A stretch of DNA of 64,000 bases from assembly GCA_965208575.1 (NCBI GenBank), contig CBDBOV010000002.1:352001-416000 (forward strand). The letters are read 5' to 3'. The notes under the pieces were generated by a model that saw nothing but the letters and a program-made list of their open reading frames with translations, was not told where the DNA came from and searched no databases. Of the stretch, positions 1 through 64,000 are shown in pieces. Both the position numbers and the translations under genes were made by a program. Every line of letters begins with the position of its first letter. The stretch's first letter is position 1. The DNA is from Spirochaetia bacterium. Its GTDB lineage: Bacteria > Spirochaetota > Spirochaetia > SZUA-6 > Bin103.

Positions 1-1
1 G

Positions 2-1042
2 GCCGAGGTCGCGCGGCTGCCGCCGCCCGACCCGCCGCTGGTGGCGGTGATCGGTCCCGGCGGCGCCCCGCTCACCGGTGTCCCGGACGCCGCCGCGGAG
101 GTGATTGCCGCCTACCGCCTGGCAACCGGTGAGTTCAGACCGGCTCCCGCTGCCGCCGCGGAGTCGCAAACCGATTGGACGCGGGGGTCAGCGCCCGCGC
201 CGGCGGCGGACGCGGGAACCGGCGCCCGCCGCGCACCCGACGCCAGCGCGCGCTCGGTCGACGAAGGCATCGCGCAGAACCGTCCCGGCGACGCTCCAGC
301 GGCTCGCTTCGCCGCGGCAGCCGCCGCGGTGGCAACAACCGATGCGCTACCCGAGCCGTGGTTCGCGGCGGCGCGCAAGGTACTGGTTACCGGAACCACG
401 GCGGAGCCCTACCGCCACCTTGGCGAGCTGGTGCACACTCCGCTGATCGCGATCGCGGAGCCGGAGGACTGGCAGCCGCTCGACGCCGCGCTCAAGCGCC
501 TGGCGTCCTACTCGCTGGTCGTGTTTACCAGCCGCTTCGCGGTCGCGGCGCTGCTGGGGCGGCTGCTCGCCCGCGGCGGCGATGCGCGGCGCCTGGCCGG
601 GGCCCGGCTGGCCGCAATCGGCCGTGGCACGGCCGCGGCACTGCGCAGCCGCGGCCTGGCGGCCGACCTGGTGGCCGCGTCGGAGGACACCGAGGGCCTG
701 CTGGAGGCGCTGCGCAATGCCGGTGCGATGGCCGGCGAACGCGTGCTGCTGCCGCGCTCCGCGCTGGCCGGCGCCGCGCTGCCGGATGCGCTGCACGCCG
801 CCGGAGCGCAGGTGACGGCGGTCACCGCCTACCGCAATCTGCCGGTGCCCGATCCGGTGCGGGTGGACCTGGCCGCCCTCGATGCGGCTCTGCTCACCTC
901 GCCCTCCACGGTTGCGGCATTCCGCAACCTGTACGGCGAGCAGGTGCCGGCGTCCCTCGCGCTGTGGTGCCGCGGCCCGCGCACCCGCGCCGCCGCGCAG
1001 GCGGCGTTCGGCCGCGGCGCCCCCGTCCCGTCCCCGTCCTGA
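2..1042 (+). CDS. hemD: Uroporphyrinogen-III synthase (HemD) domain, C-terminal part of a probable CobA/HemD fusion; 5' end lies outside the window
   Basis: Frame open from the window start; HemD motifs VVFTSRFAV, LAAIGRGTAAAL, VLLPRS, TAYRN, LLTSPSTV. Confidence 0.8.
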   Translation, partial: AEVARLPPPDPPLVAVIGPGGAPLTGVPDAAAEVIAAYRLATGEFRPAPAAAAESQTDWTRGSAPAPAADAGTGARRAPDASARSVDEGIAQNRPGDAPAARFAAAAAAVATTDALPEPWFAAARKVLVTGTTAEPYRHLGELVHTPLIAIAEPEDWQPLDAALKRLASYSLVVFTSRFAVAALLGRLLARGGDARRLAGARLAAIGRGTAAALRSRGLAADLVAASEDTEGLLEALRNAGAMAGERVLLPRSALAGAALPDALHAAGAQVTAVTAYRNLPVPDPVRVDLAALDAALLTSPSTVAAFRNLYGEQVPASLALWCRGPRTRAAAQAAFGRGAPVPSPS

Positions 1043-1111
1043 CCGCCCGAGCCCGCGCAGGCATGGCAGCACGGGCGGCATCCGAGACGCCGGAGGATGA
1101 GTTGCCGGGTG

Positions 1112-2035
1112 TTACCCGCGGGCGCGGAGCTGTTGCAGGAGGGCGTCGTCGCGGCGCCACTTCTTGCGCACCTTGACGCGCAGGTCGAGGTGGATGCGGT
1201 GGCCGAAGATGCGTGCGAGTTCGGCCGTGGCGTCGCGGCGGATGGCAGCGATGCCGGCGCCGCCGCGGCCCACCACGATGCCGACCTGGCTTGGCCGCTC
1301 CACCCAGATGGTGGCGCGAATCCACAGCGCGCCGGGGCGCTGTTCCAGGTCGATCACGTCGACGTACAGGGCGTGCGGCACCTCCGCCGTCACGCGGGCG
1401 AAGGCATGCTCGCGCACGATCTCGGCAACGCGGAAGTCGGGCGTCTGGTCGGTGTACATGTCGTCCGGGTAGAGCAGGTCGCCGACCGGGCTCAGTTCCA
1501 GCAGGCGCGCCACCAGGGCGGGCACGCCGGTGCCGGTGCGTGCCGACACGGAGCGGATCTCGTCGATGCCGGCGCGGCGCAGGCGGGCCTCGCGCTCCTC
1601 GGCGCCGCGCGTTCCCGCCAGGTCCACCTTGTTGCACGCCGCCACCCGCGCGCCGGCGAAGCGACGGGTGGCGGCGAGCACCGCCTCATCCTCGGGGCCG
1701 AACGGCCGGGTGGCGTCGAACAGCAGCAACAGCAGGTCGACTTCGTCGGCGACCGACAGCGCCACGGTCTTCAGCACCAGGTTCAGCTTGCGCTCGCTGA
1801 CGTGCAGGCCGGGGGTGTCGAGGAAGATGAGCTGGCCGGCCGGCAGGGTCGCGATGCCGCGCACACGGCTGCGCGTGGTCTGCGGCACCGGCGACACGAT
1901 GGACACCTTGTGCCCGCAGATGTGGTTGATGAGCGACGACTTGCCGGTCGACGGGCGCCCGACGACGCCGATCGTGCCGACGCGCATCGGGTCCGCGCCT
2001 GCCGGTTCGGCGCGCGCCGGCTCGGCGCCGGTCAC
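1112..2035 (-). CDS. era: GTPase Era
   Basis: GRPSTGKSS, PQTTR, DTPG, NKVD, SA motifs and KH-domain GIVVGRGG; GTG start overlaps the tetR stop (GTGA); alternative ATG at 1987. Confidence 0.95.
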   Translation of the reverse strand: MTGAEPARAEPAGADPMRVGTIGVVGRPSTGKSSLINHICGHKVSIVSPVPQTTRSRVRGIATLPAGQLIFLDTPGLHVSERKLNLVLKTVALSVADEVDLLLLLFDATRPFGPEDEAVLAATRRFAGARVAACNKVDLAGTRGAEEREARLRRAGIDEIRSVSARTGTGVPALVARLLELSPVGDLLYPDDMYTDQTPDFRVAEIVREHAFARVTAEVPHALYVDVIDLEQRPGALWIRATIWVERPSQVGIVVGRGGAGIAAIRRDATAELARIFGHRIHLDLRVKVRKKWRRDDALLQQLRARG

Positions 2036-2736
2036 TGCGGTTCGTTCCCGGAAGCGGACGGCACCGGCGACCGCCCGCGCGCGCGGGCGCGGCGCCGGTC
2101 CACCCGCTCGGCGCGCTTGCGCAGCGTGAGCCGCCGCCGCAGGCCGCGTTCCACCAGCGTCAGGGTGTCTTCGATCAGGATATCGTTGCCGGGGCTGCCG
2201 AAGTTGGCCAGCAGGGCGGTGTAGAGCGCGATCAGCATCGAGCGCACGTTGTGAAACCGCGCCGTACGGAAGGTGCGCAGGCGGATGCCGGCGAGGAGAA
2301 TCTCGTCGATCATCTCGCCGATGCGCTCGAGTACCCACGCGGAACGCTGCGCGGGGCTCGCGCCGGGGCACACGTAGCGCCGGTCGCCGGTCAGCACGCC
2401 GAGCAGGATCGGGCTGCGCCGCAGGCCGAGCGTAATGAAGCGGTACAGCGCCTTGAGTTGATTCATGGGCGACTCGAAGCGGTCGACCACGCGTCTCGCC
2501 TCGCTGATGGCGCGCCGTTCGATCACCTCCACGATGTGCGCGTAAAACGCCTCCTTGCTTGGGAAGTAGCGGTAGAAGCTGCCGGTCGCCAGACCGGCGT
2601 CGCGGGTAATCTGCTCGACGCTGACTTCGCGGTAGCCCTGCGCCGAGAACAGGCGCTCGCCGATTTCCAGCAGTGCCGCCCGGCGCCGCGCACGGGCCGG
2701 ACGTTCTAGTTCCAATTGCTGTGGGATGGCGTTCAT
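2032..2736 (-). CDS. TetR/AcrR family transcriptional regulator
   Basis: N-terminal HTH LFSAQGYREVSVEQITRDAGLATGSFYRYFPSKE. Confidence 0.92.
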   Translation of the reverse strand: MNAIPQQLELERPARARRRAALLEIGERLFSAQGYREVSVEQITRDAGLATGSFYRYFPSKEAFYAHIVEVIERRAISEARRVVDRFESPMNQLKALYRFITLGLRRSPILLGVLTGDRRYVCPGASPAQRSAWVLERIGEMIDEILLAGIRLRTFRTARFHNVRSMLIALYTALLANFGSPGNDILIEDTLTLVERGLRRRLTLRKRAERVDRRRARARGRSPVPSASGNEPQ

Positions 2737-2746
2737 AGCGAAAAAG

Positions 2747-2769
2747 TGAATATCGTATTCAGATATTCA
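2747..2769. promoter_or_regulatory. Palindromic operator, probably TetR-bound, between tetR and the divergent cysteate synthase operon
   Basis: TGAATATC-N7-GATATTCA with perfect 8-bp arms, plus nested TGAATA-TCG-TATTCA; AT-rich patch 10 bp upstream of the tetR ATG. Confidence 0.6.
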
Positions 2770-2999
2770 GGCGCCCAGTCTAACCGAAACCCGGATTGCA
2801 TACCACCTGCGGCGATTATTTCGCCATCGTAGCACTCTTCGCGCACGCGCGGAATACGCTTCCCGCGCGGCCCCTTACACTGACCGTATTGGCCCTACCC
2901 GCGGTCCACTGCAGGTGCCGGGAACGGCTGGCCGGCACCGTGCCGGCGGTCGCCCCGGAGGCAGAGGCATTCGCCGGTAGTACCATGTGGGAGAGAACC

Positions 3000-4328
3000 A
3001 TGGAGTCCATGCACTATCGGCTGCGCTGCCTGGCGTGTGGGGCATCGTACCCTGAACAGCGCGCCGGGTTCCGTCTGCAGTGCGACTGCGCGGTACCGCC
3101 GCGCGGCCTGCTGCGTGCCGAGTACCGTGAACGGTTCGTACCGGTCAGCGAGAATGGGGTGTTCCGCTACCGCAACTGGCTGCCGATCCGGCGCGGCGCG
3201 CCGTGGAGCGCCGTGCTGCGGCGCCCGGCGCCCGGTCCCGTGGCCTACCGCAGCCGCGAGCTGGCCCGCCGCATCGGGCTCGATCGGTTGGTGGTGCTGT
3301 TCTCGGGCTACTGGCCGGAACGCGGAGCCGGTTGCGAAACCTGCAGCTTCAAGGAGCTGGAAGCGCTTGCGGTGACCGCGCGGCTGCCCGAGGCTGATCG
3401 GCGGCCACTGGTGGTTGCCTCCGCGGGCAACACCGGGCGCGCGTTCCACACCGTCTGCTCGCGCCATGCCGTACCCGCGGTGGTGGTGGTGCCCGAGGCC
3501 GCCCTGCCGGCACTGTGGACCACCGCCCCGGCTGCCGCCGAGACCACGCTGGTAGCGGTAACCGGCGACGCCGACTACGCCGATGCGATACGGGTTGCCG
3601 GCATGATCGCCGCCCTGCCCGGCTTCCTGGCCGAGGGCGGTGCACACAACGTGGCGCGGCGCGACGGCATGGGAACCGCGCTGCTCGCCGGCGTCGAGTG
3701 CGCCGGCGCCCTGCCGCGCCACTACGTGCAGGCGGTCGGCAGCGGCACCGGCGCGATCGCCGCGTGGGAAATGGCGCAGCGCCTGGTGCGGGACGGCCGT
3801 TTCGGCGGCCAGGTACCGCGCATGCACCTGGCGCAGAACCGGCCCTTCACCATCATGGCGGACGCCTGGCAGCGGCGCAGCAGGCAACTGCCGCCGCTCG
3901 ACGAGGCGCAGGCCAAGCGCCGCATCGCCGCCCTGCGCGCCACGGTGCTGAGCAACCGCCAGCCGCCCTACGCGCTCGCCGGCGGCGTGTACGACGCCCT
4001 GTCCGCCAGCGCCGGGGCGATGTACCGCGTCACCAACCGGCAGGCGGAGCACGCCGGTGCCCTGTTCGCGGCGGTCGAGGGCTGCGACATCGACCCCGCG
4101 GCGGCGGTGGCCGTGGCGGCGCTGCAGCAGGCGGTGGCGTGTGGCGCGGTCGGGCGGGACGAGATGGTGTTTCTCAACGTGACCGGCGGCGGCCTCCGGC
4201 GCCTGCACGGCGAGCAGCGCACGCGCCGGCTGGCACCCGACCTCGTGGTCGATCACCGCACCGTCACCGACGCCGACCTGGCGCGGAGGCTCGAAGCGGT
4301 CCGCGCCCCGGTCCGGGAGGTGGCATGA
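3000..4328 (+). CDS. Cysteate synthase (threonine-synthase-like PLP enzyme; CapA-like)
   Basis: YRLRCLACG N-terminus, FSGYWPERGA, TCSFKELEA (PLP Lys), VASAGNT, EGGAHNVARRDGMGT, HYVQAVGSGTGAIAAWE, VLSNRQPPY; RBS GGGAGAG before ATG 3000. Confidence 0.88.
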   Translation: MESMHYRLRCLACGASYPEQRAGFRLQCDCAVPPRGLLRAEYRERFVPVSENGVFRYRNWLPIRRGAPWSAVLRRPAPGPVAYRSRELARRIGLDRLVVLFSGYWPERGAGCETCSFKELEALAVTARLPEADRRPLVVASAGNTGRAFHTVCSRHAVPAVVVVPEAALPALWTTAPAAAETTLVAVTGDADYADAIRVAGMIAALPGFLAEGGAHNVARRDGMGTALLAGVECAGALPRHYVQAVGSGTGAIAAWEMAQRLVRDGRFGGQVPRMHLAQNRPFTIMADAWQRRSRQLPPLDEAQAKRRIAALRATVLSNRQPPYALAGGVYDALSASAGAMYRVTNRQAEHAGALFAAVEGCDIDPAAAVAVAALQQAVACGAVGRDEMVFLNVTGGGLRRLHGEQRTRRLAPDLVVDHRTVTDADLARRLEAVRAPVREVA

Positions 4329-5566
4329 GCGACCTGTTCGCCAAGTGCCGCGGCGACGGCGGGTACTTCGGCGTGTACCGGGCGGCCGGCGACAAGTACG
4401 TCGTGCGCCCCATTCTGGACTCCCTGCCCGGCCCGCACATGGAATCGGGCGGGCGCCGGGTGATCATGTGGGGCATCAACAGCTACCTCGGCCTGACCGG
4501 AAACGAACGCATCAAGGCGGCCGCCGAGGCGTCGGTGGCGCGCTACTCCACCTGCACGCCGATGGGGTCGCGCCTGCTCACCGGCAACACGAGCAGGCAC
4601 GAGGCGCTGGAGCGGCGGCTGGCCGAATACTGCGGCAAGCAGGCCTCCGTGCTGTTCAACTACGGCTACCTCGGCGTGATGGGCACGATCTCCGCCCTGA
4701 TCGGCCCCAAGGACGTAGTGATCATCGACAAGCTGTCGCACGCATCGATGATCGACGGCACCATCCTGGCGATGGCGGGGCGCCGCTTCCGGCCGTTCCG
4801 CCACAACGACATGGAGAGTCTCGAGCAGCAGCTTCGCGCCGAGCGCGAGCGCGGCGCCGGCGGCATCCTGATCGTGATCGAGGGCGTGTACGGGATGCGC
4901 GGCGACCTGGCCAACCTGCCCGACATCGCCGCCCTCGCGCGCCGCTACGAGGCGCGCATCTTCATCGACGACGCGCACGGGTTCGGGGTGATGGGCGCCG
5001 GCGGACGCGGCACCGCCGAGCACTTCGGCGTGCAGGACGAGATCGACCTCTACTTCGGCACCTTCGCCAAGGCGTTCGCGGCGATCGGCGGCGTCACCGC
5101 CGGCGACCCGGAGGTGATCGAGTACATTCGATTCAACGCGCGTACCAACGTGTTCGCCAAGGCGTTGCCGATGGTCTACGTGGACGTGCTCGACGCCACG
5201 CTCGACGAGATCCTCGCGCATCCGGAGTATCGTGAACGGATGTGGCACAACGCGCGCGCCCTGCAGCGCGGCCTGCTCGAGTTGGGCTACAGCATCGGCG
5301 ATACCCAGTCGCCGGTGACGCCGGTGTACATTCCCTCCGGCCCGGAGACCGGTCGCGCGATCATGGTGATGCTGCGCGAGGAGTACGGCGTATTCCTGTC
5401 CGGCGTCACCTACCCGGTGGTGCCGCGCGGCATCAACCTGTTCCGCATGATCCCGACGGCGCTGCACACCGACCAGGACGTGGCCGACACCCTGGCCGCG
5501 TTCGCCGAGATTCGCGACCGCCTGAACCTGGACCTCGCCAGTCTGAAGAGCCTCAGCCTGGCCTGA
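4325..5566 (+). CDS. Class II PLP alpha-oxoamine synthase; putative cysteate-C-fatty acyltransferase (CapB/SulA-like)
   Basis: WGINSYLGL, GSRLLTGN, DKLSHASMIDG, FRHNDM, EGVYGMRGD, DDAHGFG, GTFAKAF; ATGA overlap with the cysteate synthase stop. Confidence 0.75.
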   Translation: MSDLFAKCRGDGGYFGVYRAAGDKYVVRPILDSLPGPHMESGGRRVIMWGINSYLGLTGNERIKAAAEASVARYSTCTPMGSRLLTGNTSRHEALERRLAEYCGKQASVLFNYGYLGVMGTISALIGPKDVVIIDKLSHASMIDGTILAMAGRRFRPFRHNDMESLEQQLRAERERGAGGILIVIEGVYGMRGDLANLPDIAALARRYEARIFIDDAHGFGVMGAGGRGTAEHFGVQDEIDLYFGTFAKAFAAIGGVTAGDPEVIEYIRFNARTNVFAKALPMVYVDVLDATLDEILAHPEYRERMWHNARALQRGLLELGYSIGDTQSPVTPVYIPSGPETGRAIMVMLREEYGVFLSGVTYPVVPRGINLFRMIPTALHTDQDVADTLAAFAEIRDRLNLDLASLKSLSLA

Positions 5567-5571
5567 CCGCG

Positions 5572-6684
5572 ATGGCCGCCACCTCGCGCGGCCGCGGGTT
5601 GTGCGGCCGCCGGCTCCGCGTCCCGGTGCGCGCGGTCGCGCCCGTCTCGCTTTCGCCGACCGGCGGCGGCGACTCACCGCGCCGCCTCGGGCCGTGCCCG
5701 GCGGCGGTCACGGCCGCGGTTGCGGTCGTGCTTGCCCTGCTGGCGCTGAACGGCTGCGGCGAGGCGTTGCGGCAGCATGAATTCGCGGCCATGTCCACGG
5801 TGGTGCGCGCTTCGGTGTACGGGCCGGGCCCCGACTGGCAGGCGTTCGAGCGCGCCGCCCACGCGTACGCCGCGCGCTACGACCACCGCGACCCGGCGAG
5901 CCCGGTGGCGCGGCTCAACCGCGACGGCGCGGCCGCGCTCGACCCGCTGACCGCCGCCACCCTGAGCCGCGCCGTGCAGTTGGCGGAGGCCACCGGCGGC
6001 GCGTTCGATCCCACCATGCTGCCGGTCACCCGGTTGTGGAACTTCGACGACGGCGGCGCGCTGCCCGACGCCGCCGCCCTGCGCGCCGCGCTGCAACGGG
6101 TCGACTACCGCCGCCTGCGGGTGACCGGCGGCACGGCGACGCTGGACGGAGCGGAACTGGACCTGGGCGCCATCGGCAAGGGCGCCGTGGTGGATCACCT
6201 GGCCGACTGGCTCACCGAACGCGGCTACCGGCGGTTTCTGCTGGAGGCGGGCGGCGACGTGCTGGTGTCGGACCTGAAGCCGGACGGCACGCAATGGCGG
6301 ATCTGGATCCGGCACCCGCGCTCCGCGGACGCCCCGCTGGCGATCGCCACCATAGGCGCGGCGGGGCAGCGGGTGGCGCTGGCCACGTCGGGAGACTACG
6401 AGCGCTTCATGGAGCGCGACGGCGTGCGTTACCATCACATCCTCAATCCCGCGACCGGGCACCCGGACAGCGACGCGGTCTCGGCGTCGGTGATCGCCGG
6501 CAGCGCAACCGAGGCGGACGCGCTCGCGACGGCGCTGTTCGTCCTGGGCAGCGGCGGCGGGGAGCTGTTGCGCGGCGGCTACGCGGGGATCGAGGGGGTG
6601 ATCATGTACCGCGCGGGCGAGGAGCTTGCGGCGCTGACCAGCGAGCGGTTTCCGGCGCTGCATGGCCGCCTCAACGTGAATTGA
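5572..6684 (+). CDS. apbE: FAD:protein FMN transferase (ApbE) lipoprotein
   Basis: Lipobox LALNGC; GGAFDPT, LDLGAIGKG, AGGD, ATSGDYER, YHHILNPATG, ADALATALF; start uncertain. Confidence 0.93.
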   Translation: MAATSRGRGLCGRRLRVPVRAVAPVSLSPTGGGDSPRRLGPCPAAVTAAVAVVLALLALNGCGEALRQHEFAAMSTVVRASVYGPGPDWQAFERAAHAYAARYDHRDPASPVARLNRDGAAALDPLTAATLSRAVQLAEATGGAFDPTMLPVTRLWNFDDGGALPDAAALRAALQRVDYRRLRVTGGTATLDGAELDLGAIGKGAVVDHLADWLTERGYRRFLLEAGGDVLVSDLKPDGTQWRIWIRHPRSADAPLAIATIGAAGQRVALATSGDYERFMERDGVRYHHILNPATGHPDSDAVSASVIAGSATEADALATALFVLGSGGGELLRGGYAGIEGVIMYRAGEELAALTSERFPALHGRLNVN

Positions 6685-6800
6685 CGCCGGAGGTCGCGCA
6701 GGTCGCGCAGCGGGCGGTCATTGGCGCGCCCTGGAAGCGGTGAGTATATTGCCGCGCGAGGCTGGCGAGCGGCGGCGGGAAGCTGGCGGCGCGCCGGCGA

Positions 6801-7457
6801 ATGGGAGGCTACGTGCGACCCGACTGGTACGCAGGAAGAGGCTGGCATGCCGCCGACGGCTGGCATGCCGAGGACGAGCAGGACGAGGCGGACGGGGAAG
6901 GTCGCGGCGGCGAGGCCGAAAATCCGCTGTTGAAGCAGTTCCTGAAGACGCGCACCATATTGCTCACCGGCGAGATCAACAAGGAGCTCGCCGAGCGGGT
7001 GGTGCGGCAACTGCTGTTGATGGAGCAGGAGGGCGACGACCCGATCAAGGTGTTCATCGACAGCCCCGGCGGCGACGCCGACGCCGGTTTCGCGATCCTG
7101 GACATGATGCGGTTCGTGCGCCCGCCGATCAAGATGATCGGCATGGGTCTGGTGGCCAGCGCCGGTGCGATCATCCTGCTGGCGGCCCCCAAGGAGCGCC
7201 GCTTCGCGCTGCCCAACTCGCGCTACCTGATCCACCAGCCGATGGCCGGCTTCCGCGGCGTGGGCACCGAGATCGAGATTCAGGCCAAGGAGATCGACCT
7301 GATGCGGCGCAAGATGAACGTGCTGATCTCGCAGGAGACCGGCAAGCCGGAATCGGAAGTGGAGCAGGATACCGACCGCGACTACTGGATGGGCGCCCAG
7401 GAAGCGCTCGCCTACGGACTGGTCGGCAGTATCATCAGCTCACAGGATGAGTTGTAG
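6801..7457 (+). CDS. clpP: ATP-dependent Clp protease proteolytic subunit
   Basis: IDSPGG, GLVASAG (Ser), LIHQP (His), DTDRDYWMGAQEALAYGL. Confidence 0.95.
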   Translation: MGGYVRPDWYAGRGWHAADGWHAEDEQDEADGEGRGGEAENPLLKQFLKTRTILLTGEINKELAERVVRQLLLMEQEGDDPIKVFIDSPGGDADAGFAILDMMRFVRPPIKMIGMGLVASAGAIILLAAPKERRFALPNSRYLIHQPMAGFRGVGTEIEIQAKEIDLMRRKMNVLISQETGKPESEVEQDTDRDYWMGAQEALAYGLVGSIISSQDEL

Positions 7458-8418
7458 GGCAACATTCTCCGGGTTGCGGCGCGACCGGCTGCACGCGCTC
7501 GTTGGGGGTGCCGGCCGGGTTCCCGAGGTGCACTCCTACAAGGTGCGCGACATCGTGGGTCTCGACGACCGGCTGCTGGTGGTGACCAGCGACCGGGTGT
7601 CGGCATTCGACCGCGTGCTGACCACCATTCCCTGCAAGGGACAGGTGCTGAATCAGCTTTCGGCGTTCTGGTTCCGGCACACCGCCGACATCGTGGCCAA
7701 CCACCTGCTGCGCGAGGTGACGCCGCGCAGCATGCTGGTGCGGCGCTGTTCGGTGGTGCCGGTCGAGGTGGTGGTGCGCGGCTACCTGACCGGCTCGGCG
7801 TGGCGCGACTACCAGCGCGACGGAGCGGTGTCAGGCATTCGGCTCCCGGCTGGGATGCGCGCCGGCGAACCGTTCCCGGCGCCGCTGCTGACGCCGTCGG
7901 CCAAGGGAAAGCCGGGAGAGCACGACCGCCCGCTCGCGCGCGAAGCGCTGCTCGCCGGCGGCATCGTGGATGGCCGGTTGTGGGAACGCATCGAGGCGGC
8001 GGCGCTGCAACTGTACCGGCGCGGCGTCGAACTGGCCGCGCGCAGCGGTCTGATCCTTGTGGACACCAAGTACGAATTCGGCACCGTTGGCGAGGAGCTG
8101 CTGTTGGCCGACGAGGTGCACACGCCCGACAGCAGCCGGTACTGGTACGCCGACGAATACGCCGAGCGCTTTGCCGAAGGCCGCCCGCAGCGCACGCTGG
8201 ACAAGGAGTTCCTGCGTGCCTGGCTGATGCAGCGCGGCTACCTGGGCGACGGCGACGCGCCGGAGATACCCGACGACGTGCGGGAGGCGCTCGGCGCGCG
8301 CTACCGGGAGGCGTTCCGGCTGCTGACCGGCGCCGAGCTGGAGCCGTCGCCGCTCACCGAACAGGACGAGTTGGCGGCGTACGCGGATCTGATCGGCGCC
8401 GTCCCCGCCGGCGACTGA
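7447..8418 (+). CDS. purC: SAICAR synthetase
   Basis: KVRD, SDRVSAFD, KGQVLNQLS, VEVVVRGYLTGS, ILVDTKYEFG, DEVHTPDSSRYW. Confidence 0.95.
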   Translation: MSCRATFSGLRRDRLHALVGGAGRVPEVHSYKVRDIVGLDDRLLVVTSDRVSAFDRVLTTIPCKGQVLNQLSAFWFRHTADIVANHLLREVTPRSMLVRRCSVVPVEVVVRGYLTGSAWRDYQRDGAVSGIRLPAGMRAGEPFPAPLLTPSAKGKPGEHDRPLAREALLAGGIVDGRLWERIEAAALQLYRRGVELAARSGLILVDTKYEFGTVGEELLLADEVHTPDSSRYWYADEYAERFAEGRPQRTLDKEFLRAWLMQRGYLGDGDAPEIPDDVREALGARYREAFRLLTGAELEPSPLTEQDELAAYADLIGAVPAGD

Positions 8419-9572
8419 TGGTGCCGCCGGCTCGGGGCGCCGGCCGCGCGTGCGGCGGTTTGGCTTGCGCCGCCGGTCCACGGCCTCCGCGCGGCTTCCC
8501 GGTCCGGATCGTGCGCGCAGCCGGGGTGGTCGCCGTGGTCCTGCTGCTGGCCGCCTGTAGCGGCTCGGCGCGCACCATCACCGTGGTCACCTACAACGTC
8601 GAGAACCTGTTCGACGCCGAGATTGACGGCGGCGAATACCGCGAGTTCACCCGCCATGGGGGCTGGAGCGAGGCGCTGTACACGGCCAAGCTGCGCGCCA
8701 TCGGCAGCGCGCTGGCTGCCGCCGACCGCGCCGGCGCCGACCTGGTGGCACTGCAGGAGGTGGAGCACTACGGTGCGGCGCGGCGGCTGGTGGAGCTGGA
8801 GCTGGACGGCCTCGGCTACCGGCACGTGGTGTGGCTGCCCGACCCGCACAACGCCAACGGGCCGGTGGTACTGTCCAAGCTGCCGGTGCGCCGGGTTGGC
8901 GCGCTGTGGGTGGGCGGCGGCCTGGAGGGCGGCCTGGAGCGGCCGTTGCGGCCGATCCTGGAAGTGGAGGTGGCGCTCGGCCCGGACCCCGATGCGCCGT
9001 CGCTGTTCCTGTTCAACAATCACTGGAAGTCGAAGCTCGGAGGCGCCGCCGAGACCGAGGTGTACCGGCGCCGCGCGGCGGCGCTGCTGGCCCGCCGGAT
9101 CGAGGAGATCGGCGCGGCCGATCCGGCGGCGGAGATCCTGGTGGCCGGCGACCTGAACGAGTCGATCGACGAGTATGAACGCCAGGGACGGCGCTACGCC
9201 ACCGCGCTGATGCCGGCCGCGGCGCCGGAGACCGAGGGCGGGCTGCGCGTGACGGGAACGGTCCCGAGCGCCGGCCGGCCGACGGAGCTGTTCAGTCCCT
9301 GGCTGGCGCATGACGCGGAGTCGGAGCCGCCGGGCAGTTACCGGTTCGGGGGCGAGTGGCAGACGATCGACCACCTGCTGCTCGGGGCGGGCCTGTTCGA
9401 CGAGCGCGGCCTGAGCTACGACGCGGGCGGCGCCGGTTTCGCGGTGGTCCACGACGGCCTGCTCGACGGCGATGGTGCGCCGCGCGCGTTCTACCGCGGC
9501 CCGCCGGCGGGCGGCCACTCCGATCACCTCCCCCTCCGCCTGGAGCTGACCCTGCACCCGCCGGGCGACTGA
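8418..9572 (+). CDS. Endonuclease/exonuclease/phosphatase family lipoprotein
   Basis: Lipobox LLAAC; TYNVENLFD, LQEVE, NNHWKSK, AGDLNE, IDHLL, SDHLP. Confidence 0.9.
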   Translation: MVPPARGAGRACGGLACAAGPRPPRGFPVRIVRAAGVVAVVLLLAACSGSARTITVVTYNVENLFDAEIDGGEYREFTRHGGWSEALYTAKLRAIGSALAAADRAGADLVALQEVEHYGAARRLVELELDGLGYRHVVWLPDPHNANGPVVLSKLPVRRVGALWVGGGLEGGLERPLRPILEVEVALGPDPDAPSLFLFNNHWKSKLGGAAETEVYRRRAAALLARRIEEIGAADPAAEILVAGDLNESIDEYERQGRRYATALMPAAAPETEGGLRVTGTVPSAGRPTELFSPWLAHDAESEPPGSYRFGGEWQTIDHLLLGAGLFDERGLSYDAGGAGFAVVHDGLLDGDGAPRAFYRGPPAGGHSDHLPLRLELTLHPPGD

Positions 9573-9809
9573 AGCGCCCGGCCACCGGCCGGCGGTCCGG
9601 CTGCGCGACGGGATGCGCCGACCGGCGCGGCAGTGGGGCTCGCGGTGCGCGTGCGCGGTGCGCTGGAGCGCGCATGATGCGGGCCGCGGAGGTTGGCGCC
9701 CGTGCGCCGCTGTGCCGGGGGCGCCGGCTCGTCATTTCGCACCGTGCTCCGCACTGACCTGCGGCCATGCCGGCCGCGTGTCCTGTTCGCCGGTCAGGCG
9801 GTCAGGCGG

Positions 9810-10658
9810 TCAGGGCAGGCCGCGCGCCCCGTTGTCGTTGCCGGAGCCGGCGAGCCGTTCGATGGCAACCGCGAGGCTGCGCAGCCGATTGCGGGAAGCG
9901 GCGTGGCCGCGGCCGAGTTGCAGGAACTGGCTCTCCATGCGCGCGTCGGCGTCGAGCAGCGCCGTGACCTCGTCGCGGGCGCGCTGCAGCGTGTCGGCAA
10001 GCTCCAGGGCGGAGCCGGCCAGGTGCACGCCGCGCAGCGCGTGGCCGACCGTGTGCAGGTAGAGGTACAGCCCCGAGGGTCCCACCGGCACCACGCGGCG
10101 CTGCAGGGCGGTGCGCAGAAGATCGTCCTCCGGCCCGGCGAAGCAGCGCAGGTAGAGCGCGTCGGTCGGCACGTACAGCAGGGCGAAGTTGTAGGTGCCG
10201 GCATCCGGCAGCACGTACTTGTCGCCGACCGCGGCCACGTGGCGGCCGATGGCGCGCGCGGCGGCCTTGCTCAGCGGCTGGTCGGGGGCCGCGTCCTCCA
10301 CCGCCTCGAACGGAAACTTGGCGTCGATGGCCACGTTGCGCTCGCCGAGCCGCACCATGGCATCGACGCGCACCCCGCCCGGCAGCGTGACCTGGGTGGC
10401 GAAGCCGGAGCGCGGCAGCCAGGTGGCCAGCAGCTCCTCCAGCAGGCGCTCGCCGTACGCACCGCGCCGGCGCGGCACGGTGAGCGCCTCCTCGAAGCGC
10501 ATCAGGCGCCGCGAGAGCTGGTCGAGCTGCTCCACCCGCCGGCGCACCGCACCGCCGCCCGCGCCGCCGGCGCGCAGCGCGGCCATCACGAGCAGCGTCG
10601 CCAGCACGCCGGCCGCCGCCGCGGCGCCGGCCGCCAGTTCCAGGCTCAGCATCGGCAT
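9810..10658 (-). CDS. rmuC: DNA recombination protein RmuC
   Basis: N-terminal TM segment, RGAYGERLLE, IDAKFP, FALLYVPTD, VVPVGPS. Confidence 0.88.
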   Translation of the reverse strand: MPMLSLELAAGAAAAAGVLATLLVMAALRAGGAGGGAVRRRVEQLDQLSRRLMRFEEALTVPRRRGAYGERLLEELLATWLPRSGFATQVTLPGGVRVDAMVRLGERNVAIDAKFPFEAVEDAAPDQPLSKAAARAIGRHVAAVGDKYVLPDAGTYNFALLYVPTDALYLRCFAGPEDDLLRTALQRRVVPVGPSGLYLYLHTVGHALRGVHLAGSALELADTLQRARDEVTALLDADARMESQFLQLGRGHAASRNRLRSLAVAIERLAGSGNDNGARGLP

Positions 10659-10859
10659 TTCGTTACCTACAAGTATCGGTATGCGGCGGTCGGCGCCATG
10701 AAGCCGGCCACCTGACCTGCCGCCGCTGCCCGTGCCACCGGTCGGCACGCGGCGTGGCTGCGACGGGCGCCGCGTGTTTGGCCGGCGCGCGCGCCAGGCG
10801 GGACGGGGCAAACGGCGAACGACGAAAGACGGCGGAAGCGTGGCGGAAACGGCTGCAGA

Positions 10860-12766
10860 GAGCCAATTGCGCTGTCGGTAAGTTCCAAGCGGGCAGCGAG
10901 ATAGAAGTGGGCGATTTTTTCTTTACCCCGTGACCGAGGCAATTGCGCTTGCTGCAAGCCCGATGCAGGCGATCAGAAACCAGGGGGAGGTATTTCTTAC
11001 CCCACGACCTGCTGATCCCCTGTACGCGCGTCGGGAGCGCCGGTCAAGGCCCCGATGATACATCGCAACTGTTTGTCTACAAAATAATTGACGGTTCTCC
11101 TGTAACTCGCCATAGTGGCAAGTGAACAGTAATTCACAACAGGAGAACCGCCGATGGCCACTATACCACATCCGTTTCTGTTCCGCTGGGACAGCGTCGA
11201 CCAGTTGGGTGATCTCGAACGCCTGACGCTGGTGCTCGACGCGCTCCCCGACGAGCCGCTGATGCAACTGCTGGAAGCCGGTCGCGGTCGCGGTCGCAAC
11301 GATTATCCGGTGCGCCCGATGTGGAACTCGCTGATCGCCGGCTTCGTGTTCCAGCATCCCAGCATCGCCGCCTTGCGGCGCGAGTTGCTGCGCAACGCGC
11401 AGTTGCGAGACCTGTGCGGGTTCGACCCGTTCGACGGCGCACGGGCGGTGCCCAGCGAATACGCCTATACCCGCTTCCAGCGCCGGCTGCGCAAGCATCA
11501 GGGGCAGATCGATGAGCTGTTCCACAGCACCCTCGACGAACTCCGGATTGAGCTGCCGGACCTGGGCCAGGTACAGGCGCTGGACGGCAAGGAGCTGCAC
11601 TCCCTGGCCAACGGTCCGAGCAGCTATCCGGTGCCGAAGGATAACAAGGAAGACACCGACGGGCGCCGCGACCGCGATGCCGATTGGGGCGTCAAGGGTT
11701 CCGGCGAGAAGAAGGGCGAGAAGGGCGAGAAGAAAGGCAAGAAGAAACACTACTGGTTCGGCTACCTGTTGCACTTGGTCGTGGACGCCACCTACGAGGT
11801 GCCGCTGGCGTTCGAGGTCACCAAGGCGTCGACCGGTGAGCAGCCGCAGGCACAGCGACTGCTTGATCAGATGCAGGATCGTCATCCCGAGCTGCTGCAA
11901 CGGTGCGATCGCCTGAGCGCCGACAAGGGCTACGACGACCAAAAGCTGATCAATCGGCTGTGGCAACAGCATCAGATCAAGCCGGTCATCGACATTCGAA
12001 ACTGCTGGAAGGACGGAGAGGCGGAGCAGGATGGCGTCCTCACCAAGCGGGTGAGCGGTCAGGAGAACGTGATCTATACCCACGACGGCCAGGTATCCTG
12101 CATGTGCCCGCGGACCGGTGAACTGCACCGCATGGCCTACGGCGGCTTCGAGCAGGCTCGCGAGTCGCTCAAGTATCGCTGTCCGGCGCGCTACTCGGGG
12201 GTCACCTGCAAGGGCATGGATCGGTGCCCGGTGAGCGACGCGGTGCGCATCCCGCTGGCCGAGGATCGGCGCGTGTTCACGCCGGTGGCGCGGTCCAGCT
12301 ACCGGTGGCAGGACTTCTACGACCAGCGCGGTGCCGTGGAGCGGGTCAACAGCCGGTTGGCCGGCGGCTTCGGGTTCGAGCGACCGGGCATCCGCGGGCT
12401 GGCGAAGATGCAGCTGCGCGTCACCATGGCGCTGACGATCATGCTGGCGATGGCCGTGGGGCGCATCCGCGCCGGCCAACCAGAGAACCTGCGGAGTCTG
12501 GTCAAACCCGCCTGACCGACGGCCACTCGCCGGTCACCAAGAAACCCAATCCCACCGGCTCCTCAGCGAGACCGGTCTGTCCCGATCTGTGCATTGAGCC
12601 ACGGATGAGGCTTGATCCCACCTCGCGGACCCCACTCAGCACACTCGATAGAGCCGTCATTCGGCGCCGGGCGAGCGTCAGCGACGCCGTCAACGTCCCG
12701 GGCGCGTGCTCTCTGGTGTGACCGGCTGCTCAACGGCCCAAAAAACCGCTACAGCGCAATTGGCTC
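10860..12766 (+). mobile_element. Complete insertion sequence, 1,907 bp
   Basis: Perfect 16-bp terminal IRs GAGCCAATTGCGCTGT (10860-10875) / ACAGCGCAATTGGCTC (12751-12766); 5-bp direct repeat GCAGA at 10855-10859 and 12767-12771; single transposase. Confidence 0.95.
11154..12515 (+). CDS. DDE transposase (IS4/IS5/IS1182-like)
   Basis: ALDGKEL, WFGYLLH, SADKGYD, YDQRGAVERVNSRL motifs; RBS AGGAG. Confidence 0.93.
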   Translation: MATIPHPFLFRWDSVDQLGDLERLTLVLDALPDEPLMQLLEAGRGRGRNDYPVRPMWNSLIAGFVFQHPSIAALRRELLRNAQLRDLCGFDPFDGARAVPSEYAYTRFQRRLRKHQGQIDELFHSTLDELRIELPDLGQVQALDGKELHSLANGPSSYPVPKDNKEDTDGRRDRDADWGVKGSGEKKGEKGEKKGKKKHYWFGYLLHLVVDATYEVPLAFEVTKASTGEQPQAQRLLDQMQDRHPELLQRCDRLSADKGYDDQKLINRLWQQHQIKPVIDIRNCWKDGEAEQDGVLTKRVSGQENVIYTHDGQVSCMCPRTGELHRMAYGGFEQARESLKYRCPARYSGVTCKGMDRCPVSDAVRIPLAEDRRVFTPVARSSYRWQDFYDQRGAVERVNSRLAGGFGFERPGIRGLAKMQLRVTMALTIMLAMAVGRIRAGQPENLRSLVKPA

Positions 12767-12818
12767 GCAGAGTTGTCGTCGCGCGCGGCGCCGTACTATA
12801 AGTCCACGGGTGGGAAAC

Positions 12819-14156
12819 ATGTCTGAGGTCTACGGCTCCGCGAGCGCCTACCGGGCGGCGCTGCAGCAACGCGCACTGGTTCCGCGCGGCTTCCGTTTTG
12901 CGGTCGCCGCCACCGAGTTCACCCCGGCCGAGCTGGGCGCCGCGGCGCAGCCGCTGCCGATCAAGCTCACCGCCATCCTGGCGCCGGCCGCCAGCGCCGC
13001 CTGGGCCGCGGTGCTGACCCGCAATCGCGTGACCGGCGCGCCGGTGGAGATCGTGCGCGGCCATCGCGGGCGGCCGGTGCGCGGCATGGTGGTCAACAAC
13101 AAGGTCGCCAACGTGTGCGCCGCCGGCGGCGAAGCGGCCGCGCGCAGCGTTTTGGCGAGCGTCGGCGACGCGCTCGGCGTTCCGGGGGCCGAGCTGCTGC
13201 CGGCGTCCACCGGGGTGATCGGCTGGCAGCTCCCGGTGGACGCCCTGGCGGCGGCCGCCCCGGAACTGGCCGCCAACCTCGGCACCAGCACCGCGCCCGA
13301 GGCGGCGGAGGCGATCATGACCACCGATGCCTACCCGAAGCTGCGCAGCGCGGTCACCCCGTCCGGGCACCGTGTGCTGGGCATCGCCAAGGGCGCCGGG
13401 ATGATCGAGCCGGACATGGGCACCATGCTGGCGTTCATCGTCACCGATGCGCCGGCCACGGCGGACGAACTGCAGGAGGAGCTGCAGCGCGCCGCGCGGT
13501 CGTCGTTCAACGCCATCACCGTGGACGGCGACCAGAGCACCAGCGACATGGCGGTGCTGCTCAGCAGCGGCGAGCGAGCGCCCGACGCGCCGCGCGTGGC
13601 CGGCCTGGGCGCCGCCGTGCGGCAGGTGTGCACGGCGCTGGCCGGCGACATCGTGCGCAACGGCGAGGGCACCCGTCACGTCATGGAGATCGCGGTGACC
13701 TCGCGGCTGCCGGAGGCGGATGCGCTGGCGGTGGCCAAGGCGGTCGGCAACGGGCCGCTGGTGAAGACCGCAGTGTACGGCAACGACCCCAACGTGGGGC
13801 GCATCGCGAGCGCGGTCGGCGACTACCTGGGCAGCCGGCCCGATCTGGGCCATGTCGGCGCGCGCGACCTGACCATCACGCTCGGCGACCGGCAGGTGTT
13901 CGCGGCGGGCGCGTTCACCCTGGGGCCGGCGCTGGAGCGCGACCTGAGCGACTACCTGGTCTCCTGCCGGTGCGACTCGGGAGGCGGCTTCCCGCCTCAT
14001 GACCGGGTGGTGCGCATCGGCATCCGCATCGACGGATCGGACAATGCGGCGGCGGCTGCCGGCGGAGCGCCCGAGGGTCCGCGGCACACGGTGCGCGCCC
14101 TGGCCTCCGACCTCGGCTACGAGTATGTCCGCGAGAATGCAGACTACCGGAGCTGA
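12819..14156 (+). CDS. argJ: Ornithine acetyltransferase / N-acetylglutamate synthase
   Basis: STGVIG, AIMTTD, GIAKGAGMIEPDMGTML, SFNAITVDGDQSTSD, NGEG, VKTAVYGNDPNVGR. Confidence 0.95.
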   Translation: MSEVYGSASAYRAALQQRALVPRGFRFAVAATEFTPAELGAAAQPLPIKLTAILAPAASAAWAAVLTRNRVTGAPVEIVRGHRGRPVRGMVVNNKVANVCAAGGEAAARSVLASVGDALGVPGAELLPASTGVIGWQLPVDALAAAAPELAANLGTSTAPEAAEAIMTTDAYPKLRSAVTPSGHRVLGIAKGAGMIEPDMGTMLAFIVTDAPATADELQEELQRAARSSFNAITVDGDQSTSDMAVLLSSGERAPDAPRVAGLGAAVRQVCTALAGDIVRNGEGTRHVMEIAVTSRLPEADALAVAKAVGNGPLVKTAVYGNDPNVGRIASAVGDYLGSRPDLGHVGARDLTITLGDRQVFAAGAFTLGPALERDLSDYLVSCRCDSGGGFPPHDRVVRIGIRIDGSDNAAAAAGGAPEGPRHTVRALASDLGYEYVRENADYRS

Positions 14157-15186
14157 GCCGGCCGCGCGGCCGGGTGAGCGGACAAGGGAACGGGAAGCCG
14201 AGCAGACCGCCGAGCAGGGACGCCTGCTCGACGCCTGCTTCGCCGAAGTGGGCAAGCGCATCGTCGGCCAGCGGTCGATGGTGCGGGGCATGATGATGGC
14301 GCTGCTCGCCGGCGGGCACGTGCTGCTGGAGGGGATGCCCGGCCTGGCCAAGACGCGCGCGGTGAAGGCGCTCGCGGAGGTCACCGACGTGAGTTTCCGC
14401 CGCCTGCAGTTCACGCCCGACCTGCTCCCGGCCGACGTGATCGGCACCATGGTGTACCGGCCGAACAGCGGCGAGTTCGTGGCGCGCAAGGGGCCGATCT
14501 TCGCGCACCTGGTGCTGGCAGACGAGATCAACCGGGCGCCCGCCAAGGTGCAGTCCGCGCTGCTGGAGGCGATGGAGGAGCGCCAGGTCACGCTTGGCAC
14601 CGAGACCCACGCGCTGGACGAGCCGTTCCTGGTGCTGGCGACCCAGAACCCGATCGAGCAGCAGGGAACGTATCCGCTGCCGGAGGCGCAGCTCGACCGC
14701 TTCCTGCTCAAGCTGCGCGTCCCGTACCCCGCATACGAGGAGGAACTGGAAGTGTTGCGGCTGGTCGGCGACGAGCAGCCCGCGGCGCTGCGCCCGCTGC
14801 TCGACCGGCGCGCCATCGCCGGCCTGCGCGCGAGTGCGGCGCGCACCCGGGTCGACCGCCGCATCGAAGAGTACGTCGTGACCCTGATGCGCGCCACGCG
14901 CCCGGAGCCCGGCGCCGCCGGCGGTGACAACGGGGCGGCGGCCGGGCCGGACTATCTGCGCTTCATCGAGCACGGCGCATCGCCGCGCGCGTCGATCTAC
15001 CTGTACCGCTGCGCCAAGATCGCTGCGCTGTTCGCCGGCCGCCCGTTCGTGGTCCCCGAGGACGTCAAGGCGGTGACGCCCGCCGTCCTGCGCCACCGCC
15101 TGGTAATGAGCTACGAGGGCGAGTCGGAGGGGATCACGCCCGAACAGGTGATCGAGGCGCTGCTGGCCCACGTGGAGGTGCCGTAG
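14137..15186 (+). CDS. moxR: MoxR family AAA+ ATPase
   Basis: GHVLLEGMPGLAKT, LQFTPDLLPAD, DEINRAPAKVQSALLE, ATQNPIEQQGTYPLPEAQLDRF. Confidence 0.95.
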   Translation: MQTTGAEPAARPGERTREREAEQTAEQGRLLDACFAEVGKRIVGQRSMVRGMMMALLAGGHVLLEGMPGLAKTRAVKALAEVTDVSFRRLQFTPDLLPADVIGTMVYRPNSGEFVARKGPIFAHLVLADEINRAPAKVQSALLEAMEERQVTLGTETHALDEPFLVLATQNPIEQQGTYPLPEAQLDRFLLKLRVPYPAYEEELEVLRLVGDEQPAALRPLLDRRAIAGLRASAARTRVDRRIEEYVVTLMRATRPEPGAAGGDNGAAAGPDYLRFIEHGASPRASIYLYRCAKIAALFAGRPFVVPEDVKAVTPAVLRHRLVMSYEGESEGITPEQVIEALLAHVEVP

Positions 15187-15190
15187 CCTG

Positions 15191-16075
15191 GTGGCGGCAG
15201 GCACGATCGCCGCACAGGCGCGCCGGCTGGATCTGCTCGCGCGGCAGACGGTAGCGAGTCTGCAGGCGGGCGGACACCGGAGCGTGTACCGCGGCGAAGG
15301 CATGGAGTTCGACGAGGTGCGCGAGTATGCGGTCGGCGACGATGCGCGGTCGATCGACTGGAACGTGACCTCGCGCATCGGCAGCCCGTTCACCAAGGTG
15401 TTTCGCGAGCAGCGGGAGCTGAACCTGGTGCTGGTGGTGGACGTATCCGGGTCGCTGCTGAGCGGCGACGGTGCACGCCGCGAACTGGCCGCGTGGATTG
15501 CCGCCATTCTCGCCCACGCCGCGCATCTCGCCGGCGACCCGGCAAGCGCGTACCTGTTTTCCGACCGCCGCGAACGCTGGCTGCCGGCGCGCCGCGGGCG
15601 CGGCCATCCGCTGCGCATCGCCGGCGAGGTGCTGGCCATCGAACCGGCCGGACGCGGCTCCGACCTCGCCGGCGCGCTGCGCGGCGTTGCCGGCGTGCTG
15701 CACCGGCGCGCCACCTGCGTGCTGGTGTCCGACTTCAGGACTACCGGCTTCTGGCCGCAGCTCGCGCTGTTGCGCCGCCGCCACGAGGTGGTTGCGGTAC
15801 GCGTGGCCGATGCCGGCGACGGCGCGTTCCCGGCGGTGGGCCGTGTGGACGTGCAGGATCCGGAAGCGGGGCGGGTGTCCTGGGCCGCCGGCCGGTCGCG
15901 GCGGTTCCGCGCCGCCTATGCCGCCTATTGGCGGGATCACTACCGCACGGTCCGTGCCGGCTTTCGCGGTCACGGCGTCGACCTGCTGGAAATCGCCGCC
16001 GGCGAAGATCCCGGCGTCGCCCTGGCGGCGTTCTTTCGCCGCCGCGGCCGCGGCAGGCGCCGCGCACCGTGCTGA
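15191..16075 (+). CDS. DUF58 domain protein
   Basis: GEGMEFDEVREYAVGDDARSIDWNVTSR, VDVSGS, LVSDF. Confidence 0.92.
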   Translation: MAAGTIAAQARRLDLLARQTVASLQAGGHRSVYRGEGMEFDEVREYAVGDDARSIDWNVTSRIGSPFTKVFREQRELNLVLVVDVSGSLLSGDGARRELAAWIAAILAHAAHLAGDPASAYLFSDRRERWLPARRGRGHPLRIAGEVLAIEPAGRGSDLAGALRGVAGVLHRRATCVLVSDFRTTGFWPQLALLRRRHEVVAVRVADAGDGAFPAVGRVDVQDPEAGRVSWAAGRSRRFRAAYAAYWRDHYRTVRAGFRGHGVDLLEIAAGEDPGVALAAFFRRRGRGRRRAPC

Positions 16076-16287
16076 CACGCGCGCCCGGACCGGCGCACCC
16101 GCGCGTCCGGTACCGCCGTTCCCTGCCGTACGAGAAGCTCGCCACCCGCACCGGCTGCGCATTCGGCACCGCGTGCGGCGCGCAGGGCGGCCACACCGCG
16201 GGCCCGCGCTCGCGGGCGAGGAGGCGGCACCGCGACCCGCGGGCCCTGCGGCCCGTGCGGCCCGGTGCCCTCCTGTGCCGCCGTGGC

Positions 16288-17247
16288 ATGGCCTGGTTGA
16301 CGCTGTTGGCCGCGGCGTGTTGCGGGGTGGCGCCGGCCGCCGCCGAGGCGGCGGCGGGTGTGGAAGCGAAGCGGGTACGGGAGGTGCGGTTCGAGCCCGC
16401 GCGCTTCGTGGCCGGCGACCTGGTGGTGGCGCGCATCGTCGTGCACGGCGCCGCGGATCTCACGGCACCGGACGCCGTGGCCGGCGACGACTGGCTGGCG
16501 GTGCACGGCGTGGAAGTGTTGACGCGCACCGACGGACACCGGGAGGTGCGCGTGCGATTTACCAGCTACCGCCCCGGCGTCGGTGAGTTGCCGCCGATCG
16601 ACCTGGGTTCGTTCCAACTGACCGGGATCGGCTTTCTCACCAGCTCGGTGCTGCCGCGGTACGGCGAGCTGCCGCCCGCGCTGCGTCCGCCGGCGCCGCA
16701 GATGGCGGTCCCCGGTACCGCGGCGCTCCTGATCGGCGGCGCACTGGCCGTCCTGGCCTTGCCCTACCCGCTGGTCAGCGGCGTGTTGCTGCTGGCCGGC
16801 GCCGGGCGCCGCCTGCGCGCCCGCCGCGCGCGCACCCGGCCGCGCATGGTGCTGGAGCGCGCCGTGCAGCGCCTGCAGGCCGGCGATCCCGCCAGCGTCG
16901 ACGGCGCCGGCAGCGCCAACGCGGCCGGCGATCCGGTCTTGTTCTATGCGCGCCTGTCGCGGTTGGCGCGCGGCTACCTCGCCGCGCGGCTGGCGCTGCC
17001 GGCCTACGCCCTGACCGTCCGCGAGTTGCGCGCGGCGCTGCCGGAACAGGGGCTGCCGCACGGCCTGGGAGCGGACCTGACCGCGATTCTGGAGGCAGCA
17101 GACCGGGTGAAGTTCTCCGGCGCAGGTGCCGGCGCCGAGGAGATGCGGGCGGCCGCACGGCAGTTGGTGACGCTGGCCCGGGCGGTCGACGCGGTGCTTG
17201 AGGAGCGCGCAACGCGCCGGCGAGGAGCGACTGGTGTGGAGCTTTGA
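16288..17247 (+). CDS. Bat-operon membrane-anchored protein (BatD-like/DUF4381-like)
   Basis: Signal-like segment, one TM segment, C-terminal YLAARL...ADRVKF motif; position in the moxR-bat operon; alternative GTG at 16069. Confidence 0.7.
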   Translation: MAWLTLLAAACCGVAPAAAEAAAGVEAKRVREVRFEPARFVAGDLVVARIVVHGAADLTAPDAVAGDDWLAVHGVEVLTRTDGHREVRVRFTSYRPGVGELPPIDLGSFQLTGIGFLTSSVLPRYGELPPALRPPAPQMAVPGTAALLIGGALAVLALPYPLVSGVLLLAGAGRRLRARRARTRPRMVLERAVQRLQAGDPASVDGAGSANAAGDPVLFYARLSRLARGYLAARLALPAYALTVRELRAALPEQGLPHGLGADLTAILEAADRVKFSGAGAGAEEMRAAARQLVTLARAVDAVLEERATRRRGATGVEL

Positions 17248-18232
17248 GCAGCCGCTGCTGCTCGGCGTGCTGCTGTTGCTGCCGCCGGCCGTCTACCTGG
17301 TTCACTTCCGGCCGGGCCGCGGCGGCGTGCTGCGCGTGCCCCTGCACCGCTGGGGCGCCACGCCGCTCGTCCGCCGCGGTGCGGATCAGTTGCTTGCCGT
17401 TGCGGCGCGCGTCCCGTTCTGGCTGGCGGCCGCGCTGTTGATTGTCGCCGCCGCCGGCCCGGCGCGCGTGCACCAGGACGAGGTGCACCTGAGCCCCGGA
17501 CTCGACCTGATGATCGTGCTCGACGAGTCGCCGAGCATGGCGGCCCGCGACCTGGGCAGCGCCCGCCGCCTGGACGCCGCGGTCAGGGTCATCCGCGACT
17601 TCGTGGCCGGCCGCGGCAACGACGCCATCGGACTGGTGAGCTTCAGCGACCGCGCCGTGCTGCGGGTTGCCAAGACGCTCGACCGGGCCGCCCTGCACGC
17701 CGCCCTCGATCGGATGGCGGTGCCTTCGCCTGGGGACACCACCGCCATCGGCATGGGCATCGCGGTGGCCCTGCTGCACCTGCAGGACAGCGCGGCGCCG
17801 GGCCGCGTGATTGTGCTGCTCACCGACGGCGACAACAACGCCGGCGCGCTGACGCCGGAGGCCGCCGCGGCGCTGGCCGCCGCGCGCGGCGTGCGCATCT
17901 ACACCGTCGGCATCGGCGGCGCCGGCGACGCGGTGATCGAGATAACCGACCCGCGCACCGGGCTGACGCAGCGCGGCCGCTATCGCGGCCGATTCGACCC
18001 CGCCCTGCTGGAGCGGGTGGCCCGGATCACCGGCGGGCGATCGTTTGCCGCCGACGAGCCGGGGGTGCTGGCCGCGGTGTTCCGCGAGATCGACGCACTG
18101 GAACGGGTCGACCGCCACACCCGGGTGCAGGTCTCGCGCCGTCCGCATCACCGGGCGCTGCTGCTTGCCGCGCTGTGCGTGCTGCTGCTCGACGTGGCGC
18201 TGCGCCGCGTGGTGCTCGCGGAGCTGTTCTAA
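17234..18232 (+). CDS. batA: vWA domain protein, BatA-like
   Basis: MIDAS motif DESPSM, TAIGMGI, LLTDGDNNAG, IYTVGIG; RBS AGGAG. Confidence 0.88.
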   Translation: MWSFEQPLLLGVLLLLPPAVYLVHFRPGRGGVLRVPLHRWGATPLVRRGADQLLAVAARVPFWLAAALLIVAAAGPARVHQDEVHLSPGLDLMIVLDESPSMAARDLGSARRLDAAVRVIRDFVAGRGNDAIGLVSFSDRAVLRVAKTLDRAALHAALDRMAVPSPGDTTAIGMGIAVALLHLQDSAAPGRVIVLLTDGDNNAGALTPEAAAALAAARGVRIYTVGIGGAGDAVIEITDPRTGLTQRGRYRGRFDPALLERVARITGGRSFAADEPGVLAAVFREIDALERVDRHTRVQVSRRPHHRALLLAALCVLLLDVALRRVVLAELF

Positions 18233-18248
18233 AAGGAGCGCTGCGCGG

Positions 18249-19238
18249 ATGCTGACCCCGTTCGGTGCGATCACCATTGACCAGCCGGACATGCTGCTGC
18301 TGCTCGCCGTGCTGGCGCCGCTCGCCGCGGCCCTGGTGTACGCCGCCCGCCGCGCCCGCCGTGACCTGCACGCCCTGCGCCGCGTGGCGTCGCTGCCGGC
18401 GGCGAGCCCGGCGCCGGACGCGGTACTGCGCTTCAAGCGCAGCGCCGACGGAGCGCTGACGTGCGTGGCGGTAGCGTGCGTCATCCTGGGCGCCGCCGGC
18501 CCGCGCTGGGGAGCGGGCTGGCCGGCGCCAGCGCCGAACGGCAGCGAGGTGGTGCTCCTGATCGACCTGTCGCGCAGCATGGCGGTCGCGGACGTGGCGC
18601 CGAGCAGGCTGCACCGCGGGTTGGCAGCGGCCGGCGAACTGGTGGAGGCGCTGCCGGCCGCGGCAATTGCGGTGGTCGGATTCAGCGACACCGGCCACCT
18701 GCTGCTGCCGTTCACCGACGACCGCTACGCGTTGCGGCAGCAGCTTGCCGCGCTGCACGACCAGGCGCCGGCGCTTGGCGGGTCGCAACTGGCCGCGGCG
18801 CTGCGCTACGCCGGCTTCGAGCTGCCGGGCAGGCCGGACGCGGTGCGCACCGTGGTATTGGTGTCGGACGGCGAGAGCAGCGCCGGCGATCCGCTGCCGG
18901 TGGCACGGCGGGCCGGCCACGACGGCGTGGCGATAGTGACCGTGCCGGTGGGCACGGCGGCCGGGGCGCCGGTGGCGGCCGCCGGCGGTAAGCACTCGGC
19001 GCGTGACGAACGCGCAATGCTGGAGATCGCGCGCTTGAGCGGCGGCGTGCTCGCAGACCCGCTGCTGCCGCGGACCATGGCGGAGGCGCGCGCATTCCTG
19101 GCACGCCTGCCGGACGCGCGCGCGGCGAGTCGGTCCACGGCGCGCCGCCCGCGGTACGCGGTCCCGGCACTGGCGGCGCTGCTGGCGCTGGCCGGTTGCG
19201 CGGCGGTGCGGGCAATACGATGGCGCGCTACGTTCTGA
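18249..19238 (+). CDS. batB: vWA domain protein, BatB-like
   Basis: GPRWG, IDLSRSMAVADVAPSRL, LPFTDD, LVSDGE; RBS AAGGAG. Confidence 0.85.
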   Translation: MLTPFGAITIDQPDMLLLLAVLAPLAAALVYAARRARRDLHALRRVASLPAASPAPDAVLRFKRSADGALTCVAVACVILGAAGPRWGAGWPAPAPNGSEVVLLIDLSRSMAVADVAPSRLHRGLAAAGELVEALPAAAIAVVGFSDTGHLLLPFTDDRYALRQQLAALHDQAPALGGSQLAAALRYAGFELPGRPDAVRTVVLVSDGESSAGDPLPVARRAGHDGVAIVTVPVGTAAGAPVAAAGGKHSARDERAMLEIARLSGGVLADPLLPRTMAEARAFLARLPDARAASRSTARRPRYAVPALAALLALAGCAAVRAIRWRATF

Positions 19239-19804
19239 GCACGGCGCCGGCGCTGCTGCTGGCGCTGCTGTTGCTGCTGGCCGCCGGCGCCCGTCAGCCG
19301 CCGGTCGCCGTCCTGGAGGGCAACTACGACTTCGCGCGCGGCGACGCGGCACGCGCCATCCGCCACTACCGCGGCGCCGCCCGCGCCGGGTCGCACGTGG
19401 CCGCCTACAATCTCGCGAACGCCCGGTTGGCCGTGGGCGAAACCGATGCCGGGCTGGATCTGTTGCAACGCATCCCCGCGGACGTGCACCCGGAACTGCG
19501 CCGCCGGGTCGCGTTCAACCTTGGCCATGCCCACTACCGCGCGGGCCGCTACCGGGAGGCGGCGCTGCACTTCCGCGACGCGTTGGCGCACGGCCCGGGG
19601 TCGGTGGATGCCCGAGTCAACCTCGAACTGGCGTTGCGCCGGATGCACGCCGGGCAGACGCGGGCGGCGACCACGGCCGCCACGACGCCGACGGCCGCCG
19701 CGACGCCGGACAACGGAACCGGATCGGAGATCCTGGAGCAATTGCGCACGCTGCAGACGGCGGTCCCGGCGCTGCCGCCGGCCGGCGGCGCGAGCGGTTA
19801 CTGA
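19220..19804 (+). CDS. TPR protein, BatC-like
   Basis: AYNLANA, FNLGHAHY, DARVNLELALR. Confidence 0.8.
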   Translation: MARYVLSTAPALLLALLLLLAAGARQPPVAVLEGNYDFARGDAARAIRHYRGAARAGSHVAAYNLANARLAVGETDAGLDLLQRIPADVHPELRRRVAFNLGHAHYRAGRYREAALHFRDALAHGPGSVDARVNLELALRRMHAGQTRAATTAATTPTAAATPDNGTGSEILEQLRTLQTAVPALPPAGGASGY

Positions 19805-19977
19805 TCGCCCGCCGGGCCGGCGCGCCGCGCCAGGTACGGCACCCGGCGGCGCAACGGGACCGAAGCTGGCCGCGTGGACGCGCGCCCGCGGGGCACACCA
19901 CGCCGCCGCCTGCTCGCCTCAGCGCCGGCGTCGGCCGGCGGCGCGGCGCGGGGTCGTCGTCGGCGCGGCGCGGTCCG

Positions 19978-20196
19978 TCAGTGTTCGCGATAGATAATGC
20001 GACCCCGAGTGAGGTCGTAGGGGGACAGGGCGACCCGGACCCGGTCGCCCGGCACGATGCGAATGTAGTGGCGGCGCATCTTTCCGGACAGGTGAGCAAG
20101 CACCCGGTGCCCGTTCTGCAACTCGACGCGGAACATGGTATTGGGTAACGATTCTCTGACCGTGCCCTGAATCTCGATCGCCTCTTCTTTGGCCAA
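19978..20196 (-). CDS. infA: Translation initiation factor IF-1
   Basis: [13 protein letters not shown]...[10 protein letters not shown]...SGKMR...[10 protein letters not shown]; TTG start with RBS AGGAGT. Confidence 0.98.
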
Positions 20197-20410
20197 GAAA
20201 ACTCCTTTCGCCGGTGATGATTTCCCCGCTAGGGGGTTTTGTCAACCAAACGCCCGCCGCCGCCGCCGGCGCCGCCGCCAGACTGACTCTCGGCCGCTCA
20301 GGAAGCTTGACAAGGGATCGATAATTCACCATACATGCGCAGCCTGCGCAGCCCGCGCAGCTTGGCCCGGCCGGCTGGCGGTGCGGCGTTCTGGCAGGGA
20401 GTCGACAGGC

Positions 20411-20767
20411 TTGGAAAAGGCGTTCACCGAATCTATGCGGCAGCGGTTGACCGCACTGAAAAAAGACATACTCACGCATCTGGCCCAGGAGGACGCGGAG
20501 TTCCGCGAACTGTGGGAGGACATGGATCCCAAGGACCTGGTGGATGTTGCCGCCGAGGATGTCGACCGCAAGACGCTCGAGGCGCTCGGCGCCCAGGAAA
20601 TGCGCCGACTCAATCTGATCGAGTCGGCGCTCGCGCGCATTCCCAACGGCCACTACGGGGTATGCATGAAGTGCGGGTCGCGGATTCCCCGCGAACGGCT
20701 GGAGGCGATCCCCTACGCGCTGCTGTGCATCGGCTGCCAATCCTCGGAGGAACGCCGCAACCGCTGA
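20411..20767 (+). CDS. DksA/TraR C4-type zinc finger protein
   Basis: DLVDVA coiled-coil tip, YGVCMKCG...RLEAIPYALLCIGCQ; TTG start after GGGAG. Confidence 0.88.
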   Translation: MEKAFTESMRQRLTALKKDILTHLAQEDAEFRELWEDMDPKDLVDVAAEDVDRKTLEALGAQEMRRLNLIESALARIPNGHYGVCMKCGSRIPRERLEAIPYALLCIGCQSSEERRNR

Positions 20768-20788
20768 CGGGCCGTTGGCCGAGGGCGG

Positions 20789-21418
20789 CTAACCGCCGGC
20801 GTTCCCATGGCCGGCATCGTGCCGGTGCACGGAGTCGTCACGGTGCACGGCATCGTGCCGGTGCGCGGTGGCGCACAGCATGCTCTTGCCCAGCGCCTCC
20901 AGGCGCGGTCCGTAGCGCGACAGCATGGCTGCCTCGGGCAGCAGCGCGGGATCGCGATCCACCTCCAGGTCTGGGTGCAGCAGCAGCAGTACGACCGCCT
21001 GCAGGTAGTAGTCGAAGAAATCGGTCACCAGGTGCAGTCGTCCGCCCCGGCGCAGCAGCCGCGCCAGGCGTGCCACCGTGTCGCCGCGCAGCAGCCGCCG
21101 CTTGCGGTGGCGCCGCTTCGGCCACGGATCGGGGAAGTAGACGTGCACGGCATCGAGGCTCTGCGCCGGTAGCCAGCCGATCACCTGTTCGGCGCGGCCA
21201 TGCACGATGACGCCGTTGCCGGCGCCGGCCGCGGCCAGCTTGCGGGCGCTCTTGCGGCACCGCTCCAGCTTCAGTTCCGTGCCGATCACCAGGGTGTCGC
21301 GGTGCGCGGCGCTGTGCGCGGCGAGGAAGTTGCCGTTGCCGCTGCCGATCTCCAGCTCCGCGCGCGGCGCACGCTGCAACAGCGGCGCCAGCCGCGCCAG
21401 GTCGGCCTGCGGCCACAC
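20789..21418 (-). CDS. trmB: tRNA (guanine-N7)-methyltransferase
   Basis: LEIGSGNG, YFPDPWPKRRHRKRRL, LVTD. Confidence 0.93.
   Translation of the reverse strand: MWPQADLARLAPLLQRAPRAELEIGSGNGNFLAAHSAAHRDTLVIGTELKLERCRKSARKLAAAGAGNGVIVHGRAEQVIGWLPAQSLDAVHVYFPDPWPKRRHRKRRLLRGDTVARLARLLRRGGRLHLVTDFFDYYLQAVVLLLLHPDLEVDRDPALLPEAAMLSRYGPRLEALGKSMLCATAHRHDAVHRDDSVHRHDAGHGNAGG
20812..20865. repeat. 3 x 18-bp tandem repeat encoding the His-rich TrmB tail
   Basis: CGGCATCGTGCCGGTGCA / CGGAGTCGTCACGGTGCA / CGGCATCGTGCCGGTGCG, giving HRHDAV-HRDDSV-HRHDAG. Confidence 0.8.
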
Positions 21419-21483
21419 CTCGGCGCCGTCCGCGGGCGGCCACCCCGGCGGTGGGTCGCCCGAGCGATGCCGGATCGGACCGC

Positions 21484-22032
21484 TCAGTTCTTGGCGCGGG
21501 CGAAATCGACCGTGATTCGCCGTCCCTTGAAGCTGGTTCCGGAAAGAGCGGAAATGGTGTCCTGCGCGATCGCCTCCGGCACCTCGACGAACGAGTAGCT
21601 GTCCAGGACCCTGATTTCACCCAGGTCGGACCGGTCCACGGCGACCGACGCACTGATCAGTTCGGCCAGGTCGTCGGGCTGCACGCGCCGGTTGCGCCCG
21701 ATGCTGACGAACAGCCGGCGCAACCCGCCGGCGGCGGGCTCGGCTTCCCGGCGCGGCCGGGCGCGCGGCGCGGCGGCGGCCGGCTCCCGGCGTGACCGGC
21801 GGCGCTGCTCGCCGCGCCGCGCATCGGCGCCCCGGTCCGGCCGGGCGCCGGCCCGGGCAAGTTCCTTCACCATGTACGCCGTCACGTAGCCGCGCAGGTT
21901 GAAAGGCACGTGCTTCTTGAACAGCGCGCGGTATTCCTTGAGTTCAACGGGATCTTCGCGCTCCCGTACCGTGGTCACCATGCGTTCGAGGGCCGCGGTG
22001 ATTGCCTCGGACGGTACGTCAGCGGTTTCCAA
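21484..22032 (-). CDS. Stand-alone DbpA RNA-binding domain protein
   Basis: RLFVSIGRNRRV...LGEIRVLDSYSFVEV...FKGRRITVDFA; TTG start after GGGAG (alternative GTG at 22062). Confidence 0.85.
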   Translation of the reverse strand: METADVPSEAITAALERMVTTVREREDPVELKEYRALFKKHVPFNLRGYVTAYMVKELARAGARPDRGADARRGEQRRRSRREPAAAAPRARPRREAEPAAGGLRRLFVSIGRNRRVQPDDLAELISASVAVDRSDLGEIRVLDSYSFVEVPEAIAQDTISALSGTSFKGRRITVDFARAKN

Positions 22033-22110
22033 GCTCCACTCCCACGATTGGAAGTATAGCACGCGGCGGGCGTTCCCGGTATGCTCCGGCTACCGAAAGC
22101 GGGAGGAACA

Positions 22111-23127
22111 ATGCAGGTCTATTACGAGGACGACATCGAGCGCCAGTGGATCGCCGGCAAGAGAGTGGCGGTGATCGGATACGGCAGCCAGGGCTTCGCG
22201 CACGCCAACAACCTGCGCGACTCGGGGGTGGAGGTGGCCGTCGGGCTGCGTCCCGACAGCGCCAGCGCGGCCAAGGTCAAGGAAACCGGCATACCGGTGC
22301 TGGAGACGGCCGCCGCCGCGGCCTGGGCCGACGCCATCATGGTGCTGGTACCGGATCACCTGCAGGCGGAGATCTACGAGCGCGACATCAAGCCCGGCCT
22401 GGCGCCCGGCAACAACCTGATGTTCGCCCACGGCTTCAACATCCACTTCGGGCTGATCAAGCCGGACGCCGACGTGGACGTGACCATGGTCGCCCCCAAG
22501 GGGCCCGGTCACACCGTGCGCCGCCAGTATGAGCTCGGCTACGGCGTGCCGTGCCTGGTGGCGGTGGCCAACGACGCATCCGGCGGCGGCAAGAACCTGG
22601 CCCTGGCGTACGCCGCGGCAATCGGCGGCGCGCGCGCCGGGGTGATCGAGACCAACTTTCGCGAGGAGACCGAGACCGACCTGTTCGGCGAGCAGTCGGT
22701 GCTGTGCGGCGGCCTGACCCACTTGATGCAGGCCGGCTACGAGACGCTGATCGAGGCGGGCTACGCCCCGGAGATGGCCTACTTCGAGACCATCCACGAG
22801 GTGAAGCTGATCGTCGACCTGATCTACGAGGGCGGCATGTCGCTGATGCGCTACTCGGTGTCGGACACCGCCGAGTTCGGCGACTACGTTTCGGGCGAGC
22901 GCCTGATCGACGCCCGCATCAAGGGCGAGATGAAGAAGATCCTGGCGGAGATCCAGGACGGCAGCTTCGCGCGCCGCTGGATGGACGAGAACCGCGCCGG
23001 CCGCGAGGGCTTCCTGAAGATGCGCGCCGACCACGCCGGCCACCAGCTCGAGGAAGTCGGCGCCAAGCTGCGCTCCATGATGCCCTGGATCGCCAAGGAA
23101 CGCCTGGTCGACAAGTCCAGGAACTGA
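22111..23127 (+). CDS. ilvC: Ketol-acid reductoisomerase
   Basis: [39 protein letters not shown]; RBS GGAGG. Confidence 0.98.
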
Positions 23128-23248
23128 CCGGCACGCGGGACGGGCCGCTGCGTCGACCCGCCCCGCGTCCCCGAACCGCCGGCGCCGGCAGCATTGCTGT
23201 GCCGCGGCGGCGCGACCGAGTGGCAGTGCCTTAACGGACGCTGCCGGG

Positions 23249-23510
23249 TGCGGAGCCTCTCGCTCAACGCCTGGTGGCTGATTCCGAGGAGCGCGGTCTG
23301 CGCCTTCAGATTGCGTGCTCGAGCGCTCGCCGCACGGCCTGTTCGAAGCTCTCCTTCTCTATCGGCTGAGCACGGAGTCATACACGTGGTCATAGGCGCG
23401 AGCTTCATGCTCTGCACCGCCACGGCAAGGTCGTTGGTCGCCGTGACGACCACCACCGGAATGTCGGGACGGGCCGATGCGACACGCTCCAGCATCTCCC
23501 GACCGGCAGT
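23249..23510 (-). pseudogene. Remnant of an NtrC-type response regulator (receiver fragment joined to a Fis-type HTH)
   Basis: GREMLERVASARPDIPVVVVTATNDLAVAVQSMKL followed within ~30 codons by NLKAQTALLGISHQALSERLR; no AAA+ domain and no proper start. Confidence 0.65.
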
Positions 23511-23675
23511 GCCGCCATGCCCCACGGACGTGAGCGCCGCCGCCGTCGTTGATCGGCACCCGCAGATGCCACCATGGCATGCCGCCGAGTGAACGACCCG
23601 TGCGGGCGGAAAATACACGCGATACCCTCTCAGGAGATGAAATAGCGATGGTCTGTAGGTTTCCGATATTACTAC

Positions 23676-23690
23676 TTGACAATATGTCAA
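23676..23690. promoter_or_regulatory. Palindrome TTGACA-ATA-TGTCAA (operator or back-to-back -35 boxes) upstream of the adhesin operon
   Basis: Perfect 6-3-6 inverted repeat in an AT-rich intergenic patch. Confidence 0.45.
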
Positions 23691-23730
23691 ATTAGACCGA
23701 CCATCCACATAAGCAGTGGATCACCCATCC

Positions 23731-23869
23731 ACACGCACATTTACACGCGACTCTGTACAACTCGGCAAATTACGACGGACCCTGCCCGGCGCCGTTCCGC
23801 GACGCGGGCCGTGACGCATGCGCGGCTCTAGGGTTGCCGGCTCGGAGTAGGTGCCCGATGGCGGAGCGA
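23731..23869 (+). repeat. Conserved non-coding leader, copy 1
   Basis: Colinear with 53060-53200; core 23835-23869 is 34/35 identical to 53166-53200. Confidence 0.8.
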
Positions 23870-24074
23870 GGAAACGACTCTTTGAGTAACAGATTGCTAA
23901 TAGCCCGGCGACACTCCTTGTTTTCCCTGTTCAGGGGTTGTCGGGACGAGTTGGAGCCCGAGCTTTCGGGCTTGGCGGTCGAGATGAGCGAACCTTCCGT
24001 TGCGGCGCCGCCGCTCGCAGGCGTCGATGCCGTGCTCGTTTCCCACCCTCTCTGCCACGCACGCAACTGACGAA

Positions 24075-25766
24075 ATGAGCCGCGTGTTTCCGGCCGGGCG
24101 GGATTCCCGCCGCCCGCCTTCCTGCCTCGGCCGAGCTACCGGGCGTGCGTCCTCACCTCCATGGCCGCGTTTTCCTTCACGTTCCGGCGCGTGGACGACA
24201 GCGCTGATGTTGCTCGCGTTCGCCGCGGGGGCGGCGGCGCAGGAGGGGCCCCGCCTCCTGACCGGCCTGACCGCGGAGGTCAGCCGTGACGGGGTCGTCC
24301 TCGCCTGGACCGTGGACGAGACCCTCGCGCACCGCATCGCCGGCTTCTCCTGCGTGTACCGTACGCCGGCGCACCTGCGGCTCGGCGTCGACGGCATCGT
24401 GCCCTGTGAGCCCGAGCGTGGTCCGGCGGAGATGCGCCTCCGCACCATTGCCGGTCTGCCCGAGTACGGCGAGTACGACTTCGAGCTGGTCGCGGACGAG
24501 GTGCCTGACGGGCCGGGGATCCCTTGGCCTCTGCGGGCGTTGCGGGTGCGGGTCGCGGTTACCGAGGATCTCGCGGGCCCGGCCGGAGCCGGGCGGGCGG
24601 TCACCGGTGCCGGACCGCTGGTGGAGAGTTGCGGCCGCGACGATGGGGAGGCCGGCACGGCGGGTGCCCCCCGCTGGCGTCTCGACGAGATCGTGTCGTC
24701 CGCGCACCTGACCCACTATCCGGGCCGCGGCTGGTCGGCGGGGGGCGACGCCTCCGCCCAACCGGACTGGCCGGAACCGCCGTCGCTGCCTGAGCTGATG
24801 GAGCAGGCCGGTCACGATGCGGCGTTCGTGCGGCAGGCCCTGAGCGGGGCCGGGGCGGACACCGAGAAGATTGCGGCGGCGGTCGCCGGCCCTGAGTTCG
24901 AGCCGGTGCTGGCGCGGGCCGCCGCAGGCACCAAGGCGTTGCTGCGCACTGCACCGGGCGGCGCCCGCGAGTTGCGGCTGCACTCCAGCTACCCATTCGG
25001 GGCCGACTACGTGTTCGAGACGAAGCACGCGGTGCCTGGCTGGGGCGACGCCGCCGGCCACCCGGTGGCCTGGGCGGAGTTGCGGCATCGGGTGGACTGT
25101 CCGCCGCCGGGGCGGCCCAACGCCACCCACGACGTGGTTCTGGCCCTGTCCGACGCGACCGGTGACGACCGCCGCCTGGCGCACTCCGGCTATGGCTGGT
25201 GGGCGGTGGCGCCGGTGGGGATGGCCCCGGAGCGCATCGTCGCGACCAAGGCCGGCCTGTCGTACGGCGACCTCTCCCCCCTGCCGCCCGCGGCGCCGGC
25301 GAGCTGGCGCGGACGCCTCAGCGGGCATCTGTTCTGGGACAAGCGCCGCTTCGTCCTGGCCGGCGAGGTGGCGCTGACCCTCGAGCGCACGGACGGTGCC
25401 GCGCGCCTCGCCGGGCGGATCGACGACGTCCGGCTGGCGCCGCTCGACCGCGAGACCCTGCGTCCGGGGGCGGGTCCGGGGTTGCCGTGGCGTTCCCTGA
25501 CCCTCGCCCCCGCGCCGGCGCAAGAAGGCGCGTGGTCGGGCACGGCGAGCGCCGGGGCGCGAAATCCCGCCGGGGCGTCCGGGAACATGCCGGCGGCGGA
25601 GGCCTTCCGCGGCGACTGGCGGGCCGCTGCTTACGGCCCGCACGCCGGAGAGGTCGCCGGGCGGCTGCGCCTGTGGACGCCGCTGGCGGCGGTCGCGGAC
25701 CCGGTCACCGACTGGCCGGAGCAGGCGGTCCTCGTCGCCGGATTCGGCGCGGAGCGCACACAGTGA
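24075..25766 (+). CDS. Secreted protein with an N-terminal FN3-like domain and a C-terminal TbpB-like beta-barrel
   Basis: Signal peptide ALMLLAFAAGAAA; FN3-like LTGLTAEV..VVLAWT..TIAGLPEYGEYDFELVA; barrel motif GDWRAAAYGPHAGEVAG...VAGFGA. Confidence 0.6.
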   Translation: MSRVFPAGRDSRRPPSCLGRATGRASSPPWPRFPSRSGAWTTALMLLAFAAGAAAQEGPRLLTGLTAEVSRDGVVLAWTVDETLAHRIAGFSCVYRTPAHLRLGVDGIVPCEPERGPAEMRLRTIAGLPEYGEYDFELVADEVPDGPGIPWPLRALRVRVAVTEDLAGPAGAGRAVTGAGPLVESCGRDDGEAGTAGAPRWRLDEIVSSAHLTHYPGRGWSAGGDASAQPDWPEPPSLPELMEQAGHDAAFVRQALSGAGADTEKIAAAVAGPEFEPVLARAAAGTKALLRTAPGGARELRLHSSYPFGADYVFETKHAVPGWGDAAGHPVAWAELRHRVDCPPPGRPNATHDVVLALSDATGDDRRLAHSGYGWWAVAPVGMAPERIVATKAGLSYGDLSPLPPAAPASWRGRLSGHLFWDKRRFVLAGEVALTLERTDGAARLAGRIDDVRLAPLDRETLRPGAGPGLPWRSLTLAPAPAQEGAWSGTASAGARNPAGASGNMPAAEAFRGDWRAAAYGPHAGEVAGRLRLWTPLAAVADPVTDWPEQAVLVAGFGAERTQ

Positions 25767-25834
25767 GCCGACCGACCCGTCAATGCCCCGCCTCCTCCGG
25801 CGGCCCGCTGCCGGCGTGCGTGAAGCGCGTTGAA

Positions 25835-28800
25835 ATGGCCGTGAAGTTGGTCGCGCTGCGTCGCGCAACACCGCTCGTGTTTGTCCTCGCCTTGCTCGCC
25901 GGCACGTTCTGCGCTGCCGGTCCGGTGCTGGCGGAGCCGGTGGTGCGCGCCGTCGCGCTGGTGTCGGAGCCGACGGTGGACGCTGACGGGAGCGGCTCGA
26001 ACGAGACCTACAAGGTGGGCGACACGGTGCGCGCGCGGGTGACGTTCGACACGGCGGTGGACGTGGCCGGCAGCCCGGTGCTGAGGCTGCAGTTCGACCC
26101 GAGGTACGGCCAGAAGCCCATGACCTTCGACGCCACCCGGGGCCGGACGAACACGACGACGCTGGAGTTCACCTACGAGGTGGTGTCCGGCAACCTCTCC
26201 CGGCCGGGCATCGCGTTCTACGCGAACAAGCTGAGCGTGGGAGCGAACGCGAGCATCCGCGCGACCGGGACGCAGCAGAACGCGAACTTGGCGTTCGCCA
26301 GGGTGGACCACGACGCGGGCCACAAGGTGGACGGGCTCGGGCCGAAGGTGTCGAGCGCGGGGGTGGCCGGCACGACCCTGACCATCGTCTTCGACGAGCC
26401 GCTCGTCGACGCCGCCTCGCTCGCCAACAGCGCCTTCACGGTGAAGCGCACGCGCGCGGGCACCGAGGCCACGGTGAGCCTGAGCGGTTCGCCGTCGATC
26501 AGCGGCGCGACGCTGACCCTGACGCTGGCGAGCGCGGTGCTGTCGACCGACACCGCCGTCAAGGTGAGCTACGCCAAGCCCACCTCGGGCGCGGGCAACA
26601 CGCTGCGCGACGCGCCCGGCAACGACGTGAAGAACTTTGCCGATCGCGCCGTGTTGAACAAGCTGCACGCGCCGGGATCATGCGGAGCGGCCTCGAATCC
26701 CGGAGACTGGATCGCGTCGGTCACGTCCTCCACGACGACGATCAGCGTCACCTTGAAGAACCCTGCCCCGACCGGAATCGTGATTTTCGAAGTCTGCCGA
26801 GCCACGTCGCCAGGGAGGTTCAGCATCTTCAATGGCCTCAGCGTTACCGATCCTCGCGGAGGAAGCAGCCACACGTTTGACGCCGGTGGCGGCAGGCTCG
26901 ACCATCCCCTGCAATCGGGCACCGACCACTGGGTGCGTGTCCTCCCCGATTACCGCAGCGAACCCAGTGTGTGGTACTACATCCGCACCCGGGCGAACAC
27001 GGCGCCGAGCTTCGCGACGGGTGCCGCGTCGGGGTTCAGCGTGGTGGAGGGCAGCGCCGCGGGCGCGGCGGTGGGCACGGTGGCGGCGACCGACCCGGAC
27101 GGCGACACGCTGACCTATTCGCTGGCCAGCGACGGCACCGACCACGAAACGTTCGCCATCGACAGCGGCGGCCGCATCACGGTGGCGTCCGGCGCGACGC
27201 TGGAGCACGAGACGCAGGCGAGCTACTCGCTGACGGTGCAGGTGCATGACGGCAAGGACTACCGGGGCGACGCGGACAGCACGGTGGACGCGTCTCACGA
27301 CCTGACCGTGACGGTGAGGAACGTGCCGGTGGTGAGCGCCGTGGCGCTGGTGTCGGAGCCGACGGTGGACGCCGACGGCGACGGCACGGACGAGACCTAC
27401 AAGGTGGGCGATGAGGTGCGCGCGCGGGTGACGTTCGACGCGGCGGTGGACGTGGCGGGCAGCCCGGTGCTGAAGCTGGATTTCGACCCGGCGGAGTGGG
27501 GTGAGAAGTCGATGACCTTCGACGCCGCCCGGAGCCGGACGAACACGACGACGCTGGAGTTCACCTACGAGGTGGTGGCGAACAACCTGTCCACGCAGGG
27601 CATCGCGTTCTACGCGAACAAGCTGAGCGTGGGCGCGGGGGTGAGCATCCGCGCGGCGGGCAAGCAGCAGAACGCCGACCTGACCTTTGCCAAGGTGAAG
27701 CACGACGCGGCCCACAAGGTGGACGGGGTCGCGCCGGCGCTGATTGCGACCGCGCCGGTTTCGGTGACCTCGTCGGCGGGAGCGGCCGCCATTTACGCGA
27801 TCGGCGACGCGATCGAGATCACGGCGACGTTCAACGAGGCGGTGACGGTGACCACGGCGGGCACCCCGGTGGCGGGGCCGCGGCTCGCGTTCACGCTGGG
27901 GACGGGGACGAAGCACGCGGTGTACCACTCGGGCAGCGGCACGGCGGCGCTGGTGTTCCGCTACCCGGTGGCGGAGGGCGATGCGGACGGCGACGGCATT
28001 GCCGTGGCCGCGAACGGGCTGGAACTGAACGGCGGCACGATCGCGGACGCGGCCGGGAACGCGGCGGCGGCCGCGCAGCTTGAACACCCGGCCGTGGCCG
28101 CGCTTTCCGGCCACAAGGTGGACGGGGTGCGCCCGACGGTGCGGAGCGTGGTGGTGGCCGGCACGAAGCTGAAGGTGACGTTCAGCGAGACGCTGGGGGC
28201 GGCGTCGAGCCTCGCGAGCACGGCGTTCGCGGTGAAGAAGACCCCGCGGGGCGGGGTGGAGCAGACGGTGGCACTGAGCGGTTCGCCGTCGCTCTCCGGT
28301 GCGACGCTGACCCTGACGCTGGCGAGCGCGGTGGTGGGGACCGACACCGGGGTGAAGGTGAGCTACACCGCTCCCACCACGGGCACGGACAACACGCTGC
28401 GGGACGCGGTCGGCAACGACGTGAAGAGCTTTTCCGACGTGGCGGTAACGCCGATCAGGGGGGTGAGCGCCGTGGCGCTGGTGTCGGCGCCGCCCGCGGG
28501 GCAGAACGACACCTACAAGGTGGGCGATGAGGTGCGCGCGCGGGTGACGTTCAACGGCCCGGTGGACGTGACGGGCAGCCCGGTGCTGAAGCTGGATTTC
28601 GACCCTGGGGACTGGGGCGAGAAGTCGATGACCTTCGACGCCACCCGGAGCCGGACGAGCACGACGACGCTGGAGTTCACCTACGAGGTGGTGGCGGACA
28701 ACCTCTCCACGCAGGGCATCGCGTTCTACGCGAACAAGCTGAGCGCGGGCGGGAACGTGAGCATCCGCACGGCGGGGACGCAGCAGGACGCGGACCTGGC

Positions 28801-31800
28801 GTTCGCCAAGGTGGAGCACGACGCGGACCACAAGGTGGACGGGGTCCTGCCCGATCTGATTGCGGCGGATCCGGTCTCGGTGACCTCGGCGGCGGGGGCG
28901 GACGCCACCTACGCAATCGGCGACCCGATCGAGATCACGGCGACGTTCAACGAGGCGGTGACGGTGACCACGGCCGGGACCCCGGTGGCGGGGCCGCGGC
29001 TCGCACTTACGCTGGGGACGGGGACGAAGCACGCGGTGTACCACTCGGGCAGCGGCACGGCGGCGCTGGTGTTCCGCTACCCGGTGGCGGAGGGCGATGC
29101 GGACGCCGACGGCATTGCGATCGTCGGGAACGGGTTGGGACTGAACGGCGGCACGATCGCGGACGCGGCCGGGAACGCGGCGGCGGCCGAGCAGCTTGAG
29201 CACGCGGCATTGGATCGGCTCACCAGCCACAAGGTGGACGGGGTGCGCCCGACGGTGCGGAGCGCGGCGGCGGCCGGCACGAAGCTGAAGGTGACGTTCA
29301 GCGAGACGCTGGGGGCGGCGTCGAGCCTGGCGAACGGCGCGTTCGAGGTGAAGAAGACCCCGCGGGACGGGGTGGAGCAGACGGTGACGCTGAGCGGTTC
29401 GCCGTCGATCAGCGGGGCGACGCTGACCCTGACGCTGGCGAGCGCGGTGGTGGGGACCGACACCGCCATCAAGGTGAGCTACACCAGGCCGACGACGGGC
29501 ACGGCCAACACGCTGCGGGACGCGGTTGGCAATGACGCGGAGAACTTCGCCGACCAGGCGGTGCAGGTGGGCAACTTCGCGCCGAGCTTCGCGTCGGATG
29601 CTCCGTCGCGGTTCAGCGTGGCCGAGAACAGCGCCGCGGGCACGGCGGTGGGCACGGTGGCGGCCACCGACCCGGACGGCGGCACGCTGACCTATTCGCT
29701 GACCAGCGCCGGCACCGACCACAAAGCGTTCGCCATCGACAGCGGCGGCCGGATCACGGTGGCGTCCGGCGCGACGCTGGACCACGAGTCGCGGTCGAGC
29801 TACTCGCTCACCGTCCGGGTGCACGACGGCGGGAATTTCTTCGGCGGCCCGGGCACCGCCGTGGATGCGTCTCACCGCTTGACCATCACGGTGACGGACT
29901 TGACGGTCGAGCCGCCGGGGACGCCGTCGAAGCCGACGGTGAGGGGCACGCCGAGCAGCTTGCGGGTGAACTGGAACGCGCCGGACATGACCGGCCGGCC
30001 GGCGATCACGGGCTACGACGTTCGCTGGTTCAAGGGCAGCGCCGACCCGGCCCAGGACGCGCAGTGGACCAGGCACTTTCACGCCGGGGCCGCGACCCGC
30101 ACCACCATCGCCGAACTGGACCCCGGCAGCGCCTACCGGGTGCAGGTGCGGGCCGTGAACGCCGACGGCAAGAGCCCCTGGACCACCTCCGGCCAGGGCC
30201 GCACAACGTCGTCGGCGGCGCCGGCACAATGCGGATCGCCCTTGAATCCCGGAAACTGGATCGCGTCGGTCGCATCCTCCGCCACGACCGTCACCGTCAC
30301 CTTGACGACCGCTCCCCCGACCGGGACCGTTCATTTCGAAGTCTGTCAATTGGAGTTGGGGGGAGGTTACCGAACCTTTTTCGGCCGCAGCGTTACCAAT
30401 CCCGCGAGGGGCAGCAGTCATACGTTTGGCAGTGGTGGCAGCCGACCGCTGCCCTCGGGCACCGACCACTGGGTGCGTGTCCTCACCGCCTCCCACAATG
30501 CTGGCGCGTGGCACTACTTCCGCACCCGGGCGAACACGGCGCCGAGCTTCGCGACGGGTGCCGCGTCGGGGTTCAGCGTGGTGGAGGGTAGCGCCGCGGG
30601 CGCGGCGGTGGGCACGGTGGCGGCGGCCGACCCGGACGGCGATACGCTGACCTATTCGCTGGCCAGCGACGGCACGGACCACGAAACGTTCGCCATCGAC
30701 AGCGGCGGCCGCATCACGGTGGCGTCCGGCGCGACGCTGGAGCACGAGACGCAGGCGAGCTACTCGCTGACGGTGCAGGTGCATGACGGCAAGGACTACC
30801 GGGGCGACGCGGACAGCACGGTGGACGCGTCTCACGACCTGACCGTGACGGTGACGAACGTGCCGGTGGTGAGCGCGGTGGCGCTGGTGTCGGAGCCGAC
30901 GGTGGACGCCGACGGCGACGGCACGGACGAGACCTACAAGGTGGGCGACACGGTGCGTGCGCGGGTGACGTTCGACGCGGCGGTGGACGTGGCGGGCAGC
31001 CCGGTGCTGAAGCTGGATTTCGACCCGGCGGAGTGGGGCGAGAAGTCGATGACCTTCGACACCGCCCGGAGCCGGACGAACACGACGACGCTGGAGTTCA
31101 CCTACGAGGTGGTGGCGAACAACCTGTCCACGCAGGGTATCGCATTCTACGCGAACAAGCTGAGCGTGGGCGCGGGAGCGAGCATCCGAGCGGCGGGCAA
31201 GCAGCAGAACGCCGACCTGACCTTTGCCAAGGTGAAGCACGACGCGGCCCACAAGGTGGACGGGGTCGCGCCGGCGCTGATTGCGACCGCGCCGGTTTCG
31301 GTGACCTCGTCGGCGGGAGCGGCCGCCATTTACGCGATCGGCGACGCGATCGAGATCACGGCGACGTTCAACGAGGCGGTGACGGTGACCACGGCCGGGA
31401 CCCCGGTGGCGGGGCCACGGCTCGCGTTCACGCTGGGGTCGGGGACGAAGCACGCGGTGTACCACTCGGGCAGCGGCACGGCGGCGCCGGTGTTCCGCTA
31501 CACGGTGGCGGAGGGCGATGCGGACACCGACGGCATTGCCGTGGCCGAGAACGGGCTGGAACTGAACGGCGGCACGATCGCGGACGCGGCGGGGAACGCG
31601 GCGGCGGCCGCGCAGCTCGATCACCCGGCCGTCGCGGCGCTCGCCGCCCACAAGGTGGACGGGGTGCGCCCGACGGTGCGGAGCGTGGTGGTGGCCGGCA
31701 CGAAGCTGAAGGTGACGTTCAGCGAGACGCTGGGGGCGGCGTCGAGCCTCGCGAGCACGGCGTTCGCGGTGACGAAGACCCCGCGGGGCGGGGTGGAGCA

Positions 31801-34800
31801 GACGGTGGCGCTGAGCGGTTCGCCGTCGCTCTCCGGCGCGACGCTGACCCTGACGCTGGCGAGCGCGGTGGTGGGGACCGACACCGGGGTGAAGGTGAGC
31901 TACACCAAGCCGACGACGGGCACGGCCAACACGCTGCGGGACGCGGTCGGCAACGACGTGAAGAGCTTTTCCGGCGTGGCGGTAACGCCGATCAGGGGGG
32001 TGAGCGCGGTGGCGCTGGTGTCGGCGCCGCCCGCGGGGCAGAACGACACCTACAAGGTGGGCGATGAGGTGCGCGCGCGGGTGACGTTCAACGGCCCGGT
32101 GGACGTGACGGGCAGCCCGGTGCTGAAGCTGGATTTCGACCCGGCGGAGTGGGGCGAGAAGTCGATGACCTTCGACGCCACCCGGAGCCGGACGAACACG
32201 ACGACGCTGGAGTTCACCTACGAGGTGGTGGCGGACAACCTCTCCACGCAGGGCATCGCGTTCTACGCGAACAAGCTGAGCGCGGGCGGGAGCGTGAGCA
32301 TCCGCACGGCGGGGACGCAGCAGGACGCGGACCTGGCGTTCGCCAAGGTGGAGCACGACGCGGACCACAAGGTGGACGGGGTCCTGCCTGATCTGATTGC
32401 GACCGCGCCGGTGTCGGTGACCTCGGCGGCGGGGGCGGACGCCACCTACGCAATCGGCGACCCGATCGAGATCACGGCGACGTTCAACGAGGCGGTGACG
32501 GTGACCACGGCCGGGACCCCGGTGGCGGGGCCGCGGCTCGCGTTCACGCTGGGGTCGGGGACGAAGCACGCGGTGTACGCGTCGGGCAGCGGCACGGCGG
32601 CGCTGGTGTTCCGCTACCCGGTGGCGGAGGGCGATGCGGACGCCGACGGCATTGCGATCGTCGGGAACGGGTTGGGACTGAACGGCGGCACGATCGCGGA
32701 CGCGGCCGGGAACGCGGCGGCGGCCGAGCAGCTTGAGCACGCGGCATTGGATCGGCTCACCAGCCACAAGGTGGACGGGGTGCGCCCGACGGTGCGGAGC
32801 GCGGCGGCGGCCGGCACGAAGCTGAAGGTGACGTTCAGCGAGACGCTGGGGGCGGCGTCGAGCCTGGCGAACGGCGCGTTCGAGGTGAAGAAGACCCCGC
32901 GGGGCGGGGTGGAGCAGACGGTGACGCTGAGCGGTTCGCCGTCGATCAGCGGGGCGACGCTGACCCTGACGCTGGCGAGCGCGGTGGTGGGGACCGACAC
33001 CGCCATCAAGGTGAGCTACATCAGGCCGACGACGGGCACGGCCAACACGCTGCGGGACGCGGTTGGCAATGACGCGGAGAACTTCGCCGACCAGGCGGTG
33101 CCGGTCGGCAACTTCGCGCCGAGCTTCGCGTCGGATGCTCCGTCGCGGTTCAGCGTGGCCGAGAACAGCGCCGCGGGCGCGGCGGTGGGCACGGTGGCGG
33201 CCACCGACCCGGACGGCGGCACGCTGACCTATTCCCTGACCAGCGCCGGCACCGACCACGAAGCGTTCGCCATCGACAGCGGCGGCCGGATCACGGTGGC
33301 GTCCGGCGCGACGCTGGACCACGAGTCGCAGTCGAGCTACTCGCTCACCGTGCGGGTGCACGACGGCGGGAATTTCTTCGGCGGCCCGGACACCGCCGTG
33401 GATGCGTCTCACCGCTTGACCATCACGGTGACGGACTTGACGGTCGAACCGCCGGGGACGCCGTCGAAGCCGACGGTGACGGGGCGCACGCCGAGCAGCT
33501 TGCGGGTGAGCTGGACCGCGCCGGACATGACCGGCCGGCCGGCGATCACGGATTACGACGTTCGCTGGTTCAAGGGCAGCGCCGACCCGGCGCAGGACGC
33601 GCAGTGGACCAGGCACTTCCACGCCGGGGCCGCGACGCGCACCACCATCGCCGAACTGGACCCCGGCAGCGCCTACCGGGTGCAGGTGCGGGCCGTGAAC
33701 GCCGACGGCAAGAGCCCCTGGACCACCTCCGGCCAGGGCCGCACAACGTCGTCGGCGGCGCCGGCACGATGCGGATCGACCTCGGATCCCGAGGAGTGGA
33801 TCGCGTCGGTCACGTCGACCGCGACATCGATCACCTTCACCTTCAAGAACAGCCTTCCGCAGGTTACCGCGGGGGTTCTTGTGCAGATCTGTCGGCCCGA
33901 GTCATCCACTTCGGGCCGGTACCGACGCTCGCAGGCCTCCAGCATTTTTGGTAACCCTGCCGGGGGAAGCAGCCACACGATTGCGGACTTCGACGATCAT
34001 CGAGGCGGAAGGATCGCTCTGCAACCGGGCACCGACTACTGGCTGCGTGTCGACTCCCAATACACCGCGAATGCCAGCGCCTGGCACTACATCGCCACCA
34101 AACCGAGCCTGGCGGTAAGCGCCGTGGCGCTGGTGTCGGAGCCGACGGTGGACGCGGACGGGGACGGCACGAACGAGACCTACAAGGTGGGCGACACGGT
34201 GCGCGCGCGGGTGACGTTCAACCGCCCGGTGGACGTGACGGGCAGCCCGGTGCTGAAGCTGGATTTCGACCCGGCGGACTGGGGCGAGAAGTCGATGACC
34301 TTCGACGCCGCCCGGAGCCGGACGAACACGACGACGCTGGAGTTCACCTACGAGGTGGTGGCGGGCAACCTCTCCACGCAGGGCATCGCGTTGCACGCCA
34401 ACGAGCTGCGCCTGGGCGCGGGGGCGAGCATCCGCGCGGCGGGCAAGCAGCAGAACGCCGACCTGACCTTTGCCAAGGTGGAGCACGACGCGGCTCACAA
34501 GGTGGACGGGGTCGCGCCGGCGCTGATTGCAGCCGCCCCGGTCTCGGTGACCTCGGCGGCGGGGGACGACGCCACCTACGCGATCGGCGACCCGATCGAG
34601 ATCTCGGCGACGTTCAACGAGGCGGTGACGGTGACCGCGGCCGGGACCCCAGGGGCGGGGCCGCGGCTCGCGTTCACGCTGGGGTCGGGGACGAAGCACG
34701 CGGTATACCACTCGGGCAGCGGCACGGCGGCGCCGGTGTTCCGCTACACGGTGGCGGAGGGCGATGCGGACGCCGATGGCATCGCCGTGGCCGAGAACGG

Positions 34801-37800
34801 GTTGGGACTGAACGGCGGCGCGATCGCGGACGCGGCGGGGAACGTCGCGGCGGCCGCGCAGCTCCGGCACCCGGCCGTCGCGGCGCTCGCCACCCACAAG
34901 GTGGACGGCGTGCGTCCGACGGTGCGGGGCGCGACAGTGGACGGCAAGACGCTGAGGGTGACGTTCAGCGAGACGCTGGGGCCGGCTGCGAGGCTCGCGA
35001 ACGGCGCCTTCGTGGTGAAGAAAACCCCGCAGGGCGAGATGGAGCAGACGGTGACGCTGAGCGGCTCGCCGTCGATCGCGGGCGCGTCGGTGACGCTGAC
35101 CCTGGCGAACAAGGTGCTGCGCACCGACACCGGGGTGAAGGTGAGCTACACCGCACCCACTACGGGTGCGGATAACAGGCTGCGGGACGCGGCCGGCAAC
35201 GACGCGGAAGACTTTCCCGACGTGACGGCCTCGTTTTCCAATGGGGTGAGCGCCGTGGCGCTGGTGTCGGCGCCGCCGGCCGGGCAGAACGACACCTACA
35301 AGGTGGGCGACGTGGTGCGCGCGCGGGTGACGTTCGGCAGCCCGGTGGACGTGGTCGGCAACCCGGTGCTGAAGCTGCAGTTCGCGGAGGATTCCGGCGA
35401 GAAGAGCATGACCTTCGACGCCACCCGGAGCCGGACGAACACGACGACGCTGGAGTTCACCTATACGGTGGGAGCCGGCGACCGCTCCACGCAGGGCATC
35501 GCGTTCTACGCGAACAAGTTGAGCGTGGGCGAGGGGGGAAGCATCCGCACGGCGGGGACGCAGCAGAACGCCGACCTGACCTTTCCCAAGGTGAACCACG
35601 ATGCGGGGCACAAGGTGGACGGGACCTTGCCCGCGCTGATTGCGAACGATCCGATCACGGTGACCTCGTCGGCGGGGCCGGACAAAACCTACGCGGTCGG
35701 CGAGACGATCGACATCACCGCGACGTTCACTGAGCCGGTGACGGTGACGACATTCGGCAACCCGGTGGAACAGCCGAGCTTAGTTTTCAGCGTCGGCACT
35801 ATCTGGGATTTTAGAACTGCGGTGTACCACTCGGGCAGCGGCACGAACAAGCTGGTGTTCCGCTACACGGTGGCCGCGAGCGATACCGACACCGACGGCG
35901 TATCCTTCGTCGGGTACGCTATTTCGCTGGGACCGCGTGGAAAAACCGCCAAGATCGCCGACGCCGTGGGGAACGCGGCGGGGCGCGACCAGCTCGCGAA
36001 CGTCGCCGCCGGGCCGCTCTCCAGCCACAAGGTGGACGGCAGCCTGACGGTCTCCGACACGCCGCCGCTTTTCGTGAGCGCGACGGTCGACGGCGCGGCG
36101 CTCACCCTGAACTACAACGAGGAGCTGGACGGAACCTCGGAGCCCGTATCGGGCGCCTTCGCGGTGAAGGTGAACGGGAATGCGGTGAATCTCGCCGCGT
36201 CCGACCCGGTGGAGGTGGCCGGTACCACGGTGACGCTGACGCTCGCTCAGGCGGTCACCCGCGGACAGACGGTGACGGTGAGCTATACGGCGCCGTCCGA
36301 GAATCCGATTCGGGACTCTGACGGCAACCGCGCGGGGAGTATCTCTGAGCAGCCGGTCGCGGTCACCGTGGGCGCGAGCGTGGCGGCGCCGACGTTCAGC
36401 CCGGCCGCCGGCGCCACCGCCGGCCCCGGCACGAGCATCACGCTGACCTTCGCCGAGGCGCTGCGCAAGGACGCGTCCGGCACGGAGCTGGCGAACGGCG
36501 ACCTGGCCGCCATCCTGACGCTGAAGACGACCGACGCCGACGGCACCGACATCGGCTTCACGGCGACTATCGACGCGGCGAAGCAGGTGATCACCGTCAC
36601 GCCGAACAACGCCCTGGCCGGAGGCGCGGTGTTCGTGGCGATCTCGGGTAGTTACTTCGACGAACACGGCAACCAGGGCGCGGCGGCGAGCGCGACGTTC
36701 ACGGTAGACGTGACCGCGCCGGCGGCGCCGGCGTTCAGCCCGGCGGGCGGCGCGACGGTGACTGACGCGGCGCGCAACCTCACGCTGACCTTCGCGGAGG
36801 CGATCCACAAGGACGCGTCCGGCACGGAGCTGGGGAACGGCGACCTGGCCGGCATCCTGACGCTGAAGACGGACGACGAGAACGGCACCGACATCGGGTT
36901 CACGGCGACCATCGACGCGGCCATGCAGGTGATCACGGTCGCCCCGACGGCGGACCTGGCCGATGGCGCGGTGTACGTGGCGATCTCGGACGGCTACTAC
37001 GACGAGCACGGCAACCAGGGCACGGCGGCAAGCGCCACCTTCACCGTCGACACCAGCGTGACAGCGCCGACGTTCAGCCCGGCGGCCGACACCACGGCCG
37101 GTCCCGGCACGAGCATCACGCTGACCTTCGCCGAAGCGCTGCGCAAGGACGCGTCCGGCATGGCGCTGGCGAACGACGACCTGGCCGGCATCCTGACGCT
37201 GAAGACGGACGACGAGAACGGCACCGACATCGGGTTCACGGCGACCATCGACGCGGCGAAGCAGGTGATCACGGTCGCCCCGACGGCTAACCTGGCCGGC
37301 GGCGACGTCTATGTCGCGATCTCGGACGGCTACTACGACGAGCACGGCAACCAGGGCGCGGCGGCGAGCGCGACGTTCACGGTAGACGCCACCGCGCCGG
37401 CGGCGCCGGCGTTCAGCCCGGCGGGCGGCGCGACGGTGACTGACGCGGCGGGCAACCTCACGCTCAGGTTCGCCGAGGCGATCCACAAGGACGCGCAGGG
37501 CGGCGACTTCGCCGCCACCGATCTCGCCGGCATCCTGACGCTGAAGACGACCGACGCCGACGGCACCGACATCGGGTTCACGGCGACCATCGACGCGGCG
37601 AAGCAGGTGATCACCCTCGACCCGACGGCGGACCTGGCCGACGGCGCGGTGTACGTGGCCGTCTCGGACGGCTACTTCGATAAGTACGGCAACCAGGGCA
37701 CGGCCGCAAGCGCCACCTTCACCGTCGACACCAGCGTGGCGGCGCCAACGTTCAGCCCGGCCGCCGGCGCCACCGCCGGCCCGGGCACGAGCATCACGCT

Positions 37801-40800
37801 GACCTTCGCCGAAGCGCTGCGCAAGGACGCGTCCGGTACGGCGCTCGCGAACGGCGACCTCGCCGCGCTGCTGACACTGAAGACGGGCGACGCGGACGGC
37901 ACGGACATCGGCTTCAGGGCGACCATCGACGTGGCGAAGCAGGTGATCACGGTCGACCCGACGGCGGACCTGGCCGGCGGTGACGTCTATGTCGCGATCT
38001 CGGACGGCTACTACGACGAGCACGGCAACCAGGGCGCGGCGGCGAGCGCGACGTTCACGGTAGACGCCACCGCGCCGGCGGCGCCGGCGTTCAGCCCGGC
38101 GGGCGGCGCGACGGTGACTGACGCGGCGGGCAACCTCACGCTCACGTTCGCTGAGGCGATCCACAAGGACGCCCAGGGCGGCGACTTCGCCGCCACCGAT
38201 CTCGCCGGCATCCTGACGCTGAAGACAGGCAACGCGGACGGCACGGGCATCGGCTTCACGGCGACCATCGACGCGGCGAAGAGGGTGATCACGGTCGACC
38301 CGACGGCGGACTTGGCCGACGGCGACGTCCATGTCGCGGTCACGGACGGCTACTACGACGAGCACGGCAACCAGGGCCCGGCGGCAAGCGCCACCTTCAC
38401 CGTCGACACCAGTGTGGCGGCGCCAACGTTCAGCCCGGCCGCCGGCGCCACCGCGGGCCCCGGCACGAGCATCACGCTGACCTTCTCCGAGGCGCTGCGC
38501 AAGGACGCGTCCGACACGGCACTGGCGGACGGCGACCTTGCCGGCATCCTGACGCTGAAGACGACCGACGCCGACGGCACCGACATCGGCTTCACGGCGA
38601 CCATCGATGCGGCGAAGCAGGTGATCACCGTCACGCCGACCAACGGCTTGGCCGGAGGCGCGGTGTACGTGGCCGTCACGGACGGCTACTACGACGAACA
38701 CGGCAACCAGGGCGCGGCGGCGAGCGCGACGTTCACGGTAGACGCTACCGCGCCGGCGGCGCCGGCGTTCAGCCCGGCGGGCGGCGCGACGGTGACTGAC
38801 GCGGCGAGCCACCTCACGCTCACGTTCGCCGAGGCGATCCACAAGGACGCCCAGGGCGGCGACTTCGCCACCACCGACCTCGCCGGCATCCTGACGCTGA
38901 AGACGGACGACGAGAACGGCACCGACATCGGGTTCACGGCGACCATCGACGCGGCGAAGCAGGTGATCACGGTCGACCCGACGGCGGACCTGGCCGAGGG
39001 CGCGGTGTACGTGGCGGTCTCGGACGGCTACTACGACGAGCACGGCAACCAGGGTACGGCGGCAAGCGCGACCTTCACTGTCGACACCAGCGTGACGGCG
39101 CCGACGTTCAGCCCGGCCGCCGGCGCCACCGCCGGCCCCGGCACGAGCATCACGCTGACATTCGCCGAGGCGCTGCGCAAGGACGCGGCCGGCACCGCAC
39201 TGGCGAACGGCGACCTCGCCGCGCTGCTGACACTGAAGACGGGCGACGTTGACGGCCCGGCCATCGGGTTCACGGCGACCATCAATGCGGCGAAGCAGGT
39301 GATCACGGTCGACCCGACGGCGAACCTGGCCGGCGGCGACGTCTATGTCGCGATCTCGGACGGCTACTACGACGAGCACGGCAACCAGGGCGCGGCGGCG
39401 GGCGCGACGTTCACGGTGGACGCGACCGCGCCGGCGGCGCCGGCGTTCAGCCCGGCCGGCGTGACGGTGACTGACGCGGCGGGCAACCTCACACTCACGT
39501 TCGCTGAGGCGATCCACAAGGACGCGCAGGGCGGCGACTTCGCCACCACCGACCTCGCCGGCATCCTGACGCTGAAGACAGGCAACGCGGACGGCACGGG
39601 CATCGGCTTCACGGCGACCATCGACGCGGCGAAGCAGGTGATCACGGTCGACCCGACGGCAGACCTGGCCGATGGCGCGGTGTACGTGGCCGTCTCGGAC
39701 GGCTACTTCGATAAGTACGGCAACCAGGGCACGGCCGCAAGCGCCACCTTCACCGTCGACACCAGCGTGGCGGCGCCAACGTTCAGCCCGGCCGCCGGCG
39801 CCACCGCCGGCCCCGGCACGAGCATCACGCTGACCTTCGCCGAAGCGCTGCGCAAGGACGCGTCCGGTACGGCGCTCGCGAACGGCGACCTCGCCGCGCT
39901 GCTGACACTGAAGACGGGCGACGCGGACGGCACGGACATCGGCTTCACGGCGACCATCGACGCGGCGAAGCAGGTGATCACCGTCACGCCGACCAACGGC
40001 TTGGCCGGAGGCGCGGTGTACGTGGCCGTCACGGACGGCTACTACGACGAACACGGCAACCAGGGCGCGGCGGCGAGCGCGACGTTCACGGTAGACGCTA
40101 CCGCGCCGGCGGCGCCGGCGTTCAGCCCGGCGGGCGGCGCGACGGTGACTGACGCGGCGAGCCACCTCACGCTCACGTTCGCCGAGGCGATCCACAAGGA
40201 CGCCCAGGGCGGCGACTTCGCCACCACCGACCTCGCCGGCATCCTGACGCTGAAGACAGGCAACGCGGACGGCACGGGCATCGGCTTCACGGCGACCATC
40301 GACGCGGCGAAGCAGGTGATCACGGTCGACCCGACGGCGGACCTGGCCGAGGGCGCGGTGTACGTGGCGGTCTCGGACGGCTACTACGACGAGCACGGCA
40401 ACCAGGGTACGGCGGCAAGCGCGACCTTCACTGTCGACACCAGCGTGACGGCGCCGACGTTCAGCCCGGCCGCCGGCGCCACCGCCGGCCCCGGCACGAG
40501 CATCACGCTGACATTCGCCGAGGCGCTGCGCAAGGACGCGGCCGGCACCGCACTGGCGAACGGCGACCTCGCCGCGCTGCTGACACTGAAGACGGGCGAC
40601 GTTGACGGCCCGGCCATCGGGTTCACGGCGACCATCAATGCGGCGAAGCAGGTGATCACGGTCGACCCGACGGCGAACCTGGCCGGCGGCGACGTCTATG
40701 TCGCGATCTCGGACGGCTACTACGACGAGCACGGCAACCAGGGCGCGGCGGCGGGCGCGACGTTCACGGTGGACGCGACCGCGCCGGCGGCGCCGGCGTT

Positions 40801-43800
40801 CAGCCCGGCGGCCGGCGTGACGGTGACTGACGCGGCGGGCAACCTCACGCTCACGTTCGCTGAGGCGATCCACAAGGACGCCCAGGGCGGCGACTTCGCC
40901 ACCACCGACCTCGCCGGCATCCTGACGCTGAAGACAGGCAACGCGGACGGCACGGGCATCGGCTTCACGGCGACCATCGACGCGGCGAAGCAGGTGATCA
41001 CGGTCGACCCGACGGCAGACCTGGCCGATGGCGCGGTGTACGTGGCCGTCTCGGACGGCTACTTCGATAAGTACGGCAACCAGGGCACGGCCGCAAGCGC
41101 CACCTTCACCGTCGACACCAGCGTGGCGGCGCCAACGTTCAGCCCGGCCGCCGGCGCCACCGCCGGCCCGGGCACGAGCATCACGCTGACCTTCGCCGAA
41201 GCGCTGCGCAAGGACGCGTCCGGTACGGCGCTCGCGAACGGCGACCTCGCCGCGTTGCTGACGCTGAAGACAACCGACGCGGACGGCCCGGACATCGGCT
41301 TCACGGCGACTATCGACGCGGCGAAGCAGGTGATCACGGTCGACCCGACGGCGAATCTGGCCGGCGGCGACGTCTATGTCGCGATCACGGACGGTTACTT
41401 CGACGAACACGGCAACCAGGGCGCGGCGGCGAGCGCGACGTTCACGGTGGACGCGACCGCGCCGGCGGCGCCGGCGTTCAGCCCCGTCGCCGGAGCGACG
41501 GTGACTGACGCGGCGGACAACATCACGCTCACGTTCGCCGAGGCGATCCACAAGGACGCGTCCGGCACGGATCTGGCGATCGGCGACCTCGCCGGCATCC
41601 TGACGCTGAAGAGGGGCGATGCCGACGGCACCGATGTCGGCTTCACGGCGACCATCGACGCGGCGGAGCAGGTGATCACCCTCGACCCGACGGCGGACCT
41701 GGCCGATGGCGCGGTGTACGTGGCGATCACGAACGGCTACTTCGACGAGCACGGCAACCAGGGCGCGGCGGCAAGCGCGACCTTCACTGTCGACACCAGC
41801 GTGGCGGCGCCAACGTTCAGCCCGGCCGCCGGCGCGACTGCGGGCCCCGGCGCGAGCATCACGCTGACCTTCGCCGAGGCGCTGCGCAAGGACGCGTCCG
41901 GCACGGCGCTGGCGAACGGCGACCTCGGCGCGTTGCTGACGCTGAAGACAACCGACGCGGACGGCCCGGACATCGGCTTCACGGCGACTATCGACGCGGC
42001 GAAGCAGGTGATCACGGTCGACCCGACGGCGAACCTGGCCGGCGGCGACGTCTATGTCGCGATCACGGACGGTTACTTCGACGAACACGGCAACCAGGGC
42101 GCGGCGGCAAGCGCGACGTTCACGGTGGACGCGACCGCGCCGGCGGCGCCGGCGTTCAGCCCCGTCGCCGGAGCGACGGTGACTGACGCGGCGGACAACA
42201 TCACGCTCACGTTCGCCGAGGCGATCCACAAGGACGCGTCCGGCACGGATCTGGCGATCGGCGACCTCGCCGGCATCCTGACGCTGAAGAGGGGCGATGC
42301 CGACGGCACCGATGTCGGCTTCACGGCGACCATCGACGCGGCGAAGCAGGTGATCACCCTCGACCCGACGGCGGACCTGGCCGATGGCGCGGTTTACGTG
42401 GCGATCACGAACGGCTACTTCGACGAGCACGGCAACCAGGGCGCGGCGGCAAGCGCGACCTTCACTGTCGACACCAGCGTGGCGGCGCCAACGTTCAGCC
42501 CGGCCGCCGGCGCGACTGCGGGCCCCGGCACGAGCATCACGCTGACCTTCGCCGAGGCGCTGCGCAAGGACGCGTCCGGCACGGCGCTGGCGGCCGGCGA
42601 CCTGGCCGGCATCCTGACGCTGAAGACGACCGATGCCGACGGCACGGACATCGGCTTCACGGCGACCATCAATGCGGCGAAGCAGGTGATCACGGTCGAG
42701 CCGACGGCGAACCTGGCCGGCGGTGAGGTCTATGTCGCGATCTCGGACGGCTACTACGACGAGCACGGCAACCAGGGCGCGGCGGCAAGCGCGACGTTCA
42801 CGGTAGACGCGACCGCGCCGGCGGCGCCGACGTTCCGGCCGGCGGCCGGCGCGACGGTGACTGACGCGGCGGGCAACCTCACGCTGACCTTCGCGGAGGC
42901 GCTGCACAAGGACGCGTCCGGTACGGCGCTGGCGATCGGCGACCTCGCCGGCATCCTGACGCTGAAGAGGGGCGATGCCGACGGCAACGATATCGGGTTT
43001 GCGGCGACCATCGACGCGGCGAAGCAGGTGATCACGGTCGACCCGACGGCGGACCTGGCCGACGGCGCGGTGTACGTGGCGGTCTCGGACGGCTACTTCG
43101 ACGAGCACGGCAACCAGGGCACGTCCGCAAGCGCCACCTTCACCGTCGACACCAGCGTGGCGGCGCCGACGTTCAGCCCGGCGGCCGACACCACGGCCGG
43201 TCCCGGCACGAGCATCACGCTGACCTTCGCCGAAGCGCTGCGCAAGGACGCGTCCGGCACGGCGCTCGCGAACGACGACCTGGCCGGCATCCTCACGTTG
43301 AAGACGACCGATGCCGACGGCACGGACATCGGCTTCACGGCGACCATCGATGCGGCGGAGCAGGTGATCACGGTCGCCCCGACGGCGGACCTGGCCGGCG
43401 GCGACGTCTATGTCGCGATCTCGGACGGCTACTTCGACGAGCACGGCAACCAGGGTACGGCGGCGAGCGCGACGTTCACGGTGGACGCGACCGCGCCGGC
43501 GGCGCCAGCGTTCAGCCCGGCGTCCGGCGCGACGGTGGCTGACGCGGCGGGCAACCTCACGCTGACCTTCGCGGAAGCGATCCACAAGGACGCGTCCGGC
43601 ACGGCGCTTGCGAACGGCGACCTGGCCGGCATCCTGACGCTGAAGACGGGCGACGCGGACGGCACGGCCATCGGCTACACGGCGACCATCGACGCGGCGA
43701 AGCAGGTGATCACGGTCGCCCCGACGGCGGACCTGGCCGACGGCGCGGTGTACGTGGCGGTCACGGACGGCTACTTCGACGAGCACGGCAACCAGGGCTC

Positions 43801-46800
43801 GGCGGCAAGCGCGACCTTCACTGTCGACACCAGCGTGACGGCGCCGACGTTCAGCCCGGCCGCCGGCGCCACCGCCGGCCCCGGCACGAGCATCACGCTG
43901 ACCTTCGCGGAGGCGTTGCGCAAGGACGCCACCGGCACGGCGCTCGCGGCCGGCGACCTGGCCGGCATCCTGACGCTGAAGACGAGCGACGCGGACGGCA
44001 CGGACATCGGGTTCACGGCGACTATCGACGCGGCGAAGCAGGTCATCACCCTCGACCCGACGGCGGACCTGGCGGACGGCGCGGTGCACGTGGCGATCAC
44101 GAACGGCTACTACGACGAGCACGGCAACCAGGGCGCGGCGGCGAGCGCCACGTTCACGGTCGACGCGAGCGCGCCGACGGCGCCGACGTTCACCCCGGCC
44201 GGCGGCGCGACGGTGACCGACGCGGCCAGCAACATCACGCTGACCTTCGCCGAGGCGCTGCACAAGGACGCCCAGGGGGGCGAGTTCGCCGCCACCGATC
44301 TGGCCGGCATCCTGACGCTGAAGACGGGCGACGCGGACGGCACGGCCATCGGCTACACGGCGACCATCAACGCGGCGAAGACGGTGATCACCCTCGACCC
44401 GACGGCGGACCTGGCGGACGGCGCGGTGTACGTGGCGGTCACGGACGGCTACTTCGACGAGCACGGCAACCAGGGTGCGGCGGCGAGCGCCACGTTCGCC
44501 GTCGACACCAGCGTGGCGGCGCCAACGTTCAGCCCGGCTGCCGGCGCCACCGCCGGCCCCGGCACGAGCATCACGCTGACCTTCGCCGAAGCGCTGCGCA
44601 AGGACGCGTCCGGTACGGCGCTCGCGAACGGCGACCTTGCCGCGCTGCTGACACTGAAGACGAGCGACGCGGACGGCACGGATATCGGGTTCACGGCGAC
44701 CATCGATGCGGCGGAGCAGGTGATCACCGTCACCCCGACCAACGCCCTGGCCGAGGGCGCGGTGTACGTGGCGGTCACGGACGGCTACTTCGACGAGCAC
44801 GGCAACCAGGGTACGGCGGCGAGCGCGACGTTCACGGTGGACGCGAGCGCCCCGGCGGCGCCGACGTTCCGGCCGGCGGCCGGCGCGACGGTAACCGACG
44901 CGGCGGGCAACATTACGCTTACCTTCGCCGAACCGCTGCACAAGGACGCGGCCGGCACGGCGCTGGCGAACGGTGACTTGGCCGGCATCCTGACGCTGAA
45001 GACGGGCGATGAGAACGGGACGGCCATCGGCTTCACAGCGACCATCGACGCGGCGAAGCGGGTGATCACCCTCGACCCGACGGCGGAACTGGCCGACGGT
45101 GCGGTGTACGTGGCGGTCTCGGACGGCTACTACGATGCGCACGGCAACCAGGGCGCGGCGGCCAACGCCACCTTCACGGTCGACACCAGCGTGGCGGCGC
45201 CGACGTTCCTCCCGGCCGCCGGCGCCACCGCCGGCCCCGGCACGAGCATCACGCTGACCTTCGCCGAGGCGCTGCGCAAGGACGCGGCCGGCACGGCGCT
45301 GGCGAACGGTGACCTGGCCGGCATCCTGACGCTGAAGACGGGCGACGAGAACGGCACGGCCATCGGCTTCACGGCGACCATCGATGCGGCGGAGCAGGTG
45401 ATCACCGTCACCCCGACCAACGCCCTGGCCGAGGGCGCGGTGTACGTGGCGGTCACGGACGGCTACTTCGACGAGCACGGCAACCGGGGTGCGGCGGCGA
45501 GCGCGACGTTCACGGTGGACGCGAGCGCGCCGGCGCCGCCGACGTTCAGCCCGGCTGCCGGCGCGACGGTAACCGACGCGGCGAGCAACATCACGCTGAC
45601 TTTCGCGGAGGCGCTGCACAAGGACGCGTCCGGCACGGCGCTGGCGAACGGCGACCTGGCAGGGCTCCTGACGCTGAAGACGGGCGACGAGAACGGCACC
45701 GACATCGGCTACACGGCGACCATCGACGCGGCGAAGACGGTGATCACCCTCGACCCGACGGCGGACCTGGCCGACGGCGCGGTGTACGTGGCGGTCTCGG
45801 ACGGCTACTTCGACGAGCACGGCAACCAGGGCGCGGCGGCCAACGCCACGTTCACGGTCGACACCAGCGTGGCGGCGCCGACGTTCAGCCCGGCCGCCGG
45901 CGCGACCGCCGGCCCCGGCACGAGCATCACGCTGACCTTCGCCGAGGCGCTGCGCAAGGACGCGGCCGGCACGGCGCTGGCGAACGGCGACCTCGCCGCA
46001 CTGCTGACGCTGAAGACCGGCGACGCAGACGGCACGGCCATCGGCTTCACGGCGACCATCGACGCGGCGAAGCAGGTGATCACGGTCGACCCGACGACGA
46101 ACCTGGCGGACGGCGCGGTGTACGTGGCGATCACGAACGGCTACTACGACGAGCACGGCAACCAGGGCGCGGCGGCGAGCGCCACGTTCACGGTCGACGC
46201 GAGCGCGCCGACGGCGCCGACGTTCACCCCGGCCGGCGGCGCGACGGTGACCGACGCGGCCAGCAACATCACGCTGACCTTCGCCGAGGCGCTGCACAAG
46301 GACGCCCAGGGGGGCGAGTTCGCCGCCACCGATCTGGCCGGCATCCTGACGCTGAAGACGGGCGACGCGGACGGCACGGCCATCGGCTACACGGCGACCA
46401 TCGACGCGGCGAGGACGGTGATCACCCTCGACCCGACGGCGGACTTGGCCGACGGTGCGGTGTACGTGGCGGTCACGGACGGCTACTACGACGAGCATGG
46501 CAACCAGGGCGTGGCGGCGAGCGCGACGTTCACGGTCGACACCAGCGTGGCGACGCCGACGTTCAGCCCGGCCGCCGGCGCCACCGCCGGCCCCGGCACG
46601 AGCATCACGCTGACCTTCGCCGAAGCGCTGCGCAAGGACGCGTCCGGTACGGCGCTCGCGAACGGCGACCTGGCCGCGCTGCTGACACTGAAGACGAGCG
46701 ACGCGGACGGCACGGACATCGGGTTCACGGCGACCATCGATGCGGCGGAGCAGGTGATCACCGTCACCCCGACCAACGCCCTGGCCGAGGGCGCGGTGTA

Positions 46801-49800
46801 CGTGGCGGTCTCGGATGGCTACTTCGACGAGCACGGCAACCGGGGTGCGGCGGCGAGCGCGACGTTCACGGTGGACGCGAGCGCGCCGGCGCCGCCGACG
46901 TTCAGCCCGGCTGCCGGCGCGACGGTAACCGACGCGGCGAGCAACATCACGCTGACTTTCGCGGAGGCGCTGCACAAGGACGCGTCCGGCACGGCGCTGG
47001 CGAACGGCGACCTGGCAGGGCTCCTGACGCTGAAGACGGGCGACGAGAACGGCACCGATATCGGGTTCACGGCGACCATCGATGCGGCGAAGCGGGTGAT
47101 CACAGTCGACCCGACGGCGGACCTGGCCGATGGCGCGGTGTACGTGGCGGTCACGGACGGCTACTACGACGAGTACGGCAACCAGGCCGCGGCGGCGGAG
47201 GCCACCTTCACCGTGGACACCAGCGTGGCGGCGCCGACGTTCCTCCCGGCCGCCGGCGCCACCGCCGGTCCCGGCACGAGCATCACGCTGACGTTCGCGG
47301 AGGCGATCCACAAGAACGCCCAGGGTGGCGACTTCGCCACCACCGACCTGGCCGGCATCCTGACGCTGAAGGTGGGCGATGCCGACGGCACGGCCATCGG
47401 CTACACGGCGAGCATCGACGCGGCGAAGACGGAGATCACCCTCGACCCGACGGCGGACCTGGCCGACGGCGCGGTGTACGTGGCGGTCTCGGACGGCTAC
47501 TACGACGAGCACGGCAACCAGGGTGCGGCCGCGAGCGCGACGTTCACGGTCACCGTGGTCGGCACGGCGCCCGTCGTAACCGGGGTGGCGGTGGTCTCGG
47601 ACGCAGGAAGCGACGCCACCTATCTCCTGGGCGACAAGATCCGGGTGCGCCTCACGTTCAGCGAGGCGGTGAAGGTGACGGGGACGCCGCGGCTCTCGAT
47701 CGACATGAACCCGGCAGTGTGGGGCGAGAAGCGGGCGGCCTACGAGGGCGCGCGCGATACGGCCGTGCTGTCGCTCACCTTCGCCTACGAGGTGGTGGAG
47801 CCGAACATCTCGACGCAGGGGATCGCGGTGCTGGCCAACACGCTGGCGCTTGACGGCGGCACGATCCGCTCGGTGGCGACCGACGCGGCCGCGGCGTTGA
47901 GCCACGCAGGGCTTGCGCACGACCCGGCGCACCGGGTGGACGCGGTACCGCCGCAGTTGCTGCGGGGTGAGATCGATGGCGGGACGATGACGCTCTATTT
48001 CAGCGAGGCGCTGGACCCGGACGCGACCGGGGGCGAGTTCCTCATGGGCGTGGAGGTCCCGGAGCTGGGCGTGATGGGCTTCGTTGCCGCGGGCGACGTG
48101 GCGGTCGACGGCAAGACGGTGACGGTCGGCCTGGGCGAGCGCAATCCGCGGGCGACGCCGGGCCTGGAGCGCAACAACGTCCTCTACGCCCGGCGCGCCG
48201 ACGGCGGCGGCGGGGCGCTGCGGGACGTTGCCGGCAACCCGGTGCTGGCGCGGTATCCGATGCATCGCGGCAACGGCGAGGAGTGGAGGTACGTCGCCAT
48301 CGACCTCGAAAACGTCACCGCCGACACCAGCGTGGCGGCGCCGACGTTCAGCCCGGCCGGCGGCGCGACGGTGACCGACGCGGCGAGCGACATCACGCTG
48401 ACCTTCGGCGAGACGGTCCACAAGGACGCCCAGGGCGGCGACTTCACCACCACCGACTTGGCCGGCATCCTGACGCTGACGGTGGGCGACGAGAACGGCA
48501 CCGCCATCGGCTTCACGGCGACCATCGACGCGAAGAAGAAGGTCATCACCATCGACCCGACGGCGGACTTGGCCGAGGGCGCGGTGTACGTGGCGGTCAC
48601 GGATGGCTACTTCGACGAGCACGGCAACCAGGGTACGGCGGCGAGCGCGACGTTCACGATCGCCGTGGTGGGCACGGCGCCCGGCGTGACCCGGGTGGCG
48701 GTGGTCTCGGACGCAGGAAGCGACGCCACCTACGCGGCGGGTGAGACCGTGCGGGTGGCGCTGACCTTCGGCGAGGCGGTGGCGGTCGACACCGAAGGCG
48801 GGACGCCGCGGCTGAAGCTCGACCTCGGTGGCGACGACGGCACGGGCGAGCGCTGGGCGGCGTACGAGAACGGCTCCGGCACCGACACGCTGACCTTCGC
48901 CTGGGAGGCGGCAGCGCCGGACGAATCGGCCGCGGGTGTCGCGGTGCTCGCGGACACGCTGGAGCTTGACGGCGGCACCATCAGGTCGGTTGAGACGCAG
49001 ACGGATGCGCTGCTCGGCCATGGGGGACTCGCGCACGACCCGGCGCACCGGGTGGACGCGGCACCGCCGCAGTTGCTGCGGGGCGAGATCGACGGCGGAA
49101 CGATGACGCTCTATTTCAGCGAGGCGCTGGACCCGGACTCCACGGGCGGTCAGTTCCTCATGAGTCTGGAGACCCCGGAGGGCGTGGAGGGCTTCCGCGC
49201 CAGGGGCGACGTGGTGGTCGACGGCGCGACCGTGACGGTCGGCATGGGCGCGGCCCTTCTGCGGCCGACGCCGGGCCTGGAGCGTAACCGCGTCCAGTAC
49301 ACACGGCGCGCTGACGGCGCCGACGGGGCGCTTCGCGACATGGCCGGCAACCTGGTAGAGGGGCACGGGTCGGCGCTCTGCACGGGGGACGGCTGCGTCG
49401 AGACACGGTCCGCCGAGATCGACCTGGCCAACGTCACCCCACGCACGCCCCGGGTGACGGGGGTGGCGGTGGTCTCGGACGCGGGCGCGGACGGCTTGTA
49501 TGGCGAGGGTAAGAGGGTCAAGGCGGCGGTAACCTTCACCACGCAGGTGCGGGTCGAGACCGCCGAGGGCGTGCCGACGCTGGCGCTGATCGCGAACGGC
49601 GGGATCCGGCGGGCGGCGTACCTCTCGGGCTCAGGGACGGCGCGGCTGGTGTTCGCGTACCGCGCGGTCGAGGCGGGCGGCTTGCAGGCGCCGGTACGGG
49701 TGGCGGCGTCGGGGCTCAAGCTCAACGGCGGTGCGATCGTGGCGGCGCCGGGCGGCGCGGCGGCGGCGCTCGGCTTCGGCGAAGCGCCGGGGGTGACGGC

Positions 49801-52657
49801 GGTATCGGTCGCGGAGCAGGCCGACGAGCGCTTCGAGGCGGGCGAGACGGTGGAGGCCACCCTCACATTCGCCGAGCCGGTGGCGGTCGCGGGCGCGCCG
49901 ACGGTGGCGGTCACGTTCGGGGGCGTCGAGCGGCGCGCCGCCTATGCGCGGGGCTCGGGCGGCGAGCGGCTCACCTTCGCCTACCCGCTGGCCAAGGGCG
50001 AAGTCTGGCAGGGCACGGTCGGGCTGGCCGAGGACAGCCTGCGGCTCGAAGGCGGGACTGTCTCAAGCGTGGGCGGTGGGCTTGCCGCGGCGCTCGCGCA
50101 CCCAGGGGTCGAGGGCGTCGCGGCGACGCCGCCGCCGGCGGTGGTCGCGGTGTCGCTGGTGGCGAACGGACGCGCCGACGCGACCTACGGGCTCGGCGAG
50201 CGGATCCGCATTCGGGTCAGCTTCAGCGGGGCGGTAACCGTGACGGGCTCGCCGGGGATCGGGATCGACATGGACCCGGCGGAGTGGGGCGAGAAGCGGG
50301 CGGTCTACGAGAGCGGCTCCGGGTCGCCGACGCTGGTGTTCGTGTACGAGGTGGTGGAGCCGAACCTGTCCACGAAGGGTATCGCGGTGCTGGCGGACAC
50401 GCTGGCGCTCGACGGCGGTGCGGCGATCCGCTCGATGGCACGACAGCGGGACGCACTGCTGGGCCACGCGGGGCTCGCGCACGACCCGGCGCACAAGGTG
50501 GACTGGCGGCGCGCGCCGGCGCCGGCGGCGGGAACGCCCGCGGTGACCGGGGTGGCGGTGGTCTCGGACGCCGGCGCGGACGGCACCTATCTCCTGGGCG
50601 ACGCGATCCGGGTACGCCTCACGTTCAGCGAGGCGGTGAAGGTGACGGGGACGCCGCGCGTTGCGATCGACATGGATCCGGCGGAGTGGGGCGAGAAGCG
50701 GGCGGCCTACGAGGGCGAGCGCGATAAGGCCGTGCTGTCGCTCACCTTCGCCCACACGGTGGTGGAGCCGAATATCTCTACGAAGGGTATCGCGGTGCTG
50801 GCGGACACGCTGGCGCTCGACGGCGGGACGATCCGCTCGGTGGCGACCGGCGCGGGCGCGGCGCTCGGGCATGCGGGGCTCGCGCACGACGGAGGCCACA
50901 AGGTGGACTGGCGCCCGGCGCTCTCGGTGGCGGACGCACGGGCGCGCGAGGGTGAGGACGAGGCGGTGGTGTTCGAGGTCTCGCTGAGCCGCGCCTTCAC
51001 GGGCGCGGGGCACCGGGTGACGGTGGACTACGCGACGGCCGACGGCACGGCGACGGCGGGCGAGGACTACACGGCGGCGAGCGGCACGCTGACCTTCGCC
51101 GCGGGCGAGACGACGAAGACGGTGAGCGTGCCGATCCTCGACGACAGTCACGACGAGGGGCCGGAGACCCTCGCGCTGCGGCTCACGAACGTGCAGGGCG
51201 CGCGGCGTGGCGACCTGGAGGCGACCGGCACGATCGAGAACACGGACCCGATGCCGCGGGCGTGGCTGGCGCGCTTCGGGCGCACGCTGGCCGAGCAGGT
51301 GGTGGACGCGGTCGGGGCGCGGCTGGCGGCGCGGGGCGGCGGCGGTGCACAGGCGCGGCTTGCCGGGCAGGAGCTCGCCGGCGCCGGCGGCCTCGACGCG
51401 GACGAATCGGCGCGGCTTGCCGACGCGGAGCTGGCGCGCTGGCTGGCGGGCAGGCCGGAGCAGCCGCACACGATGAGCGGCGGCGAGCTGCTGGCCGGTA
51501 GCGCGTTCGCGGTGACCTCCGCGGCGGCGGAGGATCGGCCGGCGGCGGCGCTGTGGGGCCGCGGCGGGTGGTCGCGGTTCGAGGGGCGCGAGGGGAGCCT
51601 GAGCGTGGAGGGCGAGGTGACCACGGCACTGCTCGGCGCGGAGGTAGCCTCCGGTGCGTGGCTCGGCGGGGTGATGCTGTCGCACGCACGCGGGGACGGC
51701 AGCTACCGGGCCGACGCCGGTGCGGGGACGGTGGCGAGCACGCTGACCGCGGTGCATCCCTACGTGGGGGTGGACCTGAGCGAGCGGCTGACCGCGTGGG
51801 CGGCCGGCGGCCTGGGCCTGGGCGGGCTCACGCTCACGCCCGACGGGGCGGCGGCGCTGGAGACCGACCTGTCGCTGCTGCTGGCGGCGCTCGGCGCGCG
51901 CGGGCGGCTGGTGGAGCCGGCGGCCGGGAGCGGGTTCTTGCTGGCCATCGAGACCGACGCCTACTGGGTGCGAACTGGTTCCGCGGCGGCATCCGGGCTG
52001 GCGGAAGCGCAGGGGGACGCCACGCGGATCAGGCTCGGACTCGACGGCGGCTACCGGATCGGGCTCGGGCGCGGTGGCACGGTGGAGCCCACGGTCGCGG
52101 TCGGGGTGCGCCACGACGGCGGTGACGCCGAGCCCGGCTACGGGATGGACGTGGGCGGCGGGCTCGCCTGGTCAGCCCCGGCGCTCGGGCTGTCGGCGCA
52201 GGTGGCGGCGCGCGGGTTGCTGACCGAGGAGTTCGACGGCTTCCGCGACCTCGGCCTGTCCGGGTCGCTCGCCTGGGACTCGGACTCGGCGTCCGACCGG
52301 GGACCGTCGCTGACCGTCACCCAGACCGTGGGCGCCGCGGCCACCGGCGGCAGCCACGCGCTGCTCGGGCGGTCGACCCTGGCCGGCCTGGCCGCCACCG
52401 GCGACGGCCTGGACCGCCGTCGCCTGGACCTGCGCGCCGGCTACGGCTTCGCGGCGGCCGGCGACCGCTTCACCCTGACGCCGGAGTTCGGGCTCGGCCT
52501 GTCGGATGCGGGCCGCGACTACACGCTCGGCTGGCGGCTGGGCCTGGCGCAGCGCTCCCCGGCGTCGTTCGAGCTCGGGCTCGAGGCGACACGCAGGGAG
52601 TCCGCCGACCACAACGCCAAGCATCGGCTCGGGCTGACGATGACCGCGAGCTGGTGA
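25835..52657 (+). CDS. Giant (~8,940 aa) repetitive surface adhesin with a C-terminal autotransporter-like beta-barrel
   Basis: Signal peptide LVFVLALLAGTFCAAGPVLA; SwmB-like, cadherin (ATDPDG..LTYSL..LDHE), FN3, Big_5-like and Calx-beta (VTVDYATADGTATAGEDY) modules; PRAWLARFGRT linker; amphipathic beta-strands ending in terminal W; unbroken frame. Confidence 0.9.
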   Translation: MAVKLVALRRATPLVFVLALLAGTFCAAGPVLAEPVVRAVALVSEPTVDADGSGSNETYKVGDTVRARVTFDTAVDVAGSPVLRLQFDPRYGQKPMTFDATRGRTNTTTLEFTYEVVSGNLSRPGIAFYANKLSVGANASIRATGTQQNANLAFARVDHDAGHKVDGLGPKVSSAGVAGTTLTIVFDEPLVDAASLANSAFTVKRTRAGTEATVSLSGSPSISGATLTLTLASAVLSTDTAVKVSYAKPTSGAGNTLRDAPGNDVKNFADRAVLNKLHAPGSCGAASNPGDWIASVTSSTTTISVTLKNPAPTGIVIFEVCRATSPGRFSIFNGLSVTDPRGGSSHTFDAGGGRLDHPLQSGTDHWVRVLPDYRSEPSVWYYIRTRANTAPSFATGAASGFSVVEGSAAGAAVGTVAATDPDGDTLTYSLASDGTDHETFAIDSGGRITVASGATLEHETQASYSLTVQVHDGKDYRGDADSTVDASHDLTVTVRNVPVVSAVALVSEPTVDADGDGTDETYKVGDEVRARVTFDAAVDVAGSPVLKLDFDPAEWGEKSMTFDAARSRTNTTTLEFTYEVVANNLSTQGIAFYANKLSVGAGVSIRAAGKQQNADLTFAKVKHDAAHKVDGVAPALIATAPVSVTSSAGAAAIYAIGDAIEITATFNEAVTVTTAGTPVAGPRLAFTLGTGTKHAVYHSGSGTAALVFRYPVAEGDADGDGIAVAANGLELNGGTIADAAGNAAAAAQLEHPAVAALSGHKVDGVRPTVRSVVVAGTKLKVTFSETLGAASSLASTAFAVKKTPRGGVEQTVALSGSPSLSGATLTLTLASAVVGTDTGVKVSYTAPTTGTDNTLRDAVGNDVKSFSDVAVTPIRGVSAVALVSAPPAGQNDTYKVGDEVRARVTFNGPVDVTGSPVLKLDFDPGDWGEKSMTFDATRSRTSTTTLEFTYEVVADNLSTQGIAFYANKLSAGGNVSIRTAGTQQDADLAFAKVEHDADHKVDGVLPDLIAADPVSVTSAAGADATYAIGDPIEITATFNEAVTVTTAGTPVAGPRLALTLGTGTKHAVYHSGSGTAALVFRYPVAEGDADADGIAIVGNGLGLNGGTIADAAGNAAAAEQLEHAALDRLTSHKVDGVRPTVRSAAAAGTKLKVTFSETLGAASSLANGAFEVKKTPRDGVEQTVTLSGSPSISGATLTLTLASAVVGTDTAIKVSYTRPTTGTANTLRDAVGNDAENFADQAVQVGNFAPSFASDAPSRFSVAENSAAGTAVGTVAATDPDGGTLTYSLTSAGTDHKAFAIDSGGRITVASGATLDHESRSSYSLTVRVHDGGNFFGGPGTAVDASHRLTITVTDLTVEPPGTPSKPTVRGTPSSLRVNWNAPDMTGRPAITGYDVRWFKGSADPAQDAQWTRHFHAGAATRTTIAELDPGSAYRVQVRAVNADGKSPWTTSGQGRTTSSAAPAQCGSPLNPGNWIASVASSATTVTVTLTTAPPTGTVHFEVCQLELGGGYRTFFGRSVTNPARGSSHTFGSGGSRPLPSGTDHWVRVLTASHNAGAWHYFRTRANTAPSFATGAASGFSVVEGSAAGAAVGTVAAADPDGDTLTYSLASDGTDHETFAIDSGGRITVASGATLEHETQASYSLTVQVHDGKDYRGDADSTVDASHDLTVTVTNVPVVSAVALVSEPTVDADGDGTDETYKVGDTVRARVTFDAAVDVAGSPVLKLDFDPAEWGEKSMTFDTARSRTNTTTLEFTYEVVANNLSTQGIAFYANKLSVGAGASIRAAGKQQNADLTFAKVKHDAAHKVDGVAPALIATAPVSVTSSAGAAAIYAIGDAIEITATFNEAVTVTTAGTPVAGPRLAFTLGSGTKHAVYHSGSGTAAPVFRYTVAEGDADTDGIAVAENGLELNGGTIADAAGNAAAAAQLDHPAVAALAAHKVDGVRPTVRSVVVAGTKLKVTFSETLGAASSLASTAFAVTKTPRGGVEQTVALSGSPSLSGATLTLTLASAVVGTDTGVKVSYTKPTTGTANTLRDAVGNDVKSFSGVAVTPIRGVSAVALVSAPPAGQNDTYKVGDEVRARVTFNGPVDVTGSPVLKLDFDPAEWGEKSMTFDATRSRTNTTTLEFTYEVVADNLSTQGIAFYANKLSAGGSVSIRTAGTQQDADLAFAKVEHDADHKVDGVLPDLIATAPVSVTSAAGADATYAIGDPIEITATFNEAVTVTTAGTPVAGPRLAFTLGSGTKHAVYASGSGTAALVFRYPVAEGDADADGIAIVGNGLGLNGGTIADAAGNAAAAEQLEHAALDRLTSHKVDGVRPTVRSAAAAGTKLKVTFSETLGAASSLANGAFEVKKTPRGGVEQTVTLSGSPSISGATLTLTLASAVVGTDTAIKVSYIRPTTGTANTLRDAVGNDAENFADQAVPVGNFAPSFASDAPSRFSVAENSAAGAAVGTVAATDPDGGTLTYSLTSAGTDHEAFAIDSGGRITVASGATLDHESQSSYSLTVRVHDGGNFFGGPDTAVDASHRLTITVTDLTVEPPGTPSKPTVTGRTPSSLRVSWTAPDMTGRPAITDYDVRWFKGSADPAQDAQWTRHFHAGAATRTTIAELDPGSAYRVQVRAVNADGKSPWTTSGQGRTTSSAAPARCGSTSDPEEWIASVTSTATSITFTFKNSLPQVTAGVLVQICRPESSTSGRYRRSQASSIFGNPAGGSSHTIADFDDHRGGRIALQPGTDYWLRVDSQYTANASAWHYIATKPSLAVSAVALVSEPTVDADGDGTNETYKVGDTVRARVTFNRPVDVTGSPVLKLDFDPADWGEKSMTFDAARSRTNTTTLEFTYEVVAGNLSTQGIALHANELRLGAGASIRAAGKQQNADLTFAKVEHDAAHKVDGVAPALIAAAPVSVTSAAGDDATYAIGDPIEISATFNEAVTVTAAGTPGAGPRLAFTLGSGTKHAVYHSGSGTAAPVFRYTVAEGDADADGIAVAENGLGLNGGAIADAAGNVAAAAQLRHPAVAALATHKVDGVRPTVRGATVDGKTLRVTFSETLGPAARLANGAFVVKKTPQGEMEQTVTLSGSPSIAGASVTLTLANKVLRTDTGVKVSYTAPTTGADNRLRDAAGNDAEDFPDVTASFSNGVSAVALVSAPPAGQNDTYKVGDVVRARVTFGSPVDVVGNPVLKLQFAEDSGEKSMTFDATRSRTNTTTLEFTYTVGAGDRSTQGIAFYANKLSVGEGGSIRTAGTQQNADLTFPKVNHDAGHKVDGTLPALIANDPITVTSSAGPDKTYAVGETIDITATFTEPVTVTTFGNPVEQPSLVFSVGTIWDFRTAVYHSGSGTNKLVFRYTVAASDTDTDGVSFVGYAISLGPRGKTAKIADAVGNAAGRDQLANVAAGPLSSHKVDGSLTVSDTPPLFVSATVDGAALTLNYNEELDGTSEPVSGAFAVKVNGNAVNLAASDPVEVAGTTVTLTLAQAVTRGQTVTVSYTAPSENPIRDSDGNRAGSISEQPVAVTVGASVAAPTFSPAAGATAGPGTSITLTFAEALRKDASGTELANGDLAAILTLKTTDADGTDIGFTATIDAAKQVITVTPNNALAGGAVFVAISGSYFDEHGNQGAAASATFTVDVTAPAAPAFSPAGGATVTDAARNLTLTFAEAIHKDASGTELGNGDLAGILTLKTDDENGTDIGFTATIDAAMQVITVAPTADLADGAVYVAISDGYYDEHGNQGTAASATFTVDTSVTAPTFSPAADTTAGPGTSITLTFAEALRKDASGMALANDDLAGILTLKTDDENGTDIGFTATIDAAKQVITVAPTANLAGGDVYVAISDGYYDEHGNQGAAASATFTVDATAPAAPAFSPAGGATVTDAAGNLTLRFAEAIHKDAQGGDFAATDLAGILTLKTTDADGTDIGFTATIDAAKQVITLDPTADLADGAVYVAVSDGYFDKYGNQGTAASATFTVDTSVAAPTFSPAAGATAGPGTSITLTFAEALRKDASGTALANGDLAALLTLKTGDADGTDIGFRATIDVAKQVITVDPTADLAGGDVYVAISDGYYDEHGNQGAAASATFTVDATAPAAPAFSPAGGATVTDAAGNLTLTFAEAIHKDAQGGDFAATDLAGILTLKTGNADGTGIGFTATIDAAKRVITVDPTADLADGDVHVAVTDGYYDEHGNQGPAASATFTVDTSVAAPTFSPAAGATAGPGTSITLTFSEALRKDASDTALADGDLAGILTLKTTDADGTDIGFTATIDAAKQVITVTPTNGLAGGAVYVAVTDGYYDEHGNQGAAASATFTVDATAPAAPAFSPAGGATVTDAASHLTLTFAEAIHKDAQGGDFATTDLAGILTLKTDDENGTDIGFTATIDAAKQVITVDPTADLAEGAVYVAVSDGYYDEHGNQGTAASATFTVDTSVTAPTFSPAAGATAGPGTSITLTFAEALRKDAAGTALANGDLAALLTLKTGDVDGPAIGFTATINAAKQVITVDPTANLAGGDVYVAISDGYYDEHGNQGAAAGATFTVDATAPAAPAFSPAGVTVTDAAGNLTLTFAEAIHKDAQGGDFATTDLAGILTLKTGNADGTGIGFTATIDAAKQVITVDPTADLADGAVYVAVSDGYFDKYGNQGTAASATFTVDTSVAAPTFSPAAGATAGPGTSITLTFAEALRKDASGTALANGDLAALLTLKTGDADGTDIGFTATIDAAKQVITVTPTNGLAGGAVYVAVTDGYYDEHGNQGAAASATFTVDATAPAAPAFSPAGGATVTDAASHLTLTFAEAIHKDAQGGDFATTDLAGILTLKTGNADGTGIGFTATIDAAKQVITVDPTADLAEGAVYVAVSDGYYDEHGNQGTAASATFTVDTSVTAPTFSPAAGATAGPGTSITLTFAEALRKDAAGTALANGDLAALLTLKTGDVDGPAIGFTATINAAKQVITVDPTANLAGGDVYVAISDGYYDEHGNQGAAAGATFTVDATAPAAPAFSPAAGVTVTDAAGNLTLTFAEAIHKDAQGGDFATTDLAGILTLKTGNADGTGIGFTATIDAAKQVITVDPTADLADGAVYVAVSDGYFDKYGNQGTAASATFTVDTSVAAPTFSPAAGATAGPGTSITLTFAEALRKDASGTALANGDLAALLTLKTTDADGPDIGFTATIDAAKQVITVDPTANLAGGDVYVAITDGYFDEHGNQGAAASATFTVDATAPAAPAFSPVAGATVTDAADNITLTFAEAIHKDASGTDLAIGDLAGILTLKRGDADGTDVGFTATIDAAEQVITLDPTADLADGAVYVAITNGYFDEHGNQGAAASATFTVDTSVAAPTFSPAAGATAGPGASITLTFAEALRKDASGTALANGDLGALLTLKTTDADGPDIGFTATIDAAKQVITVDPTANLAGGDVYVAITDGYFDEHGNQGAAASATFTVDATAPAAPAFSPVAGATVTDAADNITLTFAEAIHKDASGTDLAIGDLAGILTLKRGDADGTDVGFTATIDAAKQVITLDPTADLADGAVYVAITNGYFDEHGNQGAAASATFTVDTSVAAPTFSPAAGATAGPGTSITLTFAEALRKDASGTALAAGDLAGILTLKTTDADGTDIGFTATINAAKQVITVEPTANLAGGEVYVAISDGYYDEHGNQGAAASATFTVDATAPAAPTFRPAAGATVTDAAGNLTLTFAEALHKDASGTALAIGDLAGILTLKRGDADGNDIGFAATIDAAKQVITVDPTADLADGAVYVAVSDGYFDEHGNQGTSASATFTVDTSVAAPTFSPAADTTAGPGTSITLTFAEALRKDASGTALANDDLAGILTLKTTDADGTDIGFTATIDAAEQVITVAPTADLAGGDVYVAISDGYFDEHGNQGTAASATFTVDATAPAAPAFSPASGATVADAAGNLTLTFAEAIHKDASGTALANGDLAGILTLKTGDADGTAIGYTATIDAAKQVITVAPTADLADGAVYVAVTDGYFDEHGNQGSAASATFTVDTSVTAPTFSPAAGATAGPGTSITLTFAEALRKDATGTALAAGDLAGILTLKTSDADGTDIGFTATIDAAKQVITLDPTADLADGAVHVAITNGYYDEHGNQGAAASATFTVDASAPTAPTFTPAGGATVTDAASNITLTFAEALHKDAQGGEFAATDLAGILTLKTGDADGTAIGYTATINAAKTVITLDPTADLADGAVYVAVTDGYFDEHGNQGAAASATFAVDTSVAAPTFSPAAGATAGPGTSITLTFAEALRKDASGTALANGDLAALLTLKTSDADGTDIGFTATIDAAEQVITVTPTNALAEGAVYVAVTDGYFDEHGNQGTAASATFTVDASAPAAPTFRPAAGATVTDAAGNITLTFAEPLHKDAAGTALANGDLAGILTLKTGDENGTAIGFTATIDAAKRVITLDPTAELADGAVYVAVSDGYYDAHGNQGAAANATFTVDTSVAAPTFLPAAGATAGPGTSITLTFAEALRKDAAGTALANGDLAGILTLKTGDENGTAIGFTATIDAAEQVITVTPTNALAEGAVYVAVTDGYFDEHGNRGAAASATFTVDASAPAPPTFSPAAGATVTDAASNITLTFAEALHKDASGTALANGDLAGLLTLKTGDENGTDIGYTATIDAAKTVITLDPTADLADGAVYVAVSDGYFDEHGNQGAAANATFTVDTSVAAPTFSPAAGATAGPGTSITLTFAEALRKDAAGTALANGDLAALLTLKTGDADGTAIGFTATIDAAKQVITVDPTTNLADGAVYVAITNGYYDEHGNQGAAASATFTVDASAPTAPTFTPAGGATVTDAASNITLTFAEALHKDAQGGEFAATDLAGILTLKTGDADGTAIGYTATIDAARTVITLDPTADLADGAVYVAVTDGYYDEHGNQGVAASATFTVDTSVATPTFSPAAGATAGPGTSITLTFAEALRKDASGTALANGDLAALLTLKTSDADGTDIGFTATIDAAEQVITVTPTNALAEGAVYVAVSDGYFDEHGNRGAAASATFTVDASAPAPPTFSPAAGATVTDAASNITLTFAEALHKDASGTALANGDLAGLLTLKTGDENGTDIGFTATIDAAKRVITVDPTADLADGAVYVAVTDGYYDEYGNQAAAAEATFTVDTSVAAPTFLPAAGATAGPGTSITLTFAEAIHKNAQGGDFATTDLAGILTLKVGDADGTAIGYTASIDAAKTEITLDPTADLADGAVYVAVSDGYYDEHGNQGAAASATFTVTVVGTAPVVTGVAVVSDAGSDATYLLGDKIRVRLTFSEAVKVTGTPRLSIDMNPAVWGEKRAAYEGARDTAVLSLTFAYEVVEPNISTQGIAVLANTLALDGGTIRSVATDAAAALSHAGLAHDPAHRVDAVPPQLLRGEIDGGTMTLYFSEALDPDATGGEFLMGVEVPELGVMGFVAAGDVAVDGKTVTVGLGERNPRATPGLERNNVLYARRADGGGGALRDVAGNPVLARYPMHRGNGEEWRYVAIDLENVTADTSVAAPTFSPAGGATVTDAASDITLTFGETVHKDAQGGDFTTTDLAGILTLTVGDENGTAIGFTATIDAKKKVITIDPTADLAEGAVYVAVTDGYFDEHGNQGTAASATFTIAVVGTAPGVTRVAVVSDAGSDATYAAGETVRVALTFGEAVAVDTEGGTPRLKLDLGGDDGTGERWAAYENGSGTDTLTFAWEAAAPDESAAGVAVLADTLELDGGTIRSVETQTDALLGHGGLAHDPAHRVDAAPPQLLRGEIDGGTMTLYFSEALDPDSTGGQFLMSLETPEGVEGFRARGDVVVDGATVTVGMGAALLRPTPGLERNRVQYTRRADGADGALRDMAGNLVEGHGSALCTGDGCVETRSAEIDLANVTPRTPRVTGVAVVSDAGADGLYGEGKRVKAAVTFTTQVRVETAEGVPTLALIANGGIRRAAYLSGSGTARLVFAYRAVEAGGLQAPVRVAASGLKLNGGAIVAAPGGAAAALGFGEAPGVTAVSVAEQADERFEAGETVEATLTFAEPVAVAGAPTVAVTFGGVERRAAYARGSGGERLTFAYPLAKGEVWQGTVGLAEDSLRLEGGTVSSVGGGLAAALAHPGVEGVAATPPPAVVAVSLVANGRADATYGLGERIRIRVSFSGAVTVTGSPGIGIDMDPAEWGEKRAVYESGSGSPTLVFVYEVVEPNLSTKGIAVLADTLALDGGAAIRSMARQRDALLGHAGLAHDPAHKVDWRRAPAPAAGTPAVTGVAVVSDAGADGTYLLGDAIRVRLTFSEAVKVTGTPRVAIDMDPAEWGEKRAAYEGERDKAVLSLTFAHTVVEPNISTKGIAVLADTLALDGGTIRSVATGAGAALGHAGLAHDGGHKVDWRPALSVADARAREGEDEAVVFEVSLSRAFTGAGHRVTVDYATADGTATAGEDYTAASGTLTFAAGETTKTVSVPILDDSHDEGPETLALRLTNVQGARRGDLEATGTIENTDPMPRAWLARFGRTLAEQVVDAVGARLAARGGGGAQARLAGQELAGAGGLDADESARLADAELARWLAGRPEQPHTMSGGELLAGSAFAVTSAAAEDRPAAALWGRGGWSRFEGREGSLSVEGEVTTALLGAEVASGAWLGGVMLSHARGDGSYRADAGAGTVASTLTAVHPYVGVDLSERLTAWAAGGLGLGGLTLTPDGAAALETDLSLLLAALGARGRLVEPAAGSGFLLAIETDAYWVRTGSAAASGLAEAQGDATRIRLGLDGGYRIGLGRGGTVEPTVAVGVRHDGGDAEPGYGMDVGGGLAWSAPALGLSAQVAARGLLTEEFDGFRDLGLSGSLAWDSDSASDRGPSLTVTQTVGAAATGGSHALLGRSTLAGLAATGDGLDRRRLDLRAGYGFAAAGDRFTLTPEFGLGLSDAGRDYTLGWRLGLAQRSPASFELGLEATRRESADHNAKHRLGLTMTASW
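26982..33778 (+). repeat. Tandem duplication of a multi-domain block with ~3,537-bp period (26982-30238 and 30519-33778)
   Basis: Constant 3,537-bp offset between near-identical sequence, becoming 3,540 after a 3-bp indel in the FN3 domain. Confidence 0.92.
36377..47551 (+). repeat. Array of 33 Ig-like (Big_5/SbsA-like) units, alternating ~336-bp A and ~342-bp B types; one more copy near 48329-48661
   Basis: A = SVAAPTFSPAAGATAGPGTSITLTFAEALRKD..., B = TAPAAPAFSPAGGATVTDAAGNLTLTFAEAIHKD...; each ends GYY/FDEHGNQG..ASATFTVD. Confidence 0.92.
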
Positions 52658-53059
52658 CCGAACGGCGTCCGATTCGCCGTCCTACAAGGCAGGAACACCA
52701 CCTCGGCCAGCTCCGAACGGCGTCGGGACCCGCGGGGTCGGGACCGAACAGTACCGCGCGGAAGACGCGGCCAGCGAGCGGCACGGCATGTCCTTGCAGC
52801 GCGTGTGCTCAGACGGGCGGGACGCGCCGCTTGCGGCGTACCTGCGCACCGCTGAGCCCGCTGCGTGCTCGATCATCCCGCTGGGCACGGGGGTCGGATG
52901 GCCGCGACGCGGGCTGCGCGTGCGTGGCGCCCGGTTGTCTCCGCTCGTCGCGTTCGGGCAGTAGCGACACGTTTGAGCGGCCATAGGTAACACAATAGAG
53001 ACTCTCAAAAGGACAGGTTTATTCTATATTGACCGTATAGCGACGTGATCCGATAATCG

Positions 53060-53200
53060 ACACGCTTTGCTTTACACAAGATCCAGTACCGTTCGGCAGG
53101 ATACGGACGGCCTCCGCGCGCATCATTCAGCGATGCGGCCGTGGCGCATGCGCGGTTCGTCGAGCTGCCGGCTCGGAGTAGATGCCCGATGGCGGAGCGA
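53060..53200 (+). repeat. Conserved non-coding leader, copy 2
   Basis: ACACGC..TTTACAC..GTAC..TCGGCA..GACGG..GGCCGTGRCGCATGCGCGG..TGCCGGCTCGGAGTAGRTGCCCGATGGCGGAGCGA shared with 23731-23869. Confidence 0.8.
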
Positions 53201-53357
53201 AGGGGCTGATGCCGAATGCCGATCCGGCCACCGACTGGCTGGAGCAGCCGCTCCTCGTCGCAGGATCGGGCTCGGCGCGCACGCACTGGTTCGACAGTCC
53301 CGTGATTGCGCCGCTCCGGGCGCTCGCTCCGTGTGCGCGGATCACGGCCGGTTCGCC

Positions 53358-53672
53358 ATGAAACCCGCCGCGGCGTTACGGCGCGCAACACCTCTTGTGT
53401 TCGCCCTCGCGCTGCTCGCGGGCACGTTCTGCGTTGCCGGTCCGGCGCTGGCGGATTCGGCGGTAAGCTCCGTGGAGTTGGTATCGGTGCCGACCGTGGA
53501 GAGCTTCACCGACCAGATGGTGACGAGCGCGACCGGCCCGCCGGTGCTGTCCACCTCGTCGCCCGTGGCGGTGGACGAGACGAACGGGAATTGGTTGACG
53601 CTGACATTCGACAAGGACCTCAAGGCGATGACTGCGGCGCAGTTGGTGCAACTGTGTAACGCCGTGAGATAA
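53358..53672 (+). pseudogene. 5' fragment of a second giant-adhesin paralog, truncated at the putative prophage end
   Basis: Signal peptide ALRRATPLVFALALLAGTFCVAGPALA nearly identical to that of the 25835 gene; start of a SwmB-like domain (LTLTFDKDL); stop within 20 bp of the TGTGTAAC junction. Confidence 0.75.
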
Positions 53673-53733
53673 ATCGGGGCGTCTAGCGTGATAACTCGAA
53701 GCGGGATTCGGCGGGATCGAGCGGGATATATCG
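53653..53733 (+). repeat. Putative Mu-type end: TG terminus plus transposase-binding-like repeats
   Basis: GTGAGATAAATCG (53664), GCGTGATAACTCG (53686, 22 bp later), GCGGGATATATCG (53721); GCGGGAT at 53701, 53711 and 53721. Confidence 0.55.
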
Positions 53734-53859
53734 AGATTGAGCGTTCCGGGTCCGGGTTTGCCGCTTGAATGAAGCTCGTTAGGGAGACGGGATGTCGGGT
53801 GGCTGGCACATCCTGAGTCTTAACCGTTCCTGTGTCCGGAAGGGCTTGGACGTCCGTGT

Positions 53860-54084
53860 TCACCTATCGTCCGCGGGGAGATCGGGGATTGCCACCGGCT
53901 GATTGAAGTCGAAACCTCCGTCGGTCATGACGTACGCTTCGTCGTCGTCGAACAGGGCACCCCAGCGGCCGTCGGGTAGAGGCCACATGACAGCATGCTT
54001 GACTCGCAAGCGCCCGACAGCACGTACCTCGTGAGCCGGAGTGATCTCCTGCCCCGAGAAGTCGGTTTCCTGCTCATCCGCCAT
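53860..54084 (-). CDS. Small acidic hypothetical protein, candidate immunity/partner of the MuF C-terminal domain
   Basis: 74-aa ORF whose ATG overlaps the end of muF; last gene before the putative element end. Confidence 0.6.
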   Translation of the reverse strand: MADEQETDFSGQEITPAHEVRAVGRLRVKHAVMWPLPDGRWGALFDDDEAYVMTDGGFDFNQPVAIPDLPADDR

Positions 54085-55474
54085 ACTGTGCCCATCCTAT
54101 CGCAACCATCAGTTCGTCGAAAGCCTGCGCGATCGGCGCGAAGTCTGCCACGCTCCACGCTTCGAGGCGGCCGGGACCTGACTGTCGGAGCAGATCGTCG
54201 ATCCGATCCAGCAGGAGCCGGTGGCGGCTACGCCAGGCCACCCACTGGCTATAGGCACGGGACCACAGTTCGCGTCGGCGCAGAGCGTAGTCTATTGTCT
54301 TGGCATCCTCATCACTCGCACCGGCACGCAGCCGTGCGAGGGCTTGGTGTGCGCGGCTGCGGCTGATCAGGCGGGTAATCTCCTCTCGCGGGCCAGCGGC
54401 CTCCGGGGTGCGTAGTAGCCAGTAGTCAAGGTGGTGCGCCAGTTCATGGAGGCACGCCAGATCCGCAACGTCCGTCGTTTCGTTGATGGCGACGGTGCGG
54501 GATTGGAAGTTGTACCCGCCTTCCATGTGGCTCGGTAGTGCGATAGTGATCACGGTGGCCGGCCAAAGGTCCTCCGGCACTCCATGTACGCGGCCGGCGG
54601 CAGCAAGTGCGCGGGCAACCGCGCCGTCGTGACCCTCGCTGACGTTCACGCGCAGGCGAGTCGCCAGTGGCTGCTGCCGCGGTCGAAGGTCGCGGTAGAT
54701 GTTGTGCGTGCGATCACGGAACGCCCGCCGGAGCTGCTCGTCCCGGCCGGCACCGGGGTTGTACTCGAATCCAGGGTCGATGCCCTCGTAGCCGACGTGG
54801 GTCTTGCCGCTCCGAGGGTTGTAGTAGGTCTTCTCGCGCAAGCGGGGCCGGCGCTCAGACAACTCCTTGCCACCAGGTAGCTTGTCGCGGCGGTAGCGTT
54901 CCGCTTGGGCGCGAGACACAAAACGGGTCGTGCACTTGCAGCCCCAGCCGTTGCGCGGGTTTGCGATCCTCCAGAACGGGTCATCCTTGGGCAGCATGGT
55001 CCCGTCCCAGGCGGCGTGCTGCGGGCGATGCACACGACTCGGACCCACGCGGTAGAGCAGGTACGGGTGGCTGGTGGACCGCTGGCCGCGCTCCCAAACG
55101 CCGGCTTGATAAGCCTGGCCCATGTTGACGCGCCAGATCGTCGCCAACCGGCGGGACACGTATAAATCGGCCTTCGCGCGGGCCTCGGGGTCGTCCGGAT
55201 CGGGGGGTGCCACACGTCCCCACCAGCCGCGCTTACTCAGTTCTGCGACCCACTCCCTCCGCCACTGCTCGAAGGGCTTCCCCTCTCGTTGGGCCGTTGC
55301 CAGCGAGTCCTGCACGTCGGCGAGCAGATCGAGTCGCATCATGTTCGCGACGGTGAAGGAGCGGGCGTGCTCCTCGCGCCAGACATCCCGGTAATCCCAT
55401 CCGGTTCGCAGCCGCTTGCGTCGGATGTAGTCGATGGCCTCCCGTGGCGGCGGGCCGGCGAGATGGTCGGGCAC
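54074..55474 (-). CDS. Phage head morphogenesis protein MuF (gp30) with a C-terminal HExxH metallopeptidase/LPD1-like extension
   Basis: WDYRDVWREEHARSFTVA, HRPQHAAWDG..LPKDDPFW..PRNGWGCKC, GIDPGFEYNPG; C-terminal HELAH and ELWSRAYSQWV. Confidence 0.88.
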   Translation of the reverse strand: MPDHLAGPPPREAIDYIRRKRLRTGWDYRDVWREEHARSFTVANMMRLDLLADVQDSLATAQREGKPFEQWRREWVAELSKRGWWGRVAPPDPDDPEARAKADLYVSRRLATIWRVNMGQAYQAGVWERGQRSTSHPYLLYRVGPSRVHRPQHAAWDGTMLPKDDPFWRIANPRNGWGCKCTTRFVSRAQAERYRRDKLPGGKELSERRPRLREKTYYNPRSGKTHVGYEGIDPGFEYNPGAGRDEQLRRAFRDRTHNIYRDLRPRQQPLATRLRVNVSEGHDGAVARALAAAGRVHGVPEDLWPATVITIALPSHMEGGYNFQSRTVAINETTDVADLACLHELAHHLDYWLLRTPEAAGPREEITRLISRSRAHQALARLRAGASDEDAKTIDYALRRRELWSRAYSQWVAWRSRHRLLLDRIDDLLRQSGPGRLEAWSVADFAPIAQAFDELMVAIGWAQYGG

Positions 55475-57028
55475 CTATTCCTCGGAGCGGAAGTCGCGGT
55501 CTCCGAGTCCGCGGGCCAGGGTCTGGGCGATGGCGAGGCGGCGGTTGATGTCCGCTGTGTCCAGGCGGGCGAGCAACTCGGGGAGACGCCGCTGGATTTC
55601 GTCGTAGCTGCCCGCGTCCTGGGCGAGCTCTTCGATCTGGTCGTGGAGAGGGCGCAGCAGCGGCTCCCAGTCCTCGCCGGCCACCACCTCCGAGAGTTCG
55701 TCGCCGGCTTGTGGGATCGACGCGTTAGCTGTCAGCCGTAACAGGCCGTTCCGGTTGGGGACGACGGGCGTGCCGGAAGATTCGATCACCAAGTCACCCT
55801 CTCGGGGCTCGGTGAGTCCGAGCTTGGCGTACATCTCGGAACGCTTCACGGGCAGCCCGAGCGGAACCAGCATGGATACGTTCTTCACGAGGGCGGTGAC
55901 GTCTTCGGGGCGCGGTACGGGCAGGCGGGCGTAGGGGTAGCGTTCCTGAGGGCCGAAATTGTAGTCGACGTACGGGCGGATGAGGTCGCGGTTGATGGTG
56001 GCGTCGAAGTCGGCGGCGTCGGCTTCCATGATGTCGAGTCGCACCTCTTCCTGGGTGTCGTCCGAGCCGAGCTTGCCGGGGGTCGCGTCAGCAGTAGAGG
56101 TCTGCCCAACCACGGTCTTGCTGAGCTGTTCGTCGCACCACCGGACGAGGCGCTCGTGAAGTTCGATGGGGGTGCCAGGCGCGATGGCGTTGGCGAACTC
56201 GATGGCCATCGCTTCCGGGATCACGCAGCCGATGTCGCGGCCGATGTTGCGGACGGCCCGCTCCAGTACCTTCTTGTCTTCCTTGGTGGCGTTGCGCGGG
56301 TACTTGCCCATGCGCAACGGAAACCCGTATGCCAGAACGAAGGCGACCCAGCCCGAAAGGGTTGAGTTCTTGATGAGCCACAGGTAGGCGGCGACGAGCG
56401 CCAAGCCGCTGCGCAGGGGCAGCCCGGACTTGAGCTGGGGTTCGTGGATGATGAACTTGGCGGCCGGCAGAACCTGCAGGCCGGTAGCGGTACGCAGCAT
56501 CAGGCGCCGTCCGGTGTCGACGTCGTAGTCGAACCAGCGGGGATCGCGCCAGTGGTAGGAGACAGGACGCCAACGGGTCTCCGTGGTCTCCCACATGACC
56601 TCGACGACGCTGTATCCCTTGCCGAGGCCGTCGAGCGCGTCGAAGATCATGCGTCGATACTCGGGGCGCTCCACGACGTCCTTGCGCACGGCCTCGGCGA
56701 TCTTCAGGGAACGGGAGTCTTCCCCGCCGGGGTCGACGACGGGCTTCAGGCGCGAGATGGCGAGCTTGCGAGTGCCAAGGACGGAGCGGTAGTGGCCGTC
56801 GGCCTCCTCGATATCCTCGGCAAGAGTAAGGAACTCCTGGGCTTCTCCCTGCTTGACGGCCTGAATGATCTGAGCGAGGCGCTCCGGAGTGAGCGTGGAG
56901 GCTACGTCACCGGATCCGTACCAGGGGTTGCGGACCGAGAGCGCGCCAGCGCCGGCGAGCTCCCGGTCGAGCTCGTTGCGCGTCGCTGCTTGCCGATGCC
57001 TATTCTTCTTCCCACGCTTCTTCGCCAC
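55475..57028 (-). CDS. Mu-like portal protein (gp29, DUF935)
   Basis: LTPERLAQI, LAEDIEEADGH, DGLGKGYSVVEVMW, YGFPLRMGKYP, LSKTVVGQT; GTG start with RBS GGAGG. Confidence 0.92.
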   Translation of the reverse strand: MAKKRGKKNRHRQAATRNELDRELAGAGALSVRNPWYGSGDVASTLTPERLAQIIQAVKQGEAQEFLTLAEDIEEADGHYRSVLGTRKLAISRLKPVVDPGGEDSRSLKIAEAVRKDVVERPEYRRMIFDALDGLGKGYSVVEVMWETTETRWRPVSYHWRDPRWFDYDVDTGRRLMLRTATGLQVLPAAKFIIHEPQLKSGLPLRSGLALVAAYLWLIKNSTLSGWVAFVLAYGFPLRMGKYPRNATKEDKKVLERAVRNIGRDIGCVIPEAMAIEFANAIAPGTPIELHERLVRWCDEQLSKTVVGQTSTADATPGKLGSDDTQEEVRLDIMEADAADFDATINRDLIRPYVDYNFGPQERYPYARLPVPRPEDVTALVKNVSMLVPLGLPVKRSEMYAKLGLTEPREGDLVIESSGTPVVPNRNGLLRLTANASIPQAGDELSEVVAGEDWEPLLRPLHDQIEELAQDAGSYDEIQRRLPELLARLDTADINRRLAIAQTLARGLGDRDFRSEE

Positions 57029-58538
57029 CTGAGGGCCTCCAGTAGTCGATGCCGGCGCTGCCGACCGGCTCGTAGGTGAGCGGCTGGTAGACACCTTCGT
57101 CCTGGCGGACGGCGTATTCGGCGAGCATGCCCGCAACCGCCGCGTCGCCGTGACGCTTGCCGCCGCCGGCATCCGTGGTGTGCTCGCGGATTACCGCCAC
57201 GCCGCGGTCGAGCACGACGGCGCGGTGATCGTCGAGGATGCCGGCGTGATTGGGGATGGTGATGGTCTGGTCCTCGTACCGGGCCTTGTAGGGTGGCATG
57301 TAGTCGAGGTAGGTGCGCCGGCTGATCATCACCTCGTGGATGTAGGGGCCGTACTTCTGGGCGGCGAGCTCGGCGATCATCTGGCCGTTGCCGCGCGCGT
57401 CGATGGCGGCGGCGCCGAAGCGCGTGGTGCCGTCGACCGCGGCACAGAAGATCTGGAACTGCTGGGCGAACGGGACGTTGCGCATCTCGATGTAGACGGT
57501 GGCCACAAGTGAGAGCTGCAGGGTCTCCACGAACAGGGCAATGACGGACAGGTCGCCGGAGCGCGCGAAGTCCATGCCAAGGTAGCCGAGGGTGCGCTCT
57601 TTCTCGGCGCGCTCGCGGGCGGCGGCCAGCACCGGCTCCAGGTGCTCATCGATCCAGGCCTCGCAGTCAGCCTGGCGGTCGTGGTCGGCACGGTAGGTGA
57701 ACTCGGAGGCGCGCTCGTAGGTGATGACGGGGATTTCGTCGGACATGGCGCGTTCGACCAGGGCGCGCGGAAAGTACTTCTGGCCGCCCTGGGAGGGGAT
57801 ACAGTAGAGCTCCTCCTGGGCGGCTTCACCGTACTGCCCGACGAGATCCGCGAGCCACTGGCGCTCGCCCTCCGCGGTCCACTCTTCCTGCACACCGGTG
57901 ACAGCGGCCTTGCGCTCAAGGATGCGACGGTAGAGTCCGTCGGCGATCGCATCTTCGATGTCGATCTTGTGCAAGCTGCTTCGCGGCCGCTTGCCGGCGC
58001 GGATCTCTTGGACGAGCTCGTTGAACTCGTTGTCCACGCCGTTGTGGGTGCTGATCACGATTACCTGAGCGCCCCACATGAGCAGCGCAATCGCGGCCTT
58101 GAGCAGCTCCCCAAGGTTGTCCACGAACCCGGCTTCGTCGATGATGACGCGGCCTTGCTTTCCGCGCAGCACGGTAGGACGGCCTGGAAGGCCGACGATC
58201 TCGGCGCCGCTCGCGAAGGTGATACGGTAGATGGTGATGTCTTCGTCTTCGTCGACGATCACCACCTCTTCGACGACAGCGGCGGCCTCGCCGTACCGCT
58301 TCGCCCAGTACGCGCACGTGTCGACGAACTCGCGGGTCATCTCCTTGTTGTACGAGATGTAGTAGGTGTTGACGGGGTTGCGGGCGCGGGCGGCGCACAG
58401 GGCGGAGTCGGAGGCCTCGGACCAGGTGAGTCCGATACGCCTGGACTTCTCACACACCTTTATCTCGGCGGTATCCTCCAGCCATCTCCGCTGGTAGCCG
58501 AGGAGCACGCCGCCGGCGGCGGCGTCAGGCGGCGACAC
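57000..58538 (-). CDS. Mu-like terminase large subunit (gp28)
   Basis: LLGYQRRW, EKSRRIGLTW, LRGKQGRVIIDEAGF, VISTHNG, GMDFARSGDLS, RHGDAAVA. Confidence 0.93.
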   Translation of the reverse strand: MSPPDAAAGGVLLGYQRRWLEDTAEIKVCEKSRRIGLTWSEASDSALCAARARNPVNTYYISYNKEMTREFVDTCAYWAKRYGEAAAVVEEVVIVDEDEDITIYRITFASGAEIVGLPGRPTVLRGKQGRVIIDEAGFVDNLGELLKAAIALLMWGAQVIVISTHNGVDNEFNELVQEIRAGKRPRSSLHKIDIEDAIADGLYRRILERKAAVTGVQEEWTAEGERQWLADLVGQYGEAAQEELYCIPSQGGQKYFPRALVERAMSDEIPVITYERASEFTYRADHDRQADCEAWIDEHLEPVLAAARERAEKERTLGYLGMDFARSGDLSVIALFVETLQLSLVATVYIEMRNVPFAQQFQIFCAAVDGTTRFGAAAIDARGNGQMIAELAAQKYGPYIHEVMISRRTYLDYMPPYKARYEDQTITIPNHAGILDDHRAVVLDRGVAVIREHTTDAGGGKRHGDAAVAGMLAEYAVRQDEGVYQPLTYEPVGSAGIDYWRPSGGEEAWEEE

Positions 58539-59106
58539 CGAGAATGCGCTTGCGGATGGCGTCGATAGTGGCGTCGGAGATGCCGGCGGCTCTGGCCTCC
58601 GCGACGCCGGCCTCCGCGGCCTCCTGCGCGATCTCCGCCTTCAGCTTGCGGCGGCGCTCGATGGAGCGGTCGGCGGCCATCTCGATGTCGCGCAGGCTGC
58701 GCGCCGCCTGCGCCAGCAGCTTGCCCATGCGCTCCGCGGTCTCGGCCTGATCGCTGGGGTCGTCATTCTCCGCCTGGTCGTGCAGGTTCTGCATCATGGC
58801 GACGGCGTCGAAGGCAATGGTGCGGAGCTGGTGCACCAGGACCTCGGACAGCTCCTGCTGACCCTCGGCCCCGCAGTGGGCGAGGTATGCCTTGACGGCC
58901 TGCGTGGCGGCGCGGTTGCGCTCGGCGAACTTGCGCATGTGTACCGCGTAGCGGTTGACGGCCGACTTGCTGGTGACGGTCTCCCCGGCTTCTGCGTTCA
59001 GGGCGTCCGCGATCTGTTGCTGGGTGACGCCGGGCCGGTCGAGCAGCTCGTGGAGGCGCTGCCGGAGCTCGGGCGCCAGCCGGTCGATGCTGCTCGCGCG
59101 AGCCAC
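58525..59106 (-). CDS. Mu gp27-like protein (DUF3486, putative terminase small subunit)
   Basis: MARASSIDRLAPELR..., SKSAVNRY, C-terminal GISDATIDAIRKRILG. Confidence 0.88.
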   Translation of the reverse strand: MARASSIDRLAPELRQRLHELLDRPGVTQQQIADALNAEAGETVTSKSAVNRYAVHMRKFAERNRAATQAVKAYLAHCGAEGQQELSEVLVHQLRTIAFDAVAMMQNLHDQAENDDPSDQAETAERMGKLLAQAARSLRDIEMAADRSIERRRKLKAEIAQEAAEAGVAEARAAGISDATIDAIRKRILGVAA

Positions 59107-59414
59107 TAGGCCGGTCTCAGGGATCCCGCGATGAGCTGCAGGGGATAGACGCGCACGAGGTCGGCGACATCCTCGACGGTGGCGTCCTTGGCGCGCGCGC
59201 CGCGGCTCAGTTCCACGTGCAGGTAGTTCAGCTTGCGGTGCGGGTAGGCGAACAGCGCCACGAGCGGCACCTCGCCGATCAGAGTGGTGCCGGGAGCCAG
59301 CCGCATCATGAAGTCGGCGTCGGCCTTGTCAACGACCTCGGCGTCATGGGCGCTGTAGCGGTTACGCAGGTGCTCTTCGACGGCCGGATAGCGGGTAACG
59401 ATGACAGTCTGCAT
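59106..59414 (-). CDS. Small protein resembling CRISPR-associated Csx16
   Basis: IVTRYPAVEEHL...LAPGTTLIGEVPL...YLHVEL..RAKDAT resembles the Csx16 pattern as I recall it (VTRHPGA...PGDxVIGxLP...YxHL..RGxEL); RBS GGAGG. Confidence 0.5.
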   Translation of the reverse strand: MQTVIVTRYPAVEEHLRNRYSAHDAEVVDKADADFMMRLAPGTTLIGEVPLVALFAYPHRKLNYLHVELSRGARAKDATVEDVADLVRVYPLQLIAGSLRPA

Positions 59415-59423
59415 GGCAGCCTC

Positions 59424-59714
59424 CTAGTCCAGACGCGGCCGTTCGACGCCGGCGGCGCGTTCGCGTCCGGCGGCGATGTCCTGGCCGCGGCGGGTGAGCC
59501 GGGCGAGCACGATGGACTCGGCTCCGTCGCCGAGTGACACCAGCTTCTCGCGTTCGAGCCAGCGGAGATCCTCGCGAATGCGGTCCAGGCCAACGTTGTG
59601 ACCGAAGGTGCCGAGCAGCCGCTGCAGCATCTCGTCGGAGAGCGTGCGGTCGCTGTCGGCGTCGAGGCCCTGCAGGATCACGATGCGCCGCGATGGCGCG
59701 AAGATGTCGCTCAT
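59424..59714 (-). CDS. Mu gp26-like winged-helix protein
   Basis: RRIVILQGL, DLRWLEREKLV, ARLTRRGQDIAAGR..GVERP. Confidence 0.85.
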   Translation of the reverse strand: MSDIFAPSRRIVILQGLDADSDRTLSDEMLQRLLGTFGHNVGLDRIREDLRWLEREKLVSLGDGAESIVLARLTRRGQDIAAGRERAAGVERPRLD

Positions 59715-60013
59715 TCGGCCTGCCTCATGAAGTACTCGCGGATCGTCCCGAGCGTGGCGTTGGTCACCTCGAGCTGACCCTCCAGTCGCGCCAGGCGCTC
59801 GCCGAACCCGTTGGCGCCATCGCGGACCGAGCTGATCCGGCCGTGCAGGTTACGGATCTCGGTGTCGAATCGGGTGACGACCTTGTCGATCTCCCGGGAG
59901 ATCAGCTCCCGCTCTGTCTTCTCGCGCAGCGTCCGGTCGCGACGCAACTGGAAGTAGATGGCGGTGTACGTGGCGACCGCGGCGGCCACGGTAATGGCGG
60001 AGGACCAGTCCAT
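59711..60013 (-). CDS. Mu gp25-like (DUF2730-like) protein: TM segment plus coiled coil
   Basis: N-terminal TM segment, ERLARLEGQL, synteny upstream of gp26, ATGA overlap. Confidence 0.65.
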   Translation of the reverse strand: MDWSSAITVAAAVATYTAIYFQLRRDRTLREKTERELISREIDKVVTRFDTEIRNLHGRISSVRDGANGFGERLARLEGQLEVTNATLGTIREYFMRQAE

Positions 60014-60123
60014 CGTGTCGCATGGTCGGCACGGAAGCCCGGCCCTTCCATTACAGGACTGTATTGGGAGGAAGGGCGGCCCGGCAGGACCCTCGACGCG
60101 TAAATCCAACGCAGGAGGTGTGT

Positions 60124-60423
60124 ATGGGCAACAAGTTCAAGCCCAACGTCTTGCTACTGGCGTTCGGCGGCCTGGTGGTGGTGATCGCGCTCGCGTTCAT
60201 CTTCCCTGCCCAGGCGGACATGGTGCTGGCGCTGGGCGCCGCGCTGATCGGCGGCTTCGTCGGCGTCATGAAGGACCTGGTATCCCCGGATCCCGCCCCG
60301 CCGGCCAAGGTGGTGCCGATGGAGGTCCACCAGGAGCTCATTCGCCGCTTCGCAGACGTAATCGCGACCGAACCTGAACCGGCGCCCGCGTCCGGGCGGT
60401 CAGGCAAGGGCGCCGGCAGCTAG
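60124..60423 (+). CDS. Small two-TM membrane protein
   Basis: RBS GGAGG; hydrophobic helices VLLLAFGGLVVVIALAFIF and MVLALGAALIGGFVGVM. Confidence 0.75.
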   Translation: MGNKFKPNVLLLAFGGLVVVIALAFIFPAQADMVLALGAALIGGFVGVMKDLVSPDPAPPAKVVPMEVHQELIRRFADVIATEPEPAPASGRSGKGAGS

Positions 60424-60445
60424 ACAGGCGGATCGAAAACAAGAC

Positions 60446-60503
60446 AGGCCCCGGCGCGCGCGGGCGGTGAGCTGTAAACACCGCCGCGGCGCCGGGGCCT
60501 TTT
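60446..60503 (+). terminator. Long GC hairpin followed by a T-tract
   Basis: AGGCCCCGGCGC...GCGCCGGGGCCT outer stem, GGCGGTG/CACCGCC inner stem, loop AGCTGTAAA, then TTT. Confidence 0.6.
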
Positions 60504-60583
60504 CATTGCCTATCCGAGCGCATGAGGCGCGGTACTGGCGCGCCGTACTTGGCGCGACTACACTTGCTGCTTAGCGACCGGAG

Positions 60584-61060
60584 ATGGACAAGACAGAGCT
60601 GTACCTGCACATAGCCCATGAGAAGTTCTCAGAGCAGTACCGGCGCGGACGAGCCTTCGATGCGCGCGCTGGCGCCGTATTGGGGGTGGCTCCTACGCTG
60701 GCCGGAATCGCGGCAATAGTGCTCAAGGACTTCTCTGGGCAGCAGTCTCTCTCCGGCGCCGACATTGTCGCCACTATCGTCTTGGGGGCGGCCATGGTCG
60801 GCGCAATGCTGTGCGCCCTGTTGGTATTGAAGCCGCAGAACCAGTGGCGTCACGACCCCGACTTGAAGGTATTCGGGGACAATCTGGGCAGATTCACCGA
60901 CGACGAAGTGGTCGAATGGGCCGGAGAGTTTACGAGAGACGCTGTAGAGGTGAACAACGGCCTGCTCACAGCAAAGGGTAGGCGCCTCGTGGCTGCCGTA
61001 TGGTTTCTCGTGGCGATGGCGGCAGCTCTGGTCACCCTCGCCGTACTGGTGAATACCTAG
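60584..61060 (+). CDS. Membrane protein resembling the DUF5706/Pycsar PycTM effector family
   Basis: FDARAGAVLG-TM-TM-LKP, soluble loop, NNGLLTAKGRRL-TM architecture. Confidence 0.5.
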   Translation: MDKTELYLHIAHEKFSEQYRRGRAFDARAGAVLGVAPTLAGIAAIVLKDFSGQQSLSGADIVATIVLGAAMVGAMLCALLVLKPQNQWRHDPDLKVFGDNLGRFTDDEVVEWAGEFTRDAVEVNNGLLTAKGRRLVAAVWFLVAMAAALVTLAVLVNT

Positions 61061-61188
61061 GCCGTTCGCACACGATCGGGCCGGGTGGTATTGGGCGCCA
61101 CGTCCGGCGCCGGCGGATACTTCGGACCCTTCGGCGGGTTCGCTGGCTTCGTCGGTTGCTTGCCGGGCCTCGGTTTTTCCTTGGCCAT
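61057..61188 (-). CDS. 43-aa Pro/Lys-rich peptide (not in the ORF track)
   Basis: AGGAG RBS; MAKEKPRPGKQPTKPANPPKGPKYPPAPDVAPNTTRPDRVRTA*; stop overlaps the stop of the convergent gene (CTAG). Confidence 0.6.
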   Translation of the reverse strand: MAKEKPRPGKQPTKPANPPKGPKYPPAPDVAPNTTRPDRVRTA

Positions 61189-61190
61189 GT

Positions 61191-61409
61191 TCACTCCTCG
61201 CTTTCCGTCGCGGTACCGCGGGGAGCCGGATCGTCGCCATCCCCGCCGCGCTCCCGGAATCCGCCTATGACGACGTCAGTGTCGTGAGCTCCGCGGCGAT
61301 TGAGGCCTGTTTCGGTTACGTCCGGATAACCACCGCCCTGCTCTTCTCCGCTGCCCCCATCAGTCTCGGGCGGCGGAGTATCGTTGCCTTGATTCTCTTC
61401 GTCTGCCAT
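61191..61409 (-). CDS. 72-aa acidic low-complexity peptide
   Basis: AGGAGAG RBS; D/E/G/P-rich; its 3' end supplies the RBS of the next peptide. Confidence 0.6.
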   Translation of the reverse strand: MADEENQGNDTPPPETDGGSGEEQGGGYPDVTETGLNRRGAHDTDVVIGGFRERGGDGDDPAPRGTATESEE

Positions 61410-61556
61410 CGTCTCGTCTCTCCTGGATTGATTGGATTCCTTGGCTGTTATTGGTCGCTCGGCATCCTTGACCGTGTAGTCGGTCCGATGCGCGTGGCCC
61501 TGAGTTCGATGCGGCGAGTAGCTGGTGTCCAGCTACGATCATCGAAGCGTCGATCT

Positions 61557-61886
61557 TCACTGCCGACGAGTCTCTTGGCGCCTGAACAGAATCTCTATAC
61601 GGCCGACAGTAGCCCGCACCATACCCTCGTCACACCTTGTCACTTTCAAAGTACCGCCCGTGGTGGACAGCAGATACCTACGATCTTTCGATGTCTCAGA
61701 ACGAGGCTGCCAAGCCTTTGCGGGGCAGTTGAACAACTGCTCATGTCCGATCCACCGTCGCCCCGGTAATAGGGGAGGCGCTCTGCTGATCACGATTCGA
61801 GTCGGTTGGGCCGAAAGGGTGTACCCATCGGTTCCTTTCCACTCGCCCTTCATCCAATTGGGCACACCGAAGTTCCCGTCTGCCAC
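61557..61886 (-). CDS. Hypothetical protein
   Basis: GTG start with AGGAG RBS directly after the S24 fragment. Confidence 0.6.
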   Translation of the reverse strand: MADGNFGVPNWMKGEWKGTDGYTLSAQPTRIVISRAPPLLPGRRWIGHEQLFNCPAKAWQPRSETSKDRRYLLSTTGGTLKVTRCDEGMVRATVGRIEILFRRQETRRQ

Positions 61887-61901
61887 TCGTTTGCTCCTCT
61901 T

Positions 61902-62120
61902 TCAGAATGTACGGGCCATCCAGCGAACCTCGCCGATGATCTCGGCGGCGGGAGGCCAGGGGTGGGCGGGCCAGGACGGGTGTTCGCTGGTCATCTGCCA
62001 GCGTCCGCCGGGACCTCGTCTCGATCGCTTGACGACGACGCCCTCGTCAGTGCGGATCACGTAGATGCCGTTGTGGCGCTGTCGGTGGCGTTGGCGGTCG
62101 ACCAAGGCAGAGCACGCCGC
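61902..62120 (-). pseudogene. Duplicated C-terminal S24 peptidase fragment of the repressor
   Basis: LVDRQRHRQRHNGIYVIRTDEGVVVKR...GEVRWMARTF closely matches the end of 62538-63296; no HTH and no catalytic-Ser region. Confidence 0.8.
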
Positions 62121-62351
62121 CGAAGATCGGCGAGACACTTGCGAGAGAAACTCCTCATAAGCAGGCCGGACCGCTGGCGTATCGGGAGACCATCCACAAT
62201 AGCCCTCCGGCCCTTCTCCACGTCGTCACAGATCCGGGCTGCCGTTGCCGGGTCGAGGTTCTTCCTGAGCGCGTCGGCGGTCGCCGCCATAACCGCGTAG
62301 TGGATCGTGGACGACGGCGACTGGCTGCGCTTCCCGCGACCCCGTCCTGGC

Positions 62352-62522
62352 TCACTCTGCGTCCTCGTCGCCGGTTTTCCCGAGCGCGGCCCTGATCTCC
62401 GCCAGCTCCGCGAACAGCTCACGCCAGCGGCGGGTGATGTAGACCGACGGGTATATACCGAGGGTGATAAGCGTAAAGAACCAGAGCTTTAACGGTCCCG
62501 GTAGTTTCTTCTTTGGTGCCAA
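62352..62522 (-). CDS. 56-aa single-TM protein with a DUF4234-like motif (not in the ORF track)
   Basis: RBS AGGAGGT, TTG start; MAPKKKLPGPLKLWFFTLITLGIYPSVYITRRWRELFAELAEIRAALGKTGDEDAE*. Confidence 0.65.
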   Translation of the reverse strand: MAPKKKLPGPLKLWFFTLITLGIYPSVYITRRWRELFAELAEIRAALGKTGDEDAE

Positions 62523-62537
62523 TCTCTTACCTCCTGC

Positions 62538-63296
62538 TCAGAATGTACGGGCCATCCAGCGGACCTCGCCAACGATCTCAGCGGCGCTGGGCCAGGGGCG
62601 AGCCGACCAGGACGGATGGTCGCTGGTCATATGCCAGAGACCACTAGGCCCCCGACGCGCTCGCTTGACGACGATGCCTTCGTCGGTGCGGATGACGTAG
62701 ATGCTGTCATGGCGCTGACGCCGCCGTACGCGGTCAACCAGGATCGAGCAACCGTCTGGTAGAGTCGGCTCCATCGACTCGCCGGCTACGCCGATCACCA
62801 TGCACTGCCCAGGGTCGAGGGCGTGCTCGTCGAGCCACGTGCGGCGAAACGCCAGCCAGCCCTTGATGCGCTCGCCGATGATCTCGGCGCCACCTCCTGC
62901 CGTGGCTGCCACCTCGTAGATCTCGACGTATCGGGCGTGTGGAAGATCCTGCGGAGCGGCTTCGGCGGCGACGCGTTCGACGAAATGCGAAGCTGGTTTC
63001 GTATTAGAAGAGGATCGTCGCGCGCTCGCGAGCTGTGTGAGCTCGGCTGCGGGGGTGGGGTCGTCGGTAAGACCGAGCAGGTAGTCCGAAGAGACGCCAA
63101 GTGTCCTTGCGGCTGGTGCCAAACGATCTACATGTATCGCAGAGCGGTCGCACTCTATGTTGGAGATAGCCCCTTGCGAGGCGAAGTCGAGGGCTACCGC
63201 TAGATCCACCTGATCCAACCCCGCAGCCTCGCGCGCCTTCTTCAGGCGTCCGGCAATCACTTGGCCGAGCCCCGCAACCACATCGTCAATTATCAC
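62538..63296 (-). CDS. CI-like phage repressor (XRE HTH plus S24 peptidase)
   Basis: RLKKAREAAGLDQVDLA..ISNIE..LGVSSDYLLG; AGGG cleavage-like site; GESMEPTLPDG, VVKR; start may be 63260. Confidence 0.92.
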   Translation of the reverse strand: MIIDDVVAGLGQVIAGRLKKAREAAGLDQVDLAVALDFASQGAISNIECDRSAIHVDRLAPAARTLGVSSDYLLGLTDDPTPAAELTQLASARRSSSNTKPASHFVERVAAEAAPQDLPHARYVEIYEVAATAGGGAEIIGERIKGWLAFRRTWLDEHALDPGQCMVIGVAGESMEPTLPDGCSILVDRVRRRQRHDSIYVIRTDEGIVVKRARRGPSGLWHMTSDHPSWSARPWPSAAEIVGEVRWMARTF

Positions 63297-63309
63297 ACCA
63301 AATAACGTG

Positions 63310-63338
63310 TTGACATAACACTGTCAGTGTTACATAGT
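63310..63338 (+). promoter_or_regulatory. Sigma70-type early promoter whose spacer is a palindromic operator; second operator copy at 63352-63367
   Basis: TTGACA-[TAACACTGTCAGTGTTA]-CATAGT; AACACTGTCAGTGTTA repeated in the first codons of cro. Confidence 0.8.
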
Positions 63339-63345
63339 CCAGACC

Positions 63346-63594
63346 ATGGACAACACTGTCAGTGTTATCAGGGAGCGCATCGCCCGCCAGGGAGTATCCC
63401 AAGACCGGGTGGCGCAGCTCGCCGGCTACGACCGGGCGGCACTTAGCCGGTTCCTGAGGGGCCTGCGTCGGCCGCCACAAGATTTCCACTTCGTCATGGC
63501 GGACGCGCTCGACGCGCTGGAAGCTGCGGACAGAGCCGCCGATGAGGCAAGGCGCCGCGTCCTCGCCGAGCACGGGTACGAGGTCGCGTCGTGA
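63346..63594 (+). CDS. Cro/Ner-like HTH regulator
   Basis: Divergent from the repressor; IRERIARQGVSQDRVAQLAGYDRAALSRFLRG. Confidence 0.85.
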   Translation: MDNTVSVIRERIARQGVSQDRVAQLAGYDRAALSRFLRGLRRPPQDFHFVMADALDALEAADRAADEARRRVLAEHGYEVAS

Positions 63595-63646
63595 GCGGCC
63601 TGATAGCGAACACAGCAGGCGATGCGCCGGCAAGACAGGAAAGCCC

Positions 63647-64000
63647 GTGAGCGAGGCCGCCCCCGCCAGCCGAGGCCTCGCGGCGACCGCGGACGTCTTC
63701 GTGCCGCTATGTCAGGACGCGAAGGCAAGCGGCCTGATGCTGCACCGCAACGCAGGCGGCGGCATGAGCCTGTTCCAGCCCATGGGAGACGGCTCGGAAG
63801 TGATCGTCTCGTCTGTGCGCGCGGCGTCCGACGAGGCGATGGAGGTCGAAATTCGGATCGCGATAAGTGACTGGTTGAACTGGAGTGGAAGCGCCGGGCG
63901 AGTTCGCGTCTACCGGCTCGCCGAGCATCACGGCCTGCACTTGACCGGGGACGCCGGCCGCTACCGAGCCTCGCATCGCAAGACCGGGGCGACGGTAGTC
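63647..64000 (+). CDS. Hypothetical early-region protein, runs off the window
   Basis: GTG after AGGA; 118 codons without a stop (VSEAAPASRGLAATADVFVPL...). Confidence 0.5.
   Translation, partial: MSEAAPASRGLAATADVFVPLCQDAKASGLMLHRNAGGGMSLFQPMGDGSEVIVSSVRAASDEAMEVEIRIAISDWLNWSGSAGRVRVYRLAEHHGLHLTGDAGRYRASHRKTGATVV

Follow-up and report, generated by a model that had tools for sequence, protein, structure and literature searches.

The three modules considered here (M1, M2 and M3) are divergent copies of a two-cysteine FN3-like domain, all carried by one giant adhesin gene in the window, by which we mean the whole 64,000-nucleotide stretch of DNA analysed. In the account that we favour, and hold to be probable, they are paralogs of long standing that evolve fast and were passed over by the gene conversion that keeps their flanks alike. 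The preliminary description of this DNA had cast them as hypervariable, antibody-like recognition heads that together form a variable-receptor system. Divergent modules set in homogenised flanks are indeed what we find; the antibody-like reading is weakly supported, given that dS is raised, that strands vary and that donors are absent from the genome, and nothing indicates programmed hypervariation.

The coordinates of the gene and its parts are collected in Table 1. The open frame (25199-52657, forward strand) reaches upstream of the likely ATG and is uninterrupted over 9,152 codons; by eye, the methionine at 25835 is followed by a charged and then a hydrophobic stretch, ending ...AGPVLA-EP. 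Pfam recognises SWM_repeat, Big_5, Cadherin, fn3 and Calx-beta domains in the protein. The barrel region has no Pfam match and was assigned with NCBIfam (TIGR01414, 34.4 bits against a cut-off of 16, E 1.3e-8); the last residue of the protein is aromatic. Judged from its sequence, the adhesin is of a predicted autotransporter type (type Va), with the barrel at the C-terminus and a putative N-terminal signal peptide. Its bacterium is probably marine or sponge-associated.

Table 1. The giant adhesin gene and its parts (positions in the window)
Feature	Position	Strand	Remarks
Giant adhesin gene	25835..52657	+	likely start ATG 25835; ~8,940 residues; hydrophobic signal-like N-terminus
Module M1, two-Cys FN3-like domain	26681..26995	+	SWM_repeat upstream, cadherin downstream
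Block B1	26996..30229	+	cadherin, two ~359-residue three-domain units, cadherin, fn3
Module M2, two-Cys FN3-like domain	30230..30532	+	fn3 upstream, cadherin downstream
Block B2	30533..33769	+	near-identical to B1 (dS 0.048, dN 0.019)
Module M3, two-Cys FN3-like domain	33770..34102	+	fn3 upstream, without cadherin downstream
Partial third block	34104..36039	+	~85% DNA identity to parts of B1/B2; dS 0.16-0.21
Big_5-type repeat array	36377..47551	+	33 copies x 336 nt
Calx-beta domain	50966..51205	+	Pfam, 70.2 bits
Predicted C-terminal autotransporter-type beta-barrel region	51200..52654	+	NCBIfam TIGR01414; ends ...TASW

A search of the translated frame with the motif CG....P..WIASV recovers the three module starts exactly as first described, and the loops singled out at that stage (RATSPGRFSIF, QLELGGGYRTF and RPESSTSGRYRRSQASSIF) are all found in the translated modules; the aligned ends lie a few bases beyond those given before. 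Each module opens at a cysteine codon, with a framework common to all three and a second cysteine at a spacing of 38, 38 and 40 residues, respectively; downstream of the likely start, the only other cysteines are a CxxxxC at residues 8061/8066 and one in the putative signal peptide. M1 and M2 match no Pfam family, M3 gives sub-threshold matches only, and none of the three has an NCBIfam match.

The proposed FN3-like fold is supported by an AlphaFold2 model built from a 35-sequence family alignment (pLDDT 91.7, pTM 0.84, seven predicted strands), whose best Foldseek matches in the PDB are almost all FN3 domains (probability 1.00, TM ~0.5, best E 7e-4). Against Pfam, four of the 35 family members find fn3 (PF00041; best E 0.0019, all sub-threshold) and 12 find Pur_ac_phosph_N (PF16656), weakly in every case (best E 3.8e-4). 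Among 1.84 billion representatives searched with a profile, 60 proteins reached E <= 1e-3, and these hold 51 full-length domains; the cysteine pair is kept in every one of these, with exactly two cysteines in 48, and both are invariant across the 35 aligned members, which bears out the conserved pair claimed earlier. M1-M3 share with the family this pair and the motifs W-I-x-S-V, TDYW-V-R and Y-I-R-T over ~105-120 residues. With their own profile they give E-values of 1e-55 to 1e-60, with the family profile 3e-29 to 9e-39. The modules are a rare FN3-fold subfamily, contained in no Pfam or NCBIfam model, which we define here. The cysteines would form a disulfide tying the N-terminal segment to strand C.

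Like bacterial FN3 domains (PF00041, PF16656), the module is a predicted seven-strand beta-sandwich amid cadherin, fn3 and Ig-like repeats; it differs from the Pfam fn3 domain in its invariant cysteine pair, its long C-C' hairpin and its three motifs, and in often standing directly behind a signal peptide (22 of the 51 domains start <=70 residues from the N-terminus, just after it). Monobodies and adnectins, engineered binders built on FN3 and represented several times among the Foldseek matches, share the fold and could in principle vary through loops on a stable sandwich, whereas variation in the module extends beyond the BC, DE and FG loops, and its binding role is one that we infer. Cadherin and FN3 domains are listed (e.g. 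PMC11706023 and PMC6506613) among the eukaryotic-like proteins of sponge symbionts, which the module proteins resemble in that homologues are named from sponge-type metagenome bins.

That the modules diverge far more than their flanks is readily confirmed: they differ at ~25% of bases, against 2.6% in the 3.2-kb blocks between them, with 77 differences over 303 aligned nucleotides between M1 and M2 and 84 over 3,234 between B1 and B2 (Fisher p = 2e-42). M3 is the most divergent and carries three insertions. The edges of the divergence are abrupt and match the domain edges on both sides of the module; such domain-exact edges are also to be expected from selection against homogenisation or from cassette replacement. 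Long near-identical repeats assemble poorly, and the genome has a contamination estimate of 5.75%, so it might be asked whether the 3.5-kb units were mis-assembled, with modules drawn from different loci or strains. We give this hardly any credence, as the 9,152-codon frame stays open through all junctions, the 84 scattered B1/B2 differences mean that the copies were not collapsed, a contig from run X8 bridges both edges of M2 without a single difference, and the arrangement around M1 recurs in a collinear homologue (P0004).

The blocks, for their part, are as alike as first described (96.4% protein identity between B1 and B2), and their differences are patchy. Positional partners across the two super-units (T1a/T2a, dS 0.071; T1b/T2b, dS 0.025) are closer to one another than are neighbouring units inside one super-unit (dS 0.13-0.15), which argues for a homogenising event on the kilobase scale. 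B1 and B2 are also far more alike than either is to P0004 (~65%), as concerted evolution would have it. Together, the B1/B2 identity and the closeness of positional partners show that the flanks were homogenised by recombination, with conversion events as the presumed agents. In repeat adhesins and multigene families, repeats within a gene can evolve in concert while divergent islands between them escape gene conversion; the adhesin resembles these cases in that its divergent segments are bounded by homogenised, patchily differing blocks, and departs from them in that what escapes is an entire domain with its own codon signature.

Several observations speak to the age of the modules. Pairwise dS among M1-M3 is 0.43-0.64, against 0.048 between B1 and B2, a signal of age; dS is raised here as much as dN, and the label ‘hypervariable’ does not survive. 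M2 is ~75% identical to M1 over its whole length, and less so to M3, so it is neither a young copy nor a chimera of the two; the super-unit was hence duplicated before B1 and B2 came to be so alike. In a tree of modules, M1 and M2 are sisters (100/98), and M3 falls into an unresolved trichotomy with modules from proteins of two other organisms (clade support 98/95), which makes its split an old one. Between lineages, too, the module evolves faster than its flanks, with 40% identity to P0004 over 104 columns (flanks 65% over 1,002) and 43% to a second collinear homologue, P0092, over 100 columns (flanks 64% over 353).

We thus hold it probable that M1-M3 are old paralogs spaced along the distal third of the giant adhesin, and that the near-identity of B1 and B2 is a younger feature, produced by long-tract gene conversion or by unequal recombination between super-units. 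The modules may have been left unhomogenised because the domain outpaces its neighbours in evolution and gathers indels, such that heteroduplex formation would stop at the module edges; once excluded from conversion, they would keep diverging at synonymous and non-synonymous sites alike. The second adhesin gene of the genome, full-length and on contig C5, repeats the pattern, in keeping with this account. As to function, the modules would most likely be heads or binding domains that differ in specificity.

Diversifying selection could instead be the main cause, with modules binding different ligands, homogenising conversions purged and new loop variants favoured; we regard this as unlikely, though to be taken seriously. 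Divergence boundaries exact to the domain would fit it. So would the module being conserved less than any other domain in collinear homologues, and the position of 22 of the 51 family domains near the N-terminus, at the tip of a surface protein, which suits a head. The module pair of the contig C5 gene (pN 0.244, pS 0.110; dN/dS 2.5, one-sided p = 0.017) suggests that the family has been under positive selection; the ratio nd:sd of these modules does not differ significantly from that of their own flanks, however (p = 0.15). Among M1-M3, dN/dS is 0.63-0.70, within the range of older non-module paralogs in the gene (repeat units 0.61-0.80, cadherin domains 0.70-1.23) and no higher than that of the repeat units, and the parallel rise in dS tells against selection as well. 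Nor is the variation loop-specific, as had been thought: strands are as variable as loops (33% and 29% invariant positions, respectively). Variation peaks in strands C and C' and in the E-F loop. In keeping with the favoured account, the positions at which M1-M3 vary are also the variable ones in the family as a whole (Spearman 0.50, p = 1.6e-8). The C-C' hairpin and the E-F loop lie at the same pole in FN3 topology, so that in the model the most variable, indel-bearing parts would be brought together, in favour of selection. A further homologue, P0002, tolerates two modules 97-98% identical within a repeat that is itself 93% identical, which speaks against it. Some hints, namely the homologue comparison, the sister-gene dN/dS and the recurrent GC3 trough described next, do favour selection for diversity.

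The modules also differ from the rest of the gene in codon usage, and the A/T-ending codons remarked upon in the preliminary description are real: GC3 is 0.78, 0.75 and 0.76 in M1-M3, whereas the blocks reach 0.95 and the gene as a whole 0.936. They form the three deepest GC3 troughs of the 27-kb gene, with 24 of the 25 lowest 100-codon windows overlapping a module, and lie well below the 0.946-0.948 expected from their amino-acid composition (0 of 200,000 simulations as low as observed). Ten A/T-ending third positions are common to all three, so the low GC3 was inherited from their ancestor and did not arise by recent mutation. We tentatively suggest that less recombination in the modules may mean less GC-biased conversion, and hence a lower GC3. 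The non-repeated Calx-beta and barrel part has a GC3 of 0.943, and ‘not repeated, therefore low GC3’ is thus too simple; escape from conversion accounts incompletely for this domain-specific trough.

The distinct codon usage of the modules, together with abrupt edges and high dS, would also be expected if modules had been swapped by homologous recombination through their fn3/cadherin flanks, with alleles imported from strains or species of the community. The family is indeed patchy in occurrence (0/10 genomes of the same genus, 1/13 of the family's other genus, 0/400 of the class), M3 is as close to the modules of other organisms as to M1 and M2, and sponge and marine metagenome runs hold stretches 87-90% similar to the 5' part of the module. 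We nevertheless consider import improbable. The GC3 trough is seen in all six module copies from three genes in two genomes (this gene, the contig C5 gene and genome G021), distant copies included, which makes it a trait of the family rather than of a particular donor, and the common A/T third positions and the pairing of M1 with M2 suggest common descent. Alternative alleles with the same flanks were absent from two metagenome scans and one genome-collection scan, and no collection searched held a close ortholog. Across the 6.5-Mb genome, blastn and tblastn with the modules return only M1-M3 and two distant protein-level matches, the two modules of the contig C5 gene, and the silent donor cassettes sharing flanks that the variable-receptor reading invited us to seek are not among them. 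The modules do resemble cassette antigenic variation (pilE/pilS, vlsE and MgPa types; for MgPa, PMC2169797) as variable segments between conserved flanks that could guide recombination. They differ in lacking silent donors in the genome; assembled contigs, which hide rare variants, showed no heterogeneity.

Targeted hypermutation, by a diversity-generating retroelement (DGR) or some other mechanism, would raise dS together with dN and push third positions toward A/T, and both the roughly ninefold or greater synonymous and non-synonymous divergence over the flanks and the A/T shift could be read in that way. We think it very improbable: the A/T positions are common to the modules and hence inherited, the P0002 modules are near-identical, and a 351-nt contig from run X8, covering 30198-30548 and so M2 with both edges, shows 0 differences, though contigs hide rare variants. 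No template copy exists in the 6.5-Mb genome, and all 12 substitution classes occur between modules, so that changes are not adenine-specific. In the window no reverse transcriptase was found: ORFs neighbouring the gene gave no reverse-transcriptase match in Pfam, and all RVT_1 matches of the genome lie outside it. These number eight (five identical-scoring copies, two fragments and one below cut-off), TIGR04416 (group II intron reverse transcriptase) being the best match of one of the five and of both fragments; the classified enzymes, of three kinds, are of group II intron type. The earlier rejection of a classical DGR is therefore sustained, and the gene is excluded as a DGR target, with no DGR-type reverse transcriptase, template repeat or adenine pattern found. 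As in DGR systems, a domain of a surface protein combines variable segments with a scaffold that is conserved; here, the modules are internal FN3-like domains.

With a variable-receptor design not upheld, the importance of the finding is modest. A bolder reading, doubtful in our estimation, would see the module as an exchangeable head dedicated to recognition, carried by giant adhesins of marine bacteria that live in association with hosts. Some active process would create or preserve its diversity, be it diversifying selection, the exchange of cassettes between strains or a local mutational regime other than a DGR; were this so, the GC3 trough seen in all six copies would be the footprint of that process, a recombination-cold or mutation-hot island in homogenised repeat genes. 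In any event, the drop in GC3 (three genes, two genomes) could help to show how codon usage within a gene responds to recombination and GC-biased conversion, and the locus is a clean case, found in nature, of an entire domain that escapes concerted evolution within a repeat gene. Finally, the two-cysteine FN3 subfamily is rare, clearly defined and absent from current family libraries, and its frequent place at the tip of surface proteins makes it a candidate for the head by which adhesins of bacteria from sponge and marine samples would bind host or matrix.

The three modules (M1-M3) begin exactly where the preliminary description had placed them, each on a Cys codon, with Cys-Cys spacings of 38, 38 and 40 residues, respectively. 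Self-comparison reveals a super-unit repeat of 3.55 kb (26669-30303 versus 30218-33843), along which 55-60 of 60 bases are identical per alignment window over 3.2 kb, as against 34-51 of 60 within the module; the module loops also carry indels. Substitution density differs sharply between the M1/M2 pair and the blocks that separate the modules (B1/B2; p = 2e-42), and it was rightly noted that the modules are far more diverged than their near-identical flanks (dS 0.43-0.64 versus 0.048), which recombination has probably homogenised.

Coordinates and pairwise divergence of the features discussed (positions in the window unless stated otherwise)
Feature	Position	Strand	Details
IS transposase	11154-12515	+	Pfam DDE_Tnp_1 with DUF772
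Giant adhesin open frame	25199-52657	+	9,152 codons
M1/M2	26681-26995 / 30230-30532	+	77 substitutions in 303 aligned nt; dS 0.43; dN 0.27
M1/M3	26681-26995 / 33770-34102	+	dS 0.56; dN 0.40
M2/M3	30230-30532 / 33770-34102	+	dS 0.64; dN 0.44
B1/B2	26996-30229 / 30533-33769	+	84 substitutions in 3,234 nt; dS 0.048; dN 0.019
Big_5-type array	36377-47551	+	33 tandem copies of 336 nt, 81% matching; Pfam Big_5; GC3 0.947
Mu-like prophage (Mu F-like, Mu portal, Mu gp27) and S24/HTH repressor	54074-59106, 62538-63296	-	directly 3' of the giant gene
Second autotransporter-type gene	contig C5 of the same genome, ~1091780-1098619	-	2,280-residue open frame; loci L024, L025

We read the giant gene, from its predicted domains, as probably encoding an autotransporter-type adhesin. 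Its first Met, at 25835, precedes a hydrophobic signal-like segment, the in-frame stretch 5' of this position being Arg/Gly/Pro-rich and of non-coding appearance. In Pfam, the N-terminal third of the protein matches SWM_repeat, Big_5, Cadherin and fn3 and a stretch close to the C-terminal end matches Calx-beta, and the NCBIfam autotransporter barrel model TIGR01414 matches in the last 485 residues (34.4 bits, cut-off 16), a stretch with no match in Pfam. The units of the 336-nt array fall into two alternating sub-types, with starts of SVAAPTFSP... and TAPAAPAFSP..., respectively. Outside the modules, the only cysteines are one in the signal peptide and those of a CxxxxC near residue 8061; this lone motif (ALCTGDGCVE; open-frame residues 8061-8066, ~49379-49396) is the only other Cys pair in the mature protein. 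Flanking genes were identified by Pfam scans of long ORFs, which place housekeeping genes 5' of the giant gene (ketol-acid reductoisomerase, MoxR/VWA and ArgJ) and detect neither a reverse transcriptase nor a recombinase system in the genes adjoining it. Giant repeat adhesins appear to form a large family in this genome, in which only two of the genes have the two-Cys module. The 359-residue repeat unit has 66 matches genome-wide, over at least 10 large open frames.

No model in Pfam or NCBIfam reaches threshold against the modules, and a three-copy profile searched against 1.84 billion representative proteins finds only 60 at E <= 1e-3; these contain 51 full-length domains in 42 proteins, the window's own included, and we consider the two-Cys FN3-like module to be, on this sequence evidence, an uncurated family. 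Both Cys are kept in 51/51 domains (48 of which contain exactly two), bearing out the term ‘Cys-paired’, and both are invariant in the 35-sequence family alignment; because the pair is invariant, we infer that it forms a disulfide. In 22 of the 51 domains the start lies no more than 70 residues from the N-terminus, right behind a signal peptide. An AlphaFold model built from the 35-sequence alignment is confident (pLDDT 91.7), replacing a poor AF2 model made from the three sequences alone (pLDDT 68.6), and nearly every structure close to it in the PDB is an FN3 domain; this fold is consistent with weak, sub-threshold matches of 12 of the 35 members to Pur_ac_phosph_N and of 4 to fn3, such that ‘FN3-like’ is likewise justified. 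Variability is greatest in two indel-bearing segments, the E-F loop and the C-C' hairpin, which by FN3 topology would share a pole; loops BC and FG, expected at the opposite one, vary too. As a rule, the passengers of autotransporters contain few disulfide loops, and these are short; if that rule holds, three such loops of 38-40 residues would be unusual.

The preliminary description went further, portraying the modules as a hypervariable, antibody-like diversity system. Against this, dS is as raised as dN, the strands vary too, and donor copies are missing. The per-domain dN/dS comparison that it had proposed gives 0.63-0.70 for M1-M3, which matches the older paralogous repeat units of the gene (0.61-0.80) and lies under the range of the cadherin domains compared (0.70-1.23). 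As synonymous divergence is raised equally, the modules point to greater age or a generally higher rate, and not to selection on protein changes alone. Nor is variation confined to the loops: of the strand residues 33% are invariant, as against 29% of all others, and the positions variable among M1-M3 are those variable across the family (rho 0.50, p = 1.6e-8). Searches of the 6.5-Mb genome with blastn and tblastn return only the three modules and two distant ones in another gene; further cassette alleles were found neither there nor in the metagenome and genome contig collections, where a pattern search with alignment A3 gave pattern matches and no confirmed relative. In a homologous protein with two modules (P0002), 39 of 40 positions match in each of three windows and the 907-residue repeat is 93% identical overall, which argues that the module is not intrinsically hypervariable. 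One 351-nt contig of X8, the probable source run, spans M2 with 0 differences, contigs being a form of data that hides rare variants.

A diversity-generating retroelement (DGR) had already been discounted, and can now be excluded because the reverse transcriptases of the genome belong to the group II intron type and all 12 substitution classes are seen between modules. The RVT_1 ORFs comprise five copies with identical scores on five contigs (L009-L013) and two fragments (L014, L015); the group II assignment covers both fragments and L009, a reverse transcriptase/maturase and the one of the five copies that was classified.

How the pattern arose can be addressed in part from the middle module. 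A super-unit duplicated in tandem would necessarily yield a middle module copied from its outer neighbours, and unequal crossing-over might have made M2 a recent M3/M1 chimera; had the duplication been recent, some part of M2 should still be almost the same as M1 or M3. None is: M2 is closer to M1 throughout, and far below 97% identity to either, which argues that the super-unit duplication is old and the B1/B2 identity secondary. Positional partners between super-units show dS of 0.025-0.071, as compared to 0.13-0.15 for neighbours within one super-unit, and this greater closeness of partners suggests conversion, or unequal exchange, on a kilobase scale. We suggest that a conversion tract starting anywhere in a block would stop where homology fails, i.e. 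at the modules, and edges this sharp and domain-exact would then call for no special mechanism, provided that the modules were already more diverged. Such prior divergence is plausible because the module is 40-43% identical to those of collinear homologues from other organisms (P0004 and P0092), as against 64-65% for the flanks, because the loops bear indels, and because of the place of M3 in the tree, where M1 and M2 are sisters and M3 is no closer to them than are modules of two other organisms' proteins.

The combination of diverged modules and homogenised flanks recurs within the same genome, in the sister gene on contig C5. Here, two shorter two-Cys modules (residues 435-521 and 724-815) sit between near-identical ~97-residue repeats; the pair is 61% identical and the following flank 90%, with GC3 dipping to 0.76-0.84 in the modules between repeats at 0.96-1.00. 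For this pair pN is 0.244 versus a pS of 0.110 (dN/dS 2.5, one-sided p = 0.017); the flanks have ratios of 1.0-1.4 as well, probably because extreme codon bias depresses dS, and the nd:sd ratios of modules and flanks are not significantly different (p = 0.15).

Atypical A/T-ending codons had also been remarked upon, and we find the same in M1-M3 (GC3 0.75-0.78 versus 0.95 in the blocks), with 24 of the 25 lowest-GC3 windows of the giant gene overlapping a module. Amino-acid composition was rejected as the source, the expected GC3 being 0.946-0.948 and 0 of 200,000 simulations falling as low. Genome-wide, 105-codon windows have a mean GC3 of 0.89 (sd 0.07) and 4-9% are as low as the modules, a share whose true value is somewhat higher since the ORF set was pre-filtered at GC3 > 0.75; the modules sit in the genome's low GC3 tail and are not extreme. 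Ten A/T-ending third positions are common to M1, M2 and M3, which suggests that the low GC3 is inherited and not freshly produced. It is 0.75-0.85 in 6/6 module copies with DNA (M1-M3, the two on C5 and one in another genome, G021), the G021 copy (L018) having 0.72-0.80 versus 0.88-0.98 in its flanks. The Arg of the W-V-R-[VI] motif is CGT or CGA in 5/5 Arg-bearing copies; 96% of the gene's Arg codons are G/C-ending. A divergent island may recombine less, undergo less GC-biased conversion and so come to have a low GC3, which would fit this pattern. This account is incomplete, because the non-repeated Calx-beta and barrel region of the giant gene has a GC3 of 0.943, a value that also weakens the idea that non-repetition by itself explains the trough.

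The distribution of the module family is patchy: it was not detected in the 10 same-genus genomes searched, and the second genus of the taxonomic family has it in 1 of 13 genomes; the rest of the order gave a single dubious match, and a further 400 genomes of the class gave none, only 11 candidates per genome being scored in that class-wide scan. Of the 15 other genomes of the taxonomic family, 12 contain the flanking repeat type, in open frames of 6,000-11,000 residues at no more than 49% identity. Species-representative genomes yielded no ortholog of the giant gene, the protein search no homologue that exceeds 57% identity across most of the query, and a 309-residue fn3-M2-cadherin piece no relative among metagenome contigs; Protein Atlas scores reach only 0.84-0.85, giving leads without weight. 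The source names attached to homologues of the flanking domains are those of metagenome bins from several phyla, and related sequence is present in sponge and marine metagenome runs. When contigs of four runs were aligned to 29920-30900, those of X1, X3 and X7 (sponge/marine) covered the flanks and the 5' part of the module only, at 87-90% identity; the module centre (~30349-30513) lacks coverage from these three, which is not readable as divergence or absence. Cadherin and FN3 repeats are reported among the eukaryotic-like proteins of sponge symbionts.

Of the preliminary description, then, modules that are real, FN3-like, Cys-paired and diverged beyond their near-identical flanks, with no DGR, survive; the antibody-like system finds little support. 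The evidence speaks for old, fast-evolving paralogs that escaped concerted evolution rather than for diversity that is programmed or antibody-like, and it is possible that the modules have been under selection for different specificities.
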